Source: an uncultured delta proteobacterium (lineage in GTDB: Bacteria > Desulfobacterota > WTBG01 > CAIYCZ01). From it: DNA of 64,000 nt. This document shows, one piece after another, positions 1-64,000 of the stretch. The DNA lies in the NCBI GenBank assembly GCA_963803975.1, contig CAWDOY010000001.1:128001-192000 (forward strand), in the 5' to 3' direction. Made by a program: the position numbers and the translations under genes. Below the pieces are notes generated by a model. It worked only from the letters and a program-made list of their open reading frames with translations, searched no databases and was not told the origin of the DNA. Each line of letters opens with the position of its first letter. Positions within the stretch are counted from its first letter, which is position 1.

Positions 1-387
1 ATTGGTGTTGAAAGTGTCAAGCTCGTTGTAGAGATGCTTCTTTAAGGTATAGAGGAAGCCTGCGTCAGCGAAGCTTGCACAATGGCTTGCATCTCGCGGT
101 CTTCATCAGCGTAGCGCTCATAGATTATGAGCGAGCACAGAGGCTGGCGAGCGCATGGCGCAATTTCCTTTATCAGTTTTTTCCCCGACAATGATTACTC
201 TGCCGTATTTGCTCACGCCGTCAATAGCGGTTAATTTTTTAAACTCCTTGAAGTGCTTGTTGTCTTTTGATTCGATAATCATCTTCATGAAGCTTTACAT
301 TTTGTACTTGTATGTGCTTATATAATACACAGGTACTGTATAGGATAGCACACGGTTTCATTGCAATATAAATCTTGGAGAGAAGCG

Positions 388-2560
388 ATGCCGGAAGAGA
401 AAGACTAGTAATCACCACCTGCACCCATGACTGCGGCGGCAGATGCCTGCTTAAGGTGCATGTGAAGGACGGGGTAATTACCAGGATTGAAACTGATGAC
501 GGTGAAGAGCCGCAGCTCAGGGCCTGCGCCCGGGGCCGGGCCTACCGGCAGCGGATTTATTCTCCTGAGCGCCTCAAATATCCCATGAAGCGAACTGGTG
601 AGCGGGGTGAGGGGAAGTTTGAGCGTATCTCCTGGGATGAAGCCCTTGATACGGTGGCGGGCGAATTAAAACGCATTAAAAATACCTACGGCAACCCGGC
701 TATTTTTCATGTGAGCTATTCCGGCAACACCGGCACCATGCTGCACAGTCAACTCGCGGTGGTGCGCCTTCTTACCATGTTCGGCGGGTTCACCCCTACC
801 TGGGGGTCAGCCTCCTTCTGGGGCAATCTGTTTGCATCCCAGATGACCTACGGCACGCTCACCACCGGCAACTACCCGTGATGACCTACCCAACGCGCGC
901 CTCATCATTATGTGGGGCTGGAACCCGGCAGAATCAATCCAGATTACAACCACCAGCTATTACATGACCCTGGCCAAAGAGGCCGGGGTAAAAGTTGTTG
1001 CGGTTGACCCGCGCTTTACCGACTCTGCCGCAGCGTATGCATCGCAGTGGATACCGATCAGGCCGGGAACCGATACGGCCATGCTTATAGCCATGGCTTA
1101 TGTGATGATAAAGGAAAACCTGCAGGATCAGAAGTTTCTTGATACCTATACCATCGGGTTTGAGCAGTTCCGGGAATATGTCATGGGCATTGCTGACGGA
1201 ATACTAAAGACACCTGCCTGGGCGGAGGATATCACCGGAGTGTCGGCAGCTACCATCGAGCAGCTTGCCCGGGAATATGCCACGACAAAACCGGCAAAGC
1301 TTCTGACGCTTGGCGCTCCGGGACGCACCGCGTTCGGCGAACAGTTTCACCGCGCGGCAGCCACCCTTGCGGCAATGACCGGCAACATCGGCATCTATGG
1401 CGGTGAATCTGCCGGCTTCGGCCTTGCGCCGGTCGGCCTCCAGCCGCTTGCTTCGGCAGCGCTGCTGCACGGGGGCAAGCCCGGCAATCTGCCGGAAGGG
1501 ACCTCCCCTAAAAAAGGAGTGCACATCACCAAGGTGTGGGATGCCATCCTCAAAGGCACGCAAGGGGGTTATCCCGCTGATTTCAAGATGGTCTATACCA
1601 CCAACGGCAATCCCGTGAACCAGTTCATGAATTCAAATAAAGCCGTTCAAGCGCTGAAGAGCCTTGAGTTTGTGGTGGTGCATGAGCAGTTCATGACCGC
1701 GACCGCCCGCTATGCTGATATACTGCTGCCGGTCAATACCTTCTTTGAGCGAAATGATATTGTGCGGCCATGGCACGCTGCCCCGTATTATATTTATGCA
1801 AACAAGGTAATTGATTCGCTCCACGAGTCAAAATCAGATTTTGATATATGCACGGAACTGGCCCCGCGATTGGGTATCGAAGGATACAGTGACAAGACCG
1901 AGGACGAGTGGCTGCGGCTTGCCTGGCAGTCGGCTGAGCACTTCACCCTCACAAAACCGCTTGCGGGCTATGATGAGCTGAAGCAGAAGGGGGTGCATAA
2001 GATTCCCCTTAAACAGCCTGCTGTTGCTTTCAAGGAGCAGGTGGAGGATGTCAAGAACCATCCGTTCCCCACGCCTTCAGGGAAAATCGAGATCTACTCG
2101 CAGCGCCTGGCAGACATGAACAACCCGAAGCTTACCCCCATGCCCACCTATATTGAGCCCTGGGAAGGGACGCGTGACGCGCTTGCGCAGAAGTATCCGC
2201 TGCAGCTTATTTCAACACACTACAAGAGACGCATTCACTCCCAGATGGATAATATCCCGTGGATGAGAGAGCTTGAGCCGCAGACCGTCTGGATAAGCTC
2301 TGCTGACGCGCAACAGCGCAGCATTCAGCACGGCGATATGGTGAAAATATTTCAATGACCGGGGCACGGTGGTGCTTCCGGCAAAGGTGACGGAGCGGAT
2401 TATGCCCGGCGTGGTGAGCATTGATCAGGGCGCATGGTTTAAGCCGGATAAGGAGGGTGTTGACCGGGGCGGCTGCGTTAATGTGCTGCTGAAAGACGAG
2501 CATTCACCGGCAGGCGCGTTCTGCAGCAACACCGGTTTGGTGCAGATACAGAAAAGTTAA
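388..2560 (+). CDS. dmsA: Molybdopterin oxidoreductase catalytic subunit, DmsA/DMSO-reductase family; no Tat signal; frameshifted near 405, 880 and 2355
   Basis: Joined ORFs 375-881, 910-2358 and 2369-2560: CTHDCGGRC [4Fe-4S] motif, [65 protein letters not shown]-terminal DRGGCVN. GGAG precedes ATG 388. Confidence 0.85.
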
Positions 2561-2620
2561 AACCGCAGAAGAGCAGCCTGAAAGCTGACCGCTGACGGCT
2601 GATAGCAATTGGAGCTTGTT

Positions 2621-3176
2621 ATGCAGATGGCATTTTACTTTGATCAATCCCGCTGTATCGGCTGCTACGCGTGCAGCGTGGCGTGCAAGGACTGGAATAA
2701 TATAGAGGCCGGCCCGGCACAGTGGCGGCGGGTGACGGCACAAGAGTGGGGCGCATACCCCGAGGTTTTTTTAACCTATGTTTCGCTCTCATGCAGTCAC
2801 TGCGCGCAGCCTGCCTGCGCAGATGCATGCCCGGTGAATGCCATCACCAAGAACGGGGAAAACGGGGTTATGGCGGTCAACCGGGAAGAATGCCTGGGAT
2901 ATGATGCCTGCGGGGCCTGTAAGAAAGCCTGCCCGTACGCGGTGCCGCAGTTTGGCAGCGAAGAGAATGCGAGGATGCAGATGTGCACGTTTTGCAATGA
3001 TCGATTGAAGGAAAACAGGAAGCCTGCCTGTGTGGATGCGTGCCCGGTGCGGGCGCTTGACGCGGGACCAATAGAAGAGCTGCAGGCAAAATACGGGAAG
3101 CGTAATGCAGGTGCCCGGCTTCACATATTCCGGCACGACAAAGCCGTCAATTCTTTTTAAACCAAGATATAAATAA
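2621..3176 (+). CDS. dmsB: 4Fe-4S dicluster subunit, DmsB-like (frameshift near 3100)
   Basis: FYFDQSRCIGCYACSVACK, SCSHCAQPACADACP, CGACKKACPY, CTFC..KPACVDACP. The alternative frame ends TTKPSILFKPRYK* at 3176. Confidence 0.85.
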
Positions 3177-3208
3177 AACCCGAAACCCCAGTCCCGAACC
3201 CCTGATCC

Positions 3209-3625
3209 CTACTCAAGGGGCTCCACAAATTCAATGAGCATGCCGCCGGTGTCCTTCGGGTCAAAATAGGCAACTTTGCTTCTCTTCATGTTGAGGATGC
3301 CGTTTCTGGTGACGTGCCCCAGATGCACGCCCTTCTTTTCCATGGCTTTCACGTCTTCTTCAAGATTGTCCACCACGAACGCAATATGATTGATGCCTTC
3401 CCGCGGGTTCCCGAGAAACGTTCTGAAATTCTCTGTCAGCGGCTGGATAATCTCCAGCTCTATGTCGCCGATTGACAGGAAAGCGAATATGGTCTCGGTC
3501 TCCGTGCCTCTTTCCGGGACAAAACGGATGTCTTTGTCTTCAAGTCCCAGAAGATTCTTATAGACCGCAAGTGACGCGTCAATATCATTTACAATGATGC
3601 CCAGATGCCGTATTTTTTTTATCAT
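3209..3625 (-). CDS. VOC/glyoxalase superfamily protein, methylmalonyl-CoA epimerase-like
   Basis: HLGIIV, ELEIIQP, GINHIAFVVDNLE, GGMLIEFVE metal-binding pattern; GGAGG upstream. Confidence 0.75.
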   Translation of the reverse strand: MIKKIRHLGIIVNDIDASLAVYKNLLGLEDKDIRFVPERGTETETIFAFLSIGDIELEIIQPLTENFRTFLGNPREGINHIAFVVDNLEEDVKAMEKKGVHLGHVTRNGILNMKRSKVAYFDPKDTGGMLIEFVEPLE

Positions 3626-3744
3626 GGTATTATGCACCTCCTTATATATGATTAATGGAACGCTTTAAGCCAGTCAAGATAAAAAGGGCTTTGAGGCAAC
3701 CGGTCAGCAACTGTTGACTATTTGGAAACAGGTATGTTAAAGCA

Positions 3745-3904
3745 CTATCAGGCTGTTGAAAAACACCCATCTGCGGCGTTTCCCTCTTCCTTCGTTGTTG
3801 CGGCGTACCCTGAAGTACGCCTCACTTCTGGAGGATTTCGGGAGCCTTGCATCTGTGCATTTTTGACCAGCTCGGGAAAAACAACTGTTTCAAAAACATG
3901 ATAG
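3745..3904. mobile_element. MITE-like element, copy 1 (~160 bp)
   Basis: Starts CTATCAGGCTGTTGAAAAA and ends with imperfect inverted TTTCAAAAACATGATAG; internal GGCGTAC..GTACGCC hairpin; homologous copy at 40747-40902. Confidence 0.7.
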
Positions 3905-3909
3905 GTACT

Positions 3910-4761
3910 ATGAAAAAAAATGTGCCTGCCAAGTCCAGCCTTTCAAAGGGTGTGATGACACTGTCAGGATGGTTGGGAATTTTAATAACCATCTGGACCA
4001 TCTGGTTTACTCAGATCGCTTACGCTGCCCCTGTAGAAAAAACTGTTCCCCGCAATCCGGATATTTTTAAAGGAGAAGTGCTTACGTTTGATATAAGTTT
4101 CTGGCTGTTTAAAAATGCAGCCCATGCCCGGATGACTTTTAAGAAAGCCGGGGACACCTATATCGCAACAATGGAAGCGCAGACCAGCGGATTTATTGGT
4201 TTTATCAGCCGCAACTTGAAAGAGAGCATGACCAGCACCATGCGGTTTGATTCCCGGAGGGGATGTTTTCAGCCGTTGTCTTATCAGGAGGTGTTCACCC
4301 AGGGCGAGCGTACCAGGAAAAGAACCGTAACCTTCAGTCATGACAAAAGAGTTCTTGCGGTCACCTATGAAGGCACCGGCGTTAAAAAGAAGACCATCAC
4401 GAAAAAATTTTTCAAACCGGACTGCGATGACCTGCTGACCGCATTTTATAACGTGCGCCTGGGGTACTATGGAGACATGCAAAAGGGCAACAGGTACCCG
4501 GTCATCATTTATACTAAGGAACGACCTTCAACCATGCAGGTATCATTTCCTGACGACAGCAGAACACCTCCGAAAAACCCCTGCAATGGAACCCGCTACG
4601 TTGTTGTTTCCATGGATAAGGACCTTACCAATATCGCCAGCCGGCAGCTCAACGGATGGCTTTCACAAGACCTTGTTCCTTTGTGCGGCACTGTTGAAGA
4701 TGCCTATCTGCTTGGCGATTTAAAGGTAATGCTGAGAGAGCGAATAATTTCAAGCGAGTAA
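3910..4761 (+). CDS. DUF3108-family exported protein
   Basis: N-terminal hydrophobic segment ending AYA; GEVLTFDISFWLFKNAA..A.T.GFIGFI..DLLTAFY..R pattern. The ORF-track start at 3847 lies inside the MITE. Confidence 0.65.
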   Translation: MKKNVPAKSSLSKGVMTLSGWLGILITIWTIWFTQIAYAAPVEKTVPRNPDIFKGEVLTFDISFWLFKNAAHARMTFKKAGDTYIATMEAQTSGFIGFISRNLKESMTSTMRFDSRRGCFQPLSYQEVFTQGERTRKRTVTFSHDKRVLAVTYEGTGVKKKTITKKFFKPDCDDLLTAFYNVRLGYYGDMQKGNRYPVIIYTKERPSTMQVSFPDDSRTPPKNPCNGTRYVVVSMDKDLTNIASRQLNGWLSQDLVPLCGTVEDAYLLGDLKVMLRERIISSE

Positions 4762-4922
4762 ACACTGCTCACGACTTTGCGTTCACAAGCACACGGTATC
4801 CCCATTCTGCCTCCGGTCTCTTCCCTTTACCATCAGCACGGCGCTAAACAATACTCAACCGATTGCCCCCGCACCGCACCCCCATAAAACAAAAGTTATT
4901 TGCTTCCACCAGTAAATCAAGG

Positions 4923-5071
4923 TTGATGCTCTCGTAAAAAAGTAAAAAAACTGTCATTGCGAACGAAGTGAAGCAATCTCTGCCTGTGTAAGTGCTTGAA
5001 AAAGCGAGATTGCTGCGTCGCTCCGCTCATGGCAAAGACATACGTCGAGGCTTTTTTTACGAGACCATCAA
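4923..5071. mobile_element. MITE/REP-like palindromic element with a nested REP-type hairpin
   Basis: Terminal inverted repeats TTGATGCTCTCGTAAAAAAG / CTTTTTTTACGAGACCATCAA; inner GTCATTGCGAACGAAGTGAAGCAATCTC..GAGATTGCTGCGTCGCTCCGCTC; ATCAAGGTT repeated across both ends. Confidence 0.65.
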
Positions 5072-5212
5072 GGTTCCTTTACAAATTTGCACCAGGCCCT
5101 GAAGCATAAACGATGGGGGAGAACGGTGTCATGCAGCTTGCGCGTTCCTAATTAAAGCAATAACAGTCAGTTATCGCCGGGTTGGGGGCATCTAATTTAT
5201 TTTATTATCTTT

Positions 5213-5228
5213 TGGCAATAAAATTGCT
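5213..5228 (+). promoter_or_regulatory. Sigma-54 (-24/-12) promoter
   Basis: TGGCAATAAAATTGCT matches TGGC-N7-TTGC(A/T) with exact spacing, 55 bp before the kinase ATG. Confidence 0.6.
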
Positions 5229-5283
5229 TCTGTATACGCGCGACATGATATGCGGTGCATTAGACTAATGGAGGATTAAATAA

Positions 5284-7360
5284 ATGCAATACGAGCTGGC
5301 AAAAAACATTAAATACAACAAAATGTCGTCTATAGACATTATTAATAAAGACAATGGCAATGGAACAAAGATGTGCGGAACAATGCCTGAAGGAGTGGTT
5401 GAATCATTATACGAAAATGCTCCCATAGGAATTTTTGTCATTAATCAAAAAAAAGAAATAGTAAACTTTAACAAAGAAGCGGTAAAAATATTTGGCTATC
5501 AACCTGAAGAGATTATCGGGAAACATCTGGTCACACTTATTCCGGACCGCTATCGCAATTTCCACTTCAAAGTTTTTGGTGCTGTGATGGGCAGCCCGGA
5601 GAGCAGTTCCAAGACCTATGAGTTCATAGGGTCTGAAAAAAAACGGTGAAGAATTTTCTGCTGAATTCAGCTTTTGTCTCCCGCAGGACCAACATGAACC
5701 GGTTATGATAATCAGCGCCCGGGATATCAGTTCACGCAAAGGGCTTGAAATCGAGATGAAGGAACGGGCTGATGTCCTCCAGGAATATTTAAAGCTGCAT
5801 AATCAGTGGCTTGTTGAAACCGAACAAAAATACACTGTTCTGTTCGAGGCATCAAAAACCGGGCTTTTTTATGTGCAGGAAGACGGAACCGTCTTTGATC
5901 TCAACACGGTAGCAGAGGAAATGCTCTGCCTGGACAAGAGCGCGGTCATCAATAAGCCGCTTATTCAGATCATGCCGGAGCATGAGTGGGAAAAGAAAGA
6001 AGAGCTTATAAAAAAGATTTTTAAAGATGTGCTGCAGTTCAATGCAGATAAGGTAATGGAAGGTTTTATTGTCAACAGCCAGGGCCGGGAGATTCCCAGC
6101 GAATTTTGTTTCAGAAAAATAGAGAAAGGGGCAGAGCGGCAGATCGTGTGCATGGTGCGGGATATATCGATTATGAAACAGATCGAAGATCAGCTCATTC
6201 AATCCCAGAAATTTGAAGGGCTCGGGGTGCTCATAGGGGGCATGGTGCACAACTTCAAGAATATAATGACCAGCATTATGGGATATGTTTCTCTTATGAG
6301 AACCATGGTGACACAGGATGAGAAACTCTGCAGATATTTAAATATTGTTGAGACCTCCTGTACCCGGGCTTCTGATCTGTCCAAAGAAGTGTTAGCAATC
6401 GGCAAAAAGCAGGAAAGCGTCAAAAAAATTATTAATATCAACAGCGTGATAGAGAGAAGCACGGTACTGTTTGAAGACTGTACCGATAAACGGTTTGTCG
6501 TGGATAAGGAGCTTGACCCTGCCCTGGGCCGTGCCGAGTGTAATGAAAGCCAGGTGGAGCAGGTAGTGCTCAATCTTCTGCTCAATGCACGGGATGCGAT
6601 GCCCGATGGCGGAGAAATTTTTGTCCGGACGCAGAACATCTATCTGAACCATGAAGCGTGTAAACATTACCACAATGTCACCGGTGGAAATTTTATCGAA
6701 ATTTTAGTAAAAGATTGCGGCAGCGGCATGTCGCAGGAAATACAGAAAAGGATTTTTGAACCGTTTTTTACCACTAAGGAAGAAGGACGGGGTACCGGGC
6801 TGGGGCTCTCGACCGTAGAGCGGATTGTGAAAAATCATCGAGGTTTTGTAGAAGTATTCAGCAGGGAGGGGCAGGGAACAACGTTTAAAATATATGTACC
6901 CGTCTATGAGGCCGCTGCAACTGATGCCAGGGACAACCGGCTGCATCCGGTTATGAAAAAAGGCTCGGAAACCATTCTGGCCGTTGATGACGAAAACAAG
7001 ATTATCCGCTTGATCTCTGAATCCATGGGAGCACTGGGCTACAACATTATATCCGCATCAGACGGGCAGGAAGCGGTCAAGCTGTTTGCGCAAAACAAGT
7101 CAGACATTGATCTGGTGATACTTGATCTCATGATGCCGTCCATGAACGGCTACGAAGCATTTAAGGAAATTAAAGCCATAGACCCAGCAACCAAGATTAT
7201 CCTGTGCACCGGATATGTGGCTGATGAGAATGTCCAGGAGATGCTGAATAATGGCGTCAAAGGGCTCCTCAAGAAGCCGTACCGGATAGAAGACCTCTCC
7301 CGTGCAGTCCGGCTGGTGCTGGACGAGCACGCTGCCGCCACGCCCTATTACCAGCAATAG
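5284..7360 (+). CDS. PAS-PAS hybrid sensor histidine kinase with receiver domain (frameshift in A-run near 5640)
   Basis: Two PAS-like segments; QSQKFEGLGVLIGGMVHNFKNIM H-box; NLLLNARDAM, DCGSGM, FEPFFTTK, GTGLGL; receiver AVDDE..LDLMMP..KPY. Confidence 0.85.
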
Positions 7361-7413
7361 GGCGTCTTCAGGAAATTTCATCCTGTATCTGTCTTGCTTT
7401 AAGCATAAAGTTA

Positions 7414-7442
7414 TTGACATTAGCCCCGGTATCCGCTACTTT
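7414..7442 (+). promoter_or_regulatory. Sigma-70 promoter of greA
   Basis: TTGACA-17 bp-TACTTT. Confidence 0.55.
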
Positions 7443-7471
7443 TTAACCAACTATATGACATGGTGCATTCC

Positions 7472-7506
7472 AGAGGGTAACCAGCAGGTTATCCTCTCTG
7501 TTTTTT
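7472..7506 (+). terminator. Intrinsic terminator in the greA 5' leader
   Basis: AGAGGGTAACC-agca-GGTTATCCTCT stem followed by ctgTTTTTT. Confidence 0.6.
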
Positions 7507-7566
7507 ATATGTGCCGATCATTATCCGGCAGTGCAATTTTTTAACAGGGAGGCAGACAGAGCGTCT

Positions 7567-8040
7567 ATGGATAAAGTTCCTATGACCAGGCAGGGGTATG
7601 AGGCCCTGATGGAAAAACTCAGAAAGTGGAAGGCAATTGACCGGCAGCAGATTATCAAGGAGATTGAAGTTGCCCGCGACTTTGGTGACATATCAGAGAA
7701 CGCGGAGTATGAAGCTGCGAAAGAAAAACAGGGCCTTATCGAGAAGGGGATCAAAGAACTCGAACAGAAGCTTACCCATGCCATGGTGATTGATCCCGGA
7801 TCGCTCAGTTCCGACAAGGTTATATTTGGTGCCACGGTAAGCCTGAAAGACCTGGACCGGGGGGAGAAAATATACTATCAGATAGTAGGCGCTGATGAAT
7901 CAGATGTTGAGCAGGGAAAAATTTCCATCAACTCGCCCATTGCCCGGGCGCTCATCGGCAAAGAGGAAGGTGACGATGTGGCGGTGCAGACCCCCGGAGG
8001 GGTGCGTAACTATTCAATTCTTGAAATAAACTTTAAATGA
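7567..8040 (+). CDS. greA: Transcription elongation factor GreA
   Basis: VPMTRQGY, ARDFGDISENAEYEAAKE, ISINSPIARALIGK. Confidence 0.97.
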   Translation: MDKVPMTRQGYEALMEKLRKWKAIDRQQIIKEIEVARDFGDISENAEYEAAKEKQGLIEKGIKELEQKLTHAMVIDPGSLSSDKVIFGATVSLKDLDRGEKIYYQIVGADESDVEQGKISINSPIARALIGKEEGDDVAVQTPGGVRNYSILEINFK

Positions 8041-8050
8041 GCATGATCCC

Positions 8051-8434
8051 ATGAAATTCTGCCCGAACTGTGAAACAGAATATGTTGACAGCATAGAGTC
8101 CTGTGCTGACTGCAATGCCCGCCTTATTGGCGAAGAAGAAATGAAAACCATTATGGCAGCGCGGGCACGGGAGGCAGAAGAAATTTTTATCAAGGTTGAA
8201 ACCATCGACAATCAGTTTGAAGCTGATGTCATAAAAAATGCTTTAGAAAACGAACATATCCCGGTCATGGTGCGAAGCTTTCACGACACTGCCTACAACG
8301 GCATCTATATACCGCAAAAGGGATGGGGCCTTGTGCTGGTGCCTCAGGCGCATCAAGAAAAGGCCCGGGAAATCATTGCCGCCTTAAAAAGCAGCTTTAA
8401 AAATGATGATGATAGTAGTATAAGCTCAGAATAA
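8051..8434 (+). CDS. DUF2007-like putative signal-transducing protein with N-terminal zinc ribbon
   Basis: FCPNC..CADC; EADVIKNALENEHIP..GWGLVLVP..A.EII. Confidence 0.6.
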   Translation: MKFCPNCETEYVDSIESCADCNARLIGEEEMKTIMAARAREAEEIFIKVETIDNQFEADVIKNALENEHIPVMVRSFHDTAYNGIYIPQKGWGLVLVPQAHQEKAREIIAALKSSFKNDDDSSISSE

Positions 8435-8523
8435 GCAGCCCGGTGCTGATGTGAGGATTGCGCGCGTAGCACGCTCCGTGGCTGAAACCTGCACACAATT
8501 ATTTCGCTGACAGTTCACCCGCT

Positions 8524-9033
8524 ATGACTATGCCAGCAAAACCCAGAGTTGCTGCACTCGGGGTTGATCCAGGCCTTGCTGCAACCGGATATGCCGTAAT
8601 CCGCACCAATGCACGGGGTGGTGAGGCCTGCGCCTGGGGCAGCCTTACCACCTCTTCAAAGCTTTCTCTTCCGCAGCGTCTTCAGATCATCTATCATGGC
8701 ATCGAAGCATTGCTTAAAGACTGGCAGCCGGTGCTGCTCATTATGGAAGATATCTATGTAACAGGGCATTTCCCCAAGGCCGCCATCCAGTTAGGAGAAG
8801 TGAAGGGGGTCATTTGTCTTGCCGCGCAGGAGCACCAGGTGGCAGTTATGAGAATGAATCCGACCGAGGTTAAGTGCTCAATAACCGGCCATGGCCGGGC
8901 TGCCAAAGAACAGGTCAGAAAAGCGGTCAAGCGGGTTCTGCAGATGCAGGAGGACATTACCCCGGATCACGCCTCTGATGCTGCAGCACTTGCCATAACC
9001 GGCCTGTCGCGGAAGGGATATTACCGGTGGTAG
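8524..9033 (+). CDS. ruvC: Holliday junction resolvase RuvC
   Basis: LGVDPGLAATGY, PTEVKCSITGHGRAAKEQV, DHASDAAALAI. Confidence 0.95.
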   Translation: MTMPAKPRVAALGVDPGLAATGYAVIRTNARGGEACAWGSLTTSSKLSLPQRLQIIYHGIEALLKDWQPVLLIMEDIYVTGHFPKAAIQLGEVKGVICLAAQEHQVAVMRMNPTEVKCSITGHGRAAKEQVRKAVKRVLQMQEDITPDHASDAAALAITGLSRKGYYRW

Positions 9034-9042
9034 AGGTTTGTC

Positions 9043-9684
9043 ATGATTCGCTACCTTAAGGGGCAGTTGCTGAAAATAGATGAAGACCGCATTGTGGTGC
9101 TGACCGGCGGGGTCGGGTACGAGATACTGCTGCCGGATATTGTGCGCGGGACCTATCATGATAAAAAAGAGGGTGAAGACACGGTTGAGCTCTTCATCTC
9201 CTTCCAGCAGACCGCGCAGCAGCCAAAGCCGGTTCTCATCGGATTTAACAGCGAGATTGAACGGGAATTTTTTGAGCGGCTCATTCAGGTAAAGAGCATC
9301 GGCCCGGTGATGGCCGCCCGTTCCATGACGATGCCGGTTTCCTTAATTGCCCGGGCAATTGAGGAGCGGGATGTGGCAATGCTTAGAAAACTGAAAGGCG
9401 TTGGAGCCCGCAAGGCAGAGATGATAATATCGGAGCTTCATGGCAAGGTGGGCAAATATGCGCTGATGCGGGAGGGGGAGCGCCCTGCCGCAGACACGAT
9501 AGAGGATTTCCGCAAGCAGGTCGAGGAGGTTCTGGTGAAACAGCTCGGGCACAGCCGGGCTGAAGCTGCTGCTATGGTTATTGAAGCAGTAAAGCGCAAT
9601 CCCGCGGCTGCGACTCCTGAGGATCTGTTTGAAGAAGTTTACCGGGGGCAAAAAGAACACTCCCGGTCACACACACCTGTATAA
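9043..9684 (+). CDS. ruvA: Holliday junction branch migration protein RuvA
   Basis: MIRYLKG, GGVGYEI, FERLIQVKSIGP, LKGVGARKAE; lies between ruvC and ruvB. Confidence 0.92.
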   Translation: MIRYLKGQLLKIDEDRIVVLTGGVGYEILLPDIVRGTYHDKKEGEDTVELFISFQQTAQQPKPVLIGFNSEIEREFFERLIQVKSIGPVMAARSMTMPVSLIARAIEERDVAMLRKLKGVGARKAEMIISELHGKVGKYALMREGERPAADTIEDFRKQVEEVLVKQLGHSRAEAAAMVIEAVKRNPAAATPEDLFEEVYRGQKEHSRSHTPV

Positions 9685-9690
9685 CGGTTG

Positions 9691-10740
9691 ATGATGAAAG
9701 AAGAAGACAATACTTTTGATCTCCTGGCACCGGATAAGGACGAAGAGGATACCCGCGCACCCTTTGATCTTCGCCCCAAGCGCTTTAACGAGTATATCGG
9801 CCAGCAGCAGATAGTGGAGATGCTGAAAATCGCCGTTGAAGCTGCACAAAAGCGGGGAGAAGTGCTTGACCATGTGCTGTTCTATGGCCCGCCCGGCCTC
9901 GGGAAAACCACTCTTGCCCATATTATCGCCAATGAGATGGATGTCTCGGTAGTCCACACCTCGGGGCCGGCACTTGAAAAGGGCGGGGATCTGCTGAGCA
10001 TTCTCACGCACCTGGAACAGGGGAACGTGCTGTTTATTGATGAAATACACCGCCTTCCCAAAGTGGTTGAGGAATTTCTCTACCCCGCCATGGAAGACTT
10101 TGCCGTTGATATCATATTTGACAAGGGGATGAATGCCCGGAGCTACCGCTCAAAGCTTGAGCAGTTCACCCTGGTCGGGGCCACCACCCGGGCCGGGCTT
10201 CTTTCCGCGCCGCTGCGGGAACGCTTCGGCATTTTCGGTTCGCTCGACTTTTATTCTGAGCAGGACATTGAAAAAGTAATCGTGCGCTCAGCCGCTATTC
10301 TTAATGTTTCTATTGATGAAGAAGGAGCGCGGGAGATTGCGCGCCGCTCGCGGGGCACCCCGCGCATTGCCAACCGGCTGCTGCGCAGGATCAGGGATTA
10401 CGCCGAGGTGCGGGCTGACGGCATTATAACTGCAAAAGTTGCAGACCGGGCACTGGCACTGGAAGGCATTGATGCGCTGGGACTTACGCCTTTGGACATC
10501 CGGTTTCTGAATGTCATTATCCAGGTGTATAAAGGCGGGCCGGTCGGGCTTGAAGCTATCGCAGCAACCCTGCAGGAAGAGCCTGACACGCTGGTTGATA
10601 TGGTGGAGCCATTCCTGCTGAAGGCGGGCTTACTTGCGCGCACCTCTTCAGGGCGGAAAGCAACGGAGCTGGCATTTAAGCACCTCAACATAGCGCCGCT
10701 CAGTAAAGGCGCTCAGCAGATGGAACTGCCGAAGCTGTAA
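9691..10740 (+). CDS. ruvB: Holliday junction helicase RuvB
   Basis: [47 protein letters not shown]. Confidence 0.98.
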
Positions 10741-11151
10741 CACGCCATTACCGCAGCTGGCCTTTCTTCACTCCTCTTTTTCTCTCCAATATATGTTTCC
10801 CCTGCGCAGCGTTGTCTGAGGAATGATTTTTGCGCAAACACCCCAGGCAGCTTTTAATATCTGATTGACTCTCATATATAAATAGCTTACAAAAGATTCA
10901 TACGCCGGCACCGTTCATTAACAAGGCGCAGCATTACAACTTTTCTTCTGTTTCCCTAACCCGGACAAGCCGGAACCAAAGTTAACCGCAAAGACTAAAA
11001 AAGAAACAAAGAAGATTGAATTCGGAACTCACAAAGGTAAAAATAAAAATTTCCTGATTTCTTGAGTTCCAGATTTTTAATTGAAACAGATACTATGCGG
11101 CAGTTAATTCATGGGCATTGAAAAAAACAGAATAAACAGGAGGGCGTAACA

Positions 11152-12498
11152 ATGAAAGAACGATATGATGTGGTAGTGGTCGGCGCCGGTCCGTCAGGGC
11201 TTCTGGCAGCAAAGGCAGTGGCAGAGAACGGCTTTGATGTGGCAGTGGTTGAGCGCAAGGAAAAGATAGAAGTTATCGGCAGAACCTGCGGCCAGACGCT
11301 GTTGCCCCCCAATGATTATTTTTTCGGCGACCTGTTTCACTATAATGCGCGGGATAAAAGATTCTGCTTTCCCAAAAGCGGCCTCAGCTTTCCCTACAGC
11401 GGCCCGATTAAAAATCTTTATGACTGGTATATGTATTCCCCGGGGATGAAGCGGATGCACTTCGGCTACCCGGAAGGATATACTCCGCCCATACCGGGGA
11501 TGCTCAAGGCGCCCATCGCCCTCACCTATGACAAGGAAGTGCTGACCGCGGACCTGCTGAAGGAAGCACGCAGCGCACGCGCAGAGATATTTGAGAATTG
11601 TGAGTTCACCGATATCACCTGGGCCGGCCCCGAGACCATCGTAATTGCCGGGGGCAAACAGTTTCGCTGCACCTATGTGATTGCCGCCGACGGCACCAAC
11701 TCGCGGGTAGTGCAGAAGCTCGGGTTCAACAATGAGCGGCGGCACATCACCAATCTTTTCGTCAAATCGTTTTTCGTCAGCGGGTTTAAGTCGCCGGTTG
11801 CCGGAGAGCCCATTGTTACGGGTGTCAACATTTTTCAGGGCAAGCCGGTATATCTGTTCGCGGTGCCGCGGCCGGAAGGCGGGGACTGGAACCTGCTCTT
11901 CCTGACGCTTGAGCAGGGGATTGATATTGGCGCTGCGGCAGAACAGATCATGAAAGATTCTCCCTTTGCCCAGTACTGCAAGGGCGCGAAAATCGAGCGT
12001 GAACTGGCCGCCATGGAAGTGATTCAGTCGCCCATTGTGAAGCCGTTCAAGAACAACGTGGTCATTGTCGGCGACGCCGGCTCCTGCCAGGAGCTTGAAT
12101 GCCTGGGCGCGATGATCACCGGGTGGAAGGGCGGCCTTGCCGTGGCCGCTGCCCTGAAAGAGTTTCAGCTTGGCATTGCTCCCCGGGCTATTGCCGACTA
12201 CTGTGACTGGTGGCTCAATACCTACATCAAGCAGTATGACTACCAGGACTACCTGCAGGTGTTCGGCATTGCCTACATGTTCCCGAAGCCTGAGATTATA
12301 GATTATATATTCAGTCTGTTGAACCAGACCTTCCCGCCGACCTTTAACCCGTACACCGCGGTTAAGCATCTCGGCCTTGCCATGCAGATGGCCTTCCCGA
12401 AAATAATGGCTGAGCGGCCGGACATACTGCAGGAGCTGGTGCCGAACATGCTGGCATTTCCGTCCGATGTGCTGGCTAAGACGTTGAAGGACAAATAG
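11152..12498 (+). CDS. FAD-dependent oxidoreductase, geranylgeranyl-reductase-like family
   Basis: YDVVVVGAGPSG, VIAADGTNS, VVIVGDAG; AGGAGG RBS. Confidence 0.75.
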   Translation: MKERYDVVVVGAGPSGLLAAKAVAENGFDVAVVERKEKIEVIGRTCGQTLLPPNDYFFGDLFHYNARDKRFCFPKSGLSFPYSGPIKNLYDWYMYSPGMKRMHFGYPEGYTPPIPGMLKAPIALTYDKEVLTADLLKEARSARAEIFENCEFTDITWAGPETIVIAGGKQFRCTYVIAADGTNSRVVQKLGFNNERRHITNLFVKSFFVSGFKSPVAGEPIVTGVNIFQGKPVYLFAVPRPEGGDWNLLFLTLEQGIDIGAAAEQIMKDSPFAQYCKGAKIERELAAMEVIQSPIVKPFKNNVVIVGDAGSCQELECLGAMITGWKGGLAVAAALKEFQLGIAPRAIADYCDWWLNTYIKQYDYQDYLQVFGIAYMFPKPEIIDYIFSLLNQTFPPTFNPYTAVKHLGLAMQMAFPKIMAERPDILQELVPNMLAFPSDVLAKTLKDK

Positions 12499-12718
12499 CA
12501 GTTTATTGGGGACGCAGATTTTCGCTGATACCGAGCAGATTTATAGAATAGGCCACAGAAGTTTCACAGTTAAGAGGCACAGAATTTTCAGGAAAATATT
12601 GATTCTGTGCTTTTCTGTGTTTTCAGTGGCTAACCTGAAAAGGGCAGAGGTTATCACTGGCTTCTGCCCTTACTTTTTTCTTGAGCCTAACTATCGGATA
12701 TGGTATCACTAATTAGCA

Positions 12719-14050
12719 GTGAGCACACTCACGAAAAGGAAGGATATTCAAGGGCGTATGGTCTGGCCTGAGGTTGGAATCTATGTAGGCGAAGGCGCAT
12801 CACATTCATGGACCTGGTTTGCTGACATCTTTGACCGGAGAGGCATCTACAGCGTCAGATTCTTTGATGAAGCTGCAATAGCAGATGGGGCTTTGGACGC
12901 TATAGACGTGCTTTTTATTTCCGGCGGTGACACGTTTGCCATTGCCGAGGGACTCGGCAGCACGGGGGCTGCACAGCTTGAGGCATTCATTCTCCAGGGC
13001 GGGGTTTACATCGGCTCATGCGCAGGTGCGTATCTGCCGCTCAAGTCATCGCTCTATCCGCTCAATCAGTTCAACCTGGTGACCTCGCGGATAACCAACC
13101 TGACAAAAAACCTTCCTGCGCCTAAACAGATGGCAGAAAAATTCTGCACTGAGTACGGCTGCCGGTATGTATTTCATCCGGTGCGTGAAGAAGTGAGGGT
13201 GAAAATAGCTGGCGGCTTTTCCTGTGCCGGGAAGGAAATGCGCGTGCCGCTCTATGGCGGGCCGGCCATGACCGCATCAGATGATATTGAAGTACTGGCA
13301 TACTATACCGGATTCACGGATAAGACAGAGTTTCTGGTGGACCGGGAAGTAGCTGAACAAACCCTGATCAGGTAACGTCGCCATTGCCCGGAAACGCCTG
13401 GGGCAGGGGGTCATTTATTTATTAGGACCGCATTTTGAGCATCCCCATTATCCGGCAGCCAACAGCATAATTTTTGAAGCCATGCTCGATGGTTATGCGG
13501 AGCCGCGGCTGCAGCCGGAGCAGTGCTGACATTTGCCTGCGATGAACCAGGAATTGCTAACAAGAATTTGATGCGCGCGTTCAAGAGTGAAATAAGCAAC
13601 GGCCGCATTGTCGCCCTGGCTCTGGAGCGAAAGCCGCTCCAGTGGCTTATTGGCAAAAAGGTTTATGATCCTGAAAAAATACGGGTATTTTTGGAAGCGG
13701 TGTGGTCACGGATTTCCGTGATTGACCGGGTGGAATGTATGGCTGAGGAAGAAGGGTATTACCTGCTGCACACCGCTCAAAGCGTGACCACCATGCTGAA
13801 GACATTGAAAAATGAATCCGACGCCGGACATGCGGTGACGGTTGCTGCAGAAGAACTGTTTGCTAAGCTTAAAGCATTAGCAGCGGCATTTTTAACGCTC
13901 TATTTCAGATTGAAAGAGTTCGGGAGTTCAGGAGTTGAGGGGTTCAGGAGTGCTCAGAAGCATCAAAACTGCGCAGCAGAACTCCACACTCCTCAACTCT
14001 CACAACTCATTAACCAGAGGAGGCTACATGAAACACTATCTCTACTTTGA
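12719..14050 (+). CDS. BPL-N / class I glutamine amidotransferase-like protein (frameshifted near 13370-13520)
   Basis: IYVGEGA, LFISGGD, GGVYIGSCAGAY nucleophile elbow; GPHFEHP read in the shifted frame at ~13426-13446. Confidence 0.65.
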
Positions 14051-14835
14051 AGCAACAGCGCTGCTCTACATTTTAACGATTCGTCACCTTTATATTTTTC
14101 TTTGCCGGGGTATTTGTGACCATTTCCCTCTGGCGGCGCGGCAAGGCAAAGAGCCTGTATCACAGCGTCAGCACGCCGGCCATCATCAAAGCGTTTATTG
14201 TCAATGTGGTACTGCAGCTGCAGATCATTAAATTCAGCTTCATCCGCTGGGTTATGCACTTCTGCATATTTATCGGGTTCATGGGCCTGCTGGCCCTGAC
14301 AGCATGGGAAGCGTTTCTTGCCGATATCCTGCCGGCAAGTTCCGCCCTGGTGAGAGTATTTTTTAACAACGGCGGCAGGCTGATCCTGGATGTATGGGGT
14401 GAGGTGTTTGGCACGATGCTCCTCGCGGGGCTCATCATTGCGCTCCTGCGGCGCTATGTTTTCAGGGTCGCCCAGCTTGATACCATCCTGAAAGACACGG
14501 TTTCCATAGTTCTGCTGCTCATAATCAGCGTGAGCGGGTTCATCGCCGAGGCATTCAGGCTCATGGCGATACCGGGATCACCTGATCTTATCTACTCGTT
14601 TGTTGGTCTTCTGTTTGCAAAAGTTTTTGCAGCAGCAGGCATCCCGATGCTTAATTATAAACTGTTTGTCTGGCTGCACGGCCTGGCAGCCATGCTGTTC
14701 ATTGCGCTCATTCCGTTCAGCAAAATGTGGCACGCGTTTGCGAGCCCCATTGAAATTATTCTTGATGCATCCGAGAAGCAGGGGAAACATGAAGAAGAAG
14801 TTGCTGCCGCCCACTATTCAGTGTCCCGCAGCTGA
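14028..14835 (+). CDS. NarI/HdrE-like b-type cytochrome membrane anchor (frameshift near 14080)
   Basis: GAGGAGG + ATG 14028; RWVMHFCIFIGF, WLHGL, IPFSKMWH haem-ligating His pattern; 5-6 TM segments. Confidence 0.75.
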
Positions 14836-14918
14836 TGAAAAAATATTTGTACCACTGAGAGCACAGAGAATTGTGTGCTCTGTGGTTTGTTATTGGCCAG
14901 AGATAAAGGAGTCTACCC

Positions 14919-16251
14919 ATGGAGAACGAGGTAAAAATAGATCAGGAAACACCAGTACGGGAAGTTAAAGTTGAAAACCTGAGTATGCGCCAGCTGCTGG
15001 AGCTTGATGCCTGCACCCGCTGCGGTGAGTGCTCAAACTGGTGCCCGGCCTATGAGCAGGACAAGCGGGAGCCCATCAACCCCCGCGGCAGGGCCTATGA
15101 TTTCAGGAGGCTCATCAGACGGCAGTACGGTTTATTCAGGCCGGACGGCTTTCTGGGAAAGTTATTCGGTAAGAAGCCCATCAGCTGAAGCAGAGATAAA
15201 GAGGATGGCCGCTGACCTGTATGAGTGCAGCACCTGCCGGCAATGCCATTTTGTGTGCCCGGCGAGCATTGATACGGTTGAGCTCTGGGAAGCCATCAGG
15301 CGCTCGTTTGTGGAGGCAGGATACGGGCCGCTGGATTCTCAGAAAGATCTGGTCACCAGCGTAAAATCTTATGATAACCCGTGGCGACAGCCGCGCAGCT
15401 CCCGCGCCCGCTGGACGAGGGTGGCAAAAAAGAAAAAGAGAATTAAGGAAGAGCCGAAAGATCTTGGCAAAAACAAGGCAGAGGTGATCTACTTTGTGGG
15501 CTGCACCGGCTCCTATGATGTGAATGTTGAAGAAGTGGCAATAAATACGGTAAACATTTTAGAGCACTCACAGACTGATTTCGGCATCCTCGGCAACAAG
15601 GAGAAGTGCTGCGGCAGCGTGCTGCTGCGCATGGGCGACCGGGAATCATTTGAAACCATAGCCCAGGAGAACATAAAACAGTTTAATGAACTGGGCATCA
15701 AGACGCTGGTGACCTCCTGTTCCGGCTGTTTCAAAACCATTAAGGAAGACTATGCAAAAGTGGGCGGGATGAATTTTGATATCAAGCACACTGCAGAGTA
15801 CCTGGTTGAGCTGATTAAATCAGGCAAGCTCGAGCTCAAGCATGAAGTGAAGATGAAGGTCACCTACCACGACCCGTGTCATCTGGGCCGGCACAGCGGT
15901 GTGTATGATGCTCCCCGGGAACTGCTGCGGAGCATCCCGGGCATTGAGTTTGTGGAGATGGAGCGCTCCCGCGAATTTTCCCGCTGCTGCGGGGCCGGCG
16001 GCGGGCTCAAGGCAGGGTATCCCGATATCCAGAACAAGATTTCCCAGCAGCGCATCAGTGACGCGATAGCAACCGGAGCAACCGAGCTGGTCTCTGCCTG
16101 CCCGTTCTGCTATCAGGGGCTGCAGGTGGGAATCCAGGCCATGAATGCGCCGATCACCATGCGCGATATCACCGAGCTGGTCTACAGGTCTCTTACCGGA
16201 AAAACCGAGCAAGAGAGACCCGCAGCCGAGGGAGAGGCTGAGGCAGAATAG
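14919..16251 (+). CDS. HdrD/GlpC-like Fe-S oxidoreductase (4Fe-4S dicluster plus two CCG domains; frameshift near 15185)
   Basis: CTRCGECSNWCP, CSTCRQCHFVCP, YFVGC, EKCCG, YHDPCHLGR, RCCGAGGG, ACPFC. Confidence 0.85.
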
Positions 16252-16356
16252 TGATTCATAGCGGGGACTAGAGGAAACCGGAATACTCTTTTTTCGTGAG
16301 TTCTTGATTGATATGTGGACAGAGAAGACCCCTATAGTAACATCATTTTGAATGGT

Positions 16357-17334
16357 ATGTTTAGCAGCAAAAGACAATCTTCCCCACCGTATCGTCACTG
16401 CTTTTTATTAATACTGCTTTGCCTGGTATTACTGTGCACTACCGCATGCTCTCCGTCAAAAAGCGAGGGCATGAAAATCCGCCTTGGCTATCTCCAGAGT
16501 GATCTGCACCATCTGCCTGCTTTTGTTGCCATAGAAAAAGGATATTTTCAGCAGGAAGGATTAGCTGTTGAAGTGATCGGCGCGTTCAGGGCCGGCCCCG
16601 AACTTATGAGCGCTTTTTCCGCACAAGCACTTGATGTCGGGTATGTCGGCCTGGCGCCGGCTATCACGGCAAAGGCCAATAGCACTGCACATATTAAATG
16701 CATTGCCCTGGTAAACACGGAAGGCTCTGCCATCGTAGCAGGGAAAGAGTCGTCCGGTAAGAGCGTGGCTGATTTAAAGGGGAAGGTGGTAACTATTCCC
16801 GGACATGCAACGATGCAGGATTTTCTGCTCAGAAGAGCGCTCAAACAACAGGGAATCGCTGTTAATGAAATTAAATTGCTGGTCCTCAAACCCCCCGAGA
16901 TGATTCCTGCCCTCAGCAGAAAAGATATTGATGCCTTTATTGCATGGGAGCCGTATCCGTCAAAAGCGGTCACTGAGAACGCAGGCAGGATCTTAATGAC
17001 GTCGCATCAGATCTGGGCGCAGCATCCCTGCTGTGTTATTGTTGCGGATGAAGAGTTTTGCGGAAAGCACCCGGAGATGGTGCAAAAGCTGAAAAGCGTT
17101 CACCGACGAGCCGTTGAATTTATAAATGCCAACAGGCCGGAAGCCATAGCTATTGGTGTTAACTATACCGGCATGGATGGTAAAACAGTAGCCGCGGCTC
17201 TGGGCAACATCACCTATGGTGGCGTGCTTGAGCGGCAGTATGTGGCTGAATATGTTGATTTTTTAAGGGAGTTACGTTATATAAGGCCAGACATAGCAAA
17301 GGATTTTTTAATGAGTATCTTGCCTGAACAGTAG
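16357..17334 (+). CDS. ABC transporter substrate-binding lipoprotein, SsuA/TauA/NMT1 family
   Basis: Lipobox CTTAC; IRLGYL..HHLPAFVAIEKGYF, AWEPY, HPCCV. Confidence 0.8.
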   Translation: MFSSKRQSSPPYRHCFLLILLCLVLLCTTACSPSKSEGMKIRLGYLQSDLHHLPAFVAIEKGYFQQEGLAVEVIGAFRAGPELMSAFSAQALDVGYVGLAPAITAKANSTAHIKCIALVNTEGSAIVAGKESSGKSVADLKGKVVTIPGHATMQDFLLRRALKQQGIAVNEIKLLVLKPPEMIPALSRKDIDAFIAWEPYPSKAVTENAGRILMTSHQIWAQHPCCVIVADEEFCGKHPEMVQKLKSVHRRAVEFINANRPEAIAIGVNYTGMDGKTVAAALGNITYGGVLERQYVAEYVDFLRELRYIRPDIAKDFLMSILPEQ

Positions 17335-17396
17335 TTTTCCCTCTACGCTGCTCATTAAAAACAAGAGTTACGGGGAATAATACAGCAGCTGCGCGC

Positions 17397-18165
17397 ATGA
17401 ATTATCTTAAAAAGAACAGTAAACTCCTTTTTCCCCTTCTGCTGCTTGTTTTATGGCAGATATTTTCCTCATCCGGGTTATTTCCCTCCGCAGATACTTC
17501 CCTCACCGCTCCAGATTGTGACCGGTATCAAAGAGCTTGTGTTTGCCGGGCTTCCGCCGGGCAACAGCCTGTTGCTCCATTGTTTTGAAAGTCTTCTGCG
17601 TGTTTCAGCGGGCTTTGCTCTAGCGCTTATTATGGGAGTGCCGCTGGGCATTATGGTCGGAAGGTTTAAGCTGCTGAGAAACATGCTGACCCCGGTTATA
17701 GAAACCATTCGCCCGATTCCACCCCTTGCCTGGATCCCGCTCGCCATTCTGTGGTTTGGCATCGGCTTTAAATCAGCGCTGTTTATTATCTTTTTGGGAT
17801 GCTTTTTCCCGATACTGCTGAGCACCATTTCAGGTGTGCTCTCAGTAGACACGATACTCATTGATGCAGCAAAGACCCTGGGAGCAACAGAGAAGAAAAT
17901 ATTCCTTCAGATATTGATCCCTGCTGCCACTCCTTCAATTTTTACCGGCATCCGCATCGGGGTTGGTATTGGCTGGATGACCCTGGTTGCCGCGGAATTT
18001 ACCGGCGTGAAGAGCGGCTATGGCCTGGGATATATGATTATGGTGGCGCGTGATATTCAGCGGCCTGATCTGGTTATCGGCGGTATGGCGGCCATCGGAT
18101 TGATGGGCTATCTGCTTGATGCAGGGCTGCGCATGCTGGAAGCGCGGACGCTGAAATGGAGATAA
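17397..18165 (+). CDS. ABC transporter permease, SsuC/TauC family (frameshift near 17490)
   Basis: RPIPPLAWIPLAILWFGIG, DAAKTLGA (EAA loop), WMTLVAAE..GLGY. Confidence 0.85.
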
Positions 18166-18252
18166 AGAATCAGCTGACAGCGTTCAGCAATCAGCTGTCA
18201 GGGACATGTTTGCTGAAAGCTGACGGCTGATAGCTACAGTGCTTAAAAAACT

Positions 18253-19017
18253 ATGACCTTAGAGCTGAAAAATCTCTGTAAAACATATACTGACGAATCG
18301 GGCGAAAATACGGTTGCAGCGCTCAGTAATATTACCCTTACCGTGAGGGCAGGGGAGTTCCTCTCTGTTATCGGGCCCAGCGGATGCGGCAAGACCACCA
18401 TGCTGCGGATTATCGCAGGCCTGGAGCAGCCTACTGCGGGTGAAGTATTCATTAATGGTGAGCAGCTGGCAGAGCCCTGGAGCAGGGTCGGCTTTGTTTT
18501 CCAGGAGTATGCGCTGTTTCCGTGGCGCACCGTAAGCGAGAATGTGGAGTTCGGTCTTGAGCTTAAAAATATACCGAAGCAGGAGCGACGGCGCATGGCG
18601 CTTGAATATATTAATCAATTTGGCATGGGGGGCTTCGAAAATAAGTATCCCAAGGAGCTTTCCGGAGGCATGAAACAGCGCGTAGCCATAGCGCGCACGC
18701 TCATTACCAATCCCTCCATTATCCTCATGGATGAGCCGTTCGGGTCCCTTGATTCACAGACCCGCAATGCGCTTCAGGAATTCCTGCGGGACGTGTGGCA
18801 AACATCGCAAAAGACCATTATCTTTATTACGCACAATATCGACGAGGCGGTATTTTTAAGCCACCGGGTAATCGGATTCTCGCGGCGGCCCGGGACTATC
18901 AAGTTTTCCCTCGACATTGATATACCTGCGCCACGCGACCGGACCGGCTCAGAGTTCAACCAATGCCGGAAACAGATTCTTGGTTTTCTGCAGCAGGAGA
19001 GCATGGCAGATAAATAA
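18253..19017 (+). CDS. ABC transporter ATP-binding protein, SsuB/TauB family
   Basis: GPSGCGKTT, FQEYALFPW, LSGGMKQRVAIAR, MDEPFG. Confidence 0.9.
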   Translation: MTLELKNLCKTYTDESGENTVAALSNITLTVRAGEFLSVIGPSGCGKTTMLRIIAGLEQPTAGEVFINGEQLAEPWSRVGFVFQEYALFPWRTVSENVEFGLELKNIPKQERRRMALEYINQFGMGGFENKYPKELSGGMKQRVAIARTLITNPSIILMDEPFGSLDSQTRNALQEFLRDVWQTSQKTIIFITHNIDEAVFLSHRVIGFSRRPGTIKFSLDIDIPAPRDRTGSEFNQCRKQILGFLQQESMADK

Positions 19018-19078
19018 ACAGACTGCAGCGATTAGCGGTCAGTTTTCAGCTTTGAATAATTTATGGAAATAATATTTC

Positions 19079-19756
19079 ATGGAAGAATTATTTTCTAAAG
19101 CTCTTGCAAAAATTGAGGAGAAATTCACGCTCACCCCTGTTGAGCTTCCGCATGATTTGAAAGAAACCCGCTTTCCCCTGGGGCTTCTGGAAATGCAGTG
19201 CTTCAACTGGAAGGCCGGGGGAATTCGAAAAATATATGCCATGCGGCTGAAGATCAAGGTGCCCTCACTTGATATCCTGGGAATGGCAATCTATCCGGAG
19301 CCTGATGTTGATGTTCCCATATTTTGTTTTGATCTCTCCTGTGCCAGGAAAAAAATCGTGACGTATATAAATGCTATCCCGCTGTTGCAGGATGAAGCAT
19401 TTACAAAAAAGTATCTTGACCCTTTCAAGCCGGCCCATGATGCATACCGCAGTTTCCCGCCGCACAAGAAGCCTGAATGGATGCTTCGCTATACATCGCC
19501 CTATACTATTTACTCAATGCCTGAGCTTGAACGGGCACGGGACATCAAGGCTTGTGTGCTTGATTATTTAGCAGTGTACCTGGATATCATTGCCGGTGCG
19601 CCCAGGATAGACAATCCCCAATACCGGATGCGCATTGAGCAGGAACAAAAAAACTACATAAACGAATTGCTGACAAAAGATAATTCGCAGAAAATGCTGG
19701 CAAAACTGCTGGGAAAGGAAAAGACCGGCAGGATCTTTCACGAAGTGCTGGTATAA
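19079..19756 (+). CDS. Ferredoxin-dependent bilin reductase family homologue (PcyA/PebA/PebB/RCCR-like)
   Basis: IYPEPDVDVPIFCFDL resembles FDBR 'FP-P-YDLP-FG-D'; PEW..YTSPY; YL-VY helix; C-terminal KDNSQKMLAKLLGKEKTGRIFHEVL resembles 'D P---L---FG-EW--R-----LF'; size 225 aa fits. Confidence 0.7.
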   Translation: MEELFSKALAKIEEKFTLTPVELPHDLKETRFPLGLLEMQCFNWKAGGIRKIYAMRLKIKVPSLDILGMAIYPEPDVDVPIFCFDLSCARKKIVTYINAIPLLQDEAFTKKYLDPFKPAHDAYRSFPPHKKPEWMLRYTSPYTIYSMPELERARDIKACVLDYLAVYLDIIAGAPRIDNPQYRMRIEQEQKNYINELLTKDNSQKMLAKLLGKEKTGRIFHEVLV

Positions 19757-19763
19757 TGTGCAT

Positions 19764-20832
19764 ATGGACATAAGAACAATACAGGTTGAACTGCAGAGCC
19801 TTGGACTCAGGGTTCCGGACAGCTGCCCCGGCAGAAAAGGCGGGGCAGGGCCTGCTGAAGGCCAGGTGATCATCCTGGCCGGCCGCGCCATCAGCGTCCC
19901 CACGCAGAGCGCCTATGTCGCCGCATCACCCTATGCATTACAGCAGCGGGGCAGCTCTTTCATGCTGTTTAAAGAGACCCGTGAAATAGGGGAGGTCATA
20001 CTGCCCGCACGGCCGCGCTATTATGACCTGCAAACAGCTAACGGGGTTACCTTTGACACGGATTGCCCTGACCCATGGCATAGAGTGCCTGGCATCAACC
20101 GTGTACCAGGACTGTGTCTACTGGAAGACTGCGGACGGCTGCACTTTCTGCGGCATCGGGCTTTCTCTTGCCGGCAACAGCACGGTTCTTGAAAAAGAGC
20201 CGGAAGATATCGGCCTGGTTGCAGAAAACGCCGCGCGTCTTGACGGCGTCACTCACGTGACCCTTACTACCGGCATGCGGGTAAGTGAAAAGACGGTCAT
20301 TCATCATCTCTCCGGCTGTGTAAGGGCGATTAAACAAAGAACCAGTCTGCCGGTGCATGTTCAGATATGCCCTCCCGGGGACCTTAAAGACCTTGAAGCC
20401 CTCAAGCAGGCAGGCGTTGATACCATCGGTATCCATATTGAGACGTTTGATGCTGCGGCGCTCAAGCGGGTGGCTCCGGCAAAAGCTGCGTGTGGACTTG
20501 AGCCGTATATAAAAACATGGAAACATGCTGTTACGGTGTTTGAGAAAAACCAGGTCAGCAGTTTTCTTATAGCAGGGCTTGGCGAAGAGCCTTCAAGCAT
20601 TCTCGCGGGCGCAGAGCTGCTCTGTAAGCTGGGAGTGTTTCCGTATCTTCTGCCGCTGCGTCCCATCCCGGGAACAGCGCTGGCAGAAACAAGACCACCA
20701 GCTCCTGAGACAATGCAATACCTGTATGAGCAGGTAGGGGCTATGCTCCAGAACTACGGGCTGTCTTCAAAGGCATGCACGGCAGGTTGTGTGAGGTGCG
20801 GGGCATGTTCGGCGCTTGCGCTGTTTGAGTAG
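19764..20832 (+). CDS. Radical SAM protein, MSMEG_0568/Sll0785 (NitD) family (frameshift near 20055)
   Basis: RKGGAGP N-terminus; LASTVYQDCVYW....CTFCGI atypical Cys motif; GIHIETFD; NQVSSFLIAGLGE; C-terminal AGCVRCGACS. Confidence 0.85.
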
Positions 20833-21010
20833 CTAAGTCCTCGATTCATAAATTCGGTGACGAATTTACTCACTCAGGACTTAGTGCTGAGTCAGCATTG
20901 TAAAGCTTTTATTTGGATCACATACGTCACTGTATTTGCGAATCGAAGCACTAAGGGGTTGGGGTTTGGGGGTTCGGGATTAGTGGTTCACGGGACTAAG
21001 CGGCTTTTAT

Positions 21011-21457
21011 ATGATGCTTGAAATAGAATGCAGGCCGGTTCAGAATAACGACGAACTGCGCGAGAGCTTTGCTCTCCGCAAAAAAGTTTTTGTTGAAGAG
21101 CAGCAGCTGTTCAGACGGACTGACCGTGACCGGCATGATAAGCAGGCCATTCATATTGTTGCCCTGTGCCATAATAATGTTGTCGGCACGGTGCGGGTGC
21201 ATCACCAGAAAGCCGGCATCTGGTTTGGCAGCAGGCTGGCAGTGTTACAACAGTTCCGCGGCAGGGCAGGGAAATTGCTCATACAGAAAGCGGTGCACGT
21301 GGTAAAAGAGAAAGGGGCACAGCAGTTTCGTGCGCATATTCTGCTGAGAAATGTTCCTTTATTTAAGAGGCTCGGGTGGGTGACGGCAGGGCATGTTTTT
21401 ACCTACCGCGGCCAGCCTCACCAGATGATGGAAGCTAATCTTGACCACAAACAGTGA
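21011..21457 (+). CDS. GNAT N-acetyltransferase, MSMEG_0567/Sll0786 family
   Basis: LRKKVFVEEQQLFRRTDRDRHD, GTVRVH, WFGSRLAV, NVPLFKRLGW, PHQMMEA. Confidence 0.85.
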   Translation: MMLEIECRPVQNNDELRESFALRKKVFVEEQQLFRRTDRDRHDKQAIHIVALCHNNVVGTVRVHHQKAGIWFGSRLAVLQQFRGRAGKLLIQKAVHVVKEKGAQQFRAHILLRNVPLFKRLGWVTAGHVFTYRGQPHQMMEANLDHKQ

Positions 21458-21567
21458 ACGGTCGTCAATGAATAGTCAGGTTACAATCTTGAATATGTAG
21501 CTGCTGAGGGTTATTGTAACTATTCACCATTCACTATTCACTAATACGGCAGGCGAGGACTCTTGTG

Positions 21568-22563
21568 ATGCTAAGAGACATAATTAATGAAATCAGAACC
21601 TATCCCGGCTTAACCCGAAAGCGGAACATATACCGGATCACCAATATGCTCGCCCCGGTTGCAGATTATGGCGCAACGATTGCTGATTTTGGGGAGGATG
21701 CGGCAGCCATTTACCATAAGGGTGAGTTTCTCCTGCTTGCTGCCGACGGCATCTGGAAAGGCCTCATCGAGGCAAATCCCTATGCAGCAGGTAAAGCTTC
21801 GGTCATGGCCAGCGTGAATGATATTTATGCCATGGGCGGCCGTCCGCTGGCGATGGTGAATGTCATTGGTATTTCAGAGCCGCGATACTATGAAGAAATA
21901 ATGCGGGGCATTCAAAAGGGGTGCGAAAAATTCCGCGTTCCCATGGTCGGCGGGCATCTCCATCCGGATTCGAGCGAGGTCTCTCTGTCGGTGTCGATAC
22001 TGGGTGTGGCAAAAAAGCTTCTCCTGAGCACGAATGCCCGTGACGGCCAGGATATTGTCTTTGCCGTTGACCTTGAGGGCCGGGGCTATCAGTGCAAGCC
22101 GGTCATAAGCTGGGATACCAATTCAGGGAAAAATTCACAGCAGGTGCTGGAGCGGCTTGAAGTGCTTCCCTGCATTGCAGAAGCAGAGCTGTGTCAGACG
22201 GCAAAGGATGTGAGCAACGGCGGGCTATTGGGCACTATTGCTCTGATGCTTGAAGTATCGGGGAAGGGGGCGCTTATTACTATGGACAGCATTCCAAAAC
22301 CTGATTTATTTTCCATGACTGACTGGCTGAAAGCATTCTTAAGCTATGGTTTTGTGCTCAGTGTTGATAAGGAAAAAACCGGGTCTGTCATAGCGCGCTT
22401 TCGGGAGAAAAATATAGCTGCCAATGTTATTGGCGAGATTACGCTGGATAAGCGCATGGTTCTTTCATATCAGGGTGAACAGGATCTGCTGTTTGACTTT
22501 GAGAGAGAGGCAATTACCGGCATCACCACAGGCCTTGATGTCCCGGGATTCAGCTTTGGATAA
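21568..22563 (+). CDS. AIR synthase-related (PurM-like) protein, Sll0787 / methanogenesis marker 2-like
   Basis: FGEDAAAI, LLLAADGIW, VNDIYAMGGRP, VPMVGGHLHPD, AKDVSNGGLLGT. Confidence 0.8.
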   Translation: MLRDIINEIRTYPGLTRKRNIYRITNMLAPVADYGATIADFGEDAAAIYHKGEFLLLAADGIWKGLIEANPYAAGKASVMASVNDIYAMGGRPLAMVNVIGISEPRYYEEIMRGIQKGCEKFRVPMVGGHLHPDSSEVSLSVSILGVAKKLLLSTNARDGQDIVFAVDLEGRGYQCKPVISWDTNSGKNSQQVLERLEVLPCIAEAELCQTAKDVSNGGLLGTIALMLEVSGKGALITMDSIPKPDLFSMTDWLKAFLSYGFVLSVDKEKTGSVIARFREKNIAANVIGEITLDKRMVLSYQGEQDLLFDFEREAITGITTGLDVPGFSFG

Positions 22564-22643
22564 AGCACGTGCGGCACAAGGAAGCGTCGAGCGTTTCCGG
22601 GTGCCGGTGATTTAATTACGGTCAAATCAAGAGGAGGGCTATC

Positions 22644-23804
22644 ATGTATTGTAAAAAATGCGGGATCGAGATACACGGGGTGACGGAAACGGTATGTCCG
22701 CTTTGCAGCATGCCGTTAGAAGAACGACCTGCAGAACCACCGGGAGCAGCAGCAGATGAATCACTTGAGGTTCTGAAGCTCAAAGAGTTGATCTCTGATA
22801 TTGAGGGGACGGTTGAGAAATCAATCGGTACTGAGGAAAAGATCGCAGAATCAAAGGAAGAAGAGTTCCGGTTTGACCTGGAAAAGGCTCTCACAGAGGA
22901 CATTTCCGCAAAGCCGGTAAGTGCCGCACCAGCGGTCCCTGTTGGGGCAACAGCCAGTGACTATGAAAAAACCAGGGCTGTCATGGAGCAGACGCTCGCT
23001 GAGCTTGATCTGCCCACAGCCCCCCCGGAAGCACTATCCCCAAAACCGCCATCAAAGAATCTTGCCGCAGTGCTTATCCTCGTCCTTGTGGTAGGTGCTG
23101 GTGTTGCTGCAGGGTATATCTTCTCCGCAAAAGAGCCGCAGACAGTACCGCAGGCAGTTCCAGCGAAAAAAATATCTTCTCCGGCCCCGGTCAGCGCAAC
23201 CCCGCCTGCAATGGCAAAACCGCTTGTGCCGCAACCGCAGCAGCAAGAGATGCCGGCAACAGTAGAAAGCAAACCTTCAGCGCCCCCGGTCCCGTCAGCA
23301 GCAGAGCCGGTCAAAGAGCCGGCTGCTGCTGAGACGGTGCATCCCGTAAAACAGGAACCCGCGCCCCCTGCAGCCGAACCACTCAAAACCGCCAGTGAGC
23401 AGCCTCCGGTAGCTGCTCCGGTTTCACCACCACCAGAACCGGTCAAAGAACCGGCAGCTGCGTTGGTAACGTCCCCTGCTCAACCTCCTGCCGCAGAGCA
23501 AAAAGATACTGAGCCGCCACAAAATGCTCTCGAGCAGCCGAAGATGACGAAGGCCGTTGTTGCGGGTTTTTATTGTGTCAATGTGGGATCATTTAAACTG
23601 AAGGACAGCACAGAGCGGGTATGCGGGGATCTAAAGAAACAGGGCTATGAGCCAACTGTCGAAACAGTGACATTAAAGGACGGAAACACCTGGTACCGGG
23701 TTACTGTCGGCAACTTTGCGACGCGTGATGAGGCAGCACAGTTTGGCAGGGAGCTTGAGAGCAAAACCAACATAAAACCAATGGTAGTAAAAAGGAAACA
23801 ATAA
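22644..23804 (+). CDS. SPOR-domain membrane protein with N-terminal zinc ribbon and Pro/Ala-rich linker
   Basis: YCKKCG..CPLC; single TM; long PA-rich linker; YCVNVGSF..WYRVTVGNF SPOR motif. Confidence 0.8.
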   Translation: MYCKKCGIEIHGVTETVCPLCSMPLEERPAEPPGAAADESLEVLKLKELISDIEGTVEKSIGTEEKIAESKEEEFRFDLEKALTEDISAKPVSAAPAVPVGATASDYEKTRAVMEQTLAELDLPTAPPEALSPKPPSKNLAAVLILVLVVGAGVAAGYIFSAKEPQTVPQAVPAKKISSPAPVSATPPAMAKPLVPQPQQQEMPATVESKPSAPPVPSAAEPVKEPAAAETVHPVKQEPAPPAAEPLKTASEQPPVAAPVSPPPEPVKEPAAALVTSPAQPPAAEQKDTEPPQNALEQPKMTKAVVAGFYCVNVGSFKLKDSTERVCGDLKKQGYEPTVETVTLKDGNTWYRVTVGNFATRDEAAQFGRELESKTNIKPMVVKRKQ

Positions 23805-23891
23805 CAGCGCGCCGTTTATCCATATAGTATTCCACATGCCGCAATCTTTTGTGTACATAGAGTCCGGGACTCCTGCCCCTCGTTCATCTTG

Positions 23892-24752
23892 TTACAGGTA
23901 CAGTATCAGCCCGACCGTTAACCCGTAAAGCAGGATACAGATGATGAGCGGCAGGTCATTGAGCAGCACGTGCTCGGGACTGCCCCCCTCGTTTTTCTGA
24001 TGGATGAGGTAGAGGTATCTGAAGATCCCGTACAGCACAAAGGGGATGGTATATTTCAGCCGGTCAGTGCCGAACTTGCTCACCGTATCTTCTGACACGG
24101 TGTAGAGGGTATAGGTGATGACGGTTGATGCGGTAACCACTGAGATCATCTGGTCAAGAAGATAGGGGCTGTATTCAAAGAGAATCTTGCGGTGGTGGAC
24201 GGCATCATCCTCCAGCAGCAGCAGTTCGTGGCGCCGCTTGCTGAGCGCAAGAAAGAGCGAGAGCAGCATGGTGCAGAAGAGCAGCCAGGTGGAGAAGGGC
24301 ACGTCAATAACTTCCGCGCCGCCGATAGCCCGTAACACAAAGCCTGCAGCTATGCAGAAGACATCAAGGATAACGACATGCTTGAGCAGCGTTGAATAGG
24401 CCAGCTGCAGTACAAAATAGATGAGGGCGACGAGCATGAAGGTGAGGTTGGTAAACGCTGCAGCGCTGCCAAATGAGAGACAAAACAGCGCGATGGCGGC
24501 AATGACAGCAGTTGCCGGTTTTAATTTGCCGGAAGCCAGGGGGCGCTTTGATTTAATGGGATGTATCTGGTCCTGCTTGAGATCAAGGAGATCATTTATA
24601 ATATAGACACAACCCGAGAGAAAGCAGAAGATGGCAAACGCCGCAACTGTCCTGAACAGCAAAAGCGGAGAAAAAATATTTTGCGAAAAGATGAGGGCGG
24701 CAAAAAGGATGAGATTTTTTGTCCACTGCCGGGGCCTCATGCTGCGAAACAC
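23892..24752 (-). CDS. UbiA-family polyprenyl-phosphate phosphoribosyltransferase (DPPR-synthase-like)
   Basis: MRPRQWTKN, YIINDLLDLKQDQIHPIKSKRPLASG, LFLALSKRRHE, YGIFRY. Confidence 0.85.
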   Translation of the reverse strand: MFRSMRPRQWTKNLILFAALIFSQNIFSPLLLFRTVAAFAIFCFLSGCVYIINDLLDLKQDQIHPIKSKRPLASGKLKPATAVIAAIALFCLSFGSAAAFTNLTFMLVALIYFVLQLAYSTLLKHVVILDVFCIAAGFVLRAIGGAEVIDVPFSTWLLFCTMLLSLFLALSKRRHELLLLEDDAVHHRKILFEYSPYLLDQMISVVTASTVITYTLYTVSEDTVSKFGTDRLKYTIPFVLYGIFRYLYLIHQKNEGGSPEHVLLNDLPLIICILLYGLTVGLILYL

Positions 24753-24791
24753 GAGGAATGCAGTTGTATTGACGCATGTGCGAACTCTCTT

Positions 24792-25142
24792 TCAATGGGC
24801 AACCATCCATACACCCGCGATGATTAAGGAAAAGCCGGCAATCTGTATCGCGGTTATGGTTTCTTTTAGAAAAAGCCACGAGGCTATGATGACAATCACA
24901 TAGCCTACGCTGGTCATGATGGGATAGGCAACACTCAGGTTCAGTTTGGTCAGCACGTAGCAGTATGCGGCAAGGCCCAGGGCAAAACAGATCATTCCCG
25001 CCATAAGTACCGGATTCAGAATCATGCCCATGATAAATTCAGCAACACCGGTCACCGGCTTCTCTTTGAGCATTCCGACTTTCATTAAGATGTTTGCGAC
25101 AGCGTTAAAAGTAATGGCCAGAATGAGTATAACATAGCTCAT
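24792..25142 (-). CDS. SMR/EamA-family small membrane transporter (possible flippase subunit)
   Basis: 116 aa, 4 TM segments, LNLSVAYP, LFLKE. Confidence 0.75.
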   Translation of the reverse strand: MSYVILILAITFNAVANILMKVGMLKEKPVTGVAEFIMGMILNPVLMAGMICFALGLAAYCYVLTKLNLSVAYPIMTSVGYVIVIIASWLFLKETITAIQIAGFSLIIAGVWMVAH

Positions 25143-25406
25143 AGAAGTCCCTTCAACTATTGTTTTAATTTTATTTTAAAATTATCAAATAGTACCTATA
25201 TCATTAGGTAATTGTCAATTAAAATAGAAAAGCCTGCCAGGGAGAAGGTTACTGGGTGGCGAGTTCAGTGAACAGTGACTCGCACTGGAGAGCGCTTAAG
25301 ACGTGAACGACGTTGATGAATCAGTAAATTACCAGGTGCAGCCCGCACGTTAAAACAGGGATACGGCAGTAGCAGCGGTACAGAATTGCATCGTATCTGA
25401 ATAAAT

Positions 25407-25435
25407 TTGACAAGGATAGTAATTGCAAGTATACA
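25407..25435 (+). promoter_or_regulatory. Putative sigma-70 promoter of purM
   Basis: TTGACA-17 bp-TATACA. Confidence 0.45.
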
Positions 25436-25539
25436 ATTCTACCAAATGAAGGTGATGAATGTTGAATATAAAACAGATATACACCATGTGCTGCACAGCA
25501 GGGGAACTGCCCCGAGGTACATAGAAAGCACTTAACGGT

Positions 25540-26583
25540 ATGGTAAAAAAAATAAGCTACAAGGATTCAGGGGTTGATATTGATGCGGGCAATGAATTCG
25601 CGCGTTCGGTAAAGACCCTGGTGAAGCCGACATTCCGGCCTGAAGTTATTTCCGAGATTGGCGGATTTGCCGGCCTGTTCTCTCTCAACACAGGAAAATA
25701 CCGCACTCCGGTACTTGTTTCATCAACTGACGGCGTGGGGACAAAGCTGCGCATTGCTACCATGATGAACAAGCACGATACCGTGGGCATAGACCTTGTT
25801 GCCATGTGTGTTAATGATATTATCGTGCAGGGAGCAGAGCCCCTGTTCCTGCTGGATTATATTGCCACGGGGAAAATCGAGCAGAGCGTGCTGCTCGATG
25901 TCATCAAGGGCATTGTCAGGGGCTGCAAGGAGTCCGGCTGCTCGCTCATCGGCGGCGAAACCGCGGAAATGCCCTCATTCTATAAAGAGGGCGAATATGA
26001 CCTGGCGGGCTTTGTGGTCGGCGTGGTTGATCGTGAAAATATTATCGATGGCTCAAATATTACGGTGGGCGATAAGCTCATGGGCATAAGCTCAAGCGGT
26101 CTGCACAGCAACGGCTATTCACTGGTGCGAAAAATACTGTTCGAAAAACACCGCATGAAGATAGATGATTATGTAAAAGATCTGAAAAAAACGCTGGGAG
26201 AGGAACTGATCACCCCCACCCGGATTTATGCCAAAACCATAAGCAATTTATTGCGGGATTTCCCGCTGCACGGGATGTCCCACATTACCGGCGGCGGGCT
26301 CGTGGATAATATCGAGCGCATTCTTCCCCAGGGCTGCATGGCGCAGCTTAAGGCCATGAGCTGGGAGGTTCCGCCCATCTTCTCTTTCCTGCAGGAACAG
26401 GGCGGGTTAGACCAGAGCGAGATGTTCAGGGCGTTTAATAACGGTATTGGTATGGTGCTGCTCGTTGCAGAAGAGGATGCTGATGACATTATGCTGCGGC
26501 TGAAGGGCCTTAAGGAAAAGGCGTTTGTTATCGGCGAGATTGTTGAGCAGACGGAAAAAGGAGGGAGGATTGCATTTTCATAG
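25540..26583 (+). CDS. purM: Phosphoribosylformylglycinamidine cyclo-ligase
   Basis: YKDSGVDIDAGN, STDGVGTK, GGETAEMP, SSGLHSNGYSL, HITGGG. Confidence 0.98.
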   Translation: MVKKISYKDSGVDIDAGNEFARSVKTLVKPTFRPEVISEIGGFAGLFSLNTGKYRTPVLVSSTDGVGTKLRIATMMNKHDTVGIDLVAMCVNDIIVQGAEPLFLLDYIATGKIEQSVLLDVIKGIVRGCKESGCSLIGGETAEMPSFYKEGEYDLAGFVVGVVDRENIIDGSNITVGDKLMGISSSGLHSNGYSLVRKILFEKHRMKIDDYVKDLKKTLGEELITPTRIYAKTISNLLRDFPLHGMSHITGGGLVDNIERILPQGCMAQLKAMSWEVPPIFSFLQEQGGLDQSEMFRAFNNGIGMVLLVAEEDADDIMLRLKGLKEKAFVIGEIVEQTEKGGRIAFS

Positions 26584-26653
26584 CATTGTTATTTATTCTT
26601 AGTTTTCTCCAGACCGCATAGGTCAATACGAACTCGGTCGCTTAAGAGTATCC

Positions 26654-27325
26654 TTATTCTTTTAAAATACCCACCACTGTTTCTCCGGCCGTAACTGCAT
26701 CCCCCTTTTTTACCGTTATCTCGGCTGACAGCGGGCAGTAAATTTCCGCGCGGGAGCCGAAGCGTATCATGCCGATGCGCTCGCCCCGCTGGAGCTCGTC
26801 CTGGGCCTTTTTATACAACACAATCCTGCGCGCAATAAGCCCGGCAATAAGTTTTACGGCAATCGCGCGGGAGGAAGTTTGATCCTTTATCCCGATAAAC
26901 ATGCTCTCATTGTCAAGGGAGGCTTTTTCTTTGAACGCGGAAATAAATTTCCCCGGATGATAGTGCACGAAATCGAGCATTCCCTTCATGGGCGCGCGAT
27001 TCACATGAACACTGAAAACAGACATGAAGATGCTTACCCGCTTGACCGTGGTCTTGAGATAGAGCGGCTCCTGCACCTCCCTGATATCAATCACCGTACC
27101 GTCTGCAGGGGAGAGCAGTGAGCGGCTGTCAGCGGTTGCAGTGCGCTCAGGGTCGCGGAAAAACCAGGTGCAAAACAGGGCAAACAGTAACGACACGACA
27201 GCGACAGCACGGGCCGCGGTAACCAGGGACGAAGGGAGAACAGACGAGAGCCCATAAAGCGCTATGGCCAGAACCAGCGCACCTGCTATAAACGGATACC
27301 CTTCACGGGCAATAAGCGGAGTCAT
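26654..27325 (-). CDS. psd: Phosphatidylserine decarboxylase proenzyme
   Basis: WFFRDPER, SPADG, IFMSVFSVHVNRAP, GMIRFGSR self-cleavage motif. Confidence 0.93.
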   Translation of the reverse strand: MTPLIAREGYPFIAGALVLAIALYGLSSVLPSSLVTAARAVAVVSLLFALFCTWFFRDPERTATADSRSLLSPADGTVIDIREVQEPLYLKTTVKRVSIFMSVFSVHVNRAPMKGMLDFVHYHPGKFISAFKEKASLDNESMFIGIKDQTSSRAIAVKLIAGLIARRIVLYKKAQDELQRGERIGMIRFGSRAEIYCPLSAEITVKKGDAVTAGETVVGILKE

Positions 27326-27344
27326 GGATTATTATCCGATATTG

Positions 27345-28745
27345 TTACGAGTGTTTGCTCTTGTTTTTAGAGATTTTCCGGTTAAAGACAGCTTCAATTG
27401 CTTCCTGTATGGTTTCAACACCAATGAACTCTATTGTTCCCTGAGCGGGAATATTTTTCAAGCTGTTTTTTGGCACGAGGCATTGAGAAAAACCAAGCCG
27501 TGATGCCTCTTTGAGACGGACAGCTATCTGGCTGACAGCGCGGACTTCGCCCGTGAGACCCACCTCCCCGCAGACTGCCGTGTGCGGCGGGACCGGCTGG
27601 TCAAGCTTGCTTGACGCTATGGCGATGACTATCCCGAGGTCAACGCCCGGCTCGTTCAGGCGGATACCTCCTGCAATATTGACGAAAATATCCTGGTTGT
27701 AAAGGGGCAGCCCCAGTTTTTTTTCAAGTACTGCCACCAGCAGTGAAGTCCTGTTTGAATCCACGCCAATTGCTGTTCGCCGCGGAAGAGCCAGTGACGT
27801 GGGTGACACCAGGGCCTGAATTTCAACCAGTATGGGCCGCGTGCCTTCAATACTTGGCACCACCACAGAGCCAGAAGCATGCTCAGGGCGCTCTGAAAGA
27901 AACAGTTCTGAAGGGCTCAATACTTCGATAAGGCCGGCTTCCCCCATTTCAAAAACCCCTATTTCATTGGTCGAGCCAAAACGATTTTTAACCGCACGAA
28001 GTATTCTATAGGAATGCCCCCGGTCCCCTTCAAAATAGAGCACCGTATCTACCATGTGCTCCAGAACCCGCGGCCCGGCAATTGCCCCTTCTTTGGTTAC
28101 ATGGCCGATAAAAAACGCTGCCATATCAGCTGCCTTGGCAAGGAGGATGAGCTTACCCGAGGTTTCCCGTATCTGGCTGACACTTCCCGGCGCTGACTCA
28201 AGCTCGGCAGTGAACATGGTCTGAATTGAATCAATGACCAGGATGGCAGGATTGAGCTTCTTAACTTCTTCGATAATATTTTCAAGAGAGGTCTCGGCAA
28301 GAATAAAGAGATTGTCCGGCAAGTCGCCCAGCCGCTGGGCGCGCATGCGGGTCTGGCGCAACGATTCTTCACCGGAAACGTAAAGCACTTTCTGTTCTTT
28401 ACGGGCAAGGTGGATGAGAGCCTGCAGCGCAATGGTTGATTTGCCGATACCGGGATCGCCCCCGATAAGAATGACCGCGCCGCGTACCAGCCCGCCGCCG
28501 AGCACCCGGTCAAGTTCGCCGATACCGGCTGAGACTCTGTCTTCACTGTTTACGGTAATTTGATTGATCGGCTGCGGATGATTGTCGCGTTCGCCGGTTA
28601 TAGCAGAAAAAGAGGCAGCAGGTTTACTGCGGGCCAGCTCCTCGTAAAAAGTGTTCCACTGGTCGCAGTCAGGACATTTCCCCAGCCACTTGGGTGCCTG
28701 AAAGCCGCAGAACGAGCAGGTATAAATGGTTTTTATTTTAGACAT
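27345..28745 (-). CDS. radA: DNA repair protein RadA/Sms
   Basis: CSFCG..KWLGKCPDC, GGDPGIGKS, KNRFG, GEVGLTGEVR. Confidence 0.98.
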   Translation of the reverse strand: MSKIKTIYTCSFCGFQAPKWLGKCPDCDQWNTFYEELARSKPAASFSAITGERDNHPQPINQITVNSEDRVSAGIGELDRVLGGGLVRGAVILIGGDPGIGKSTIALQALIHLARKEQKVLYVSGEESLRQTRMRAQRLGDLPDNLFILAETSLENIIEEVKKLNPAILVIDSIQTMFTAELESAPGSVSQIRETSGKLILLAKAADMAAFFIGHVTKEGAIAGPRVLEHMVDTVLYFEGDRGHSYRILRAVKNRFGSTNEIGVFEMGEAGLIEVLSPSELFLSERPEHASGSVVVPSIEGTRPILVEIQALVSPTSLALPRRTAIGVDSNRTSLLVAVLEKKLGLPLYNQDIFVNIAGGIRLNEPGVDLGIVIAIASSKLDQPVPPHTAVCGEVGLTGEVRAVSQIAVRLKEASRLGFSQCLVPKNSLKNIPAQGTIEFIGVETIQEAIEAVFNRKISKNKSKHS

Positions 28746-28929
28746 ATATGAAAAGAGAAGAAAGAGAAACAGAGCAAAGAAGACAGACGACAGACAAAAG
28801 ACTAAGACATTAATAATCAGATACGTTTTTTTTAGTCTGTCATCTCACGTCTTGCGTCTGTATTCTGATGTTGTTCTGCATATTAGCAATTCTGCCGCAG
28901 CTGTCTATAGGTGCTTTATTCTGTTGAGT

Positions 28930-29028
28930 CAGCACCATATAACCGATTGTCAGCGGGAGAAGTGTTCCGAAATCACCCATGGGGCCGGCAAACTCTCGCA
29001 GGTTGAACTCAAAGGATTTTATTTTCAC
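28930..29028 (-). pseudogene. 5' fragment (~32 codons) of a MOT1-type molybdate/sulfate transporter gene
   Basis: MKIKSFEFNLREFAGPMGDFGTLLPLTIGY resembles the family N-terminus (E-AG--GD-GT--P); the similarity then stops abruptly. Confidence 0.55.
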
Positions 29029-29064
29029 CGGCTGCTTTGATGCAGGAGGAGTTTAAAAAAACTT

Positions 29065-29742
29065 CTATATTGTTCCGGTAGTGAACGTGATAACGCGGGC
29101 ACTTTCGCGGTAGCTGCCCTGACTATCAGTTGTTTTTTTAGCGCCCAGCGATAATGTGTACTGGGTTATTGGTTTGAGCAGACCGATCGGCAGCGCCAGT
29201 GTAGTTGTATTGGAAAGAAGCTCTATCCGGTAATTAATCCCGCCTCCCTTAATCTCTAAGAAGAGATTATCAATATCTGAGCTGCTAAACTGCGCCCATT
29301 CGATGACCGGAGTGAGCTGCACATTTGCTGCACCGTCTGTTGGATAAATGAGTACGGGGGTGTTGGGAAAGTCATGGGACATTAAAACGCTCTGTGAGTT
29401 TTTAAACGGACGGGGAAACAGGTAGAAATTGTACTTTCCTTCGGGGAATGATTCTATAAAATCTTCATAGGATGTATTTATTGATTCTAATGTTATCTTG
29501 TTCAGGTTCAAGCGGTTGCGGATTACCATGTTCTTATTGCGCGGTACCGTTATATAAACTTTTCTGGTATTTTTTAAAACATCGCCTTCAAGATCAAAAT
29601 TTACTTTGTAGGACTCGCCGGAGGAGGTGACATCCTTTCGCGCAATGAGACTTATTGTTAAGCCATCCTGCGCCAGGAGGTTAGAGATTGATCCGCTGAT
29701 CAGCATAATAATTGCAATCGTAATAACCGTAACTCTTTTCAT
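29065..29742 (-). CDS. Hypothetical secreted protein with C-terminal Ig/FN3-like segment
   Basis: Signal peptide; PVLIYPTDGA..LTPVIEW..LKPITQYTL..FTT; AAGGAG RBS; AT-rich. Confidence 0.6.
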   Translation of the reverse strand: MKRVTVITIAIIMLISGSISNLLAQDGLTISLIARKDVTSSGESYKVNFDLEGDVLKNTRKVYITVPRNKNMVIRNRLNLNKITLESINTSYEDFIESFPEGKYNFYLFPRPFKNSQSVLMSHDFPNTPVLIYPTDGAANVQLTPVIEWAQFSSSDIDNLFLEIKGGGINYRIELLSNTTTLALPIGLLKPITQYTLSLGAKKTTDSQGSYRESARVITFTTGTI

Positions 29743-29905
29743 TTCTTGCTACTCCTTTCATTAAAAAAACTTATTATCTTATTTAATATTCCCAGAGTGG
29801 GAATATTAATAGCATACAACTTGTTTTGATTCTACCATTTATCTTTTAGGCTGTGCGGAGGAATATAAACTACAGGAGCTTTGTGTTTAAAATATTATAT
29901 ATTTA

Positions 29906-29954
29906 ATAAATGTAGTCTGCAGTAGAAATCTGATTTAGTCCACCTTATCAGAAG
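29906..29954. repeat. 49-bp direct repeat, copy A
   Basis: 44/49 identical to 38242-38290 by eye alignment; contains a TCTGAT..ATCAGA hairpin. Confidence 0.85.
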
Positions 29955-30030
29955 GCTTAACAACCGCAGCCTGGGATGCCGGGGGCAGCTGCAGGTTGAT
30001 CCACTCTTCGCACAGTTATTTCTTTTGGCC
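29955..30030 (-). pseudogene. Relic fragment of a paralogue of the PotD-like binding protein gene at 38435-39539
   Basis: Collinear with 38623-38698 (shared CAGCTGCAGGTTGATCCACTC; encodes LCEEWINLQL) and carries an in-frame stop. Confidence 0.75.
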
Positions 30031-30117
30031 CGGTCAGCGCCACTTCGAGCCCTGTATGGTTTCACGGGAAGCCCTCTGTCTTTACCCGGATACTTACCCT
30101 GTCATTCAACGTCCCTG

Positions 30118-31152
30118 CTATTCTTTGGAAAATATCTCCAGCAGTTCATTCTTCCGCTTAATTACCGGCAGGTTATAGGGGCATTTCTCTTCACACCGGC
30201 CGCACTCCTCGCACCCCTGCCACCAGACCGTGAGCTTCCTCCACATCTCCTTCTTCTGCTCGGACATCTCCTCGTAGCTGCAGCCTTTCACCATCTCCCA
30301 GGGAAGCTGAATCATAATCGGAATAAGAATATCATTGGGACAGGGCATGCAGTAGCTGCAGCGGCGGCAAAAATCCTTTCCCAGCGGGGCAACCTCTTGT
30401 TCAAAACCCTTAAGCTCCTCCGGGGTGAGCGGGTCTGCGCTCTCTGCGTACCTTAGATTTTCGTTTAACTCGGCCAGGTTGGAAACGCCGTTGAGGATAA
30501 GATCAACGGGATACCCGTTCAGGAATTTAAAACATTTTTCAACACTTCTGATCACCCCGCCGGCCAGCGGCTTCATCACGATGGTGCCGATGTCCAGAGA
30601 CCGGGCCAGGGGAATCAGCTCCTGCTCCGGCTCCCGCTCGATCACGTTAAACGGAAACATCACCGTATCAAACTCACCGGTCTTCAGCAGCTCAACCATA
30701 ACGGCTGGATGGTGGCTGGTGAGCCCGATAAAATCGATCATTCCCTGGTCTTTTGCTTTTTTGAAAGCATCCAGCGCTCCCCCCTTACCCATTACCTGGG
30801 GGACCTCATGGGGCTCAAGCTCATGCACCTGGTAAATCTCTATCCGGTCTGTCTGCAATTCTTTCAGGCTTTCCTCAATATCTTCCAGCACTTCATCATA
30901 GCCCCGGCGGTGAGATTTGCTGGCAAGGATGCACTCCTTGCGCCGGGTTTTCATCACCGCGCCGATGTTGGTTTCAGAATCCAGGTACACCCGTGAGGTG
31001 TCGATAAAGTTTATCCCGTAATCGAGCGCGGCGTGGAGCACCTGCTCAATGGTCTCTTCATCCTTGCCGCCCATACCCGTGGCGAGAGGGATACCGCCCA
31101 GGCCCCACCTGGTGACTTCAAGATTAGTTCTTCCCAGCCTGATCTTTTTCAT
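30118..31152 (-). CDS. Aldo/keto reductase with C-terminal Fe-S dicluster domain
   Basis: RLGRTNLEV, GINFIDTSRVY..SE, MKPLAGG, CRRCSYCMPCP, CEECGRCEEKCPY. Confidence 0.88.
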   Translation of the reverse strand: MKKIRLGRTNLEVTRWGLGGIPLATGMGGKDEETIEQVLHAALDYGINFIDTSRVYLDSETNIGAVMKTRRKECILASKSHRRGYDEVLEDIEESLKELQTDRIEIYQVHELEPHEVPQVMGKGGALDAFKKAKDQGMIDFIGLTSHHPAVMVELLKTGEFDTVMFPFNVIEREPEQELIPLARSLDIGTIVMKPLAGGVIRSVEKCFKFLNGYPVDLILNGVSNLAELNENLRYAESADPLTPEELKGFEQEVAPLGKDFCRRCSYCMPCPNDILIPIMIQLPWEMVKGCSYEEMSEQKKEMWRKLTVWWQGCEECGRCEEKCPYNLPVIKRKNELLEIFSKE

Positions 31153-31296
31153 GCAGTGCCTCACGTATAGCTATTATTAAATTCTTTTATTTCTAATAGG
31201 CTCTTTAAGACAGTCAGCCACTTTAAGGGGATACGAACAAACGCTGCTTCTTTGCTGCTTTTGGGATTATGCCAAACTCATATCTCTAAATAAACA

Positions 31297-31881
31297 TCAT
31301 TTTTTTCGAAGAGCATCCCCCAGCTTTTTGCCAGCATCTTCCGCGCGATTTATGACCTCGGGCATGTCATCGACATCATTCATGCCAATTGCCTCTGCAA
31401 TTTTATCTACAAGGTTCAGCCTATGGGAGCCTCCCATACAAAGTGTTAGTTCCTCTATCGTCTTTTCGTGGCCTGCCCCGGCAACAGTTGTTACAACCAC
31501 GCCGAACTTCCCTGCAAGAGGCCGCTGCCCCATAAAGGGCATATCAGGGTCATACATAGGGCCGATACCCCGGTAGTAAAGAGCCAGACTCCTGTCAATA
31601 AAACATTTAACAGCACCAGAGATGTTCATAAAGTAAGTCGGTGAACCGAGAATAATCGCATCAGCACCCAATAATTTTCCGTAGAGTCCCTGCATATCAT
31701 CCTCTATGGGGCACTTCCCTTCATTCATCATACATTCAGAGCATCCGGTACAGGGCTTTATTTCAAGTTTGCCCAGTTCTACAATTTCATAATCGACCCC
31801 GGATGCTTTAGCAATTTTTTTAACCAGCTTGTTTGTATTACTTTCTTCCCTTAAACCTCCACAAATAGCTAAAATTCTCAT
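31297..31881 (-). CDS. Iron-sulfur flavoprotein / flavodoxin family (NADPH-dependent FMN reductase)
   Basis: ILAICGGLREESNT, PCTGCSEC....CPIEDDM, ADAIILGSPTY, KCFIDR. Confidence 0.85.
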   Translation of the reverse strand: MRILAICGGLREESNTNKLVKKIAKASGVDYEIVELGKLEIKPCTGCSECMMNEGKCPIEDDMQGLYGKLLGADAIILGSPTYFMNISGAVKCFIDRSLALYYRGIGPMYDPDMPFMGQRPLAGKFGVVVTTVAGAGHEKTIEELTLCMGGSHRLNLVDKIAEAIGMNDVDDMPEVINRAEDAGKKLGDALRKK

Positions 31882-32121
31882 AACGCATTCCTCCTGTTTT
31901 AATAAGGTCTATGATCTTTTGTTTGATAGAAACTGCCTTGTCATCTACAGGTGTAGAATTTTGCCAAGCCACTGATCATTTTATTGTTACATTGCCTGCG
32001 TTCACAACCGTTTGAGTAATCTGCCAAACTTCTTTATCTATTTTCCCTTGTCAGCCTGAAAGTGGTTACGTTGTACGGGTCAGGGCAGACACCGTGGTCA
32101 CCATGGAGCGACCAATGGCGT

Positions 32122-33153
32122 CTATTCCGTGACAATAGAGACAGCCGGTAATGAGATCAATGAGGCCGGCCGAATGGTATGTAAACAATGATAATAGTTT
32201 ACCAGCCAGTCATTAGACCAACCAAAGAGAGTAGTCTTGCGCACAATGGTCATGACTTCGGCTCGCGTAATTTTGGCTTCAGTCAAAACTACCTTGATAT
32301 TGTTGCGACTAACGGCCAGCGTCTTAACCGCGAACAACAGAGGCCACATACAAGCCAAGCGTATTCCATGCTGCCGCCGGGGCAAGCTCGTAATGTAGCT
32401 TAGCCCATACTGCAAATGAGCTTCTGCTTTGTTGGCCAATTGATCGATCACCTGGCTGATCTTGGCTGCATTTTCCTGGGCCAAAAGACTGTCTCGCGTT
32501 AAACCAAGCGGTTCGTAAAAAGTGCGGGGTACATACACCCACCCCCGGTCATAGTCCTTGCGCAACCCGCGAATGATATTTACTGTTTGTAATGCCAGGC
32601 CAAAATGGCGAGACAAGGGCAGCAACCTGGCTTTCCGTTTCATGATGACCGGTGAATACCAGGCGAAAAGATTGGTCAGCAGATAGCCCACACGCCCCGC
32701 CACTTGGTGCATATAGTCGTCCAGTTCCTCTTCATTATGCACCTCGGGACCATGCTCTTGCCAACGGGCCATGCCCAACGAGGTTTGGTTCACATGGCTG
32801 ATAATGATCTCTTGAACTGCCGGCGGAAGCAGGCGCAGTCGTTCGAGAAGTTGTCCGGCGTGTTGGGCAACATACACCTCGGGATTACTTTCATCCAGAT
32901 GTGCAATCGCGCTCGTCAGAGAAGCCGCCGGCATGGTGTCAGCTAGCACCCGGGCCCAAAGGCGCAACAGTTCCGCTTTGCGCGCCGCGGCCAAAAGATC
33001 ATTGTCTTCGAGACAATCCGAAACCCGCAACAGCAAATAGGCCATCGTGACCGCGTCGCGCAGAATCAGGGGGAGCCGCTCGATGGAAAGGGCAAAGGTT
33101 CGACTTACGGCACGCAGCATTTCATTGGGGTGCATGTTAATTACTCCAGCCAT
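32122..33153 (-). CDS. Squalene/phytoene synthase family protein (squalene-synthase type)
   Basis: VSRTFALSI, YLLLRVSDCLED, LDDYMHQVAGRVG, FGLALQTVNIIR, GWVYVP, KITRAEV. Confidence 0.85.
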   Translation of the reverse strand: MAGVINMHPNEMLRAVSRTFALSIERLPLILRDAVTMAYLLLRVSDCLEDNDLLAAARKAELLRLWARVLADTMPAASLTSAIAHLDESNPEVYVAQHAGQLLERLRLLPPAVQEIIISHVNQTSLGMARWQEHGPEVHNEEELDDYMHQVAGRVGYLLTNLFAWYSPVIMKRKARLLPLSRHFGLALQTVNIIRGLRKDYDRGWVYVPRTFYEPLGLTRDSLLAQENAAKISQVIDQLANKAEAHLQYGLSYITSLPRRQHGIRLACMWPLLFAVKTLAVSRNNIKVVLTEAKITRAEVMTIVRKTTLFGWSNDWLVNYYHCLHTIRPASLISLPAVSIVTE

Positions 33154-33426
33154 GTTTTAGTCGTTTTTTGGACAAGTGCAGCTCTACTAAAATTACATAC
33201 CACACTTTGACACGCAAGCTGTATTTTTAGAAAAGTAATGCATTCATCTGGTAAGCAGTAAAGGAGAGGCAAGAGTGCGGAAGCGGATAGATATCAGAAG
33301 TCGCGCATTTTGAGCAATGAACTGACACCACAATATATGGGCACAAAAAGCAGGGCTGATTAAAAACCTTCAAGGATAGATTTATCACTATCCATTGCAT
33401 GCAGAGGATTTGATATAATTCTAAAA

Positions 33427-34665
33427 CTAAAATTTATATCCTGCTCCAAAAGCTATTAGGTGTGCATCCCCAGTGTGTATTCTGCTTTTAAGTACTCCAT
33501 CAAGAGGTCGTGCATCATAATTGCGATCCTTGATGCGAATGTAGGTATAGGATAAATCTACTGACCAGCAATCCCAGTGTACCCCGAAGCCGCAATCGAA
33601 GTGCTGCTGGTCATCCATTGGCACCAGGTAATCCACCGTACTCTTTGGAATGGGTGTGTTGTCATATACATAACCAACCCGTAGATCCAGCATACGGGTG
33701 AGCGCATACTCAAGGCCTATCTGATAGCGCCATACATCGTGCCAGTTTTTATATTTTGTTAGTTTATCTAGGCCAACGATACCGTCATCGAAATTGATTG
33801 TCACGTGATCAAAGGACCGCCAGCGGGTAAATATGGCATCAAATTCAACAGTCACTCGGTTGAGAGGCTTGAACACGACACCCAGGGAATATTCGTCTGG
33901 CAACATTAAATCTGCATGAATCGGTCCGTCGCGAAAGAGTTTGTGCAGCAGGTCGGGTTTGATGAAATCAGCGCGGCCATCAAGATTATGCTTTATCTTG
34001 CTGCGGTAGGTGATGCCCATTGCCATCCAGTCACAAATCTCATAACGAAGTCCGAGATTAAAGCCCCAGCCGTATGAGTGGCATCTTAATGTTGAACCTA
34101 CGTCAACGAGAGGAATCTTCTGCTGAAGCTTTACATCAATCCGCATTAGAGAGAAACCGCCGGCAACAGAAAAACGGTCGGTGATTTTGTACGCAATGTT
34201 GGGGTTTATTTCAAAGCTTTTGAGAAAAGCATTATAACTATTATAACGGCCAGCCCAATCATCTTTAAATTCCGTTCCCAAACCAAACCGGGGAAAAACA
34301 CCAACACCAAACCATAGGCAATCGTTTTTTTGATAGGTGAGATATCCATAAGGCAGGGAAAACCAGTTACTCTCCAGTTCGGCGTCTTCTCTGGTGCCTA
34401 AAAAATCGGTTGTTACATGATTTCTGGGGTGGATCATTGTTCCCCCTCCAGCGATCTGCAGGCCGGGCAACTGGGTAATGCCCGCAGGATTGTAAAAAAT
34501 GGCGGATGGATCATCTGCCCGCGCAATCAGAGCTGCACCAAGAGCATTGCCTCGGGCGCTTCCTGCATAAAGTGCAAACCCGGCACTATAGGATTCTTTC
34601 TCCGTTATAAACAAAAAGGTAAGAATCAGAATAATTCGAAGGAAGATGGTGAAAAGCTCTTTCAT
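33427..34665 (-). CDS. OmpP1/FadL-family outer-membrane transporter
   Basis: AGFAL..SARGNALG.A..ADDPSAIFYNPAG hatch motif; INPNIAYK; C-terminal YKF. Confidence 0.9.
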   Translation of the reverse strand: MKELFTIFLRIILILTFLFITEKESYSAGFALYAGSARGNALGAALIARADDPSAIFYNPAGITQLPGLQIAGGGTMIHPRNHVTTDFLGTREDAELESNWFSLPYGYLTYQKNDCLWFGVGVFPRFGLGTEFKDDWAGRYNSYNAFLKSFEINPNIAYKITDRFSVAGGFSLMRIDVKLQQKIPLVDVGSTLRCHSYGWGFNLGLRYEICDWMAMGITYRSKIKHNLDGRADFIKPDLLHKLFRDGPIHADLMLPDEYSLGVVFKPLNRVTVEFDAIFTRWRSFDHVTINFDDGIVGLDKLTKYKNWHDVWRYQIGLEYALTRMLDLRVGYVYDNTPIPKSTVDYLVPMDDQQHFDCGFGVHWDCWSVDLSYTYIRIKDRNYDARPLDGVLKSRIHTGDAHLIAFGAGYKF

Positions 34666-34846
34666 GATTTAATTTTGAACGAAATTGCGATGAGTAAAAA
34701 GTTTGTGCTCCGTAATGGAGAAAGGTTACCCTGTTTTTTATTTACCATTCTTTTTTTCTTCTTCCAATCATATATTTCAAGTTTTACCGATCAGTTAAGA
34801 TTTCTCCACTATGAAGGACTACGAAGAAGATAAGAAATGGTAAACA

Positions 34847-34875
34847 AAAAACTCCCAAAGAAAAGGGGAGTTTTT
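34847..34875. terminator. Bidirectional intrinsic terminator
   Basis: AAAAACTCCC..GGGAGTTTTT. Confidence 0.55.
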
Positions 34876-35011
34876 AATTAAGATATCTTAATATAGTGTT
34901 GAACAGCTTATGCAAAGATGGGCTTGCGCTTAATAACCGTAGTCTGCAGGTCAACTGCTCGACGTTTAGTCACGCCCAATACAGTATTCTACGCGTGATG
35001 CTTTTCACGCA

Positions 35012-36268
35012 TTACCGGCAGGATTCCCGCTCTGCATCAAGGTCATAGTTCTTTTTGAGCCAGTCAAAATCCATGGCATTGGCCTGGGCGCAGAACTCGG
35101 CCGTATCTAACTCATACTCAACACCAAATACCGCCTTCCCGGCCTTAACAAACGGCAGCAGCATATCACATTCATCATACTCAAAGCACTGCTCGTTGAG
35201 CGCCCAGTCAAAATCATCAACCAGCTGCGATACCTGATCGAGATCATTTTTCAGACCAACCGACAGTTCGCGGGCATGGGCGTGCTCTGCCAGCCAACGG
35301 TTAAACTGCAACTGATCATTTGCCGTCAGTGGAAATCCGCTATCATTGGTGTAGGCATCAACATTATCCGGCTCGACGCCGTCGCAACCCTTGCTCACCG
35401 CCATATCGAGCCGTGCATCGATCAGGGGCCCCAGGACATCAATATTTCGTATATCCAGCCACTTTTCATCCGGCCAGCCTTCAAGCGCTTTGCCCTTCAC
35501 TGACGAGGGGTATTTGTCGGCATCCGGCCGCCAGTCTTCCCAGCTACCCGCGGAAAAATAACAAATAACTATGCGCCCGTCATTATGAAGCTGTTCGATG
35601 AGACTTGCGGAGCTGTCAAACAGGTCGATATCATACATGTCCACATCAAATGAGGTGTCAATCGTGCCGGTAAGCTGCCACTGCCAGCTGGTGCCGGGCC
35701 TCGGCTTCCAGACAGTGGCCGGGGGATTCGTGCAGTTATCGACTATGCCGTCGCAGTTATTGTCTATGCCATCATCACACACCTCCTGAGTTCCTGGGTG
35801 CATTGCAGCATTGCTGTCATCGCAGTCGCCGCTTTTTGCCACATATCCAGCGGGTGCTGAACACGCAGGTGTTGACTCTACTGTATTGCCGTAACCGTCA
35901 CCGTCTAGGTCACGGTAAAATGTAATTTTCAAACCCTCATCAATCTGGCCGTCACAGTTATTATCCACTCCATCGCACACTTCCGTTGCTCCGGAATACA
36001 CATTGGGGTCTGCGTCATTACAGTCAACTTCTGGTCCCACAAGCTGACACGTGAGGTAATAGCCTGCTCCCGGCTGCGACAGTGAGCAAACCTTGATGCC
36101 GTCAGAATAACCGTCGCCATCGGCATCCCGGTACCATGGCAGCTGCAATCCGGGACAGCTTTGAGTGCCATCGCACGGGTCCTTGCAGCCCACGGCACAG
36201 CACACCATTGCAGCAGCAAACAGAACATACAAACTACATCTTCCGGTAAGCATGTTTATTTCTTTCAT
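35012..36268 (-). CDS. GH114 endo-alpha-1,4-polygalactosaminidase lipoprotein with MopE-like Cys/Asp repeats
   Basis: Lipobox AVGC; D-DGDGY / DCND-DP / E-CDG-DNNCDG repeats; WQWQL, ICYFSAGSWEDWRPD, DGVEPDN, GLKND, NEQC..Y.EC. Confidence 0.88.
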   Translation of the reverse strand: MKEINMLTGRCSLYVLFAAAMVCCAVGCKDPCDGTQSCPGLQLPWYRDADGDGYSDGIKVCSLSQPGAGYYLTCQLVGPEVDCNDADPNVYSGATEVCDGVDNNCDGQIDEGLKITFYRDLDGDGYGNTVESTPACSAPAGYVAKSGDCDDSNAAMHPGTQEVCDDGIDNNCDGIVDNCTNPPATVWKPRPGTSWQWQLTGTIDTSFDVDMYDIDLFDSSASLIEQLHNDGRIVICYFSAGSWEDWRPDADKYPSSVKGKALEGWPDEKWLDIRNIDVLGPLIDARLDMAVSKGCDGVEPDNVDAYTNDSGFPLTANDQLQFNRWLAEHAHARELSVGLKNDLDQVSQLVDDFDWALNEQCFEYDECDMLLPFVKAGKAVFGVEYELDTAEFCAQANAMDFDWLKKNYDLDAERESCR

Positions 36269-36369
36269 GCTCGTATATCACCATCGTATTTATCAGGGCA
36301 CAAAAGCTATGCAGCACCTTCTGCCTGGTTGTGATCTGCCCTTATATGGTCTTTCGATAATCAACCCGA

Positions 36370-37882
36370 TCACTGCTGATTCCGAACACTCCCACTCGTT
36401 ATCATCAGTGCGTCCACTTCGAATTTGTTTTGGTCATAGTCCCACTCTTGACTGCAGATGTCACCGCAGGGATTATACCTTAAGCCGGATACTGGATCTA
36501 TGGCTGAGCTGACCATAGAAGCGGCCCATAAGTCAACTACGACTGCGTAGTAATGCCCTACCTTAAGTGAAGGCTCGAGGATATAGGTCTTCCCCGCAAG
36601 CCCAGTCGAAGTGTGTTCAGTTGGCATTATACCTGATTCGGGCGACAGGGACTTCATTCCACTCATCCTCTTCGCTCGCTATTGTGTTGGGAGCATCCTT
36701 GCCATAGGTCTCGCCGCTGCCCAAGTCAATCACACGCACGCGCCTTTCCCCCTATTGCAGGTGCCAGTATGGGTCTCTCCGGTGTCGATGATGTTGCAAC
36801 CCACTACGGTGCGCGGCACAACATCAGTGCTCGGGTCTGCTTTCACCAGAAAGTACTTTGCAATCATGACTTGAGCATACGTATTCCCATCCAGCAGCCT
36901 GCTGCATTTAAACACTCGGTATGAACTTCCAACCAAATGCTGGGCTGTAATAACAAGTAGGTCGCAATGACCTTCACATGAGGCGTTATTTACAGATGAG
37001 GCAAGTTTATCGAGCATTTCCAACGTCGAAGTAATTCGAATCAAGCTGCTCGTCGGGTTTTACAATCCATTTGTCTGTTCCTGCGGTCCACGTGAGGACT
37101 GGTTTGATCGCATAGCGAGAGAAGTGCGAGATCTGGGCGGATGCGCTCGTGTTTGCCTGGTTAACGCTCGTCTCAACATAGTACGGCATGATACTCAGTA
37201 GGGGTGCCACGGGATCGTTGGGATCATCCTGCGCAGGAGGATCGTAGTACTCGTCAAGGGATACTATTGTCACCTCATCAGGCTCATAGCCCTCAGGAAG
37301 ATCCTCTTTTGCGTAATCGATGGTGAGGGTGGCCGGCTTTGTAAACTGCAGGCCGTTTGGCTCCATTAGGTAGGCTGGCCCTACAAGGTTCTCATCTCCT
37401 GTAACCTCTGATATGGATACCTGGGTATTGTTCTCAAGCGCCCCTGCTGGAATCTCCAGGTGTGCTTTTCCCACTGCGATGGTGCCACCGCTCTGACCGA
37501 TAGTTGCGGTACTCGGTGCAGACACTGATGTGGTGGTGGTTGATGGCCCACCCTCTCCAATGGTTATCGTGATCTCATCAGAACCGACTTTCCCTTTAGA
37601 ATTGGTTGCCCTGACCATTATAGTATGCTCTCCCGGGCTGATTGCATCGGTCTCCATTTCAGTCCCCGTGCCCAGGATGGTGTCTTCGCTGTCTGCATAC
37701 CAAACCACGGATTCACCAGAGAGCTCTCCATCCATCCGGTCTGTCGCCTCACACTTAAAGACAATCGTTGCCCCCTCATCAAACGTGGCACCGTCTTGCG
37801 GCTCTGTGATGGTAACCTTTGGAGCACAGGCGGTACAAATAACCATCAAAACGAATAATAATAACCCAATGGCTTTTTTCAT
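36370..37882 (-). CDS. Surface lipoprotein with Ig-like and ZU5-like domains (3' part split into ORFs 36730-37044 and 36370-36666; true end uncertain)
   Basis: Lipobox CTAC; VTITEP-DG..LG-G..PGEHTI Ig module; Thr-rich linker; IGQSGG..LEIPAGAL..P-GLQFTKPATLTI..ISHFSRY. Confidence 0.65.
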
Positions 37883-37954
37883 AAGGACCCCCTTTCATAA
37901 TTTTAAGGTTATGGTATTGAAATACTCCTTCTGCGATCAGTATCGCTTTATGGA

Positions 37955-37996
37955 AAAATAAAAAACCCCCATCAGTACATAGACTGATAGAGGTTA
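37955..37996 (-). terminator. Intrinsic terminator in the leader of the ZU5 lipoprotein gene
   Basis: Minus strand CCTCTATCAGT-ctatgt-ACTGATGGGGG-TTTTTTATTTT. Confidence 0.65.
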
Positions 37997-38040
37997 AATT
38001 TCTCACCCAAAAAATCATCTTCAGTGATATTCCCAATCAT
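37972..38040 (-). CDS. Putative 22-aa leader/small peptide MIGNITEDDFLGEKFNLYQSMY
   Basis: GGAGGTG SD 4 nt before ATG; directly after a consensus promoter; stop codon lies in the terminator 3' arm. Confidence 0.45.
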   Translation of the reverse strand: MIGNITEDDFLGEKFNLYQSMY

Positions 38041-38064
38041 GGGACACCTCCGATTTACATAAAA

Positions 38065-38092
38065 ATTATACTCCCTGCATAATAGCTGTCAA
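38065..38092 (-). promoter_or_regulatory. Sigma-70 promoter with consensus hexamers
   Basis: Minus strand TTGACA-16 bp-TATAAT. Confidence 0.65.
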
Positions 38093-38241
38093 TTAAAAAA
38101 GATAAATAAACCTATATATTGTAGTGAGAATTGGAGGGATAAAAGTGCAGCTTATGTATCAGATGTCTTTAGTCCAGACAAGTGTAGATTACAAACGATA
38201 ATAGCAAAAATATCAACTACTGAAAACTCACGATTACGTCT

Positions 38242-38290
38242 ATAAATGCAGTCTGCAGTAGGAGTCTGATTTAGTCCGCTTTATCAGAAG
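38242..38290. repeat. 49-bp direct repeat, copy B
   Basis: 44/49 identical to 29906-29954. Confidence 0.85.
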
Positions 38291-38365
38291 CAGTTTTTAC
38301 TATTTCAGATTAAATTCAACTTAGGTTCTGTGAGTGCGGGGTTACGTACTGGTTTCTACAAATAA

Positions 38366-38397
38366 GTACGGGCAGATTATGTAACATCTGCCCGTAC
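38366..38397 (-). terminator. Terminator after the PotD-like gene
   Basis: Perfect 12-bp inverted repeat GTACGGGCAGAT / ATCTGCCCGTAC followed by TTATTT on the minus strand. Confidence 0.65.
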
Positions 38398-38434
38398 CTG
38401 TTAACAGCGTCATGCAGCAAAATATGCTGCTACG

Positions 38435-39539
38435 TTATTTCTTGTCCCGCAGCTTTTTTGCTTCCTCCCACATCTCGCCGAATGCCTTTTCGGTCTTTTC
38501 GCTCATGACCTGCCAGATGGCAACCGTCTTAAAGTAATTGTTATTGCCGACATTAAACAGGACCTTCTCTTCCGGGGTCACGAGGTCACCCACATTGTTG
38601 ACCACCGGGGAGACGCCCTGCTGCTTGACCACTGCAGCCTGGAATGTTGGGGACAGCTGCAGGTTGATCCACTCCTCACACAGTTTTTTCTTCTGTCCTT
38701 TAGCTGCCTGGGTAATGCACCAGTAGTCGATCCAGGCAGAGCCGCCTTCTTTTGCGGTCGCCAGCTTCCAGTGGCCGCCCTTCTGGTTTGCTTTTACTAC
38801 GGCAAATCCCCATGTGGTTGCCAGGGACAATTGAGGAAACTCATCAGCATTGGCTTCCCCGTCCCAGAGGCTTTTTGCGCCCTTTGCCAGTTCATTCAGT
38901 TTAGGTTGAATTTTGTTTCGGTCAAGCTTATCAATGTCAAAAATGTCCGCGTACTTATAGCCCAGCGCAAGGGCTGTTATCCAGATGTTGACTTTATGGA
39001 AGTTGTTATTGATGGTGTACTTGCCGGCATATTCCGGATTCCAGAAGATATTCCAGCTTGCCGGAGCCTCTTTTATAACGTCAGTGTTGTACGCCAGTCC
39101 ATAGGGGCCGCAGTTGTACGGGAGGCCATAGCGTTTATCCCCGCTGGTGAGCGATTTGTCTGCTTTGAAAAACGGCAGCATGTGTTTGGCATTGGGAATA
39201 TTTTTCATGTCAAGGGGAGATCAGCAGTACGCTGCCTTTGGTGAAGCAGTAGAACCGGGGAGTTTTCGCCATATCAGCCGGGGGTGAAATCATGTCCGCG
39301 GTACCGTTCTTGGCAGCGTTATAAAAATCTTCCTGGCCGGTGGCGTACGTGGTTTTTACCTCCACGTCCATTTTATATTTTTCTTTCACCAGGCTCTTAA
39401 AAGCTTCAATAACCGCCTTGTCGGCATAGCCTTCCCAGCAGGTGATGTTTATGGTTTCCGCTGCTGCGAACGTTGTCCCGGGCAGTCCTGCCAGCGCGAG
39501 CACCACGGCTGCCAGCATCATGAGAATTAAATTTTTCAT
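38435..39539 (-). CDS. Orphan PotD/PotF-like extracellular solute-binding protein (frameshift near 39210)
   Basis: Signal peptide ending TFA; INITCWEGYAD; YGLPYNCGPYGLAYNTD..PASWNIFWNPEYAGK; KEGGSAWIDYW; AAGGAGG RBS. Confidence 0.8.
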
Positions 39540-39718
39540 AGAGTCCTCCTTTAGCGGTTAATAATAATTGAATAGCGGCTCTTTCTGGTGCAGACACCTC
39601 ATGTTTCTGCGTTCACAGAAGAGCATACCCTTGCCTGAAGGCGACAGCCATACTGTTGATGTAATGGCTTATGCATCACCCCCTCTCACTTACGTCACGA
39701 TTGCCATCTTAAGATATA

Positions 39719-40736
39719 TTACCAGCGGCTTGCAATAATGCCGCTGCAAAACGACAGAAGTCCGATACCCAGCAGAACCGGCGAGAGATAAAACCATGCA
39801 GGCTCTGTCGCTTTTGTGTATTCAACGGTCCGCGCATGTTTCACGATGGCTTCCACTACCCGGTCTTCGCACCGTTCTTCACTGACCCGGAAATAGCTGC
39901 CGCCGGTAGCCGCGGCAATCTCCTTCAGCGTATCTTGCTCGATCCGGGTCTTCAGATAGGTACCTTCTTCGTCCGTGTAGTAGTCGACAATAGAGGTGCC
40001 CTCCGCGTCCCGTATGGGAATGAGCACACCCTGTCCCATGCCGGTGCCGATGGTGTATATGAATAATTCCCAGGGCAGCCGCACGCCGGGCCGCCTCAAC
40101 GAGTGCCGACGGATCATCGCTGATGTCCTCGCCGTCCGAAATGAGGATAAGCGCCCGGGCCCGTTTTACGGAAACGTCGGCAAGGAGCGCGACCCCGGTC
40201 ATTATTGCCTGGCCCAGATCGCTTCCGGGTATGGTAATGGTTGTATCATTTAAATGTTTCAGCAGATACTGGCAGTAGCCGTAGTCAGTTGTGGAGGGTA
40301 TTACCTCAACGCCCCTGCTGGCAAACATGAAGACCCCCACACGCTCGCCCCTGAGCGCTGAGAGGATATTCAGCGCGCAGTAGCGGGCGCGGTTGAGCCG
40401 GTTGCGCACGGGAAACAGCTTTTGCCCTTCCGGCGGAATCATTTCATCTTCTGCGAGCATTGATTTTGAGACATCAATGCCGAGCGCGATGTCAATGCCG
40501 CCGCGATTGAAGACGGTCCGCAGGTACTGCAGCTTCGGCTCAGCCAGGCACAGAATCAGTGCTATGAGGCTGATGCTTAAAAACAGGGTTGCTGCCGCAA
40601 AGGAAGCAAGGCTCTTTTTTTTGCCGGCAAACCTGACCAGCCACTGTGATGCAGTCCGATACGAAATCAGGGCGCAGCACACAAACAATGGCAGGATAAG
40701 CAGCAGCCAGATATATTCGGGATTGTCGAGCGCCAT
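39719..40736 (-). CDS. VWA-domain membrane protein, MxaL/BatB-like (frameshift near 40065)
   Basis: P---WLLL BatA-type N-terminus; CLAEP; MIDAS DVSKSM..NRL..PSTTDY..ISDGED; IYTIG-GT; C-terminal TM. Confidence 0.8.
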
Positions 40737-40746
40737 TCTGCACAAC

Positions 40747-40902
40747 CTATCAGGCTGTTGAAAAATACCCATCTGCTTCGTTGCGCTCATTCCTCGTCAT
40801 TGCGACGTACGGTACAGTACGTCGCTTTCTTCAGGATTTCGCGTGCCGTGCGTCTGGATGTTTATGACCAGCCCGGGAGAAAACTACTTTTACAACAACC
40901 CG
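40747..40902. mobile_element. MITE-like element, copy 2, between two operon genes
   Basis: CTATCAGGCTGTTGAAAAA..GACGTAC..GTACGTC..TTTATGACCAGCCCG..TTTTACAACAACCCG; collinear with 3745-3904. Confidence 0.7.
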
Positions 40903-40903
40903 C

Positions 40904-41662
40904 CTATTTTTTGATTTTTGTCTCTACCGGCTCCCCGGGAGCGTAGCCACCCATTTCAGGGATGAGTGTTTCAAGATTTTCTTTCAGCGCCTGGTTTTTT
41001 TCGAGATCGGTTTTGACCGCCTCGATTTTTTTAACGTACTGCTCGCTGTTGAGCAGCTCGAAATTCCAGCGCGGTATATTTTTATCCATGGCAGCTGCCC
41101 CGGTTTTGTCCACCGCGTCAATGGCGGCCTTGTAATCCGAGAGCGCGTCACGTATCACGCCCTGGACTTTGTCGGCGTTTTTTTCTTCATCAAGCATGAC
41201 AAAGGCCTTCAGCAGCCTGGCTGAGGCGGCAACGTTATACAGCTGCCACATAACCTCCGGCCGCAGCTCACCGCCGCCGGTCAGCGTGCTGCTGCAGCGG
41301 TCAAGCATGGCGTCAAGGTGCTCCTTCAGGCGGGCGTTGTAGACAGGGACATCCTGCTCCAGCGCAGCATTATAGCGGCACATCTGGACAGATTTCAGCA
41401 GTGCCAGGGCGCTATGCCACTGCCGCTGCAGGATCCGCAGCTGCACTTCAGGCAGGGTGGCTCCGAGCTTCAGGTATGCGGCCGTTGCCCGGGCGTCATC
41501 GGTTATGGCATCAGCAGCTTCAACCTCCTGCTGAAACGTGCGGCTGTTGCGTTCGCGCTCCCTGAGGCTCTGATAACGGGAGATGTTTATGATGCTGTAC
41601 AGCAGCGACAGTGCGGCCGTGAGCACGGCCCCATACATCATTAGTGTGCGTTTTCCAGTCAT
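40904..41662 (-). CDS. Membrane-anchored helical/TPR-like protein, MxaK/BatC-like
   Basis: N-terminal TM; LYNVA..DYKAAI..RWNFELL resembles MxaK-type 'YN-G..Y-AL..KYNLE'; position between two VWA genes. Confidence 0.5.
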   Translation of the reverse strand: MTGKRTLMMYGAVLTAALSLLYSIINISRYQSLRERERNSRTFQQEVEAADAITDDARATAAYLKLGATLPEVQLRILQRQWHSALALLKSVQMCRYNAALEQDVPVYNARLKEHLDAMLDRCSSTLTGGGELRPEVMWQLYNVAASARLLKAFVMLDEEKNADKVQGVIRDALSDYKAAIDAVDKTGAAAMDKNIPRWNFELLNSEQYVKKIEAVKTDLEKNQALKENLETLIPEMGGYAPGEPVETKIKK

Positions 41663-41668
41663 GGTTGA

Positions 41669-42772
41669 TCAGATTTTTCTGTAATAAGGGTTTATCTGTA
41701 AAAAACAGTATATAAGGAGCGCGCAAAGGGTGCACGCGCCAAGGATCCAGCGCGTATCCTTTTTGCGCTTAACAATTTTTTCCAGGAAGCGGTTCTTTTC
41801 CATGGCATTGATTTCATTGTAAACCTCGGTGATTTTCTGCCTGCTGAAAGTCCGCGGCATGTAGAATATGTGCCCGGCCGTGGATTCTCCCTCAGGCCCT
41901 TCAAGGGCGATACGTATGTCGCTGGTGACGTCTCCCGCCACCACAATAAGATACAGTTTAATCCCGAGCTGCTTGACCAGTGCCACCACGTTGAGAAAAT
42001 TGAGCAGCCCCTTTTTCGCATCTTCCTCACTTTTGCTGGCCTCTATGCGGCCGTCGGTAAACAGCACGATGGCCATTCCCTGCCCGAAATGAATCTTTTT
42101 CAATTTCTCCGGAATGGCTATGGAAGCGCCTGATCTGCCCACCAGCGCGTAGCGCAGGTCGTTTATCTCCTCGTAGGAGGGCTGATCTTCCTCCGGCAGC
42201 AGCATGAAGAATACGCATACGGCAAGCCAGGCAGCGTAGGACGCATTGGTTGCGCCGCCCACGGTCAGCTCCCGGAAAATATAGGAATCAGCCCGCCTGC
42301 TCAACAGCTCAAGCTTTTGCTTCAGAATGCTCTTATCAAAAGCAGGGGGGGCGATTACCCTGGCAAAGCTTGAAAACGCCACAATGCCGATCAGATCATC
42401 CGTGCTGCGCATATCGATAAACGCGCGCGCGCCATCGAGCGCCACATCGCCGAGCGTGATGCGGCCGCCCTCATCGCCGGGCCTTCCCATGGAGCCGGAA
42501 AGATCCTGCACCAGCATGATCCATTTGGATTCAAGAAATGTCCTGTGCCAGTAGCTGGAGTACTGGATGTTGGCTATGGCAAAAACGATGAGCACCATGA
42601 CGAGCCCTGCCAGCATGTCCGCTGCGTACTTTTTTACAGGCCCTGGCTCAAGGCTGCTGCCCAGCATCGCGACCCGCGAAAATCCGGTTTTAACAGACGT
42701 TTTTTTCTGCAGGTACAGCACCGCCGGAACAAGCGCTAACAGGAGCAGTGCCCATGGGTATTGAATGCTCAT
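41669..42772 (-). CDS. VWA-domain membrane protein, MxaC/BatA-like
   Basis: YPWALLLL N-terminus; MIDAS DLSGSM, DLIGIVAFS, GATN, LFTDG; EINAMEK plus C-terminal TM. Confidence 0.8.
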   Translation of the reverse strand: MSIQYPWALLLLALVPAVLYLQKKTSVKTGFSRVAMLGSSLEPGPVKKYAADMLAGLVMVLIVFAIANIQYSSYWHRTFLESKWIMLVQDLSGSMGRPGDEGGRITLGDVALDGARAFIDMRSTDDLIGIVAFSSFARVIAPPAFDKSILKQKLELLSRRADSYIFRELTVGGATNASYAAWLAVCVFFMLLPEEDQPSYEEINDLRYALVGRSGASIAIPEKLKKIHFGQGMAIVLFTDGRIEASKSEEDAKKGLLNFLNVVALVKQLGIKLYLIVVAGDVTSDIRIALEGPEGESTAGHIFYMPRTFSRQKITEVYNEINAMEKNRFLEKIVKRKKDTRWILGACTLCALLIYCFLQINPYYRKI

Positions 42773-42782
42773 AGCGTGTATC

Positions 42783-44380
42783 TTACGCTGCTGCCTGCGA
42801 CCCGGTCAGGTCAAGCAGACGCAGGATTTCCATTCTGATCTGATCGATCTCCGGGCAGCTTTCCTGCTCAAGGGCGACAGCGTTATCAATGGCTGCCAGC
42901 ACCGTCTCCAGGGGGTCAAGATACTGCCCGGGGATATAGTTCCTGACGCTGTCGACAAAGTAGTGCGCGCTGCCGCCGGGCAGTGTACGGCTGTTGCCGT
43001 AGCGAGCCACTACATACTCGCGCAGCAGCGTTCCCGCCTCGTGAGATAGTGCCAGTGGGCGTGCGCGGGGGCAGCCTGCACCAGCACCCGCAGCCGTTCA
43101 GCAAGCAGGTCTTCTCTGGTCCGGAGCGTGAGGAGCCGCTGTTCTTGCCGCTGCCGGAAGAATAGAACAGCTACCCATCCCAGGCACAGGATACACACCA
43201 GCAACCCTCCCGCTGCCTGCCACAGGCTGCTCTGCGCCTGGTAATGCAGGGCGGAAGCCTGATAATCGGGCTGGACAGGCTTTGAGGGCACCAGCAGCCG
43301 GAACTCCTCTTTCACGGCCGGGACCATGGACGCGACCCGGAATGGTATTGGCCGGGTCTCCACAGAGCGAACGGTCTCCCCCGAACAGGCGGGGCAGGTA
43401 TAGCTCACGGTGACCGCCGGAATTACAAATTCGCCGGGGGCGAAGAATTTAATGCGACCCGTGATGATAACCGGGCTTTTGCTGATGACCTTGGTATAAT
43501 CATAGGGGTCAAAGCTGCAGTCAAAGAGCTCCTTTTGAATAGACGCGGGCCGGAGATTGATGTTTGCAATAGAGCTGGGGTCGATGCTCACCCGGTCGGA
43601 AAACAGGATGGTAAAGGTAAACGGGACCGTGTCACCGATGCGCCCGCCACTCATGGCAAGCGCCAGCTGCACTCTGATGGAAGGCTTAAGCTCTACGAGA
43701 TAGGGCCTGGCCCGGAGCACGCTGATATCTTCAGCGAGCAGGTTCAGCGCCTTGAAAAACGGGATTTCGAGAACATTCACCCGGTAGATGTTCTCTTTTT
43801 CATCGTACCCTGCCTGCGCCTGCTTCAGCAGGGCAGCTCTTCGCTCCCGGTCGGCACTTGCCTTCCACTCCAGGTCAAAAATATTGAAAAACGCCCAGGT
43901 TTTATCTTTAAGGATTATGGCCGGGTGAGTATAGAGCACCGCTTCGTCCTGGTTGAGCTGGTTTATGATTTCTTTCAGCTCATCCCGCTTCAGGCCCTCG
44001 CGCAGCCGGAAAAAGCAGGCGTCCTCGGCGATGTTTGCGTCATAAAAATAGTCAATAAGGCTGCTGCGGCTTTTAATGAGCGCTTTTGCTTTCTCCGGGA
44101 TAAACGTGTCGTAGGTGTCCTCAAGTCCGTTGGCCGCACCGGCGTAGCGGGAGTCAAACACGACGGTGAGCCACGTCATGCTGATGTCAGGCATTATTTT
44201 AGTGCTGCCATCATAAAACCAGATGTCGTCGAAGTTGAATGGGGCAGGAGCTTTTTTCTCCAGGGCGTTCGCGCTGAAGCGCGTCACTGCGGCGGCAGGA
44301 GCATGGACTGCCGAAATGCCGAGCGCCACGAGGAGCGTGATACAATATTTTTTTGTTAAGCAGTGTTTCCTACTGTGCAT
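42783..44380 (-). CDS. Exported protein with C-terminal TM, MxaA/BatD-like (frameshift near 43040)
   Basis: Signal peptide; RIGDTV..FFAPGEFVIPAVTVSY..V-S BatD-like beta modules; late TM. The 5' extension to 44521 runs through a repeat. Confidence 0.5.
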
Positions 44381-44425
44381 AGAACTATAGCCGAAGATTA
44401 TTTGTAATTTGTCTGTCTCACCAGT

Positions 44426-44554
44426 ACCCCCTCTGACTCCCCCTTGGCCCATCGGCCGTGAGCAACTCGGCCTTGAACTCGTTGCCGAAAGGCTCAGGGC
44501 CGAACGGCAGGGGGAGAACATTGCCCCTTCTTACCAAGGAGGGGCAGGGGAGGT
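44426..44554. repeat. Nested REP-like palindromic element inside the operon
   Basis: CTCCCCCT..GGGGGAG and CCCCTTCTT-ACC-AAGGAGGGG hairpins enclosing CCGTGAGC..GCTCAGGGCCGAACGG. Confidence 0.55.
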
Positions 44555-44616
44555 CGATAAATGCACTATAATACTTCCTGAGAGATAAATTCTCATATCT
44601 ATATATGTGTAAGAAT

Positions 44617-45494
44617 CTAATAGGTTAACGGAGCCCGTTGCATGAACTCATGTAACTTGTTGGTACGGTCATCTTCAGGCGTTATCGTCACCAGGGGAAT
44701 ACCGGCCCGTAAGAGTCGGTTGCCCAGCGTCTCCCGCCCCTGCGCCATGGTTTCATTATAAGCCTTCCATTTGCTCACATCAAGCAGCCTGGTTGCGCCG
44801 GTTTCATAATCATAGAGCGGCAGCAGGCCCCGGGAGTACGGGGGCAGCGCCACCTCGCTTTCTTCAAGCACCTGCACTGCCTTCACATCGTGTTTGTTGG
44901 TGCCGTGGACCGTGCGGTGGAAGCTGTAGCTGAAGTCAAGCGGATACATGAAGTCCGACAGAATAAACGTCAGGCTTTCGGGGACTTCAGTGACCAGCTT
45001 GGTCAGGGCGATCTGCAGGCTGGTGGAGCGGCACGCCACTGGTTCCGCGCGGGCAATGGCCGCAAGAATCTCCATGAAATGAGACCGGCCCATGCGCGGC
45101 GGAATATAGCTGACGATGTCATCGGCGAACAGGATCAGCCCGCAGCCGTTGTTGCTCATGATGGCGCTGTAGGCAAGCGACACCGCGATGTGCGCCTGGA
45201 GCAAGCTCCTTGCGGCCGAAGCTCACTGATGCTGCTGATGTCGTAGAGCAGCATGACGTTGAAATAGCTTTCGGCAAGGTACTCCCGCACGTAATATTTC
45301 CCGGTCTTTGCTTTTGCCTTCCAGTCGATGTTTTTAAACGGGTCGGTCGGCTCAAGCTCCCGCAGCGACCAGAATTCATAGCCCAGGCCTTTGAAGGTGC
45401 TTTCCCAGTCACCGGGAAACGGCGCGTTCACCCGGTGATTGATAAATATATCAAGCAGCTCTTTTTTTGACAGCAGGCTCTGTTCTGTTTTCAT
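44617..45494 (-). CDS. DUF58 domain protein, MxaS-like (frameshift near 45220)
   Basis: KGLGYEFWSLRE..DPFKNIDWKA.AKTG..VREY; FILSDF; directly follows moxR. Confidence 0.85.
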
Positions 45495-45502
45495 AGTGCC
45501 CG

Positions 45503-46526
45503 TCAGTACGGCCGTATGGTCTGCAGTATCTCCTGCACCAGCATGTCGGAGGTTATCTGCTGGGAAAGGGCACTGCTGTTGAGCAGGATGCGGTGCCTGA
45601 GGACGTGAACTGCACAGGTGGCCACATCATCAAAGGTGACAAAATCCCGCTGCCGACAGAAGGCATAGGCCTTTGCCAGCGCCAGCAGCGACTCTGTCGC
45701 ACGCGGCGAGGCCCCGAGCCGGATATACTGGTGCACCTCGCTGGCTGCAGCCTGCTCTTTATAGGTTTCATTCGGCCGGGTGGCAATGCAGATATTTAAA
45801 ATGTAGTTCATGACCTTCCGGCCCACCCGCACCCGGTCATGGATGAGCTGCTGGATGGCAATAATATCCTCAAGGCTGAAAACCTTCTGCACCGCTGCTT
45901 TCAGCTGGTCGAAATTGGAATTTTTTCTCTGCATGCAGCTCAAACTCCTCATCCTTGTGCGGATACCCGACATCATATTTTACCATGAACCGGTCAACCT
46001 GGGATTCCGCCAGGGGATAGGTGCCGATCTGCTCAATCGGGTTCTGGGTCGCCAGCACCATGAAGGGATTGGGTATCGCATAGCTCAGGCATTCGATGGT
46101 TACTTCCTTTTCCTGCATCGCCTGCAGCAGCGCGGACTGAACCTTCGGCGATGCGCGGTTTATTTCGTCGGCGAGAAAAATGTTGCAGAAAACGGGGCCG
46201 AAGTAAAAATCAAATTTCCTGTCCTTCTCATTCCACACCATGGTGCCGGTTATGTCGCTGGGCATCTTGTCCGGGGTGAACTGGAAGCGTTTGAAATTGC
46301 CGCTGATCACTTTTGCAAAGGTTTCAACAACAAGGCTCTTTGCCAGGCCCGGGACCCCCTCCAGCAGTATATGGCCCTTTGCCAGAAGCGCATACAGTAT
46401 GAGGTTGATCATCTCCTCCTGGCCGATCACAACTTTTGCGATCTCAGCTTTTACCTGCTGGATCTGTTGTGCATACCGGGTGAACTGCTCTTTCGTGCCG
46501 TCACCCGCTGTCACCTGATTCTGCAT
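45503..46526 (-). CDS. moxR: MoxR-family AAA+ ATPase, MxaR-like (frameshift near 45915)
   Basis: HILLEGVPGLAKS, RFQFTPD, LADEINRA, ATQNPIEQIGTYPL.E.Q.DRF, GASPRA, VLRHRI. Confidence 0.92.
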
Positions 46527-46578
46527 ATGAAAGGTCCCCGTTGTTACGGCATCAGCATACCAGCCATGCTACATATAT

Positions 46579-47610
46579 TCAAACCGCTTGCGGTACTTTA
46601 TAATCAAGATAGAGAAAAAACGGGCCGCCCAGCAGCGACGTGACAATCCCGATCTTCAGGTCAACCTTAACGATAAGCCGGACAAACAGATCGGCATAGA
46701 TAATAAAGACTGCCGCCAGCAGCCCGGCAAAGAAAACGAGCTTCCGGTTGTCCGGGCCGATCAGGCTGCGCATAATGTGCGGGGCAATCAGCCCGACAAA
46801 ACCGATAACTCCCGATACGGCAATCGCGCCCCCGGTCTCGATGGATGAAAATAAGAGGAGCGCATTGCGTGCCTGCTTGATATTGACGCCCAGATTGGAC
46901 GCTGTTTCTTCTCCGAGCATGAGGATATTCAAATCCCTGACATAGAACAGGGTCCCTGCCAGCGCTACGACCGTGGTGGGGAATACTATGCTCACATGCT
47001 CCCAGGAGCGGTTGTTCAGATCGCCCATGAGCCAGGTCACGATCACCCGGCCCACATCAAACTCCCTGGTGCTCAGGGTGATGACAAAGGAGGTCAGTGC
47101 GCCGAATACTAAATTGAGCGCTATCCCCGCGAGCAGCAGCGTTGATACCGATGTCTGCCCCCGGGAGGTCGCGATGGCAAAGACCATGACCAGCGTCAAC
47201 ACGGCAAACAGTATGGCGGCAAGGGGCAGGGCAAACAGCGAATGGGCTGCCAGGCCGGCATAGATCGCCAGCACCGCGCCCAGCGCCGCCCCTGAGTCAA
47301 TACCCATAACCCCCGGGCTTGCCATGGGGTTCTTGAAGATTCCCTGCATGATGGTGCCGGCGCCGCCGAGAGAAAATCCCACCAGAAGCGCAACCAGGAA
47401 GCGGGGCAGCCTGCCGTCCCAGACGATGGCGGCTTCAACGTCGCTGACGCTTCCTGTATAGAACCCGAGTTTTGCAAGAATAATTTTAAATACATCTATA
47501 ATGGCAATGGGCCACTCCCCTGACGTCAGGGTAAAAAAACCCCCCAGTACAATGAGCCCTGACAATGCGCCGGCCAGCAGCGCTTCTGAAGCCTTAGGGC
47601 TGTTGCGCAT
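46579..47610 (-). CDS. BtuC/FecCD-family ABC permease
   Basis: RLPR, QGIFKNPMASP, WLMGDL, LGEETASNLGV, GVIGFVGLIAPH, GGPFFL. Confidence 0.9.
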   Translation of the reverse strand: MRNSPKASEALLAGALSGLIVLGGFFTLTSGEWPIAIIDVFKIILAKLGFYTGSVSDVEAAIVWDGRLPRFLVALLVGFSLGGAGTIMQGIFKNPMASPGVMGIDSGAALGAVLAIYAGLAAHSLFALPLAAILFAVLTLVMVFAIATSRGQTSVSTLLLAGIALNLVFGALTSFVITLSTREFDVGRVIVTWLMGDLNNRSWEHVSIVFPTTVVALAGTLFYVRDLNILMLGEETASNLGVNIKQARNALLLFSSIETGGAIAVSGVIGFVGLIAPHIMRSLIGPDNRKLVFFAGLLAAVFIIYADLFVRLIVKVDLKIGIVTSLLGGPFFLYLDYKVPQAV

Positions 47611-48643
47611 ACAAAACTCCGGCAAGCAGATCGGCGCTTAAGAGCATGAACTGGGAATCAACCCGCAGATACACCCCGGGAACATAATACACTTTTCCCT
47701 GTTTATGGCCTGCGCAAAGGAGAGAACCTTATTGGACATCAGCAGCTCTCTCAGCTTGCTTCCCCGGGGAACGATAATAACATCGGGGTTCCATTTAAGC
47801 AGTGTTTCATTATCAATCTGCGACCAGGATTTAATGCCCTGCTCAGCCCCGACATTAACGGCGCCGATGATGCTGCAGATGGAATTAAAGTTTGATGACC
47901 GGCCCGGGATATACCCGCCTTCATCGTAATAGAGCACACGAACCGGCTTGTTGCCACCGGGGATGTCTGACTTCAGTGCCGCGATTTTTGCATCGATTAG
48001 ATTAACCAGTGCCTGCGCATTGGCTCTCTTCACCGACAATTTTTCCGATGAGCAGGATCTGCTCTTTAATGGACTCAATTGATACCAAAATAGCCGAGGT
48101 CAAAACAGGGGATCTTCGCCTGTCTGAGCTTTTCTTTAAAATCAGCGCCGGAATAAAAAACGGTAAAGACCAGGTCCGGCTGAAAGCCGATAACCAGCTC
48201 TGTCTGTTTTGATTTAAAAATCGGGCCCCGCTGCCGTACTTCATCTGCAATAAAGCTGAATTCAGGATCAGCGGAAAATTCATTGAAGGCTACCAGCCGC
48301 TCACGCGGGCAGATTGCCCATAATATCTCTGCAACGCCCACCGCGTGGGGAATTATGCGCACGGGCTGCTTCGCCAGGGTGAACGCTTTTTCTTCCTGCG
48401 GAAGGCATCAGTCTTAAAATCATACACCTTGAAGGTATAGGGTATGGTGCGCGGCCAGCTGTTGGTTTGCGCTTCACCCCTGACCAGGCTCAGCGCTTTT
48501 TTTAAATCATTCATGGGCAGGGGAGGGGAACCGTCCGGACTGCGCGCTGCCCCGCCGCGGGAGAGCAGCAGGCAGCAGAGACAGCAGGCCAGGTTACTGA
48601 GAAGCTTCGCGCACGCTGCAGACCACCGACGACTGTTATGCAT
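47594..48643 (-). CDS. BtuF/FecB-family cobalamin/iron substrate-binding protein (about 3 frameshifts)
   Basis: Joined ORFs 48353-48670, 48075-48362 and 47638-48078: RII....AEILWAI, E.VIGFQPDLV, ETLLKWNPDVII. Confidence 0.7.
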
Positions 48644-49400
48644 AAAAATCGAGAAAAGTGGCGCTGTCATTTTTGATATTCCCGTACCTGCACATCAAAT
48701 ACCTGTTTAATATTCTCCGGGGAGAACGCATCCTGCGGCGAGCCGGTATAAAATATTCTTCCCGCGATGAATAATTGATATCGTATCGCAGAATTTTCTG
48801 CGCAAGGTTCAGATCGTGCATGGTTACCAGGATGGTTTTGCCCTGCGCCCGCAGTTCGAACAGAATGTTCATAATTGCCAGCGTGTGCTTGATATCAAGC
48901 TCGGCGGTCGGCTCATCCAGCAGTATCAGGGATGCTTCCGTTGCCAGGGCGCGGGCGATTATCGCCAGCTGGCCTTCTCCGCCGGACAGCTCATTGATGA
49001 TTCGGTCCTTTAGTGCATACATAGCGGTCTGCTGCAATGCCCGCTCGATTATTTCCCGGTCCTTCTGCTGCACCCCTTCAAAGCGTCCCAGATGCGGGTT
49101 GCGCCCCATGGAAACAATATCAAACACCGAGATGGGAAAACTGACCGCGGTGTTTTGCGGCACCAGCGTAACCAGCCTGCTCAGCTCTTTTCTCGGTATG
49201 GTGCGGTAGTTTTTGCCCTCTATCAGGATGGTGCCGGACTGCGGCTCCCATATCCGGCAGACATTTTTCAGCAGGGTTGATTTGCCGGAGCCGTTCGGGC
49301 CGATGATGCCGTGAATTTTGCAGGGTTCAAAATGGACTGAAACCCCGTCAAGGATTTTTTTATCTTCAATTGAAAAATGGATATCCTGTATTGTGAGCAT
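48636..49400 (-). CDS. BtuD/FecE-family ABC ATP-binding protein (3' frameshifts)
   Basis: GPNGSGKSTLL, VSMGRNPH, ELSGGE, LLDEPT..LD, MHDLNLA. Confidence 0.9.
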   Translation of the reverse strand: MLTIQDIHFSIEDKKILDGVSVHFEPCKIHGIIGPNGSGKSTLLKNVCRIWEPQSGTILIEGKNYRTIPRKELSRLVTLVPQNTAVSFPISVFDIVSMGRNPHLGRFEGVQQKDREIIERALQQTAMYALKDRIINELSGGEGQLAIIARALATEASLILLDEPTAELDIKHTLAIMNILFELRAQGKTILVTMHDLNLAQKILRYDINYSSREEYFIPARRRMRSPRRILNRYLMCRYGNIKNDSATFLDFYA

Positions 49401-49412
49401 ACGGCAACAGTC

Positions 49413-50196
49413 CTATGAGCACAGCCTGAATTTGTATGCAACCGGCAGAATAAATTTTGCTACCACGACACAGAAGAAACCAAAATATACGGATATGCTT
49501 ATTGCCGCTGCTGTCAGGTCCGGGGAGAATTCAGCGGTTATGCCCAGTGCCGCCCAGATGAAAATCTGCCCCAGCAGCAGCTGAAAGTTCTGGGCCAGGG
49601 TATATATTACCCAGAAGTTCTGCGAGAGCTTGAAAATTTCGCCCCTGCGGATTTTTATCTCAATGATTTTAAACCAGGTCCGGCCCTCAACAATCTGGGA
49701 CGATCCGTCGCACACATGGTGCAGCAGATACAGTACTACCAGCAGGTGGGGAGCAAAAGAGAGGCTCTGAAAGAAGTATTTAAAAACCGGCGGAAAGCAC
49801 AGCAGCAGGCAGACTGCCCCCAGGGACTGGCCGATGGCGATTGCCCACCTGCGCCCTGATTAAGCGGGGAATCTGCAGGCGCGGGTCCTGCGCGACCTCC
49901 AGCTGATCTATGAATTCCGATGTGTAGGTGCTCGAAATCATGGTTATCCCCGGATAGGCGTATTTCACCAGCACCCCCAGGATTGCAGCAACTTTCAGCT
50001 CCTGCTCGGCCATTAAAAACATGGTATAGAGAATCACGCCGTCAAGGATGTTTTTCCCGATAGTATAGCAGATATTGCCCGCCTCGCCATAGCGATAAAA
50101 GGGCACTGAGATAAGGGCTGAAATATATAATTTTATTTTTTGCGGTAAAGCCGGGGGTGTGTAGCCGGGGTATGTTGTTGTCTGGTCTTTTTCCAT
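49413..50196 (-). CDS. Hypothetical ~6-TM membrane protein (start uncertain; frameshift near 49845)
   Basis: ORFs 49780-50280 and 49413-49715 join into one hydrophobic multi-pass protein. Confidence 0.5.
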
Positions 50197-50274
50197 CTGC
50201 AGAAGCTCGGCAATGGCTCTGACCTGTTTTGAAGAATCCCGGTGGTGCTGTCTATTCGGGGAAGAAACAAACGA

Positions 50275-50315
50275 AAGCACAAAAGGGGCACTGACTGCAT
50301 GCCCCTTTTGTGCTT
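50275..50315 (-). terminator. Strong hairpin/terminator after eutBC
   Basis: Perfect 16-bp inverted repeat AAGCACAAAAGGGGCA / TGCCCCTTTTGTGCTT. Confidence 0.75.
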
Positions 50316-50321
50316 CAAGGA

Positions 50322-52609
50322 TTAACTTGCCTGCATTATTTCTTTGAGCAGTTTTACCGTCATTTTAGCAGCCTCTTCAGGCTTTGTCGCCTGGTTGGAG
50401 ATGCCGCACACGACTTTCACGATATTGTGGTCGCACTTCTTTTCTGCCCAGACTGTTGCCTTGGGCGCTGCGATATACACGGAGAATGCATTCTGGCCGG
50501 TGCCCGGCCGTTCGCCAATTATATGAATAACAGCTTTGTTCTTATTCGGGTCTGATTTTCCGAACAGAATATCGCCCGCCATGTATACCCGGCCCGCACG
50601 CGGCCGCTGGTACAACAATGTTCTGCTCCCCAACGGTCAGCCTGCATCTTTGAGCTCTTTTCTCACCTCGTAATATATGGCATGAGATGTCCCTGAGCCA
50701 TGATTGAATTGGCGTTTAACCCGTCAGAGATAACAATCTGCACATCAGGATCTTTCCCTGCCCATGAATCCCGCAGCTTTTCAAGGGTTGCCACTGACTG
50801 CTCGTTCAGTTGTTCACCGGTAGTGGGACGGACAATGTAGTTTTCGCGGTCCTTCGACAGGGTAGCAAGCTGAACTGCATTGGGAATGGTCTTTATAAAC
50901 TCCGGGGTAAACTCCGCCCAGATAGCTTTTTTGGCATCAGCGTAGAGTTCACGTATCCTCTTGTCCAGTCCCGGATTCAGATCCCAGATATTTTTACCAT
51001 ATCCGGAGGCCAGAGGTACTTTGTTTCCGGTCTCAAGCCACGTATTATAAATAGCATCAAACTTCTGTTTGCCTTCAGCATATATTTCCTGTTCAGAGCG
51101 CTTGTCGCCTTTAGCTGCGCAGAACTGATAATATACCCAGATGGGATCTCCGAAGTGCTTGGTGGGTTTGCCGTTCTTGTCAATAACCTGGATGCGCTTG
51201 AAGAATTCCCACATGGCATCATTTACCTTGAAGCCGAATTTGTTGCGCAGGCGCACATGGTCCTGGTATGAGGTAGTCAGGTAGCTCAGCATCGGGTCAT
51301 TCCTGGTAGGAAGAGCCATGAGATAGGCCGGGTTTGCCGGCATAATCTGATCCTGGCACCACTGCAAGGTCATCAAGGCTTACTGACATGTGCAGGGTGG
51401 AGCAGATATCAAGGCCGGAAGTGAGCCCCTGCAGTTTGCCCATTAATATATCTTCAAGGCAGCAGCGCACCAGCTGTTCCTTGGTTCTGAACACCTCCGG
51501 GCCGATGAAACCGGCAACATCATTAAAATGAGTATAGGCGCCCTGCGGCTGGACTTCAGCAAGGGTCTGTTTCAGCCCGCGGGCAAACCCGTACTTGCGG
51601 GATTCAAGCACCACCATGTCCACGCCTTCAGCAGCGCCGTTGGTGAAATCAGAGCCCTGGCCGGTCTCGTAATACAGCCCGTATCGTCTGATCCTTGCGG
51701 GCTTTTGCATGATTGACCATCTTTTCAACGGTCACGTCAAACACCTTGTTTGCCGCGTCAGTTCCTGCCAGGCTCTGGAAGAAAAAATCAACCAGTTCCG
51801 GCTTCTCTTTAAAAAGTTCCCCCTGCACGTCAACATGGGATAACACGCACCAGGGAACAATCCCCTTTAATTTGAACGCATCGACAACATCCTTAAGGGC
51901 TGCTTCTACTTTTGCAGTTTGTTCTTTTGTCCCGTCCACCGGGTTAGTCCCGAGCACTAAATCGCCTACCGCGTAGGAGAATCCATTAAGTGTCTGCCAG
52001 ATAATTTCCTCGGGATCATCAGTGGGGGAATTGGGCTGAATGCGGGCGCTCAGATAGCCTTTGGCCCCGATCTTGGTGCCGGGCAGCGGATTGAAGATTT
52101 TCTTGTCTACCGCAATCAGCTCCTGATTGCTCATGAGTTTGGGCATACAGCCAACCACCTCGCTGTTCATGCCGTACATGACTGCCTTGATTTCAGCTTC
52201 AGGCTTGGTCAGGAGATAGGTTTTCATCTTCCCCATGGTCCAGTCCTTAATTTTTTCGTACTGGGCCGAATCAGTTGCTTGGGCGATAAATTTGTAAAGA
52301 TTGTCATTAAGCAGGGGGTGCTCCGTGATATCCTTGATTTTGGTATTAGCTAAAAGCTTACGGGCATTTTCCCTGCTGGTATTATCGTCGGCAGCATACG
52401 CCGATTGCCTGGTCACCCTCTTTAAAGGCATTTGCCGCACCGATTACCTGCTGATACAGTGTCTGGTCAAAAGAACCCTTAACCCGTTCAATATATTTGA
52501 AGACATCTTCACCGGGTTTGACGTCCTTAATGGCGATGGCACTGCTGTACGTGCTGAAAGCAAAAACCCCGAGGGCAATCATCGCTGTGATCGCAATAAA
52601 TCGTTTCAT
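50322..52609 (-). CDS. eutB: Fused ethanolamine ammonia-lyase EutB-EutC with N-terminal Sec-type signal peptide (4-5 frameshifts)
   Basis: EutB motifs AANAFKEGD, SARIQPN, GDLVLGTNP, CVLSHV, FQSLAG, YYETGQGS, GFIGPE, LEDILMGKL, GLDIC, DPMLSYLTT. EutC motifs DRENYIVRP, DVQIVISDGL, IGERPG. ORF 50663-51376 spans the B/C junction with no stop. Confidence 0.9.
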
Positions 52610-52718
52610 ACGCTGATCCCTCCCATATAAAATAGGTTATTCAGGTTGTTTGCGTCCTGCTCGGTAAAACCCAAGACTCAATTTTTATAATTATTTGAGC
52701 ATTTACTTCTTGCGCAAG

Positions 52719-52752
52719 TAAACAACCCCGCCTTTTCAGGCGGGGTTGTTTA
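52719..52752. terminator. Bidirectional terminator between the porin gene and eutBC
   Basis: TAAACAACCCCGCC-ttttca-GGCGGGGTTGTTTA perfect stem. Confidence 0.75.
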
Positions 52753-52789
52753 GCTGTACGCTTCTTTCAAATCATAGTTGTCAGTCAGC

Positions 52790-53615
52790 TCAGAAAGCCA
52801 CTTTAAGAGTAACGCCGCCATAGACCCAGCTGGAATTTGTATTTGAGTCGGGGCCGCGTGTTATAGCATTGAAACTGCTCTGTCTGATATTGGTCTGCGC
52901 TTTATTGCTCATCGGACATGAGTAGTTAATTGACGGCACGATCGTTACAAAGCTGTTGAGCGGGATGTTGTATGCCGCCCAGATGTTGGCGTCGTGCATG
53001 GCCTCGTAGTCGTAACTCGTGCTGTTGATGCTCATGTAGCTGATCCATCCGCCCACATCCAGAGACTGTTCTCCGCAGTAACCGAAGATTTCTCGTTTGC
53101 CCGTGGAAAAAGAGTGGGATACCCCTAAATTAATATACCAGCGGTCTCCGCCCAGGGCTATTTCCCGGTATATGCTGAGGGTCGGCTTGAGCAGCACATC
53201 AAGGCCCAGGGTCGTAAACAGTTCCTGGCTGGCTCTGGTGATACGTGGAGGGATCGATATCGTAATAGATGTAGCCGAAGGTGTAGTTCAGTTTTTTCCA
53301 GCTGTTGCTGTAGGTGAGTATCCAGTCTGTTTCCCACCATTTATTCTGGGAATCTTCCCCCGGGTTCCCCTTATATGCGGTATCAAGATCGCCCCACATA
53401 TTCATGCTGAACCCCTTGTAGGAAACGGTAATGGAGGGGAACATCACCAGGCTGTCCTTGCTCAGTTCATACCCTCTCCACACATACTTTGAATAGAATG
53501 TCCAGGAGAGGTTGCAGGTAGGCCGCTCCTCCTTGTCCTCCTGGGCAAGCACCGCGGTGCTGAACGAAAACACCATGAGGCCAAGCATAATTGTTAGAAG
53601 AATTTTTTTACCCAT
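52790..53615 (-). CDS. Outer-membrane beta-barrel protein, TorF-like putative porin (frameshift near 53225)
   Basis: Signal peptide; SKYVWRGYEL, ETDWILTY, GYIYY; alternating aromatic strands; C-terminal YGGVTLKVAF. Confidence 0.7.
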
Positions 53616-53705
53616 TATGTACTCCTTTCATTTAGTTTTTAAGTTCTAATATCTCGCCAGTTTTCATTACATTTTCATGTGATACCTTCAACCGTACTAT
53701 CAATT

Positions 53706-54158
53706 TTATTCTGCGGCTTCAGGGGCTACAATTCTTGTGCCGCTAAAGAAGAAAAAAATGGGATCCGTGGGAACGCCCTCCCCTTTCAGCAATGCAAGCC
53801 CCACTCCTAACATGGTCTTACCTTCACTAAGTATCGCGCCGGTAAAATACATGGAGAGGCTTGAAGCAGCTATGCCGCCAACTTCCACATCGTAAGCGCT
53901 ATAGGTAGTAAGAAAGTATGTGTTTGGATCCAAGACATACGTGTAATATGATCCTTTGCCAGCCCCAAGCGAAAGCAGGAACACAGTGTCTGTTTGAAAG
54001 GTAGCATCTGCATTGAGGTTTATACCGACTGATGTCATAATCGACAACCGATACACGCTTCCTGTCAGCACTGTTTGAGCGTTTGCGGCTACTGAAGAAA
54101 TGCCGATTAACAGAACCGCGCAAAAGCAAATAGCTAATAGTTTTTGTTTTTTCAACAT
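53706..54158 (-). CDS. Hypothetical secreted beta-rich protein
   Basis: AAGGAGG RBS; signal peptide ending ANA; 150 aa. Confidence 0.6.
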   Translation of the reverse strand: MLKKQKLLAICFCAVLLIGISSVAANAQTVLTGSVYRLSIMTSVGINLNADATFQTDTVFLLSLGAGKGSYYTYVLDPNTYFLTTYSAYDVEVGGIAASSLSMYFTGAILSEGKTMLGVGLALLKGEGVPTDPIFFFFSGTRIVAPEAAE

Positions 54159-54208
54159 AGTGTCCTCCTTTTTGTTTGGTTTGTTAACAGTTCTTTACCC
54201 CTTGTTTT

Positions 54209-54670
54209 TTACTCTACAACTATTGTGCCCGTGAACTCCTTGCCTGCTTCGATTGCTCCCTTCTGCCCCGCGGCTTTCATTTGGGAAGGCCGCGTAACTG
54301 TATACTTGTATGTTCCCCTTTCAATAAAGCAGATGCTTGCCACCGCACCGAATTTAACCTTTTTGGCAATAAAAGCGCCCTTTGAATCCTTGTTGAAATT
54401 GACCGGGTTCTCGCAGGCAGTGGTTATCTCTTTATCGGGAAATATTATTGACACCGGTGCCATGGCTTCGTTGAGCCAGATTACCGTGGTCCCGAGATTG
54501 ACCTTCAGGGTTTCAGGACTAATGCCGTTGGGATAGTTAACCTTGATGACCTGGTGCCCCGCAAGTGTCTTTTCCTGGGCTGCGCCTTCCTCTTTTGCCA
54601 TGGCAGTATTGAAAGGAATCAGGATTAAACCAATACAGGCAACTAATAATAAAACCTTTATTACTTTCAT
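54209..54670 (-). CDS. Secreted cupredoxin-fold-like protein lacking the type-1 Cu motif
   Basis: GGAGG RBS; signal ending AMA; SPETLKVNLGTTVIWLN..F.ERGTYKY..GTIVVE. Confidence 0.65.
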   Translation of the reverse strand: MKVIKVLLLVACIGLILIPFNTAMAKEEGAAQEKTLAGHQVIKVNYPNGISPETLKVNLGTTVIWLNEAMAPVSIIFPDKEITTACENPVNFNKDSKGAFIAKKVKFGAVASICFIERGTYKYTVTRPSQMKAAGQKGAIEAGKEFTGTIVVE

Positions 54671-55200
54671 AGATACCTCCGTGCTGATTATTTTGTTTTT
54701 GAGCTGCAAGAAAAACTTCCCCTATATAGCGTCTCTTTTAAAAAGAGTTATAAAAATTATGTTGTTCGGAAAAAAACAAGATGCCGCCGTTAGTACTTTA
54801 TAGTAGCTGTAACAGCTCAGTATAAATAGTAGAGCAGCATCCTATAGCAGACGCAATCTTTGTCTCCTCAGTTAATAACCATGATGGTTTTGCCAACCAT
54901 CCCCAACCCCCTGTTGCCGGAGGATTAATTTATTAAGTTTAACTAAACACCTTGATTTTATAATGTCAAGCGTTTTTTTTATTAAATAATATAATATTTC
55001 CGCTCTACTTGTAGCCCTACGATAAGAGTTTTCAAGAAAAAATTAATTTTATATTTATAGTAATATTAATTTATTTTGCAAATAATGTTTATTGCACGGG
55101 TGATATTTAATTGACTGTTAAGGACTTTTGATATAAGGGTACACATAATTATAATGTACCGGGTGGTGTGCAGAGAACAACTTTTTACAGGGGGTCTTGC

Positions 55201-56031
55201 ATGAAGAAGAAAATGAACAAGGCCGGAGGTGCGGCAATAGTAATTGCATTAGTATGTATTGCGGGATGCTCATTCATCGAGTTGCGCTCGCCCGTAGTTA
55301 TCCATACCGGGCAGAAAGCCGGCGGCGAAGCACCAGCAGCCTCTGTTCAGACTGACACAACAGCCCTGGAACCATCACCCTCTGCAGAGGTTACGGGTGA
55401 GAGCACCTCTCCGGCAGGCATCCAGGTTTTAACTGATCAGGATCTCAGCCAGCGCCGGTATTCGTCACTTGGCCGCATTACGGTTACAAGCCCGGACAAG
55501 AAAGGGTTCACCAGCGAACAGGCAGAGAAGGATCTGAAGATAATGGCCTTCAAGCGCTTCGGCGCCCTTGCCCAGGGGATTGCTAAAATTGAATACCAGG
55601 AGAAGTCCGGGCTGTTTTCTGCAGGACAAAACATCTATCGTGAAGCATCAGCAGAGGTGATGACCATGGCAACCGCGGGGGAGGCTGCTCAAGCAGGGGA
55701 ACAGGCCTCAGTGCAAAGCGGCGGCACCATCCCTTCCCTTGAAAATATTGTTGTTGTTTCCTCTGATGAACTTTTTAACCGCAATTTCAAAGTGCTGGGC
55801 AAAGTAACGGTGCGTGACGCAACCCCCGAGGGCATGAGTGAAGAACAGGCGGTTAAATCCCTGAAAATCGAGGCCTACCGCCTTTTCGGCTCACGGGCAA
55901 AGGGACTGAGCAGTCTCAAGCTGAAAAAAGAATATCCCATCTATTTTTATAAAAAGCCGCAATACAGCCCGCCACCGCAAGTGGCCAAGGGCTATAATAA
56001 AGCAACCGCGGAAGTTTTGTACTGGCCTTGA
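55201..56031 (+). CDS. Hypothetical lipoprotein with two tandem internal repeats (YbjQ/RcsF-like)
   Basis: Lipobox IAGC; repeats RRYSSLGRITV..AEKDLKIMAFKRFG and RNFKVLGKVTV..AVKSLKIEAYRLFG. Confidence 0.6.
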   Translation: MKKKMNKAGGAAIVIALVCIAGCSFIELRSPVVIHTGQKAGGEAPAASVQTDTTALEPSPSAEVTGESTSPAGIQVLTDQDLSQRRYSSLGRITVTSPDKKGFTSEQAEKDLKIMAFKRFGALAQGIAKIEYQEKSGLFSAGQNIYREASAEVMTMATAGEAAQAGEQASVQSGGTIPSLENIVVVSSDELFNRNFKVLGKVTVRDATPEGMSEEQAVKSLKIEAYRLFGSRAKGLSSLKLKKEYPIYFYKKPQYSPPPQVAKGYNKATAEVLYWP

Positions 56032-56037
56032 TGTTTT

Positions 56038-56433
56038 ATGATTACAAAGCTGCTGACCGGCGCTATTATCATATGCCTTTTTTTCAGCTGCTGCCGTTTT
56101 ACCAGACCCGCTAAAATCAACACAGGCCCGGAGTTCATAACCTTTGAAGCTGACCTCGGGCCTGTTCTTTTTTACCACCGCAAACACCAGCGCTCTCTGA
56201 AACAGAACTGCGTCCAGTGCCACCATAAGGGCAGCGAAAAGACCCCTGCCTGCCGGAGCTGCCATAAAAAGAAGCAAGATACTGCTGAAGAAGACCCGAT
56301 CTGCTTTTTTGACGTCACGATGAACCTGTGCCGCGGGTGTCATCAGCGGGAGCGCGACCAGGAGACCTCAAAAAAAGCCCCCATCCACTGCAACGAGTGC
56401 CACGACACGAAAAAAATAAAGTGGTCAAAGTAA
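56038..56433 (+). CDS. Tetrahaem cytochrome c3-family protein
   Basis: GPVLFYHRKH; four CxxCH motifs (CVQCH, CRSCH, CRGCH, CNECH); N-terminal export signal. Confidence 0.85.
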   Translation: MITKLLTGAIIICLFFSCCRFTRPAKINTGPEFITFEADLGPVLFYHRKHQRSLKQNCVQCHHKGSEKTPACRSCHKKKQDTAEEDPICFFDVTMNLCRGCHQRERDQETSKKAPIHCNECHDTKKIKWSK

Positions 56434-56643
56434 GCAACTTTTCATTGCTGAGAACTCGCCACTCCATAAGTGACTCGTGACCCGTGGCCCGTGACCCGTA
56501 CTCATCACTCAGCACTTATCTTCTGCCTGCCCCGAGCGCAGTCGACGGGGTGTCTTTTCCCTGTACGCAAAATTATCAGCGGTTTTATTTGCTTACACGC
56601 AAAACTTCTTGACGCCTGTTTGCCCCCTGATATATAACAAATT

Positions 56644-57816
56644 ATGATAAAAAATCGCTATCTGAACGAGATTATTGTAGAAGATCTGGCGGACAAGATG
56701 GTTTTTGTCGGCGGCCCCCGGCAGGTCGGTAAAACAACCCTGTCAACGGATATCGTATCCCGGCACTTTAAAAGCTATGGCTATTTCAACTGGGATAACC
56801 GGCACGACCGGAAGAAAATAATGGCTTCGGAGTGGCCGGGTGATGCCGAGTTGCTGATTCTTGATGAAATCCATAAATATAAAAAATGGAAGACCCTGTT
56901 AAAAGGCGAGTATGACAAGCTTAAGCATACCTATAAGTTTCTGGTAACCGGCAGTTCGAGACTTGATATATACCGCAGGGGAGGCGATTCCCTGCAGGGC
57001 CGCTATCATTATTTCCGCCTGCATCCGTTTACTCTGGCTGAAATTCTTGAGAAAAAAAACCGGCTGCAGCCGTTTTCAGAGATTGTCATCGGGAATGACG
57101 ATCATGCAGCAGAGCTTGAGGGGCTTATGCGCTTTGGCGGGTTCCCGGAGCCGCTTTTTAAACAGAACACGCGCTTTTTGCGCCGCTGGCATAATGAGAA
57201 GAATGAACGGCTGTTCCGTGAAGACATCCAGGACATGGCGCTGATACGTGACCTGTCGAACATGAAATTGCTGAGCGACCTGCTGCCGAACAAGGTCGGC
57301 TCGCTGCTGTCGATAAATGCCATCCGTGAAGACCTTGAGGTAAGCCACCGCGCAGCCGCCAGCTGGCTTGATGTGCTGGAATCGTTTCATTATCATTTCA
57401 GGATATATCCTTTTGCCGGAAGGACCATCCGTTCGATAAAAAAGGAGCCGAAGCTGTATCTGTGGGACTGGTCTGAAGTCGAAGATGAATCTGCCCGCTT
57501 TGAAAATCTCATCGCGTCCCATCTGCTGAAACTGGTGCACTTCCTTCATGATTATGAGGGATGGAAGGCCGGGCTTTATTTTTTAAGAAATGTTGATAAA
57601 AAAGAGGTGGACTTTCTGGTGACGGTCAATGAGAAACCCTGGTTTGCCGTGGAAGTCAAACGCGCCGACCGCACTATTGCAACTCCGCTCTATTATTTTA
57701 AAGAAAAACTAAAGATTCCATATGTATATCAGGTCATCTCCCTTTCCGGCATTGATACTCTGAAAAACGGCGTGCGCCTGGTTTCTGCAGGCCGGTTTTT
57801 ATCCGCGCTTCTATGA
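56644..57816 (+). CDS. AAA_14/DUF4143 ATP-binding protein
   Basis: GPRQVGKTT, LDEIHK, VTGSS, GDSLQGR, GGFPE, KKEPKLYLWD, EVDF..VEVK. Confidence 0.88.
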   Translation: MIKNRYLNEIIVEDLADKMVFVGGPRQVGKTTLSTDIVSRHFKSYGYFNWDNRHDRKKIMASEWPGDAELLILDEIHKYKKWKTLLKGEYDKLKHTYKFLVTGSSRLDIYRRGGDSLQGRYHYFRLHPFTLAEILEKKNRLQPFSEIVIGNDDHAAELEGLMRFGGFPEPLFKQNTRFLRRWHNEKNERLFREDIQDMALIRDLSNMKLLSDLLPNKVGSLLSINAIREDLEVSHRAAASWLDVLESFHYHFRIYPFAGRTIRSIKKEPKLYLWDWSEVEDESARFENLIASHLLKLVHFLHDYEGWKAGLYFLRNVDKKEVDFLVTVNEKPWFAVEVKRADRTIATPLYYFKEKLKIPYVYQVISLSGIDTLKNGVRLVSAGRFLSALL

Positions 57817-57819
57817 TAT

Positions 57820-58145
57820 CTCCGCCTCCCTATCCACGCACCCCGATTCCCCAATTCCCAAATACGCCTTCCACTTTTCACCTTTCACGTTTCACATTCT
57901 TCGTTTTTCAATCTGGAATCTCAAATCTGAAATCTGCAATTTTCTACACCTATTCACCCATTCACCGACTCACCAAATTTCTCTCATCACTCGTTACTCA
58001 GCCCGTCCTCCGCAGTAGCCTGCTACGAAGGGTGGACAGAGTTCACTGTGATTTTTCTATTGCCACTTGCCTATTGCCTGACGCCTTTCGCCTCTCGCCT
58101 TTTCCGTGTCACGTGTCACGTATTCGATTCCGCAATCCGAAACCG
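57820..58145. repeat. Mosaic of short 7-8-bp tandem repeats plus a GC palindrome
   Basis: Successive runs of TTTCACN, AATCTNN, ATTCACC, TTGCCNN, CGCCTNT and ACGTGTC units, and GTCCTCCGCAGTAGCCTGCTACGAAGGGTGGAC. Confidence 0.65.
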
Positions 58146-58246
58146 GGAAATGCTTTTGACAATAGCGGCACTTTATGGTGTATAGGAATTGGTATGTTCG
58201 CTAGTGCTGCTGACGGGTGTATCATCTGCTTAGAGAGCTGATACTA

Positions 58247-59111
58247 ATGGAAGAAAATGGCATTCTGCAGACATTTCGTGCGATTCGTAAATACAGCCGC
58301 TGGTTTGCTGCATTCTGGTTTATAGTCGCCGGCAGCATGCTGCTAAAGGGCATTGTTGATATTTTCAGTGATCCGGGTAATGCCGATTCGTGGTTTTCAT
58401 TACTGGCAGTCATAGGCATTTTCGCGCCTGCCTATGTTTTCTGGAAAACGCCGGACTGGATGATCAGCAGGTTACAGGCTCAGCTGTCACAGGCCATGCA
58501 GGATCCTGCTAAAGAAATACAGGTGAAAAAGGCTGAGGCCGGTCCGGCACTGTTTGAACATATTGAAATCAGCAATAAAAATGCAAAAGAGAAATTCGTC
58601 CAGGAGGATCAATACGGACGGGTAATTTTTGACAGCACCACGCGCCCCATACGCCTTATTTTTGGCGGCTCTTTTCTGCTAATAGGCTTGATCATCGGCG
58701 GATTAATATTTACCTTCTCAAACGATACCGGATTCTTTGAATACATCTTTGTGGGCGGATGGGTACTGTTTTGCCTGATCACCATGGGCTATGTGTATGA
58801 AGTAACCATCGATAAAAGTACCGGGCACTGCTGAGCGCAAAGCGGGCTGGTTTTTTATTGTTTTCAGGCAGCAGTTTTACCTGATGGATTTTTCGCAGGT
58901 AGCGGTGGAAAGCGCATTCTACCGGCAGCGTCATGACACCCTGAGAGACCAGTATCGCTCTGAAGACCCTACATTCAGAGTAAATCTCTGCGGCAAAAAA
59001 GAACTCAATGTGCGGGTGTTCAGCTATCTCACCGATGCCCGCAGCATGGCACAAGAGCTTGCCGCATATTTACAATTACCCCTGGAAGAGAAGACTGATA
59101 TACGGGTTTAG
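58247..59111 (+). CDS. Hypothetical membrane protein (frameshift near 58830)
   Basis: ORFs 58217-58834 and 58884-59111; four TM segments. Confidence 0.5.
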
Positions 59112-59158
59112 CTGCTCTGCAGAACAGGTAACAGTATTTTAAAAGGAGGCATGGTTTT

Positions 59159-59764
59159 ATGCTGAAAAAATGGATGTATCTTTGGCTGATAGTGCTGCTC
59201 ATCTCTGTTGCCGCGCGGGAAAGCGCAGCCGGGGAGAAACTCATTCCTTTTGAGGATGCGGGCACGTGGGGCTATAAAAATGCCTCCGGCCAGGTGCTCA
59301 TTAAACCGCGCTTCAACATGGCGAAGGCTTTTTCTCCTGAGGGGATTGCAGCAGTTGTGGATGAGACGGGCTGGGCCTATATAAATGAAAAGGGTGAAAC
59401 GGTCATCAGGCCTTTTGTCGTTGATAATGGACCTGATTATTTCAAGGAAGGATTGGCCAGATTTAGAACTGATAACAAGTTTGGTTTCTTTGACCGCAGG
59501 GGTAAGATCATTATCAGCGCCCAGTTTGACTTTGCCTTTCCCTTTCACGAAGGACTGGCGGCTGTTTGTGCGGGATGTAATGAAGAACCAGAAGGTGAAT
59601 ATCATTCTGTGAAAGGCGGAACGTGGGGATATATCAATAAGCAGGGAAAAATTGTCATTCCAGCCCGATTTGAGGAGGCAGGGAATTTCGAGAAAGGGAA
59701 GGCAGCGGTAAAAGTTAAGAGTAAAAAGGTATTCGTTGATAAAAAAGGAAATATTATCAGATAG
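59159..59764 (+). CDS. WG-repeat (KWG) secreted protein
   Basis: Signal peptide; repeated WGY/FGF-I---G---I-P-F-----F-EGLA units. Confidence 0.88.
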   Translation: MLKKWMYLWLIVLLISVAARESAAGEKLIPFEDAGTWGYKNASGQVLIKPRFNMAKAFSPEGIAAVVDETGWAYINEKGETVIRPFVVDNGPDYFKEGLARFRTDNKFGFFDRRGKIIISAQFDFAFPFHEGLAAVCAGCNEEPEGEYHSVKGGTWGYINKQGKIVIPARFEEAGNFEKGKAAVKVKSKKVFVDKKGNIIR

Positions 59765-59914
59765 CGTATGCGATAGTCTGTACAAACCAACGCAAAAGTT
59801 CCGACCCTGAACTCTCTCGCCTGGTGCCTTTTCTTCCTTCGGGTCACGGGTCACGTGCCACGAGTCGCGTATTTCAATATCTATTGACACCGTCAAACTA
59901 ATGGAGTATTAATT

Positions 59915-60085
59915 TTAACATAAAGGTACCTGCTATGGTTTAAAAGGGAAGATGGTGAGAATCCATCATGGTCCCGCCGCTGTGATCGGGGACGAAATCC
60001 ACGTAATGCCACTGTCCTGAGATGAATCGGGATGGGAAGGTTTGGAGAGTAGGATGATCCGAAAGTCAGAAGACCTGCCTTTATG
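59915..60085 (+). promoter_or_regulatory. Cobalamin (AdoCbl) riboswitch
   Basis: AGGT..TAAAAGGGAA-GATGGTGAGAATCCATC-..CCCGCCGCTGTGA..GCCACTG..GGGAAGG..AAGTCAGAAGACCTGCC B12-box; TTGACA at 59884; upstream of cobU. Confidence 0.95.
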
Positions 60086-60138
60086 ATAGCAGTCGCGGAA
60101 CTCGATCCTTGCATAAAAGGGTGAAGTAAACTGGGTGC

Positions 60139-60180
60139 AACCCTCAGGCTGTAGTTATGACCTGAGGGTTTTTGTTTTTT
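60139..60180 (+). terminator. Riboswitch expression-platform terminator
   Basis: AACCCTCAGG..CCTGAGGGTT-TTTGTTTTTT. Confidence 0.8.
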
Positions 60181-60366
60181 GAACCAGATGAACCACAGTA
60201 GGACACAGAGGTTACATTGTATAATTTTGATTTGTCTTCTGGGTCGTCCCTGTGATGTTTTAATAATTACAGCTATTTACATAACGGTTATTCTGCCATC
60301 GGCGAGCGCTCAGAGAACCGCAGTATTGGGGGAATTAGATTCTTCTGAGATCTCAGTGGTTATCTT

Positions 60367-60897
60367 ATGTCCGAAAAAACTCTCACACTCGTCACCGGCG
60401 GCATCAAGAGCGGAAAAAGCTCCTGGGCGCAGCAGCAGGCTGAGCGCTTAAGCGGCACCAGGGCGTTTGTCGCGACCGCACAGGCGCTTGATGATGAGAT
60501 GAAAGACCGCATCGCAAAGCACCGGCAGGCACGGGGGGATGCATGGGTAACCTTTGAAGAGCCAAAAGACCTGGTGCCGCTGGTGGATGATATAACCGGC
60601 AGGTTTGATATCATCCTGATCGACTGCCTGACCATATGGCTGTCAAACCTGCTCACGATCTACCGGATGGATGAAGAGGCGGCAGCGCAGCAGATTGCAG
60701 GGCTCAGCGCATGTTTCAGCCGGGCCGCGTCCCGGGTATTTGTTATCTCCAATGAAACCGGCATGGGGATAATACCTGCTGATCCGCTTTCCCGGCTGTA
60801 CCAGCGACTTCTGGGCAGTTTGAACAGCGAGGTTGCCGCGGCAGCGGACGAAGTTTATCTCATGGTCTCCGGCATCCCGGTGAAGATAAAACCGTGA
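60367..60897 (+). CDS. cobU: Adenosylcobinamide kinase / cobinamide-phosphate guanylyltransferase
   Basis: LVTGGIKSGKS, DDEMKDRIAKH..R, DCLTIWLSN, SNETGMG, MVSGIP. Confidence 0.95.
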   Translation: MSEKTLTLVTGGIKSGKSSWAQQQAERLSGTRAFVATAQALDDEMKDRIAKHRQARGDAWVTFEEPKDLVPLVDDITGRFDIILIDCLTIWLSNLLTIYRMDEEAAAQQIAGLSACFSRAASRVFVISNETGMGIIPADPLSRLYQRLLGSLNSEVAAAADEVYLMVSGIPVKIKP

Positions 60898-61109
60898 CTC
60901 GTGGCACGTGATTCGTGACTCGAGGAAACGAAACAAAGAGAAGTGCGGATTGCGGAACTGAAAAAGGCAACAGGCAATAGTGCACAAAGTAATTGCGGAT
61001 TTGAGATTGCAGCGTGCAGATTTAAGTAAGGTACAGAAAATAAAGCTGATAGCTGACAGCTGTCAACTGATAGCTTACTTGAACAACTCAAAACTTAAAA
61101 CTAAAAACT

Positions 61110-62646
61110 ATGCACTGCAGCATACTGCTTCTGGAACATCCCCGGCCTTCCTCGGCAATCCATTTCAATGACGTGGCCAATACGCCCCTGTCATCGGGGC
61201 TTTTGAGCGGCTATATTTCATCGCTGCTTGAAGCGCGGGGCGTCTCCGTGAGCCTGCATGAAGCATATCCCTCTGCCGGGTCTTTCCAGGACTGCGCAAC
61301 AGAGCTTGACCGCCTGGAGTTTAGCGTTCTGGGCGTCAACGCAGTATATCTCTGGGAGAAGACCGAAGAGCTGTTTTCATTCTTAAAAAACTGAAGGCCC
61401 GCCGTCCGGACGTGTCCGTGATCCTGTACGGCTTTTTCCCCACCTTTTCCTTCCGTGAAATTCTTTCCCAATACCCGTTCATTGACTGCATCATTCTGGG
61501 TGAGCCCGAGGAAACTTTTGCTGACATAGCCGCAAGCCTGCAACAGGATGGCTGCATTGATTTTTCAAAAATACCGGGTCTTGCCTTTCGGGAAAACGGG
61601 AAGGTCACCACCTCGGGAGAGAGGGCGCTCATCGAGCCGCTTGACCGGCTGCCGTTCCCTGAGCGCAGCGAGCAGTTCCTGAAAACAGTCGGCGGCAATA
61701 TTCTGGCCAGCCGGGGCTGCTACGGCCAGTGCAGTTTCTGCTATATAAATTATTTTTACGGGCACGGCTGCCAGTGGCGCGGCCGCTCCCCGGATAATGT
61801 GGCGCAGGAGATTGAAGAGCTGTATCCGCGCCTGCCGGAGCCCTCTATCTATTTTGTCGATGCGAATTTTTTCGGCCGCGGAAGCCTTGGCCGCACGCGC
61901 TCGCAGGCTATTGTCGAGCGCATTAAAGACTGGAGCGATCTCAGCTTCGGCATCGAGTGCCGCAGCAATGACCTGGATGAAGAACTTGTCAGCGCTATGG
62001 TGCAGGCGGGCTTGCGGCAGGTATTCCTGGGCATTGAGAGCGCATCAAAAGCATCGCTTGCGCGCATGAAAAAAGGGGTGCGGCTGGATATGCAGGCGGC
62101 GGCAGTCAAAATGCTGCAGGCCCATGGGGTAGAGATTAACCTCGGGTTTATAATGTTTGAGCCTGATACTGCGCTTGAAGATGTGCGGCTAAATTTTCAA
62201 TTTTTGAAAGACAATGGCCTGCTGGACTCTCTCTCCTGCACGGCTAATGTCCTCTATCACCGGGAAATTGCACTGCAGGGAACTGAGCGTTTCAAACTGC
62301 TGCAGGCAGAAAACCGCCTGCAAAAAATCGACCCCCTGGGGTATGAAGGCAGCTACTGTTTTCTCCAGGAACCGGTCCAGTTCCTGGCAGACCTGATGGA
62401 TAGCGTATGCCGGGGCTGTTTTGCAAAAAATGGATAACTGCGAGCTCCCCGATTTTCTGGGGCAGGGAAAGCTCCGCGGCAGCGCTTCGGCTGAATGCTT
62501 ACCTGGTCTATTTCTTTGAAGAGGCGCTGCGCAAGCTTGAGCTGAAGGAGCTGTTGCTGACTCATGAGGAGCGCATGCGCTGGGAAGAGCGGGCCTTGGC
62601 AGTGGTCGACGGGCTGATCGTATCCGAGCGGGTGTGCCAGCTGTGA
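61110..62646 (+). CDS. B12-binding radical SAM enzyme, BzaD/BzaE-like (frameshifts near 61390 and 62420)
   Basis: N-terminal B12-binding-type domain; ILGEPE; LPFPER; ASRGCYGQCSFC; FVDANF; FLGIES; GFIMFEP; cob operon context. Confidence 0.75.
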
Positions 62647-63646
62647 AAGCTTCACCCGCAGCGGACTTTGAGCGGCTCTATGCTTTAGGGACCGGGTTCC
62701 AGGCCTCTGAAATTATTTTTACGGCAGTCAGGCTGGGGATTTTTACCGCGCTCGATGCAGGGCCGGCTACCAGTAAAAGCCTGGCCGGAAAATTACATCT
62801 CTCGCAGGATGCTCTGGCCAGGTTCATGCGCGCTTTGAAAAGCATGGGGCTGATAGCGGAGCGCAACGGGGCATACAGCAAAACCGCGCTCTCGCGGCGC
62901 TATCTGGGAGCAGCCGCAGGGAGAACTGCGGTGATATGCTGATACATCTTGAAACGCTTAAGTCTTCGTGGGCAAACCTTTCTTACAGCTTAAAGAAAGG
63001 CACCATGCATGCTCCCGCGGAAAGAAGCCCTGGCAGATTATCCGCGGCAGCTGAAGCGGTTTCTCGCTGCGATGCACGCCTCAGGCGCTGATTAAGAGCG
63101 CGGCCATAGCGAGAGCGTTTCCGCTGCGGCAGATATTGCCGCATGCTTGATATCGGCGGCGGCATGGGAACCTATGCTGTTGCCTTTGCGCAGAAAAACA
63201 GCCGCGCTGCAGGCAACAGTGTTTGATCTTGAGAGCGTGGTGCCGCACGCAAAAAAATATATCAGGCAGTGCGGGATGGGCAGGCGCGTGAGCGTGGCTG
63301 CACGGTGAATGCCTGTCTGATCCGTTTCCGGGCAATGACTATGACCTGGTGCTGCTCTCAAATATCCTGCATATTTATGCAGCCAGGGGATGCGCGCTTT
63401 ATTATTAAAAAAGCAGCGCAGGCATTACAGCGCGGCGGCACCCTGCTGATTCATGATTATATCACCGGCTCCGGCGACCAGATCTTTGTCTCTCTTTTTG
63501 ACATGACCATGCTCACCGGGACGCCGGAAGGAAGATGCCACGCACGGACTGATCTTTGCCAATGGATGAAGGCTGCCGGGCTTTCCCGCATCCGGACAAA
63601 AGCGGTGAATGCCGGCACTTCGATTATGTGGGGAATTAAGGAATAG
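62634..63646 (+). CDS. SAM-dependent O-methyltransferase with dimerisation domain, BzaC-like (about 3 frameshifts)
   Basis: AVRLGIF..L..GP dimerisation domain; LDIGGGMGTYA read at ~63147-63180; LQRGGTLLIHD..FDMTML..T.EG. Confidence 0.7.
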
Positions 63647-63792
63647 GCACAAAGGCACAGAGGCAGAAGGCACAGAGGCAGATAGAGGCAAAGAGGCAGA
63701 TAGGCAATAGGTAAAAGGATGAGTCATGATCGTACGGCTGAACCGAACCTTTAACCTCGAGCCTGTTCACTATTCACTGTTCACTGATAGCG

Positions 63793-64000
63793 ATGGATCT
63801 ACAGACAGCACTTAACCAGGATAGAGCCGCTTGATGCGGCGTCTTTGCAGAAAGCGCAGGAGCGCCTTGACCAGCTTGCCATACCGCGCGGCAGCCTGGG
63901 GAGACTGCTTGACATCGGCAGACAAATTGCCGGCATCACCCGGCAGCTGAAGCCGCGCATTTCCCGGAAAAGAATATTTACCCTTGCCGCGGACCATGGT
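63793..64000 (+). CDS. cobT: Nicotinate-nucleotide--dimethylbenzimidazole phosphoribosyltransferase, 5' part (runs off the window)
   Basis: Translated by eye: AQERLDQLAIPRGSLGRL..IAGI..FTLAADHG. Confidence 0.9.

What the first reader, a model, noticed from the sequence alone, without database searches (positions are those of the whole stretch)
19079..19756. Ferredoxin-dependent bilin reductase homologue in a non-phototrophic anaerobe, with no haem oxygenase nearby
Seen: FDBR-like motifs including the Asp in PIFCFDL (position of the catalytic Asp of PcyA/PebA-type enzymes) and the C-terminal KD..ML.K.LG.E...R...EVL helix pair. The gene sits between an ABC transporter and a radical SAM gene with only 7 bp to the next start. 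Known: FDBRs/RCCR reduce linear tetrapyrroles normally made by O2-dependent ring opening, and usually sit with haem oxygenase or bilin-binding proteins; none is in this window. Inference: a new FDBR-fold activity, on an imported tetrapyrrole catabolite or a non-bilin substrate.
Basis: partly seen in the sequence, partly recalled or inferred. Interest (0 to 1): 0.75.

Follow-up and report, generated by a model that had tools for sequence, protein, structure and literature searches.

The report
Unstudied bilin-reductase lineage beside radical-SAM genes
The gene is a real relative of the enzymes that make light-harvesting bile pigments, from a separate unstudied bacterial branch that sits next to radical-SAM genes instead of a haem oxygenase, so what it acts on is unknown.

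Summary
ORF 19079-19756 (+, 225 aa) matches Pfam Fe_bilin_red over its full length (E 2e-29, 103 bits against a cut-off of 31). It folds with pLDDT 96.6 onto solved FDBRs: PebB TM 0.91, PebA 0.89, HY2 0.89. Asp85 aligns with PcyA Asp105. Asp201 aligns with PcyA Asp220, the column of PebS Asp206 and HY2 Asp256.

It is not a PcyA, PebA or PebB orthologue; all NCBIfam scores are far below cut-off. It belongs to a separate lineage that forms one side of a branch (29 of 29 rows, SH-aLRT 100), with its own signature: Tyr53, Gly68, Asn98, Cys159.

A 7-bp gap separates it from an MSMEG_0568-family radical SAM gene, followed by a GNAT and an AIR-synthase-like gene. This is the core trio of the Nit1C cluster, without the nitrilase. 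No haem oxygenase or ChuW-like gene lies in the 64 kb. The same order occurs in one related MAG, which is close kin and so not independent evidence.

FDBR homologues in non-phototrophs are already published (pre-PcyA), and uncharacterised clades have been noted. Only this lineage's context is new. A new activity is possible but not shown. The neighbouring ABC importer is of a small-solute type, which argues against tetrapyrrole import.

The parts
19079..19756 (+). FDBR-family protein, 225 aa, of a distinct uncharacterised lineage. Asp85 is equivalent to PcyA Asp105; Asp201 is equivalent to PcyA Asp220 / PebS Asp206 / HY2 Asp256. PcyA His88 and Glu76 are replaced by Gly68 and Met55.
   Evidence: Pfam PF05996 E 2e-29; below all NCBIfam FDBR cut-offs; model pLDDT 96.6; Foldseek TM 0.91 to GtPEBB; residue mapping; dN/dS 0.13.
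19764..20832 (+). Radical SAM gene of the MSMEG_0568 family. In this window a frameshift near 20040-20065 splits it into two ORFs (19758/19764-20192 and 20023-20832).
   Evidence: TIGR04043 matches model positions 2-96 and 90-354 on the two ORFs. The DNA alignment shows one extra base relative to L001. The L001 orthologue is intact at 356 aa and scores 372.5 bits against a cut-off of 303.7.
21011..21457 (+). GNAT N-acetyltransferase of the MSMEG_0567/Sll0786 family.
   Evidence: TIGR04045 136 bits against a cut-off of 68.45; the same gene follows the rSAM in L001.
21565..22563 (+). AIR-synthase-like (PurM superfamily) protein, intermediate between the sll0787 family and methanogenesis marker 2.
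   Evidence: TIGR03267 329.7 bits (cut-off 365) and TIGR04049 296.8 bits (cut-off 321.3), both just below cut-off; Pfam AIRS and AIRS_C.
16315..19017 (+). ABC importer directly upstream: SsuA/NMT1-type binding protein (16315-17334), permease (17446-18165) and ATPase (18253-19017). That it is co-transcribed with the FDBR-like gene is inferred from the shared strand and the 61-bp gap only.
   Evidence: TIGR01728 197.4 bits against 163.5; Pfam NMT1_2, BPD_transp_1 and ABC_tran. Same order in L001. No convincing terminator-like site between them.
14116..16251 (+). NarI/QmoC-like membrane protein (14116-14835) and HdrD/DsrK-like CCG iron-sulfur protein (14919-16251, also split by a frameshift near 15180). 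A possible electron-input module; its link to the FDBR-like gene is inferred only.
   Evidence: Pfam Nitrate_red_gam and CCG; NCBIfam QmoC, TfrB, TmcB and DsrK matches, all below cut-off. L001 has a single 443-aa ORF.

Best explanation

Shown: it has the FDBR sequence profile and the alpha/beta/alpha fold. It keeps the acidic residue on the central sheet (Asp85, equivalent to PcyA Asp105). It also keeps the acidic residue on the C-terminal helix (Asp201, equivalent to PcyA Asp220 / PebS Asp206 / HY2 Asp256). It is under purifying selection.

Inferred: it binds an open-chain tetrapyrrole, or a closely similar conjugated substrate, in the pocket between the sheet and the C-terminal helices. It takes single electrons from a ferredoxin-type donor and protonates the substrate through Asp201 and Asp85. 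The most likely reaction is a two-electron A-ring-type reduction like that of PebB, HY2 and pre-PcyA. Two things point that way: these are its nearest solved relatives, and Asp201 is the only acid kept in all 96 family sequences.

Inferred with less confidence: it is co-transcribed with the rSAM-GNAT-AIRS-like trio that follows after 7 bp and works in the same pathway. In that cluster it occupies the slot that a nitrilase holds in the Nit1C cluster. The source of its substrate is not identified. It could be a haem oxygenase elsewhere in the genome, an oxygen-independent route, or uptake.
For: - Profile and fold: Pfam Fe_bilin_red E 2e-29 over the full length. A profile of the family finds GtPEBB at E 1.6e-25, PebA at 2.6e-18 and PcyA at about 1e-16 among PDB sequences. 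The model has pLDDT 96.6. TM-scores are 0.91 to GtPEBB, 0.89 to PebA, 0.89 to tomato HY2, 0.80-0.82 to PcyA and 0.81 to RCCR.
- Residue equivalence was read from the HMMER alignments and from the tree alignment. The roles of these residues come from Table 2 and the text of section 2.2 of PMC13446030.
- Conservation: Asp201 is present in 96 of 96 family sequences. Asp85 (or Glu) is present in 30 of 96, always together with a small residue at position 68: Gly in 28, Ala in 1, Ser in 1.
- Separate lineage: the 29 family rows form one side of a branch, SH-aLRT 100, branch length 1.01, in a 69-row tree. In the 75-row tree support was 94.
- Selection: dN/dS 0.13 against L001.
- Linkage: a 7-bp gap to the rSAM gene in both the window and L001, with the same gene order ABC-FDBR-rSAM-GNAT-AIRS in both.
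Against: - No activity was measured and no ligand was modelled.
- His88 and Glu76 of PcyA are absent (Gly68, Met55). The Asp found at the position of Asn98 in nearly all other FDBRs in my alignment is Asn in 94 of 96 family members, so the pocket chemistry differs from characterised enzymes.
- The linkage to the rSAM trio rests on two loci that are close relatives (83% identity, with synteny over roughly 20 kb), which amounts to one independent observation.
- Two thirds of the family (66 of 96) lack Asp85, so the family's conserved chemistry may not be that of PcyA or PebS.
- The contexts of the other family members could not be fetched.
Confidence: 0.5

Rival explanations
1. The FDBR fold has been recruited to a non-tetrapyrrole substrate. 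The protein would act as the reductase of the small-molecule pathway encoded by the rSAM-GNAT-AIRS-like trio and fed by the NitT/TauT-type importer, functionally replacing the nitrilase of Nit1C.
For: Its position immediately upstream of the rSAM gene is the slot the nitrilase holds in Nit1C; the order hyp1, nitrilase, rSAM, GNAT, AIRS comes from passages of PMC1199592. The gap is 7 bp in both loci. The rSAM's weaker matches are to small-molecule enzymes: LipS2, HmdB, BioB, ThiH. The importer is of a small-solute type. The family-specific residues Asn98, Cys159 and Tyr53 replace residues typical of other FDBRs. No haem oxygenase is in the window.
Against: Every characterised member of the fold family that Foldseek listed (FDBRs, RCCR, HemF) acts on tetrapyrroles. 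The two acidic residues used for bilin protonation are retained. The Nit1C trio has no known product (PMC1199592 and PMC11049912, passages), so nothing links it positively to any particular substrate. Linkage is seen in only one independent lineage.
Confidence: 0.25
2. A non-catalytic tetrapyrrole-binding protein (carrier, chaperone or sensor for a linear or cyclic tetrapyrrole) that has kept the fold but not reductase activity.
For: 66 of 96 family members lack the central-sheet acid. Pre-1 POZ53557 showed little activity in co-expression assays, and Pre-3 variants bound cyclic tetrapyrroles (PMC13446030, abstract and section 2.2). HemF shares the fold.
Against: The window's own subgroup keeps Asp85 in 29 of 30 members, with Glu in the remaining one, and Asp201 is invariant in 96 of 96. 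That pattern is expected for catalysis rather than mere binding.
Confidence: 0.1
3. An ordinary PcyA, PebA or PebB orthologue, for example acquired from a cyanobacterium or a phage, that lies next to unrelated genes by accident.
For: JGI annotation pipelines named some relatives phytochromobilin or dihydrobiliverdin reductase. The feature-based Atlas neighbours are cyanobacterial and viral FDBR clusters.
Against: NCBIfam equivalog scores are 66.6/327 (PebB), 66.1/263 (PebA) and 44.7/206 (PcyA), far below cut-off. Identity to cyanobacterial PebB is about 24-27%. The family is separated from the labelled PcyA, PebA and PebB/HY2 rows by a branch with SH-aLRT 100. The window's GC profile is even around the gene.
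Confidence: 0.03

Closest known systems
PebB / HY2 (A-ring bilin reductases; GtPEBB 6qwq/6qx6, tomato HY2 6kmd)
   Same: These are the best sequence and structure matches: E 1.6e-25, TM 0.91 and 0.89. Both acidic residues are present at equivalent columns.
   Different: Identity is 19-23%. The PebB equivalog score is 66.6 against a cut-off of 327. The Arg and Asn typical of PebA/PebB at positions 53 and 68 are Tyr and Gly here, and the Asp at position 98 is Asn. The host is non-photosynthetic, and no haem oxygenase, PebA or phycobiliprotein genes are nearby.
[quoted passage not shown]
   Same: FDBR-family proteins of about 225-240 aa in non-photosynthetic bacteria. The Asp/Asp pair is present as in pre-2 CAP_1520 (Table 2 of PMC13446030).
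   Different: The contexts differ. Pre-1 and pre-3 sit with HO, an Fe-S protein, V4R proteins and a globin/BBAG; pre-2 sits with a B12-binding protein and a globin (PMC10151467, passages). Here the neighbours are rSAM, GNAT, an AIRS-like protein and an ABC importer. The pre-1 signature (Asn/Glu/Ser) is not met. Rows carrying Glu at the Asp105-equivalent column (P0090, with the full Asn/Glu/Ser signature, plus P0074 and P0120) fall in another clade. No verified pre-PcyA sequence could be placed in my tree, so the relationship is not settled.
The two uncharacterised FDBR clades of uncertain placement, and the query 'Unknown D6734_12105', in Frascogna et al. 2026 (PMC13193486)
   Same: Bacterial FDBR homologues outside the three named lineages, with no characterised member. 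My family likewise has unresolved placement among PcyA, PebA and PebB/HY2 (an open fork).
   Different: Identity with those clades could not be checked. That paper's text, as far as I searched it, does not mention radical SAM (0 occurrences).
Nit1C / MSMEG_0565-0572 / sll0783-0787 cluster
   Same: rSAM (TIGR04043), GNAT (TIGR04045) and an AIRS-like gene in the same order and on the same strand (order from PMC1199592).
   Different: No nitrilase, no hypothetical proteins 1 and 2, and no flavoprotein. An FDBR-like gene precedes the rSAM. The AIRS-like protein scores higher against methanogenesis marker 2 than against sll0787, and is below both cut-offs.

Membership tests
FDBR family (Pfam PF05996 Fe_bilin_red) | Profile match above the curated gathering score over most of the domain | tested here: met
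   103.3 bits against 31, profile positions 3-226 of 228.
FDBR family (Pfam PF05996 Fe_bilin_red) | Alpha/beta/alpha sandwich fold shared with solved FDBRs | tested here: met
   Model pLDDT 96.6, pTM 0.92; TM 0.91, 0.89 and 0.89 to PebB, PebA and HY2.
FDBR family (Pfam PF05996 Fe_bilin_red) | Acidic residue on the central sheet equivalent to PcyA Asp105 / PebS Asp105 | tested here: met
   Asp85. Asp or Glu is present in 30 of 96 family sequences and absent in 66 of 96.
FDBR family (Pfam PF05996 Fe_bilin_red) | Acidic residue on the C-terminal helix equivalent to PebS Asp206 / HY2 Asp256 / PcyA Asp220 | tested here: met
   Asp201, present in 96 of 96.
FDBR family (Pfam PF05996 Fe_bilin_red) | Ferredoxin-dependent reduction of a bilin | not testable with these tools
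   Needs an anaerobic enzyme assay.
PcyA (NF002760) | Equivalog score above cut-off; the His88 and Glu76 catalytic residues | tested here: not met
   44.7 bits against 206; Gly68 and Met55 at those columns.
PebA / PebB (NF009720, NF009723 and related models) | Equivalog score above cut-off | tested here: not met
   66.1 against 263 and 66.6 against 327; separated from the labelled PebA and PebB rows in the tree.
pre-PcyA (pre-1/2/3) | Cluster with HO, Fe-S, V4R and globin/BBAG genes (pre-1, pre-3), or with a B12-binding protein and a globin (pre-2) | tested here: not met
   None of these families was found among 63 window ORFs scanned against Pfam or in the L001 neighbours scanned.
pre-PcyA (pre-1/2/3) | Phylogenetic placement basal to PcyA | tested here: inconclusive
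   The family is a separate clade, but its position relative to PcyA is an open fork. The tree has no outgroup and no verified pre-PcyA sequence.
RCCR (Pfam PF06405) | Profile match | tested here: not met
   No RCC_reductase hit at E <= 0.01. Structural similarity only, TM 0.76-0.81.
Nit1C cluster | Subfamily-1 nitrilase together with hyp1, rSAM, GNAT, AIRS, hyp2 and a flavoprotein | tested here: not met
   Only rSAM, GNAT and the AIRS-like gene are present. No nitrilase family matched in the Pfam or NCBIfam scans.

The most novel reading that the evidence does not exclude
This FDBR lineage, in anaerobes that lack a nearby haem oxygenase, reduces an open-chain tetrapyrrole that is made without O2, with the translationally coupled radical SAM enzyme and its GNAT and AIRS-like partners producing or tailoring that substrate. 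That would be an oxygen-independent route to bilin-type pigments. It would also be a candidate for the 'archae-FDBR / pre-PebA' stage that the field is looking for (discussion of PMC13446030), and it bears on the question of how bilins could predate atmospheric oxygen.
Probability: 0.1. Interest if true: 0.9.

Novelty: new variant of a known kind. Interest (0 to 1): 0.5.

Why it matters
All characterised FDBRs act on biliverdin-type substrates, which are made by O2-dependent haem oxygenase. The field has an open 'chicken-and-egg' problem about how bilin biosynthesis arose before oxygen (PMC10151467, passages) and explicitly asks for earlier FDBR lineages (PMC13446030, discussion passage).

This gene offers a well-defined FDBR branch of about 100 cluster representatives. 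The subgroup it belongs to retains the catalytic acids, occurs in what look like anaerobes, and sits in an operon-like array with radical SAM chemistry instead of haem oxygenase. That makes it a concrete and cheap target. One protein, one anaerobic assay and a context survey would show whether it is another biliverdin reductase or something different.

It would also give a first functional handle on the rSAM-GNAT-AIRS trio of the Nit1C / MSMEG_0567-0568 clusters, whose product is unknown. If the enzyme simply reduces biliverdin from a distant haem oxygenase, the result is a modest extension of the pre-PcyA story.

Tried and rejected
- Fused forms: a search among proteins of 395-2000 aa found none, from 948 candidates; this is weak evidence.
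Linkage to the rSAM trio is therefore untested beyond one lineage.
- tblastn against plasmids found 4 records, all cyanobacterial PebB at 24-27% identity, which says nothing about context.
- The ESM Atlas search returned generic FDBR clusters and had no structure model.
- The supplement of PMC13193486 holds figure legends and Table S1 but no tree labels, so I could not tell whether this lineage is one of its 'placement uncertain' clades.
- The 'careful' IQ-TREE run did not finish in 300 s. The quick tree (SH-aLRT only) is reported instead.
- Group B (members lacking Asp85) as pre-1: rejected. Pre-1 has Glu and Ser at the two acid positions (PMC13446030, Table 2), whereas group B has Phe/Leu/His and an invariant Asp, and it nests inside this family.
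- A link between sll0785 and haem through Dri1: rejected. The high-throughput two-hybrid hit was not reproduced by the authors (PMC11014987, one passage).
- A riboswitch or other known RNA near the operon: Rfam found only a cobalamin riboswitch 40 kb away.
Full report
**1. The observation**

The stop codon TAA is at 19754-19756 and the next gene's ATG is at 19764, so 7 bp lie between them.

The homology is not a chance resemblance:
- Pfam Fe_bilin_red (PF05996) matches at E 2e-29, 103.3 bits against a gathering score of 31, over profile positions 3-226 of 228. No RCC_reductase match appears at E <= 0.01.
- An AlphaFold2 model built on a 29-sequence family alignment (A2) has mean pLDDT 96.6 and pTM 0.92.
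- Foldseek against the PDB gives GtPEBB 6qx6_B at TM 0.91 (E 5.5e-15), PebA 2x9o at 0.89, tomato HY2 6kmd at 0.89, PcyA 2g18 at 0.80-0.82, RCCR at 0.76-0.81 and HemF at about 0.57-0.60.

The gene is also maintained by selection. Against its orthologue in locus L001 (83% amino-acid identity) dN is 0.094, dS is 0.730 and dN/dS is 0.13.

**2. What kind of FDBR it is**

It is not an orthologue of a named enzyme. NCBIfam equivalog scores are 66.6 against a cut-off of 327 (PebB), 66.1 against 263 (PebA) and 44.7 against 206 (PcyA).

Relatives are few:
- A word-indexed search of 5.8 billion proteins found 17 relatives at 49-100% identity among 170 candidates, all 224-242 aa, and nearly all from metagenomes.
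- An exhaustive phmmer search of 1.84 billion cluster representatives found 112 hits at E <= 1e-3 and only 15 at E <= 1e-30. These 15 are about 225 aa (one 174-aa fragment) and 32-45% identical. Canonical FDBRs appear only from about E 1e-11.
- A profile search with A2 found 82 proteins at E <= 1e-20 among 2246 candidates. The few with organism names are MAGs labelled Proteobacteria bacterium and Chromatiales bacterium, plus the isolate Oceanicoccus sp. KOV_DT_Chl.

For reference labels I scanned 48 of the weaker full-length hits against NCBIfam. Six passed an equivalog cut-off: PebB (P0068, P0113), PebA (P0089, P0128) and PcyA (P0100, P0110).

I then built two trees:
- In a 75-row IQ-TREE quick tree (fragments under 200 aa and two N-terminally truncated hits left out), the 29 family rows plus one long-branch row formed a clade with SH-aLRT 94 for the 29 family rows and 92 once the long-branch row is included.
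- I then dropped the five long-branch rows flagged there (P0121, P0093, P0126, P0063, P0065) and the near-duplicate P0118. In the resulting 69-row tree the 29 family rows are exactly one side of a branch with SH-aLRT 100 and length 1.01.

The family's position relative to PcyA, PebA and PebB/HY2 is an unresolved fork, and there is no outgroup. The 'careful' search did not finish, so no bootstrap values exist.

**3. Active-site comparison**

From the HMMER alignments to Synechocystis PcyA, whose numbering I verified by counting, and from the tree alignment:

| PcyA residue | Residue in this protein |
|---|---|
| Glu76 | Met55 |
| His74 | Tyr53 |
| His88 | Gly68 |
| Asp105 | Asp85 |
| Asp220 | Asp201 |

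Table 2 of PMC13446030 (section 2.2, read whole) places PebS Asp105/Asp206, pre-2 Asp91/Asp207 and HY2 Asp256 in the same two Asp columns. [quoted passage not shown] That PebA's pair is numbered Asp84/Asp205 is my recollection; the alignment is consistent with it after an offset of 8 for the PDB chain.

I aligned 96 family sequences: the query plus the 95 relatives of at least 200 aa that the script selected (P0001-P0035, P0038, P0041, P0130-P0188). Conservation was as follows:

| Position | Residue kept | Count of 96 |
|---|---|---|
| 201 | Asp | 96 |
| 73 and 80 | Pro | 96 each |
| 134 | Trp | 95 |
| 167 | Tyr | 95 |
| 98 | Asn | 94 |
| 51 | Lys | 94 |
| 159 | Cys | 89 |

Position 98 is Asp in nearly all other FDBRs in my alignment.

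Position 85 splits the family:
- Group A, 30 of 96, includes the window's protein. It has Asp (29) or Glu (1) at 85, together with Gly (28), Ala (1) or Ser (1) at 68.
- Group B, 66 of 96, has Phe, Leu or His at 85, together with Asn (59), Thr (6) or Lys (1) at 68.

Group B nests inside the family in both trees (SH-aLRT 97), so it looks derived.

Group B is not pre-1. Pre-1 has Glu and Ser at the two acid columns (Table 2). Rows with Glu at the Asp105-equivalent column (P0090, which carries the full Asn/Glu/Ser signature, plus P0074 and P0120) sit in a different clade.

**4. Surroundings**

All genes from 14116 to 22563 are on the + strand:

| Coordinates | Gene product |
|---|---|
| 14116-14835 | NarI/QmoC-like membrane protein |
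| 14919-16251 | HdrD/DsrK-like CCG iron-sulfur protein |
| 16315-17334 | SsuA/NMT1-type binding protein (TIGR01728, 197.4 bits against 163.5) |
| 17446-18165 | ABC permease |
| 18253-19017 | ABC ATPase |
| 19079-19756 | FDBR-like gene |
| 19764-20832 | MSMEG_0568-family radical SAM |
| 21011-21457 | MSMEG_0567/Sll0786-family GNAT (136 bits against 68.45) |
| 21565-22563 | AIR-synthase-like protein |

The AIR-synthase-like protein scores 329.7 bits against a cut-off of 365 for methanogenesis marker 2, and 296.8 against 321.3 for the sll0787 family.

The only strong terminator-like hairpin on this strand lies upstream at 12640-12671, with a 14-bp stem. The scan is a consensus match only.

rSAM, GNAT and AIRS in this order form the core of the seven-gene Nit1C cluster: hypothetical 1, nitrilase, rSAM, GNAT, AIRS, hypothetical 2, flavoprotein (PMC1199592, passages). 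That cluster's product is still unknown, although it has been linked to cyanide assimilation (PMC11049912, passages). Here the nitrilase and the other four genes are absent, and the FDBR-like gene sits directly before the rSAM gene.

The one related locus I could fetch is L001, on contig CAVPAX010000005.1, a MAG titled 'uncultured beta proteobacterium'. It has the same order from the geranylgeranyl-reductase-like gene through PurM, again with a 7-bp FDBR-rSAM gap. Its rSAM is intact at 356 aa and scores 372.5 bits against a cut-off of 303.7. Because synteny runs over about 20 kb and identity is 83%, this counts as one lineage and is not independent support.

**5. What is absent**

Pfam scans of 63 window ORFs and NCBIfam scans of 32 found no haem oxygenase, no HemN/ChuW-type rSAM, no nitrilase, no phytochrome or GAF protein, no globin/BBAG and no V4R family. 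A haem oxygenase elsewhere in the genome cannot be excluded from 64 kb.

The gene content fits an anaerobic, non-phototrophic bacterium: class III cytochrome c, a DMSO-reductase-family enzyme, HdrD-like and QmoC-like proteins, B12-radical SAM and ethanolamine ammonia-lyase. That is an inference from gene content, not a taxonomic assignment.

**6. Mechanism**

I commit to the following. The protein is a ferredoxin-type-donor-dependent reductase of an open-chain tetrapyrrole or a very similar conjugated substrate. Asp201 and Asp85 act as proton donors. The most likely reaction is a two-electron A-ring-type reduction. Two observations point that way: the nearest solved relatives are the A-ring reductases PebB and HY2, and the universally kept acid is the HY2 Asp256 equivalent.
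- Shown: fold, residue equivalence, conservation, selection.
- Inferred: substrate class, electron donor, regiochemistry.

It is probably co-transcribed with the rSAM trio and works with it, given the 7-bp spacing, but that rests on one lineage.

The upstream importer belongs to the NitT/TauT group. Its characterised substrates are small: nitrate, cyanate, taurine, sulfonates and HMP (my general knowledge, not a call). It therefore does not support tetrapyrrole uptake. The window does hold a FecCD/Peripla_BP_2 importer of the haem/cobalamin type, but it lies 27 kb away, beside B12-related genes.

The main rival is recruitment of the fold to a non-tetrapyrrole step of the trio's unknown small-molecule pathway. 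I give it 0.25.

**7. Comparison with the literature**

FDBR homologues in heterotrophic bacteria are published. [quoted passage not shown] Frascogna et al. 2026 report two further clades with no characterised members and unstable placement, and they list a query 'Unknown D6734_12105' (PMC13193486, passages and the whole supplement text). I could not determine whether my family is one of these.

Three full-text searches found no paper that describes an FDBR next to an MSMEG_0568-type rSAM cluster:
- 'ferredoxin-dependent bilin reductase' / 'heterotrophic' / 'pre-PcyA';
- 'bilin reductase' + 'radical SAM' + 'gene cluster' + 'anaerobic', which returned 2 papers, neither describing this;
- PF05996 / Fe_bilin_red / D6734_12105 / archae-FDBR / pre-PebA.

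The library lacks most subscription journals, so this shows absence from that library only.

**8. Verdict**

The gene is a new variant of a known kind: a distinct FDBR lineage with its own active-site signature and an undescribed gene context.

I score interest at 0.5. It is a concrete, testable candidate for a question the field has posed. However, the general phenomenon is known, the functional novelty is unproven, and the context evidence is thin.

Noticed in passing
window 19758-20832 (break near 20040-20065): The MSMEG_0568-family radical SAM gene is split into two overlapping ORFs in different frames. Alignment to L001 shows one extra base in the window. The L001 orthologue is an intact 356-aa ORF.
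   Followed up: partly
window 375-2358; 12719-14050; 14919-16251; 45503-45976; 47638-48078; 50663-52440: Several other genes appear split or truncated: a DMSO-reductase-family enzyme in two ORFs, a BPL_N-like protein in two ORFs against 388 aa in L001, the HdrD-like protein in two frames against 443 aa in L001, a MoxR-like lid domain alone, a partial Peripla_BP_2, and EutB in two pieces with its tail fused to EutC. The pattern suggests an indel-rich assembly rather than real pseudogenes, so the rSAM frameshift may be an artefact.
   Followed up: partly
window 59907-60096 (+): A cobalamin riboswitch (RF00174, 118.4 bits) lies upstream of CobU (60367-60897) and a B12-binding-type radical SAM ORF (61412-62437). 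A FecCD/Peripla_BP_2/ABC importer and ethanolamine ammonia-lyase genes lie at 46.5-52.4 kb.
   Followed up: no
family alignment (proteins); query residues 68 and 85: Strict covariation within the family. Asp/Glu85 goes with Gly, Ala or Ser at position 68 in 30 of 96 sequences. Phe, Leu or His at 85 goes with Asn, Thr or Lys at 68 in 66 of 96. Asp201 is invariant. The larger Asp85-less group includes an aerobic marine isolate (Oceanicoccus sp. KOV_DT_Chl) and a Chromatiales MAG.
   Followed up: partly
window 21565-22563; L001 12304-13338: The bacterial AIR-synthase-like protein scores higher against the archaeal 'methanogenesis marker 2' model (329.7 and 324.6 bits) than against the sll0787 model (296.8 and 303.2 bits), and is below both cut-offs. 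It may mark an intermediate subfamily.
   Followed up: no
window 11152-16251; L001 2024-7201: A conserved upstream block is shared with L001: a geranylgeranyl-reductase-family flavoprotein, a BPL_N/GATase-like protein, a QmoC/NarI-like membrane protein and an HdrD/DsrK-like protein. Synteny with L001 breaks just upstream of it, with RuvABC in the window and a GlcD-like gene in L001.
   Followed up: partly
window 56038-56433 (+): A class III (tetrahaem c3-type) cytochrome c domain protein, which fits an anaerobic, sulfate-reducer-like lifestyle. The related MAG L001 is nevertheless titled 'uncultured beta proteobacterium' by its submitter.
   Followed up: no

Follow-up and report, generated by a model that had tools for sequence, protein, structure and literature searches.

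Canonical ethanolamine ammonia-lyases (EAL), such as those of E. coli, Salmonella, and Listeria (PDB 3abo and 2qez), consist of a EutB TIM-barrel and a EutC domain and are located in the cytoplasm or in microcompartments (BMC), with EutA as their reactivase. Among exported corrinoid enzymes, reductive dehalogenases are loaded with a nonadenosylated corrinoid in the cytoplasm before the Tat route carries them to the outer face of the inner membrane. MoxR and VWA proteins are found together in the Bat (aerotolerance) operon of Bacteroides and Leptospira, MoxR-DUF58-BatA-BatB-BatC-BatD. In the passages considered here of an account of methanol dehydrogenase (MDH), MxaR, MxaS, and MxaA as well as MxaC, MxaK, and MxaL are all required for Ca2+ incorporation into this Sec-exported enzyme, and MxaJ, which resembles solute-binding proteins, is required for its loading with PQQ (PMC12276312).

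Fused eutBC genes and their neighborhood were already described in 2012 for Pelobacter (Syntrophotalea) carbinolicus, which grows on ethanolamine. According to the passages of that account considered here, there are two fused copies, eutBC1 and eutBC2, and no eutA; the clusters include an adjacent solute-binding protein, a multi-TM protein, and a protein of no assigned role. Only one of the copies is accompanied by VWFA proteins, an ATPase, and an ABC transporter akin to those for corrinoids, and cobalamin synthesis genes and an aldehyde:ferredoxin oxidoreductase lie nearby. The same passages, in which we found no mention of a EutBC signal peptide, interpret the accessory genes as a means of matching the uptake of cobalamin to the use of ethanolamine (PMC3543383).

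The window analyzed here, a stretch of 64,000 nucleotides from an uncultured delta proteobacterium, shares with those clusters, as portrayed in the passages, the solute-binding protein, multi-TM protein, protein of no assigned role, ABC transporter, VWFA proteins, and ATPase, with cobalamin synthesis genes and an aldehyde:ferredoxin oxidoreductase nearby, and its genome likewise has fused eutBC twice and no eutA. Pfam searches with ORF pieces of the window and tblastn with intact relatives bore out an initial count of fifteen co-oriented minus-strand genes, spanning positions 38435 to 54709. The gene order is cupredoxin-like protein, secreted 150-aa protein, outer-membrane beta-barrel, EutB-EutC, TM260, ABC ATPase, Peripla_BP_2, FecCD, MoxR (AAA_3), DUF58, BatD530, BatA/VWA, P251, VWA, and SBP_bac_6.

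The fused EutB-EutC protein (50322 to 52609) is predicted to be adenosylcobamide dependent, with ethanolamine as its substrate. Pfam EutB and EutC were matched on all of its pieces, which are interrupted by four frame changes and small compensating indels. Three pieces scored 244, 135, and 66 bits for EutB (PF06751; cut-off 25), and EutC (PF05985; cut-off 25.8) scored 55 and 39 bits, compared with 118 to 126 bits in relatives. Solved EAL structures were matched with E values of 1e-64 to 1e-67 for EutB and 4e-12 for EutC. An intact relative (L026) exceeded the NCBIfam EutB cut-off (NF011649, 643.7 versus 554) and missed that of the EutC equivalog (NF003971, 92.9 versus 230). R160, Q162, N193, E287, and D362, which we take to be the substrate-binding residues of E. 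coli EutB (3abo_A), are conserved in the alignment, and their counterparts show no variation among 32 sequences.

The canonical cytoplasmic or BMC setting with EutA does not describe this enzyme. Unlike canonical EAL, it is a single fused chain with an N-terminal signal of the Sec/Tat kind, and the lack of eutA, BMC shell, and eutH genes reported for the window extends to the entire genome. Searches of this genome, which is 98% complete, found no BMC shell genes, no EutH, no PduO-type adenosyltransferase, and no true EutA, only a weak match over 44 positions. Genes for cytoplasmic cobamide synthesis and the CobA adenosyltransferase adjoin the locus, behind a riboswitch.

The N-terminus of the window EutBC is a Sec-type signal (MKRFIAITAMIALGVFAFSTYSSA followed by IAIK), with positive residues, then a hydrophobic core, then a small-x-small site. 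The signal noted in the window proved to be conserved over the fused family: by a regular-expression motif rule and inspection by eye, the N-termini in the best 80 homologous loci were Tat-type in 46, Sec-type in 29, and without a signal in 5, of which 2 are truncated at a contig end. Because 75 of 80 loci have a Tat- or Sec-type N-terminus, the fused EutB-EutC family as a whole looks exported; we found no paper stating this. Both EutBC copies in the genome are Sec-type, and TatC is encoded, although the clade of the window EutBC lacks the RR motif. This is a further difference from the Tat-exported reductive dehalogenases. Since it bears a secretion signal, the window EutBC probably works outside the cytoplasm.

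What is new here is a ten-gene module comprised of TM260, a BtuCDF-like ABC system, MoxR, DUF58, BatD530, a VWA protein, P251, and a second VWA protein. TM260 (49413 to 50196; one frame break), located by tblastn with relatives, is a 260-aa multipass membrane protein of an uncharacterized family with no Pfam or NCBIfam match. It has conserved HHxCDGS and EGRxWFK motifs and an all-helical AF2 model (pLDDT 65), and among the best 80 loci it occurs only beside Sec-type eutBC (17 of 17).

The ABC system has the permease, binding protein, and ATPase of a BtuCDF importer, but all of its subunits fall under the curated cut-offs, and corrinoid specificity is a best guess. The best NCBIfam match of the type II (BtuD/FecE-like) ATPase (48636 to 49400; Pfam ABC_tran) is "corrinoid ABC transporter ATPase" (229.2 bits; cut-off 537), and that of the FecCD/BtuC-like permease (46579 to 47625; Pfam FecCD, E 9e-90) is BtuC (279.9 bits; cut-off 461). 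The Peripla_BP_2 protein (47603 to 48670; Pfam and tblastn; at least three frame breaks) belongs to the BtuF/heme/siderophore class, has a signal peptide in relatives, and scored 18.3 bits against the BtuF model (cut-off 234). Its nearest solved relatives bind heme or siderophores, with no BtuF chain among them at E ≤ 0.01. No second FecCD copy was found in the genome at E < 1e-8, making this its only FecCD/BP_2 system. Cobalamin riboswitch control of BtuCDF is common, not universal; no such riboswitch was found upstream of the module or its transporter in the window or the loci of seven relatives (0 of 8).

MoxR, DUF58, and two VWA membrane proteins with intact motifs share one operon. The MoxR-class AAA+ ATPase (45503 to 46526; AAA_3 and AAA_lid_2; one frame break) and the VWA-like DUF58 protein in the MxaS position (44617 to 45506; Pfam DUF58; one frame break) are soluble and without a signal. 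Walker A and B are intact in 8 of 8 MoxR proteins, as is DxSxS in 11 of 11 DUF58 relatives. The first VWA protein (41669 to 42772; VWA_2, 27.4 bits; MIDAS DLSGS) has TM segments and a BatA-like N-terminus that scores under the cut-offs (PF07584, 22.5 versus 25.9 bits; NF047508, 45.4 versus 380). The second (39719 to 40790; VWA_2 and VWA; one frame break) has MIDAS DVSKS. The MIDAS is intact in 10 of 10 and 11 of 11 sequences, the 10 being relatives of the first VWA protein.

BatD530 (42783 to 44521; tblastn with relatives; one frame break) is a bitopic protein of 503 to 530 aa. Its parts are a signal, a periplasmic domain (alpha/beta plus Ig-like), a single TM helix, and a helical domain in the cytoplasm. 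Its AF2 model (pLDDT 78) has only generic fold matches, and none of its 152 homologues is named. P251 (40904 to 41662; 252 aa) is N-terminally anchored, occupies the MxaK position, and is conserved in 10 of the best 80 loci. These two proteins had been labeled "MxaA/BatD-like" and "MxaK-like", names that found no sequence support, as neither has a Pfam or NCBIfam match. In comparisons with Pfam and NCBIfam models and with folds, no relationship of BatD530, P251, or TM260 to MxaA, MxaK, BatD (no match to BatD530 at E ≤ 1), or any named family was detected.

The likeness to the Mxa system is one of arrangement. Both have the order MoxR, DUF58, membrane protein, VWA, small anchored protein, and VWA beside a Sec-exported cofactor enzyme, and both sets include an SBP-like protein. 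However, the target here is a cobamide radical enzyme rather than a PQQ/Ca2+ enzyme, the module adds an ABC importer and TM260, and BatD530 and P251 lack detectable homology to named families. MoxR, DUF58, and BatA-type VWA membrane proteins are also common to the Bat operon, but the BatA and BatD domains are under cut-off or unmatched in the window, and the module is tied to eutBC, whereas a generic MoxR-DUF58-BatA-VWA operon lies separately on another contig (C45) of the same genome. The MoxR/VWA set of the module is a divergent paralogue of that operon (43%, 35%, and 30% identity). The module is thus a dedicated copy.

Linkage of the module to EutBC follows the signal type. Among 57 assessable EutBC copies, 16 were Sec-type with the module and 7 Sec-type without it, compared with 0 Tat-type with and 34 Tat-type without. 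The full module adjoins eutBC in 12 of the best 80 loci, Sec-type every time, and four further full modules stand beside second Sec-type EutBC copies. Starting at EutBC and up to and including the second VWA gene, gene order is kept where EutBC identity is about 60% and BatD530 identity 26 to 29%. BatD530 was present in 8 of 11 EutB-positive versus 0 of 30 EutB-negative genomes of the class. Among 401 genomes sampled from the phylum (19 with fused EutBC, 13 with canonical EutB, and 369 without EutB), it was found in 10, 0, and 1, respectively, and TM260 in 12, 0, and 3, so that both family-specific markers are nearly confined to fused-EutBC genomes. The preliminary description made its proposal depend on ABC and MoxR/DUF58/VWA genes being conserved beside signal-bearing eutBC elsewhere; they are, in other genomes and families, and the proposal therefore survived that test. 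All 16 module-linked copies fall within one well-supported 31-row set of the EutBC tree, with only two independent Sec/Tat pairs, neither informative. A single event may therefore underlie the pairing of Sec signal and module, and because the module-bearing copies may share one origin, this pairing may represent retention rather than repeated gain. BatD530 was absent from two (G044 and G051) of the six genomes tested for the seven Sec-type copies without an adjacent module.

The explanation we tentatively favor, with slightly less than even confidence, is that EutBC is exported via Sec and active in the periplasm, where the module would insert or exchange its cobamide. Sec substrates cross the membrane unfolded, and thus the cobamide would have to enter on the far side. 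It counts against this reading that the periplasm is without ATP and that we know of no AdoCbl exporter. The module would carry corrinoid over the inner membrane, and the cofactor would be put in or swapped by a MoxR-powered, membrane-spanning VWA complex, in the way that MxaRSACKL and MxaJ mature periplasmic MDH. Loading or exchange of the cofactor by MoxR/VWA was proposed from the start; it draws on this analogy and on the co-inheritance described above.

Ethanolamine would enter by the small outer-membrane beta-barrel (52790 to 53633; one frame break), a putative Gcw_chp/MipA-OmpV-like protein with a signal peptide and a C-terminal F. The barrel itself has no Pfam match; its atlas feature score to Gcw_chp/MipA clusters, in which 12 to 38% of members have PF09694, is 0.98. 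It adjoins eutBC in 28 of the best 80 loci, of which 22 are Sec-type, 5 Tat-type, and 1 cut. Capture of ethanolamine may fall to an orphan binding protein resembling PotD (SBP_bac_6, 38435 to 39542; Pfam and tblastn; one frame break). This protein adjoins eutBC in 18 of the best 80 loci (15 Sec, 3 Tat), has a signal in 15 of 15 relatives, and has polyamine binders among its PDB relatives. Ammonia would be set free outside the cytoplasm, and acetaldehyde would reach tungsten-type aldehyde:ferredoxin oxidoreductases in the cytoplasm by inward diffusion. A role of the periplasm in place of a BMC, keeping acetaldehyde from the cytoplasm, found no support: recurrent neighbors are aldehyde:ferredoxin oxidoreductases without signals (6 of 6), an Ech-like hydrogenase, and Fe-ADH, and acetaldehyde is evidently consumed inside the cell.

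Two further genes are peripheral. The secreted cupredoxin-like protein (54209 to 54709; 166 aa) has a weak plastocyanin match (24.6 bits; cut-off 87.85), homologues upstream only in the closest relatives, L026 and L035, and at least 11 paralogous matches in its own genome. The secreted 150-aa protein (53706 to 54158), without a family match, occurs only in L025, L026, and L035.

It is possible, but somewhat unlikely, that EutBC is exported while the module is an ordinary uptake system for corrinoid (or heme or siderophores) plus a Bat-like envelope system, co-located for co-regulation and without direct action on EutBC. Type II ABC importers are, to our knowledge, known only as importers. Uptake is also the reading given for P. 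carbinolicus in the passages cited above, Tat-type homologues do without the module, and one event may account for the link between module and Sec signal. Furthermore, the hairpins reported to flank eutBC are genuine (z -5.5 and -5.7), keep their positions in two relatives, and would uncouple eutBC from the module. By RNA folding, a GC-rich hairpin then a U-run lie 3' of the barrel gene (52700 to 52750; fold of 52650 to 52795, -49.3 kcal/mol, z -5.46; equivalent in L026), and a terminator-like hairpin with an 18-bp stem lies directly 3' of eutBC (50274 to 50316; -31.5 kcal/mol, z -5.68; position kept in L026 and L034), between it and the module. However, BatD530 and TM260 belong to families of limited spread, nearly confined to genomes with fused EutBC, a generic Bat-like operon is already present, and cobamide synthesis is encoded next door. 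The missing B12 riboswitch (8 of 8 loci) and the gene order kept across deep divergence also argue against it.

It is considerably more doubtful that the hydrophobic N-terminus is an uncleaved anchor or is unused for export, with the enzyme facing the cytoplasm and MoxR/DUF58/VWA serving as a EutA-like reactivase. MoxR/VWA pairs of the CbbQO type remodel cytoplasmic enzymes, and the soluble MoxR and DUF58, the missing eutA, and the cytoplasmic oxidoreductase partners would fit such a role. Yet the positive residues before the hydrophobic core place the body of EutBC outside by the positive-inside rule, a small-x-small site follows the core, and 46 of 80 homologues have canonical twin-arginine motifs at the same place. 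The barrel carries a signal too, as do the Peripla_BP_2 and SBP_bac_6 proteins and BatD530 on its large domain. A reading of the locus as a pseudogene cluster in decay is highly improbable, even though its roughly 16 kb contain at least 14 frame breaks, at indels outside long homopolymers. Elsewhere in the genome the rate is similar, with 27 breaks in 51.3 kb that affect 15 of 40 genes, NAD-dependent DNA ligase among them, versus 10 in 12.8 kb at the locus by the same method. A second eutBC copy is also broken, a compensating indel turns up at each break site in contigs of four other runs, and an intact 777-aa EutBC orthologue exists in the same genus; the breaks are assembly errors that occur genome-wide, not gene decay.

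Periplasmic loading or exchange of cobamide thus remains our preferred, though tentative, reading of the module, which may supply or insert the cofactor of an exported lyase outside the cytoplasm.

Within the window, which spans 128001-192000 of contig C1, the long reading frames of the locus at positions 38435-54709 all lie on the minus strand. The source genome (G000) comprises 57 contigs and is 98% complete. Gene order was derived from Pfam searches of the open reading frame pieces, combined with tblastn searches with the intact proteins of relatives, and this analysis confirmed the count of fifteen co-oriented minus-strand genes made in the preliminary description. In order, the genes encode a 166-aa cupredoxin-like protein, a secreted protein of 150 aa, an outer-membrane barrel, an EutB-EutC fusion (EutBC), a multi-pass membrane protein of 260 aa (TM260), an ABC ATPase, a Peripla_BP_2 binding protein, an FecCD permease, MoxR (AAA_3), a DUF58 protein, a protein of 503-530 aa designated BatD530, a BatA-like VWA protein, an anchored protein of 252 aa (P251), a second VWA protein, and an SBP_bac_6 (PotD-like) binding protein. 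For simplicity the ten genes from TM260 to the second VWA gene are referred to as the module.

Several other features accompany the locus. The cupredoxin-like protein (54209-54709) has at least 11 paralogous matches of 34-45% identity on nine other contigs. A divergent pair on the plus strand (55168-56433), encoding a 287-aa lipoprotein-like protein and a class III cytochrome c, is kept beside the eutBC locus in four relatives (L025, L026, L035, and L094). The gap between the P251 gene and the second VWA gene holds an intergenic repeat of about 155 bp (40747-40903) with a 9-bp-stem hairpin inside it; copies of 72-92% identity occur on most contigs (many dozens of blastn matches, an approximate tally), and the repeat looks like a MITE/REP-like element. 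A second short repeat (about 44447-44510; ca. 45-64 bp, 87-93% identity) is common to contigs C8, C25, C26, C31, C52, and C54.

The intact EutBC of a relative scored 643.7 against the NCBIfam EutB model, passing the cut-off of 554, and matched the E. coli and Listeria EutB proteins at E values of 1e-64 to 1e-67 and EutC at 4e-12. Residues R160, Q162, N193, E287, and D362, which we take to be the substrate-binding residues of E. coli EutB, were retained in the alignment with that protein and were invariant across 32 family members. The window EutBC begins with MKRFIAITAMIALGVFAFSTYSSA, then IAIKDVKPGEDVF, and the N-termini of the second copy in the same genome (contig C48) and of all relatives within the class are alike. 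A scan in which each species was represented by one genome yielded 314 loci with relatives. When the N-termini of the best 80 of these 314 were read and sorted by our own simple motif rule, 46 carried a twin-arginine (Tat-type) signal, 29 a Sec-like signal, and 5 neither. Two of these five were cut by a contig end, L097 and L102 were truly signal-less, and L100 was odd. Tat-type copies were found in metagenome-assembled genomes labelled Syntrophaceae, Syntrophobacteraceae, and Desulfobacterales and also in Rhizobium, Ensifer, Sinorhizobium, and Mesorhizobium isolates. With 46 Tat-type and 29 Sec-type N-termini among these 80, the fused family as a whole looks exported, and the predicted export of EutBC is well supported by sequence.

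A literature search on exported ethanolamine ammonia-lyase, with most subscription journals outside its coverage, found no statement of EutBC export. Its only yield was the P. carbinolicus genome paper (PMC3543383). The accessible text of this paper describes a duplicated fused eutBC and, with it, an SBP, multi-TM proteins, uncharacterised proteins, an ATPase, VWFA proteins, and an ABC transporter that has corrinoid transporters as relatives. According to that text there is no eutA, and cobalamin genes and an aldehyde:ferredoxin oxidoreductase (AOR) lie nearby; the genes are interpreted there as serving cobalamin uptake, and the EutBC signal is not mentioned in it. As in P. carbinolicus, there are two eutBC copies in G000.

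The eutBC locus contains at least 14 frame changes, and one rival explanation is that it is a decaying pseudogene cluster. Break rates were compared with tblastn probes that were intact open reading frames of other genomes: the locus had 10 breaks in 12.8 kb, affecting 8 of 12 genes, and the rest of the genome had 27 breaks in 51.3 kb, affecting 15 of 40 genes, that for the NAD-dependent DNA ligase among them. The second eutBC copy, 77% identical to the window copy in DNA, is broken too. The same-genus orthologue is 777 aa long with its frame intact. Over 50300-52650, contigs from four sequencing runs (three of DNA, one of an RNA library) differed from the window by single-base indels at 52394-52397, 51686/51688, 51363, and 50586-50671, which are the window's frame-break sites. 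A pseudogene cluster was rejected because of the similar break rate elsewhere and the indels at the break sites. The genome-wide breaks, the intact orthologue, and the indels in other runs argue instead for consensus (assembly) errors, and we read the genes as functional. Conserved genes throughout the genome have about one frame break per 2 kb, and gene calls need frameshift-aware reading. The RNA-library contigs (X16) on the gene do not demonstrate transcription of this genome's own eutBC copy.

The order barrel, EutBC, TM260, ABC ATPase, Peripla_BP_2, FecCD, MoxR, DUF58, BatD530, VWA, P251, VWA was kept in relatives of other genera and families, down to about 60% EutBC identity and 26-29% BatD530 identity. 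Among the best 80 of 314 loci, the full module adjoined eutBC in 12 and TM260 adjoined it in 17, and every one of these copies was Sec-type (12/12 and 17/17). The preliminary description had proposed scoring signal-bearing eutBC for ABC and MoxR-DUF58-VWA neighbours, and the expected co-occurrence held for one signal class: among 57 assessable copies, the module lay beside 16 of 23 Sec-type versus none of 34 Tat-type copies. Seven Sec-type copies had enough flank yet no module. Six genomes from these seven cases were searched for BatD530 elsewhere, and four had it, each within a complete module adjoining a second Sec-type eutBC. This pattern of two copies, one with the module, parallels G000 and P. 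carbinolicus. BatD530 was found in one of nine Tat-type genomes searched, where the module was cut by a contig end. In genome tallies, in which kin are not independent, BatD530 occurred at the class level in 8 genomes, all among the 11 EutB-positive ones (0/30 EutB-negative). In a second tally, across 401 evenly sampled genomes of the phylum, BatD530 was present in 10 of the 19 where EutBC is fused, none of the 13 where EutB is canonical, and 1 of the 369 where EutB is absent; the corresponding figures for TM260 were 12/19, 0/13, and 3/369.

A separate generic MoxR-DUF58-BatA-VWA operon is present on contig C45, and therefore the window set is an extra, specialised copy. BLASTP of BatD530 against its positional counterpart in the generic operon found nothing. 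At E<1e-8, no FecCD/Peripla_BP_2 system other than that of the module was detected in the genome. In the EutBC tree, signal type requires just three changes, and all 16 module-linked copies fall within one well-supported set of 31 rows. Two independent Sec/Tat pairs were found, but module state was the same within both, making neither informative. The link between module and Sec-type signal therefore fits one origin followed by long retention, and these sequence comparisons cannot show repeated co-gain. Co-inheritance gives good support to a conserved, real system with a dedicated accessory module.

Signals were present on the Peripla_BP_2 and SBP_bac_6 proteins, the barrel, and BatD530 and absent from MoxR and DUF58. 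MoxR has Walker A and B motifs. The VWA proteins contain membrane helices, and their MIDAS motifs are intact. The barrel is similar to Gcw_chp/MipA proteins. The best matches of the ABC parts were corrinoid models, all under cut-off, and the nearest solved relatives of the Peripla_BP_2 protein bind heme or siderophores. No cobalamin riboswitch was found ahead of the transporter in the window and seven relatives. The BatD530 model (pLDDT 78) has a periplasmic alpha/beta and Ig-like part, a single transmembrane helix, and a helical domain on the cytoplasmic side. Its 152 homologues are all unnamed and none is distant; fold matches were generic (FtsX-ECD/ACT-like, Ig/macroglobulin-like, and HEPN-like; Z of at most 9.2), and no fold identity was accepted.

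TM260 matched nothing in Pfam or NCBIfam, and its AF2 model (pLDDT 65) gave no Foldseek match at E<=0.001. Neither of two leads gave an identity: Atlas scores were no higher than 0.88-0.89, to flippase fragments, and the best VIA-wide Z of 8.4, to MFS half-domains, was within the range of helical-bundle noise. Searching 1.84 billion representatives with a profile gave 28 matches, among them proteins of 570-875 aa whose middle resembles TM260. A TM260-like domain forms the middle (approximately residues 190-560) of proteins of 473-875 aa (P0132-P0147); Pfam domains were found in 0 of 14 of these long proteins, which are an uncharacterised membrane-protein family.

The Tat route moves folded proteins and the Sec route unfolded chains. 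Therefore, Tat-type EutBC can bind its cofactor in the cytoplasm, whereas the Sec-type clade would have to load cobamide in the periplasm, and the module occurs only with the Sec-type clade. In methanol dehydrogenase (MDH), the closest precedent, a subunit is Sec-exported, the SBP-like MxaJ is needed for PQQ loading, and Ca2+ requires MxaR, S, A, C, K, and L, according to PMC12276312. From the restriction to the Sec-type clade and the MDH precedent we infer, by analogy, that the module may supply cobamide and insert or exchange it. A more specific possibility, which we consider quite improbable, is a cobamide cycle across the inner membrane. Apo-EutBC would be exported via Sec and take up adenosylcobamide in the periplasm. 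Damaged cofactor would be pried out by a membrane-spanning BatD530/VWA complex driven by the cytoplasmic MoxR ATPase, a step that would stand in for the missing EutA reactivase. The spent corrinoid would be caught by the BtuF-like protein, imported by the FecCD/ABC system, and re-adenosylated by CobA, and TM260 would bring fresh cofactor back to the periplasm.

A cobalamin riboswitch (59907-60096, plus strand; 118 bits) heads a cobamide synthesis operon (G000:C1:188000-205000, L105) encoding CobU, a radical-SAM protein, a ThiC-like protein, CobT, CobS, CobD, CbiD, CbiG/H-type methylases, the CobA adenosyltransferase, and CobQ. The radical-SAM and ThiC-like genes possibly serve anaerobic benzimidazole synthesis. 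In one relative (L114) a cobalamin riboswitch adjoins the module, and the AOR gene that follows the module is immediately preceded by a Moco/Wco riboswitch (14347-14465), consistent with an enzyme that uses a tungsten or molybdenum cofactor.

The idea in the preliminary description of the periplasm as a means to keep acetaldehyde from the cytoplasm is at odds with the neighbouring genes: all six neighbour AORs are without a signal, and further neighbours encode an Ech-like hydrogenase and an Fe-ADH. These genes point to aldehyde use inside the cell. The AOR family of G000 is unusually large: by tblastn, two AOR queries matched at over 20 sites spread across many contigs. The Sec-type eutBC on contig C48 (L016, G000:C48:42000-62000) has on one side an AOR that carries a ferredoxin domain at its N-terminus and on the other an Ech/Mbh-like membrane hydrogenase, a layout also seen for copy 1 of another genome (G029); the C48 arrangement suggests conversion of ethanolamine to acetate with H2 release.

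To our knowledge, all characterised adenosylcobalamin radical enzymes are cytoplasmic or microcompartment-bound, within reach of ATP-dependent reactivases and adenosyltransferases. A family predicted to be exported, Tat-dependent in most lineages and Sec-dependent here, challenges this picture and raises the question of how a fragile, ATP-made cofactor is delivered to, and kept up on, an enzyme outside the cytoplasm. The conserved module of the Sec-type clade is a candidate answer, and the existence of cultured carriers makes the question testable. Such carriers include Syntrophotalea carbinolica and Geomonas sp. RF6, the latter with a homologue of BatD530. MoxR/VWA systems are, as far as we know, widespread and mostly without known clients, and a new client class would inform that field. 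If the cobamide cycle is real, EutBC would be the first adenosylcobalamin radical enzyme of the periplasm to have a dedicated machine for its maintenance across the envelope.

Follow-up and report, generated by a model that had tools for sequence, protein, structure and literature searches.

What do the six genes at positions 39719-46526 of this stretch do, and on which protein do they act? The window, by which we mean the whole stretch of 64,000 nucleotides, comes from an uncultured delta proteobacterium (GCA_963803975.1) whose genome is 98% complete and was searched in full, beyond the window. The minus strand carries all six, in the order that a sequence-only reading had given them: MoxR, DUF58, X, VWA, a helical protein, VWA. 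Few bacterial gene clusters without an agreed function are as widespread as MoxR-proper/Bat modules, and a sub-family whose one fixed neighbour can be assayed as an enzyme offers a direct handle on their role.

The six genes of the module

The genes, in their order along the module, are:

45503..46532, minus strand: MoxR-type AAA+ ATPase, about 340 amino acids when intact, in two frames (open reading frames 45870-46526 and 45503-45976)
44617..45494, minus strand: DUF58 protein, VWA-like, without membrane segment, in two frames (45156-45494 and 44617-45204)
42786..44521, minus strand: protein X, probable start at 44380, tail in another frame (42786-43037)
41669..42772, minus strand: VWA1, BatA-like membrane VWA protein, intact, MIDAS motif DLSGS
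40904..41662, minus strand: Hel, intact, 252 amino acids, an N-terminal membrane helix followed by an all-helical domain
39719..40790, minus strand: VWA2, BatB-like membrane VWA protein, in two frames (39879-40790 and 39719-40117), MIDAS motif DVSKS

Several of these are the proteins of a MoxR-proper or Bat-type module. The ATPase combines an AAA_3 domain with an AAA lid: its pieces in the window score 197.6 bits for AAA_3 and 69.4 bits for AAA_lid_2, and an intact orthologue 195.3 and 54.5 bits. The DUF58 gene directly follows moxR; its domain scores 32.8 and 87.3 bits on the two pieces, and the intact orthologue has no hydrophobic segment. VWA1 and VWA2 are membrane VWA proteins of BatA/BatB type with a MIDAS motif, and their VWA_2 scores (27.4 and 36.2 bits) reach or exceed the cut-off; the BatA N-terminal domain of VWA1, at 22.5 bits, falls below its cut-off of 25.9. 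With the Leptospira BatA and BatB models, the module's VWA proteins score 38-81 bits against cut-offs of 350-380 (VWA1 against BatA, 37.7 bits, cut-off 380; VWA2 against BatB, 62.5 bits, cut-off 350). The DxSxS motif is kept in 15/15 orthologues of VWA1, 14/14 of VWA2 and 16/16 of the DUF58 protein: judged by these alignments, the module is under selection.

The two remaining proteins, X and Hel, supply neither the BatD (PF13584) nor the TPR BatC/BatE component of a Bat-type module. X is a 503-amino-acid open reading frame in the window, its orthologues having 522-562 amino acids. It consists of a signal peptide, an alpha/beta domain, an Ig-like domain with an invariant CxxC, one membrane helix with positive charge on the tail side, and a helical cytoplasmic tail (structure model pLDDT 78). 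It matches no Pfam (E<=0.01) or NCBIfam family. X had been called BatD-like, a name that stays doubtful: PF13584 does not match, hhalign gives the X family a probability of 34% over 39 columns against the genome's own BatD-like gene, and the Atlas lead stands at 0.82. Hel carries an invariant IPRWNxE (IPRWNFE in the window copy) and a C-terminal GGYxPGEP in an alignment of 14 sequences (A3). The TPR label once attached to this fifth gene lacks support: at E<=0.01 neither TPR nor another Pfam family matches Hel, and it has no NCBIfam family.

The operon of an exported lyase

The six genes form the downstream third of an operon of 12-13 genes, which in an intact genome abut or overlap. The operon begins with an outer-membrane protein, continues with a EutB-EutC fusion, a membrane protein and a corrinoid-type ABC transporter, and ends with the module. 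The genes beside the module are:

52790..53615, minus strand: putative outer-membrane protein, first gene of the operon, with signal peptide, in two frames (the orthologue ends ...YNF)
50334..52609, minus strand: EutB-EutC fusion, ethanolamine ammonia-lyase of about 760 amino acids, with Sec-type signal peptide, in five frame pieces
49419..50196, minus strand: Mem263, conserved multi-helix membrane protein of no known family, in two frames
46579..49400, minus strand: ABC transporter of corrinoid, haem or siderophore type, made of the next three
48636-49400, minus strand: ABC ATPase, intact, ABC_tran 105 bits
47597-48758, minus strand: binding protein, in three frames, Peripla_BP_2 55.5 bits
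46579-47625, minus strand: permease, intact, FecCD 301 bits
38435..39539, minus strand: orphan PotD-like periplasmic binding protein (SBP_bac_6, 135.7 bits), just past VWA2, in two frames

The lyase had been described as exported, and so it appears: it is a fused EutB-EutC headed by a Sec-type signal peptide. Its pieces have EutB and EutC Pfam matches, and an intact orthologue scores 631 bits for the EutB model (cut-off 554) and 96 bits for the EutC part (cut-off 230). The active-site stretches align with 3abo_A, and the protein was also aligned to 2qez_A. Together with the growth on ethanolamine of Pelobacter carbinolicus, which by annotation has the same gene row, these results make the enzyme look active. 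The ethanolamine ammonia-lyase of textbooks resides in the cytoplasm or inside a microcompartment and relies on a reactivase driven by ATP; against this enzyme, an exported one is unexpected. A lyase at work in the periplasm would be another way to keep acetaldehyde out of the cytoplasm, and would raise the question of how adenosylcobalamin gets there.

The outer-membrane protein matches no family apart from a weak PagP match, and Mem263, like X and Hel, matches none of known function; it contains an invariant HHxCDGS...EGRxWFKI stretch. The NCBIfam models nearest to the transporter are corrinoid ones, BtuD with 232 bits (cut-off 537) and BtuC with 264 bits (cut-off 461). For the binding protein a PGF-CTERM SBP model comes closest, and BtuF gives only 23.7 bits. 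At a distance of about 7 kb there are a cobalamin riboswitch and cobU, and the SBP_bac_6 gene also adjoins the operon at loci L019, L021, L022, L023 and L054.

Conservation of the gene row

X was found at 16 loci of species genomes, some of them the same DNA as the loci of the relatives; 6 are cut by contig ends and 10 reach far enough to be read. EutBC lies upstream of the module in all 10, and in 9 the row EutBC, Mem263, ABC, PBP, FecCD, MoxR, DUF58, X, VWA1, Hel, VWA2 is complete. At L038 the contig end falls inside VWA1, and L045 gives no match for Mem263, ABC, FecCD, Hel or VWA2. The sequence-only reading would have been undone by generic Bat clusters in variable contexts; the context of this module is fixed.

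The phyletic pattern points the same way, with the proviso that related genomes are not independent, so that the counts given here are inflated. X occurs in 8 of 41 relatives, all 8 with EutB, and in 11 of 401 genomes of the phylum, 10 of them with fused EutB; it is found in none of 13 genomes with canonical unfused EutB. No X was found outside genomes with fused EutB, except in the fragmented G284, in which no EutB was found. There are also operons of Sec type that stop short of the module: in G306 the operon ends after the permease, the transporter being kept, and no VWA1 orthologue was found in the genome; G237 and G372 (90-97% complete) have the same arrangement, again with no VWA1 orthologue found.

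Sec-type and Tat-type lyases

Close homologues of EutBC with enough N-terminus almost always have a Sec-like signal (110 of 112). A set of 80 metagenome EutBC loci is more varied: 41 are of Tat type, 32 of Sec type, 4 have no signal and 3 are unclear. The two types differ in what follows the lyase. Where 5 kb or more of downstream sequence is available, MoxR occurs at 11/14 loci of Sec type, 0/13 of Tat type and 0/2 without signal; where there is 1 kb or more, Mem263 occurs at 19/23 of Sec type and 0/30 of Tat type. The three long Sec-type loci without the module are L104, which ends at an ABC remnant, L137, an AOR-linked paralogue, and the divergent L139. X is absent from five genomes with Tat-type EutBC, and Tat-type genes have no conserved neighbours, none recurring at more than 3 of 22 loci when shadow ORFs are left out.

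This contrast amounts to a natural experiment that lends itself to a heterologous host, the approach reportedly taken of late with methanol dehydrogenase. The Tat pathway exports folded, cofactor-loaded proteins, so that only a EutBC of Sec type would need to be loaded outside.

A proposed role in the periplasm

Gene content, gene order, signal peptides and co-occurrence, as observed above, suggest an operon built around an ethanolamine ammonia-lyase that would work in the periplasm. Having a Sec signal peptide, EutBC would be unfolded when it crosses the membrane, its adenosylcobalamin cofactor still absent, and the outer-membrane protein, Mem263, the corrinoid-type ABC transporter with its binding protein and the MoxR module would supply what the exported enzyme needs. 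MoxR and the DUF58 protein would stay in the cytoplasm and spend ATP. X would span the membrane, its helical tail inside and its alpha/beta and Ig-like domains outside. The BatA/BatB-like VWA1 and VWA2 would hold their MIDAS-bearing domains towards the periplasm; the charge pattern around their membrane segments is ambiguous, and for a Borrelia BatA-like protein a periplasmic VWA domain is described (PMC5700661). Together these proteins would remodel the exported apo-EutBC until the corrinoid cofactor is inserted, much as MxaRSACKL serves Ca2+ entry in periplasmic methanol dehydrogenase.

That the six genes and the Sec-exported EutBC make up one operon, whose module matures this B12 enzyme in the periplasm, is the reading that we prefer, and we hold it to be plausible, if a little short of probable. 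The earlier designation of EutBC as client gains from the fixed operon, the phyletic pattern and the split between Sec and Tat; direct binding to EutBC is something that we infer. Against periplasmic maturation, the ABC system is of importer type, and the supply of adenosylcobalamin to the periplasm is unaccounted for. We put forward more tentatively the specific machine: MoxR and DUF58 inside, X, Hel and the two VWA proteins across the membrane, which with the corrinoid transporter and Mem263 would load EutBC outside the cytoplasm. If true, B12 insertion in the periplasm would here have its first system, and MoxR/VWA chaperones their first client with an organic cofactor; bacteria of anoxic sediments would run an adenosylcobalamin enzyme in their periplasm.

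Reactivation or uptake

Another reading keeps the client and changes the service: the module would be a reactivase in place of EutA, cytoplasmic ATP driving damaged cobalamin out of inactivated periplasmic EutBC, and the ABC importer would return the spent corrinoid inside for re-adenosylation. EutA would serve the same lyase and also uses ATP, but its fold is unrelated to the module, and its location is cytoplasmic, out of reach of a periplasmic enzyme. True EutA was found in one of 41 relatives (G031, 455 bits), the other matches, with frames of about 260-460 amino acids, scoring about 20-37 bits, and in none of five further module-bearing genomes. Pelobacter carbinolicus, in section 12 of PMC3543383, grows on ethanolamine without eutA. 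An ABC system of importer type also suits recycling more than supply. However, five genomes with Tat-type EutBC have neither EutA nor the module and face the same inactivation, so that a reactivase leaves the split between Sec and Tat unexplained; we consider it unlikely.

The same species provides a precedent that bears on the novelty of the locus. Table S2 of Aklujkar et al. (PMC3543383) tabulated in 2012 the eutBC-2 cluster of P. carbinolicus (Pcar_0457-0467): fused eutBC, a multi-pass membrane protein, a three-gene "metal ABC transporter", an AAA_3 ATPase, a DUF58 VWFA protein, a hypothetical protein, VWFA, a hypothetical protein, VWFA and aorA, a row that we liken to ours by annotation, not by sequence. 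The paper reads it as cobalamin uptake, and no signal peptide on EutBC or role as chaperone is mentioned in the passages searched. The claim of a new client class calls for qualification, the gene row being already in print.

Could the module, then, be an accessory of corrinoid or metal uptake, a partner of the adjacent transporter rather than of EutBC? MoxR directly follows the permease gene at all loci checked, the nearest models of the transporter are the corrinoid BtuC and BtuD, and the riboswitch and cobU are not far. But cells with Tat-type or unfused EutBC need cytoplasmic B12 too and have no module beside the lyase, G306 has the transporter without the module, and we know of no Btu-type system that needs MoxR/VWA partners. 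This explanation is not a likely one.

Frame changes

In the window four of the six genes are out of frame. The changes lie between 45912 and 45967 in MoxR, near 45210-45234 in DUF58, near 43037-43043 in X and near 40060-40068 in VWA2; VWA1 and Hel are intact. The module may thus be non-functional in this strain, and the whole operon might be a decaying pseudogene array that makes no product: in the 15 kb from 38.4 to 53.6 kb the frame changes at least 13 times, four times within the module, and the GC of the operon region is higher than that of its flanks. Frame changes are, however, the only defects seen in the stretch, with no nonsense-only break or large deletion, and each piece is still 64-99% identical to intact orthologues.

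The stretch was compared with near-identical metagenome contigs (Logan) from four runs of four studies. All four lack a base at 45934, where MoxR breaks, and 1-nt differences are numerous in them at 48533-48759, within the gene of the binding protein. Position 45934 is the only module break among the differences listed; 60 further indels lie outside that list, so that the other three module breaks lack a direct view in these contigs. In a genome of the same genus (G001), MoxR, DUF58 and VWA2 are each in a single frame, and the assembly studied here has breaks elsewhere, in BatA on contig C45 and in EutBC on contig C48, which points to assembly quality. With the extra base absent from four other runs, the breaks have the look of assembly errors or of damage specific to this strain, and decay of the operon is improbable.

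Comparison with Bat and Mxa systems

The sequence-only reading held that the module resembles Mxa more than Bat. In gene order it does: at a Paracoccus denitrificans locus (L047) the mxaR-S-A-C-K-L genes read AAA_3, DUF58, none, VWA, none, VWA, as in the module, and in the usual bat order the two VWA genes are adjacent. The sequences say the opposite, the ATPase and the VWA proteins not being closest to MxaR, MxaC and MxaL: MoxR shares 27% identity with Paracoccus MxaR and 53% with the canonical Bat-type MoxR of the genome studied here; VWA2 shares 21% with MxaC (E 6e-4) and 30% with the BatA/BatB of this genome; DUF58 and VWA1 have no match among Mxa proteins at 1e-3 and are 34-42% identical to the genome's own Bat cluster. 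Probabilities from hhalign are 1.8% for X against MxaA and 0.8% for Hel against MxaK, with limited sensitivity, the Mxa side being a single sequence.

The nearest sequences are therefore those of the Bat or MoxR-proper operons known from Bacteroides, Leptospira and Borrelia, which share with the module an AAA_3 MoxR, a DUF58 protein and BatA/BatB-like MIDAS VWA proteins. A generic envelope module of this kind, with no specific client and next to eutBC by chance, would account for the 53% identity of MoxR and for the match of both VWA proteins to the BatA/BatB models. Unlike Bat operons, which occur in variable contexts, the X-type module is found only in the EutBC operon at every checkable locus; its VWA genes are split by Hel, it has no TPR proteins, and X is not a Pfam BatD. 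Moreover, contig C45 of this genome carries a Bat cluster in canonical order, which scores far higher (DUF58, 277.7 bits against 132.7 for the module). We find a generic module very improbable.

The absence of mxaF and xoxF, first noted for the window, extends to the whole genome: a genome-wide search found no PQQ dehydrogenase of the methanol/ethanol family (best match 46 bits, cut-off 480). A true Mxa-type Ca2+ insertion system for such an enzyme would have gene order in its favour, and deserves next to no credence with that client missing, with no PqqC found in the genome (a search whose control also matched nowhere) and with X and Hel without similarity to MxaA and MxaK.

MxaRSACKL has the same succession of MoxR, DUF58, no-family protein, VWA, no-family protein and VWA, and its client is a periplasmic cofactor enzyme, as that of the module is presumed to be; according to PMC12276312, mxaR, S, A, C, K and L are each required for Ca2+ entry into periplasmic methanol dehydrogenase. 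Further differences are that X is twice as long as MxaA, with an additional domain at its N-terminus and a tail in the cytoplasm, and that the presumed cofactor here is a corrinoid, not Ca2+. NorQ/NorD, CbbQ/CbbO and CobS/CobT likewise each join a MoxR-class ATPase to a MIDAS VWA partner that acts on a metal-cofactor enzyme. They are soluble cytoplasmic pairs, whereas the module has six proteins, four of them membrane-bound. Cultured carriers of the operon include P. carbinolicus and a Geomonas strain.

An ethanolamine ammonia-lyase operon that ends in a MoxR module

The six genes of the module lie at positions 39719-46526 of the window, all on the minus strand. In order of transcription they are:

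first, minus strand: MoxR ATPase (AAA_3, 197.6 bits; AAA lid, 69.4 bits)
second, minus strand: DUF58 protein
third, minus strand: X, a 503-aa ORF of no family
fourth, minus strand: VWA1, a BatA-like VWA protein with the MIDAS motif DLSGS
fifth, minus strand: Hel, a 252-aa helical protein of no family, containing IPRWNFE
sixth, minus strand: VWA2, a VWA protein with DVSKS

This is the gene order claimed in the sequence-only reading, and the observation is real, except for the frame breaks discussed below and for two labels. The label "TPR" for the fifth gene is unsupported, because Hel matches no Pfam family. The label "BatD-like" for X draws weak signals only: an Atlas lead at 0.82, a score too low to mean anything alone, and an hhalign match with 34% probability over 39 columns to the BatD-like gene of a second cluster in the source genome. 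The MIDAS motif is invariant in the orthologues of VWA1, VWA2 and DUF58.

These six genes close a larger operon. Locus L018, from a relative assembled in a single contig, has twelve tightly packed genes on one strand:

opening: a putative outer-membrane protein, then EutBC, a 763-aa EutB-EutC fusion (ethanolamine ammonia-lyase), then Mem263, a multi-helix membrane protein (263 aa, no family)
middle: an ABC ATPase, a binding protein and a permease, whose nearest models are the corrinoid BtuD and BtuC, with scores below the cut-offs
end: the six module genes

In the window the genes come in the same row, and a PotD-like orphan binding protein follows. X is present in 8 of 41 relatives, and the row from permease to VWA2 is kept in six relatives' loci. 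A scan of species genomes with a profile of X yields 16 loci, some of which are the same DNA as the relatives' loci; they come from Thermodesulfobacteriota, Geobacteraceae, Desulfuromonadales, Desulfobacterales and one bin labelled Acidobacteria. EutBC stands upstream of the module in all ten loci whose contig reaches far enough, the remaining six being interrupted by contig ends. The full row is kept in nine of these ten (the contig of L038 ends inside VWA1); locus L045 has no match to Mem263, ABC, FecCD, Hel or VWA2.

Among 401 genomes sampled from the phylum, all of them at least 90% complete, 11 have X and 32 have EutB, which is canonical and unfused in 13 and fused in 19. None of the 13 genomes with the canonical form has X, and ten of the eleven holders of X have the fused form; no EutB was found in the eleventh, a genome in 720 contigs. 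In one family, represented by four genomes, X is short and consists of the Ig-like domain, the membrane helix and the tail. In one of its loci, fully read (genome G150, locus L052, 9350-11749, plus strand), DUF58 and the short X are separated by an extra 373-aa ORF, and the operon there is still that of EutBC.

Order of Mxa, sequences of Bat

The sequence-only reading held that the module matches mxaRSACKL better than Bat. The claim is correct for gene order, because the genes that follow mxaF in a Paracoccus denitrificans record read AAA_3, DUF58, no family, VWA, no family, VWA, the same order of domains; it fails for the sequences, which are nearer to the Bat cluster of the source genome itself. 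The likeness to MxaRSACKL is thus one of order, not of sequence. This second, canonical Bat-order cluster (contig C45, locus L029, 3142-8194) consists of MoxR, DUF58, a weak BatD-like gene, BatA and BatB, and its Pfam scores are much above those of the module in the window. Its BatA is split into two frames, and FG-GAP repeat proteins follow BatB.

Module proteins compared with Mxa (a single P. denitrificans sequence each, so that very distant kinship is possible for X and Hel) and with the Bat cluster on C45; kinship of MoxR is judged by pairwise identities
MoxR: 27% identical to MxaR; 53% to the Bat cluster
DUF58: no Mxa match at 1e-3; 34-42% to the Bat cluster
VWA1: no Mxa match at 1e-3
VWA2: 21% to MxaC (E 6e-4); 30% to the Bat cluster
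X: hhalign probability 1.8% with MxaA
Hel: hhalign probability 0.8% with MxaK

The absence of a methanol dehydrogenase, first noticed in the window, extends to the whole source genome: the best match to a methanol/ethanol-family PQQ dehydrogenase reaches 46 bits, against a cut-off of 480. PqqC was not found there either, in a search whose control gave no match anywhere.

The module accompanies the Sec-type lyase

EutBC looks active: its EutB model score is above the cut-off, and the active-site stretches align. Its 120 closest homologue clusters are 67-100% identical and about 760 aa long, and 112 of them have at least 15 residues before the conserved KPGEDVF. By a hydropathy measure, the N-terminus is Sec-like in 110 of these 112, with Lys/Arg, then a hydrophobic core, then a small-x-small site; the EutBC of the window also has such an N-terminus, in yet another frame. 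Two other readings of this segment, as that of a lipoprotein and as a microcompartment-targeting peptide, were dropped: a Cys ahead of the presumed cleavage site is missing in many members, and what follows Lys/Arg is a plain hydrophobic core. More distant fused EutBC (51-66% identity) have twin-arginine signals of the SRRxF type, and X is absent from five genomes with this Tat-type enzyme.

Metagenome contigs were scanned with a profile covering both kinds, the automatic signal classes being corrected by eye. Of the 80 EutBC loci, 41 are Tat and 32 Sec; 4 have no signal, and 3 are cut or unclear. Among loci with at least 5 kb downstream, MoxR follows EutBC in 11 of 14 Sec loci, 0 of 13 Tat loci and 0 of 2 without signal; among those with at least 1 kb, Mem263 follows in 19 of 23, 0 of 30 and 0 of 3, respectively. 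These figures are counts, given without a statistical test, because related sequences are not independent. Tat-type genes have no neighbour in common (3 of 22 loci at most, shadow ORFs set aside). Every fused EutBC examined is predicted to be exported by Sec or Tat, the four metagenome loci without signal apart; Sec-type EutBC, and only this type, travels with Mem263, the corrinoid-type transporter and the MoxR module. The sequence-only reading had proposed the exported EutBC as client of the module: this link is strongly supported by context (10 of 10 species loci; Sec 11 of 14 versus Tat 0 of 13), with the mechanism an inference.

There are exceptions. The Sec-type operon of genome G306 ends after the permease, and no VWA1 orthologue was found in this genome or in G237 and G372, of the same genus. 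The module is also missing from three long metagenome loci of Sec type: L104, which ends in an ABC remnant, L137, a copy linked to aldehyde:ferredoxin oxidoreductase (AOR), and L139, which is divergent. A second, AOR-linked copy of EutBC is found in genomes that bear the module, namely the single-contig relative and the source genome, where the copy is:

contig C48, locus L028, 7288-9541, minus strand: second EutB-EutC fusion (identity to the copy in the relative's operon, 71-78%)

Since these copies sit in genomes with the module elsewhere, one module may serve two lyases, and the layout of Pelobacter carbinolicus suggests likewise. The C48 copy is frame-broken, has no start codon before its signal-like segment, and adjoins genes for AOR and an Ech/Mbh-type hydrogenase; the AOR pairing is also seen in a relative. 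The Tat-type fused EutBC form a large family (L048, L055, L056, L061 and 41 of the metagenome loci L068-L147), solitary and in variable contexts; L048 has a lipobox-like LAGC.

What the module may do

Sec transports unfolded chains, and Tat folded, cofactor-loaded ones. Because Sec passes unfolded chains, Sec-type EutBC would receive its adenosylcobalamin in the periplasm, and we propose that the means are encoded by the operon. MoxR and DUF58 would work at the cytoplasmic face; X, Hel, VWA1 and VWA2 would transmit this work through the membrane so that it reaches the apo-enzyme, and handling of the corrinoid would fall to the transporter and Mem263. The proposal leaves the cofactor's way out of the cell unexplained.

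The anatomy of the proteins is as follows. A model of X built from 15 sequences (pLDDT 78) predicts a signal peptide, alpha/beta domains at about residues 50-230, an Ig-like sandwich at about 235-350 with a CxxC that is invariant in the alignment, one long membrane helix and a helical tail of about 130 residues; the tail is predicted to be cytoplasmic, because it is on the positively charged side. A Foldseek search of the model against the PDB returned generic Ig-like matches only (TM-score at most 0.18 on the query), and a predicted complex of periplasmic X with the EutB and EutC parts scored 0.00, which is no answer, neither for nor against binding. Hel has a single N-terminal membrane helix and the invariant motifs IPRWNxE and GGYxPGEP. 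Mem263 is highly conserved (68% mean column identity), with an invariant His-His-x-Cys-Asp stretch that, as a guess, could be a corrinoid or metal ligand; its model has a pLDDT of 50, and its Atlas leads are half-size MOP/MATE-like clusters at 0.94. Hydropathy and charge counts are ambiguous on which side the VWA domains face; that of a BatA-like Borrelia protein is reported to be periplasmic (PMC5700661). For methanol dehydrogenase, a 2025 paper shows in E. coli that Ca2+ insertion into the periplasmic enzyme requires each of mxaR, S, A, C, K and L (PMC12276312).

The row itself has been described. In the accessible text of the 2012 genome paper on P. carbinolicus (PMC3543383), eutBC-2 (Pcar_0467) is "an unusual fusion", followed by a multi-pass membrane protein, three genes annotated as a metal ABC transporter, an AAA_3 ATPase, a DUF58 VWFA protein, a hypothetical, a VWFA protein, a hypothetical, a VWFA protein and aorA-2, within a 43-gene cluster that includes cobalamin biosynthesis genes. 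The authors note the lack of eutA in this organism, which grows on ethanolamine. A signal peptide on EutBC and a chaperone role are both absent from that text. A literature search, with subscription journals outside its coverage and some papers judged by title and the start of the abstract, found nothing on an exported ethanolamine ammonia-lyase or its link to MoxR.

The main rival to cofactor delivery is that the module reactivates damaged EutBC in place of EutA: the general lack of EutA is consistent with such a role, which leaves the split between Sec and Tat unexplained. The 2012 reading of the P. carbinolicus row as serving cobalamin uptake, with the module as an accessory, does not explain this split either.

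Frame breaks in the window

Proteins of intact orthologues were aligned to the window. They switch frame once each in MoxR, DUF58, X and VWA2; EutBC is in five pieces, the binding-protein gene in three, and Mem263, the outer-membrane gene and the PotD-like gene in two each. At least 13 single-frame changes thus fall within about 15 kb (38.4-53.6 kb), and the genes at 30-38 kb are whole. The pieces are 64-99% identical to their orthologues, a few short overlapping boundary matches excepted, and neither a nonsense-only break nor a large deletion was seen.

We read the breaks as assembly errors, strain-specific decay being less likely. MoxR, DUF58 and VWA2 are each in one frame in G001, a genome of the same genus, and the source assembly has other frame breaks, in BatA on C45 and in the second EutBC on C48. 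The stretch, or part of it, is present in public metagenomes labelled as freshwater or sediment, 20 runs in 14 studies. Contigs of four runs, each of a different study, were compared with it: among the indels listed, the base at 45934, where MoxR breaks, is missing in all four, and differences of 1 nt are dense at 48533-48759. A further 60 indels lie beyond those listed, and the other three breaks of the module were therefore not directly seen in the runs. Evidently, an intact operon is present in the species. Programmed frameshifting was dropped, because relatives do not share the breaks. At 40-48 kb the GC content rises to 0.54-0.57, from 0.45-0.50 in the flanks. For the segment 38400-53600 there are two readings: its consensus is poor locally, or it is a foreign island.

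Surroundings of the operon

Immediately ahead of the operon, neither the window nor any of six related loci has a cobalamin riboswitch; L035 has one elsewhere. Other features near the operon are:

35012-36268, minus strand, just downstream: GH114 glycoside hydrolase with MopE-type metal-binding motifs
37007-37882, minus strand, also just downstream: exported Big_7/ZU5-like protein
38435-39539, minus strand: PotD-like orphan binding protein, without cognate permease
56038-56433, plus strand: class III (c3-type) cytochrome
59907-60096, plus strand: cobalamin riboswitch (118 bits), about 7 kb from the operon
60367-62942, plus strand, after the riboswitch: cobU (188.5 bits), a radical-SAM gene and an ORF with an O-methyltransferase dimerisation domain

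The last three genes may form a cobamide lower-ligand or salvage set. The PotD-like protein adjoins the operon here and in several relatives, and may bind ethanolamine in the periplasm; each eutBC of P. carbinolicus has a PotD-like binding-protein gene before it (PMC3543383). The cytochrome fits a sulfate- or metal-reducing lineage.

Follow-up and report, generated by a model that had tools for sequence, protein, structure and literature searches.

Ethanolamine ammonia-lyase (EAL) is, in textbooks, an enzyme of the cytoplasm or of microcompartments, and to our knowledge AdoCbl radical enzymes have been described solely inside the cell. The locus analysed here lies in a 64,000-nucleotide stretch of DNA from an uncultured delta proteobacterium (hereafter, the window), the minus strand of which carries, at 52609-50322, a gene for a fused EutB-EutC EAL that begins with a predicted export signal. 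It raises the question whether an enzyme of this class could work on the outer side of the inner membrane. We conclude that the gene probably specifies a single-chain, AdoCbl-type EAL with a cleavable Sec signal that would act in the periplasm, and that the frame-broken state of the copy in the window most likely reflects consensus error.

We identified the two parts of the fusion with Pfam profiles on the translated pieces of the gene (50322..52609; all features below are on the minus strand). PF06751 (EutB) matches pieces 2-4 and PF05985 (EutC) matches pieces 4 and 5 (55.4 and 39.4 bits, against a cut-off of 25.8). In the list of open reading frames (ORFs), piece 1 spans 52382..52609; piece 2 (51649..52440) covers EutB profile positions 23-264 with the SARIQPN and GTNPV motifs (E = 3.2 × 10−72), piece 3 (51297..51728) covers positions 272-366 with YYETGQGS and GLDICSTLH (E = 5.9 × 10−39), and piece 5 (50322..50633) holds the C-terminal half of EutC (profile positions 159-226). 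The fusion junction lies in piece 4 (50663..51376), where one frame runs from EutB positions 365-434 of 435 (E = 3 × 10−18), including KHFGDP, through a linker of about 70 residues into EutC positions 32-120 of 235. The first-pass annotation had placed the junction in this single frame and had argued that the fusion is not a frameshift artefact; both statements hold, given that the junction is within one frame and that both Pfam domains occur in all 120 listed relatives. Its description of the product as a single chain is correct for relatives such as P0001 (761 aa), but not for the window DNA, which has five ORF pieces in three frames.

Relatives of the fused protein numbered 2966 at E <= 0.001 among 3547 candidates, intact members (about 760 aa) are plentiful, and the 120 listed relatives share 69-97% identity with the junction piece. 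The equivalents of R160, Q162, N193, E287, D362 and Y404 of E. coli EutB, which we take to be its substrate-site and catalytic residues, were mapped through an alignment to 3abo_A and do not vary in any of the 79 family rows. The earlier claim that these residues are intact is thereby confirmed, and the motifs in which they had been located (SARIQPN, GTNP, YETGQG, GLDIC and LSYLTT) were all found and align to them; the role of Glu287 in EutB is treated in passages of PMC8473560 and PMC4413051. P0001 passed the NCBIfam EutB model NF011649 (638 bits, cut-off 554); the EutC part reached 93.6 bits with the EutC equivalog NF003971, below its cut-off of 230, which counts against our main reading. 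A first AlphaFold model from a 12-sequence alignment was poor (pLDDT 64.7) and was superseded by a 74-sequence run, in which P0001 was predicted with pLDDT 89 and pTM 0.87, residues 1-22 forming a poorly defined lone helix (pLDDT 41-58). The predicted fold matches that of solved EAL chains (Foldseek TM 0.87 to 3abo_A and 0.70 to 3abo_B).

By Pfam domains, fold and substrate-site residues the family resembles canonical EutB and EutC (E. coli, Salmonella, Listeria; PDB 3ABO, 2QEZ), with 33% identity to E. coli EutB, but differs from them in several respects. It is joined to E. coli EutB by a very long branch of the tree, has 11 extra residues ahead of the NDVAGFIGPE motif, and has a EutC part that scores under the NCBIfam cut-off. 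Canonical EAL consists of two subunits, whereas the fused family is one polypeptide in which the linker replaces the N-terminal part of EutC; canonical EAL is cytoplasmic or microcompartment-bound, whereas the fused family has a predicted N-terminal export signal. A further difference lies in the genome, which is 98% complete and in which we found no BMC shell gene and no convincing EutA reactivase.

Nucleotide alignment to L001, the assembly of a close relative, showed that seven indels of 1-2 nt cut the window gene into at least five pieces. Three are +1 indels, near 52396, 51686 and 51365; the other four form a cluster at 50585..50675 (-1 near 50671, 50642 and 50612, and +2 near 50588). At all seven sites, contigs from relatives carry a compensating change and are in frame. 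Identities of P0001 to the five tblastn segments of the window gene were 100%, 98%, 94%, 89% and 84%, the lower values being caused by out-of-frame stretches at the junctions; outside the junctions, the window pieces are 98-100% identical to this intact protein. Of the codon changes that could be polarised, 18 synonymous and 12 nonsynonymous ones fall on the window lineage, and none creates a stop codon. Beside these stand 7 indels, whereas under neutral decay substitutions are expected to be several-fold more numerous than indels. Because none of the seven sites is out of frame in the related contigs and the indels come with too few substitutions, we favour local consensus error, as the likely cause of the breaks, over real decay.

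Real decay, with the window copy, its paralogue and some of the accessory genes as pseudogenes, nothing functional encoded here and the exported lyase system being lost, appears rather unlikely, but several observations are in its favour. The second eutBC copy, on another contig, is also broken, by at least two indels, one of which lies within its signal peptide, and the operon neighbours MoxR, DUF58, the binding protein, c2 and c3 (described below) are likewise split. Most of the indels lie outside homopolymers, and the ratio of nonsynonymous to synonymous changes is higher on the window lineage (12/18) than on its sister (16/62). The damage is also local: the frameshift-pair rate, a crude measure, is the same genome-wide as at control loci (2.09 vs. 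2.04 per 10 kb), which rules out uniform assembly noise, whereas the two 10-kb bins of the operon hold 11 and 7 such pairs, the bin with 11 being the top hot spot of the genome (mean 1.95). Conversely, the indels, all of 1-2 nt and with gains and losses in balance, look like consensus errors, and the AOR and Ech-type hydrogenase genes that follow the second copy are intact. Moreover, L001 is itself fragmented in other genes of the same operon while its eutBC is spared, a pattern that would fit mixed reads of related populations at a highly conserved locus. Among sequencing runs, none contained more than 31% of the words of the gene. Contigs from RNA libraries match portions of the gene with >= 88% likeness; they belong to relatives and may stem from DNA, and we make no claim of expression from them.

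The start of the gene is well defined. A GGGAGGG ribosome-binding site (52618..52624), read directly from the sequence, precedes the ATG at 52609 with a spacing of 8-9 nt; the first-pass annotation had already named GGGAGG as this site. The translated N-terminus reads MKRFIAITAMIALGVFAFSTYSSA|IAIK, and its first 24 codons (52538..52609) encode a predicted Sec-type signal peptide with an MKR n-region, 15 hydrophobic residues (FIAITAMIALGVFAF) and the stretch STYSSA, the predicted cut falling before IAIKDVKPGEDVF at an S-S-A|I site. All the sequence features expected of a Sec/SPase I signal are present in the leader and are retained by its orthologues, so that the earlier description of it as a classical Sec signal is sound as far as prediction from sequence goes. 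The accompanying statement that it lacks a twin arginine is likewise accurate: the pair is K-R rather than R-R, and the curated Tat-signal model TIGR01409 does not match the window leader at E <= 1.

We then classified the leaders at 80 loci from named genomes, of which 27 are Sec-like, 45 are of the Tat class (35 Tat, 8 Tat plus lipobox, and 2 Tat-like with KR or RK), 5 lack a signal and 3 are truncated. Since most other lineages have Tat signals, what is unusual is that the family as a whole appears to be exported, Sec being one route of two. On the family tree, the signal type changed at least three times, and the pairing of one orthologous core with export signals of three kinds argues that a periplasmic location may be under selection. 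Sec-like leaders have a length of 24-36 (median 26), every one of the 28 having Ala at -1 and A, S or C at -3; RR is present in 1 of 28. The hydrophobic segment is retained in all 27 Sec-like loci, its sequence drifting and its character being preserved. A lipoprotein reading of these leaders was rejected, as any Cys sits at -3 and not at +1 of a lipobox. The family occurs in the cultivable genera Syntrophotalea, Geomonas, Ensifer, Rhizobium and Myxococcus.

At least three switches between Tat and Sec-like leaders in one tight family would come easily if both used a single route, and the n-regions of the Sec-like leaders retain K/R-R-like pairs (MKR, MQR, MRR, KKRK); the Geomonas RF6 leader has MRR, and its export route is ambiguous. 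Such leaders might then be atypical Tat signals, the chain crossing folded and cofactor-loaded, or the N-terminus might not be used for export at all and the protein be cytoplasmic. The latter would agree with the five relatives without any signal and with called starts inside or past the hydrophobic segment in 2 of 12 fetched proteins (P0074 and P0108, the called start of P0108 leaving no hydrophobic segment), which count against export. Both variants nevertheless appear very unlikely. TIGR01409 detects 24 of the 45 Tat-class N-termini at E <= 1 (9 of them above the cut-off) but 0 of the 28 Sec-like ones, and the h-regions of Sec-like leaders are shorter and far more hydrophobic than those of Tat rows (median of the best 12 residues, 2.76 in 28 Sec-like N-termini vs. 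2.07 in 27 Tat rows); a short, strongly hydrophobic h-region directs a chain to Sec. The position of the ribosome-binding site, which serves the upstream ATG, and the retention of the hydrophobic segment throughout the Sec-like loci speak against the same variants.

So long and hydrophobic an h-region (15 residues in the window leader) also favours SRP-dependent membrane insertion, and the segment could be an uncleaved signal anchor that keeps the enzyme attached to the inner membrane, the body of the protein lying in the periplasm. The conserved membrane protein c3, the gene of which follows eutBC, would fit such a tether, as in reductive dehalogenases the anchor subunit gene follows the enzyme gene. 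We consider this quite unlikely: in every Sec-like leader the residue at -1 is Ala and that at -3 is small, right before a conserved mature start, (I/V)(A/T/N)I, and this argues against a pure anchor, since signal peptidase I needs those residues. Under the reading that we prefer, the Sec signal peptide would take the chain across the inner membrane and would then be cleaved.

The genes around eutBC bear on how such an enzyme could function. Upstream lies c2 (52790..53615, two pieces), a signal-bearing protein of about 275 aa that may be an outer-membrane barrel (its orthologue in locus L003 has a weak Pfam Gcw_chp match, 25.8 vs. 24 bits). Downstream follow c3 (49413..50280, two pieces), a multi-TM protein of about 260 aa with no family in Pfam or NCBIfam, an ABC transporter ATPase (48636..49400), a Peripla_BP_2 periplasmic binding protein (47638..48670, three pieces), an intact FecCD-family permease (46579..47625), a split MoxR-class AAA+ ATPase (45506..46526, with AAA_3 in one frame and AAA_lid_2 in another) and a DUF58 protein divided between two frames (44620..45626). 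The apparently intact c6 (a 506-aa signal/TM protein), c9 (a BatA-type VWA membrane protein) and c10 (254 aa) occupy 40907..44530. An assignment of c3 as an oligosaccharide flippase was discarded; its named protein-atlas neighbours are flippase fragments with a score of 0.88, below the trusted level.

For the transporter, we compared the L003 orthologues to NCBIfam models. Corrinoid models score best for the permease (BtuC-type, 277 bits vs. a cut-off of 461) and the ATPase (corrinoid ABC ATPase, 235 vs. 537) only, both below cut-off, whereas BtuF gave 21 bits against a cut-off of 234 for the binding protein. The nearest solved relatives of the latter bind heme or iron complexes and BtuF is absent from its 26 solved-structure matches; a 'BtuF-like' label was dropped. 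The transporter is a putative corrinoid carrier; the scores below cut-off, and its membership of a class known for import that would provide no obvious periplasmic supply, count against our main reading. In loci with at least 4 kb downstream, to which the linkage counts were restricted, c3, Peripla_BP_2, FecCD and MoxR each occur in 12 of the 15 Sec-like loci and in none of the 34 Tat loci, an association that rests on few independent transitions (at least three label changes on the tree). Many Sec-type relatives also have a PotD-like amine-binding protein in the operon. We found no cobalamin riboswitch ahead of the operon in the window, where the sole one faces the opposite way and precedes CobU; in the loci of relatives (n = 6), one riboswitch was found, not in front of the operon.

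Linkage of a corrinoid/heme-class ABC transporter to 12 of the 15 Sec-like loci, cobamide genes close to eutBC under the cobalamin riboswitch, and the lack of an EutA reactivase would also suit an exported protein that is no lyase, and that binds or stores corrinoids in the periplasm for the neighbouring transporter. This is most improbable. The six invariant substrate-site residues would be needless in a mere binder, the whole barrel is extremely conserved at the identities given above, and the family is linked to AOR, Ech hydrogenase and ADH genes. Growth on ethanolamine of Pelobacter (Syntrophotalea) carbinolicus strains, whose two fused eutBC genes are named as lyase genes, points the same way (PMC3543383, in the passages available).

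The fusion was noted in that bacterium in 2012, as eutBC1 and eutBC2 (Aklujkar et al. 2012, PMC3543383). According to these passages, P. carbinolicus has the same fusion with two paralogues per genome, flanked, as here, by periplasmic binding, multi-TM and unknown proteins, and the cluster includes a corrinoid-type ABC transporter, VWA proteins, an ATPase and an aldehyde:ferredoxin oxidoreductase, with no eutA. The same main-text passages treat the enzymes as ordinary lyases and leave a signal peptide unmentioned. Two Syntrophotalea loci in our set (L056 and L072) belong to the same family and have Sec-like leaders. Our literature search found no paper that describes export of fused EutBC.

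For the lyase that we favour, it is reasonable to infer that the cofactor is acquired outside the cytoplasm: the chain would fold in the periplasm and take up a cobamide coenzyme where EutB meets EutC, with c3, the corrinoid/heme-class ABC transporter and the MoxR-DUF58-VWA set as candidates for cofactor supply or insertion. AdoCbl enzymes become inactivated and are normally reactivated at the expense of ATP, for which the periplasm offers no means; this counts against our main reading. If the enzyme is routinely exported and, in the Sec-type lineages, its chain crosses unfolded, a dedicated co-encoded machinery made up of these candidates might load the cobamide in the periplasm, in analogy to the Mxa system of methanol dehydrogenase, and so replace both the microcompartment and the cytoplasmic reactivase, a proposal that we regard as doubtful. 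One parallel is offered by the reductive dehalogenases. RdhA is exported by Tat, and we know of no reductive dehalogenase that uses Sec instead. As proposed for the fused EutBC, it is a corrinoid enzyme outside the cytoplasmic membrane, and its gene, like eutBC, has that of a small membrane protein (here RdhB) downstream; RdhA differs in having an unrelated fold and in being a Co(I)/Fe-S reductase rather than an adenosyl radical enzyme. In the part of PMC6095959 that we cite, RdhA contains cobalamin and is anchored by RdhB. A second parallel is the periplasmic PQQ methanol dehydrogenase MxaFI, for which a MoxR-class ATPase and VWA proteins encoded alongside help to load Ca2+ and PQQ (passages of PMC12276312). 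The MxaR/S/A/C/K/L set resembles the eutBC locus in gene types (the order here is MoxR, DUF58, unknown, VWA, unknown), but MxaFI is another enzyme with another cofactor; a role of MoxR-DUF58-VWA in cobamide loading is our conjecture from this likeness.

AdoCbl radical chemistry would be periplasmic in a large clade that is tightly conserved and has signals of the Sec, Tat or Tat-lipoprotein type. This raises the questions of how adenosylcobamide gets to the periplasm and stays there, how inactivated cofactor is replaced without ATP, and whether cells can deal with a toxic intermediate by releasing acetaldehyde outside the cytoplasm instead of using microcompartments. The case is sharper for the Sec-type members, whose chain must fold and bind the cofactor after export, and the transporter and MoxR/VWA genes beside Sec-type but not Tat-type loci are testable candidates for that step. 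With carriers among cultivable bacteria, these questions are directly testable.

Substrate would reach the enzyme through the putative outer-membrane barrel and, in many relatives, the PotD-like protein, and ethanolamine or a close amino alcohol would be converted to ammonium and acetaldehyde in the periplasm. The aldehyde would then diffuse into the cell and be consumed by cytoplasmic enzymes, candidates for which are the aldehyde:ferredoxin oxidoreductase and Ech-type hydrogenase beside the second copy and, in rhizobia, a Zn-alcohol dehydrogenase. In the rhizobial loci, this Zn-ADH is signal-less and lies 31-240 nt upstream.

The fused eutBC gene runs on the minus strand from an ATG at 52609 to a stop codon at 50322, as read from the sequence, with a ribosome-binding site (GGGAGGG, 52618-52624, minus strand) 8-9 nt 5' of the ATG, and the N-terminal translation is MKRFIAITAMIALGVFAFSTYSSA followed by IAIKDVKPGEDVF. 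The ORF list holds no single open frame for this gene and gives five overlapping minus-strand pieces in three frames: 52382-52609 (75 aa), 51649-52440 (263 aa), 51297-51728 (143 aa), 50663-51376 (237 aa) and 50322-50633 (103 aa). Pfam matches to EutB fall in pieces 2-4 and those to EutC in pieces 4-5, with piece 4 carrying in one frame positions 365-434 of the 435 in the EutB profile and 32-120 of the 235 in EutC. Since the EutB end and the first half of EutC share this frame, the fusion is genuine, as the first-pass annotation had held, and all the motifs it listed are found in the translation; its observation is real except for the description of a single chain, which does not apply to the window DNA.

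Nucleotide alignment to L001, the closest related locus fetched (90.7% identical), places seven indel events in the minus-strand gene: +1 near 52396, 51686 and 51365, −1 near 50671, 50642 and 50612, and +2 near 50588, most of them outside homopolymers. Against P0001, an intact 761-aa relative, tblastn returns five segments (100%, 98%, 94%, 89% and 84% identity), with the drops in identity located at the out-of-frame junctions. At all seven sites, contigs of related populations (two DNA runs, two RNA-library runs) carry a compensating change, and the indels are therefore peculiar to the window's assembly; no sequencing run examined contained more than 31% of the eutBC words, so that none of these runs is the source. 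By a crude count, frameshift-like ORF pairs occur at 2.09 per 10 kb in the window's genome and at 2.04 in ten loci from other assemblies, and the genome overall is not noisy. The two bins of the operon hold 11 and 7 such pairs, 11 being the top of 456 bins (mean 1.95), and the genes for MoxR, DUF58, the binding protein, c2 (a putative barrel upstream of eutBC) and c3 (a multi-TM protein downstream) are also split. The next hot spots, with 8 pairs each against the same mean, are 80000-90000 of contig C45 and 40000-50000 of contig C25.

Substitutions were polarised with L001 as sister and the related loci L003/L005 as outgroups (69 codons ambiguous), giving 18 synonymous and 12 nonsynonymous codon changes and no stop codon on the window lineage, and 62 synonymous and 16 nonsynonymous changes on the L001 lineage. 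The raised N/S ratio on the window lineage and the local clustering of the indel damage speak for real, very recent decay, an explanation that we keep alive; seven indels on a short branch with few substitutions are better fitted by consensus error than by drift, and we regard it as reasonably likely that the breaks are an artefact of local consensus error, which could arise from reads of related populations drawn to highly conserved loci. In L001 (12324-16636), eutBC is intact and the c3, ABC ATPase, binding-protein, permease and MoxR genes of the same operon are fragmented, which may point to an assembly problem that recurs at this conserved locus.

A second fused eutBC lies on contig C48 of the window's genome (about 2075-11560 with its neighbours, minus strand); the two copies are 75% identical at the family level (P0105 vs. 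P0001), and the P0105-like C48 copy is broken at least twice, once within its own signal peptide. The frame-broken state of both copies, together with a test that favours artefact, is new here. On the same strand 3' of the C48 copy are intact subunits of an Ech-type [NiFe] hydrogenase and a ferredoxin-fused aldehyde:ferredoxin oxidoreductase (AOR), and together with the eutBC copy these genes may form a coherent module converting ethanolamine to acetate and H2.

Intact P0001 aligns with solved structures of ethanolamine ammonia-lyase (EAL), both of heavy chains (2qez, E 9e-67; 3abo, E 8e-58) and of light chains (E about 2e-12); it passes the NCBIfam EutB model (638 vs. 554 bits) and misses the EutC equivalog (93.6 vs. 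230 bits). An AlphaFold model from 74 sequences (pLDDT 89, pTM 0.87) matches 3abo_A at TM 0.87 and 3abo_B at TM 0.70, with residues 1-22 forming a lone low-confidence helix. E. coli R160, Q162, N193, E287, D362 and Y404, listed in the first-pass annotation as matching the EutB substrate site, align with R189, Q191, N222, E314, D400 and Y442 of P0001, and all six are invariant in 79/79 family rows; at the M392 equivalent, 57 rows have M and 22 have I. A role for Glu287 in EAL is described in PMC8473560 and PMC4413051. Gene context supports acetaldehyde production, because Ech hydrogenase and AOR follow the second copy, AOR is close to some Sec-like loci (3/15), a Zn-alcohol dehydrogenase without signal lies 31-240 nt 5' of eutBC in several rhizobial Tat loci, and in P. 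carbinolicus the genome paper (PMC3543383) identifies the two fused eutBC genes as the lyases. The same paper reports growth of P. carbinolicus strains on ethanolamine and no eutA. Fused EutBC was already described in 2012 (PMC3543383); the fusion is common to both systems, whereas a signal is not mentioned in the portion of that paper available, and titles and abstract openings on EAL export, periplasm or Tat gave no pointer to an exported EAL. No BMC shell gene was found in the window's genome (98% complete), and its sole EutA match is a 44-position partial to a model that also matches 5/14 control genomes. Four rhizobial Tat-type loci (L026, L031, L038, L041) have the signal-less dehydrogenase directly 5' of eutBC, with GH94, glucoamylase-like, CBS-BON and phosphoketolase genes recurring nearby.

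With the junction piece as query, 3547 candidates of 416-2000 aa gave 2966 proteins at E <= 0.001; each of the 120 listed has both Pfam domains and 69-97% identity over the piece, and most are 743-776 aa long, with Geobacter, Geomonas sp. RF6, Desulfuromonadales and Thermodesulfobacteriota among named sources. In a 50%-identity representative library 216 matches reached E <= 0.001, 48 of them E <= 1e-30; the family is compact and shows tight sequence conservation. Two library proteins, P0129 (1110 aa) and P0135 (894 aa), have the junction 100-340 residues deeper than usual, so that some members probably carry extra N-terminal domains. EutB matches occur in 11/42 genomes of the window's class, every intact frame being 589-795 aa, and the ~450-aa EutB form was not seen among these 42. 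A one-genome-per-species scan found at least 516 relatives among at least 599 pattern matches, and the best 80 loci, which were kept, include Geobacterales, Desulfuromonadales, Syntrophia, Desulfobacterales, Rhizobiaceae, Phyllobacteriaceae, Myxococcota, Bacteroidota and Planctomycetota.

For each locus the N-terminus was read over the stretch between the in-frame stop 5' of the gene and the conserved core, with 14 rows corrected by hand. Among the best 80 of at least 516 relatives, 27 loci have a Sec-like signal, 35 a Tat signal, 8 Tat plus lipobox, 2 a Tat-like signal (KR or RK), 5 no hydrophobic segment and 3 a truncated N-terminus. The 28 Sec-like leaders (27 loci plus the window) are 24-36 residues long (median 26), with Ala at −1 in 28/28, A (15), S (7) or C (6) at −3, and RR in 1/28. 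Their median best-12-residue hydrophobicity is 2.76 vs. 2.07 in 27 Tat rows (Mann-Whitney p = 4e-8, on related and thus non-independent rows). The curated Tat-signal model TIGR01409 matched 24/45 Tat-class N-termini at E <= 1 (9 over its 16.7-bit cut-off) and 0/28 Sec-like leaders. A Sec-exported cofactor enzyme, as proposed in the first-pass annotation, is the best reading of the window leader by sequence, strengthened because export signals are present family-wide. The Geomonas RF6 N-terminus, MRR, counts against the Sec picture, and so do two of the 12 proteins fetched first, P0074 and P0108, with starts inside and downstream of the hydrophobic segment, respectively, probably through differences in start calling. 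The five signal-less fused paralogues (L058, L060, L067, L077, L078; 4/5 Myxococcota) keep all active-site residues, and in Archangium sp. SMAG_U3264 a Tat-lipoprotein copy (L057) coexists with a signal-less one (L078).

The EutB portions of 76 loci plus P0001, P0105 and P0112 (L008, L029, L046 and L072, with <650 residues, left out) were placed in a maximum-likelihood tree with E. coli EutB as outgroup, in which the fused proteins cluster tightly and a very long branch separates them from the outgroup. Tat or Tat-lipoprotein signals occur in the lineages that branch deepest (Myxococcota, Planctomycetota, Smithella, Bacteroidota); the Sec-like lineages fall inside a 57-row clade (support 100), and nested within it are 30 rows forming a clade (support 99) in which Tat signals prevail once more (Rhizobiaceae, Syntrophia, two Geobacteraceae). 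The tree requires at least 3 changes of the Sec-like label, with no direction claimed because the root is a single distant outgroup; this repeated switching of signal type is new here.

Gene order is conserved across Sec-like lineages: a PocR-domain histidine kinase (sometimes present), an SBP_bac_6 binding protein, a signal-bearing protein of ~275 aa (weak Gcw_chp match, read as an outer-membrane barrel), eutBC, a multi-TM protein of ~260 aa without family, an ABC ATPase, a Peripla_BP_2 protein, a FecCD permease, MoxR AAA+, DUF58, a signal/TM protein of ~530 aa, a BatA-type VWA protein and a 252-aa protein. The window keeps this order from c2 to c10, without the SBP_bac_6 gene. The SBP_bac_6 protein is similar to the polyamine-binding proteins PotD/PotF (E 1e-9 to 1e-12); the best NCBI models for permease and ATPase are BtuC and corrinoid-ATPase, at scores under their cut-offs. 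For the Peripla_BP_2 protein the similarity is to binders of heme and iron complexes, and a BtuF identity was rejected on these grounds. Among 53 loci with at least 4 kb downstream (15 Sec-like, 34 Tat-type, 2 signal-less, 2 unclear; loci whose eutBC ORF the crude gene caller missed left out), c3, Peripla_BP_2, FecCD and MoxR each occur in 12/15 Sec-like loci, not the same 12, and in 0/34 Tat-type loci, a contrast that stands on few independent transitions. The finding that this module (transporter and MoxR/VWA) is confined to Sec-type loci is new here. Periplasmic methanol dehydrogenase needs a MoxR/VWA set for cofactor (Ca2+) loading (PMC12276312), and the eutBC module may be likened to it by analogy, not homology.

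The stretch 5' of c2 (53706-54709, minus strand) encodes two small proteins (150 and 166 aa) that bear signals and match no family. Next comes a divergently transcribed pair (55168-56433, plus strand), a class III cytochrome c (131 aa) and a 287-aa protein of unknown kind, which is also kept beside the operon in L001. Further along (59907-62437, plus strand), a cobalamin riboswitch (118 bits) lies 5' of CobU (60349-60897) and a B12-binding radical-SAM protein (61325-62437), which resemble genes for the cobamide lower ligand and nucleotide loop, presumably bza-like. The radical-SAM gene is probably also frame-broken, since its product is 370 aa in the window vs. 511 aa in L001, where the region has an additional O-methyltransferase.
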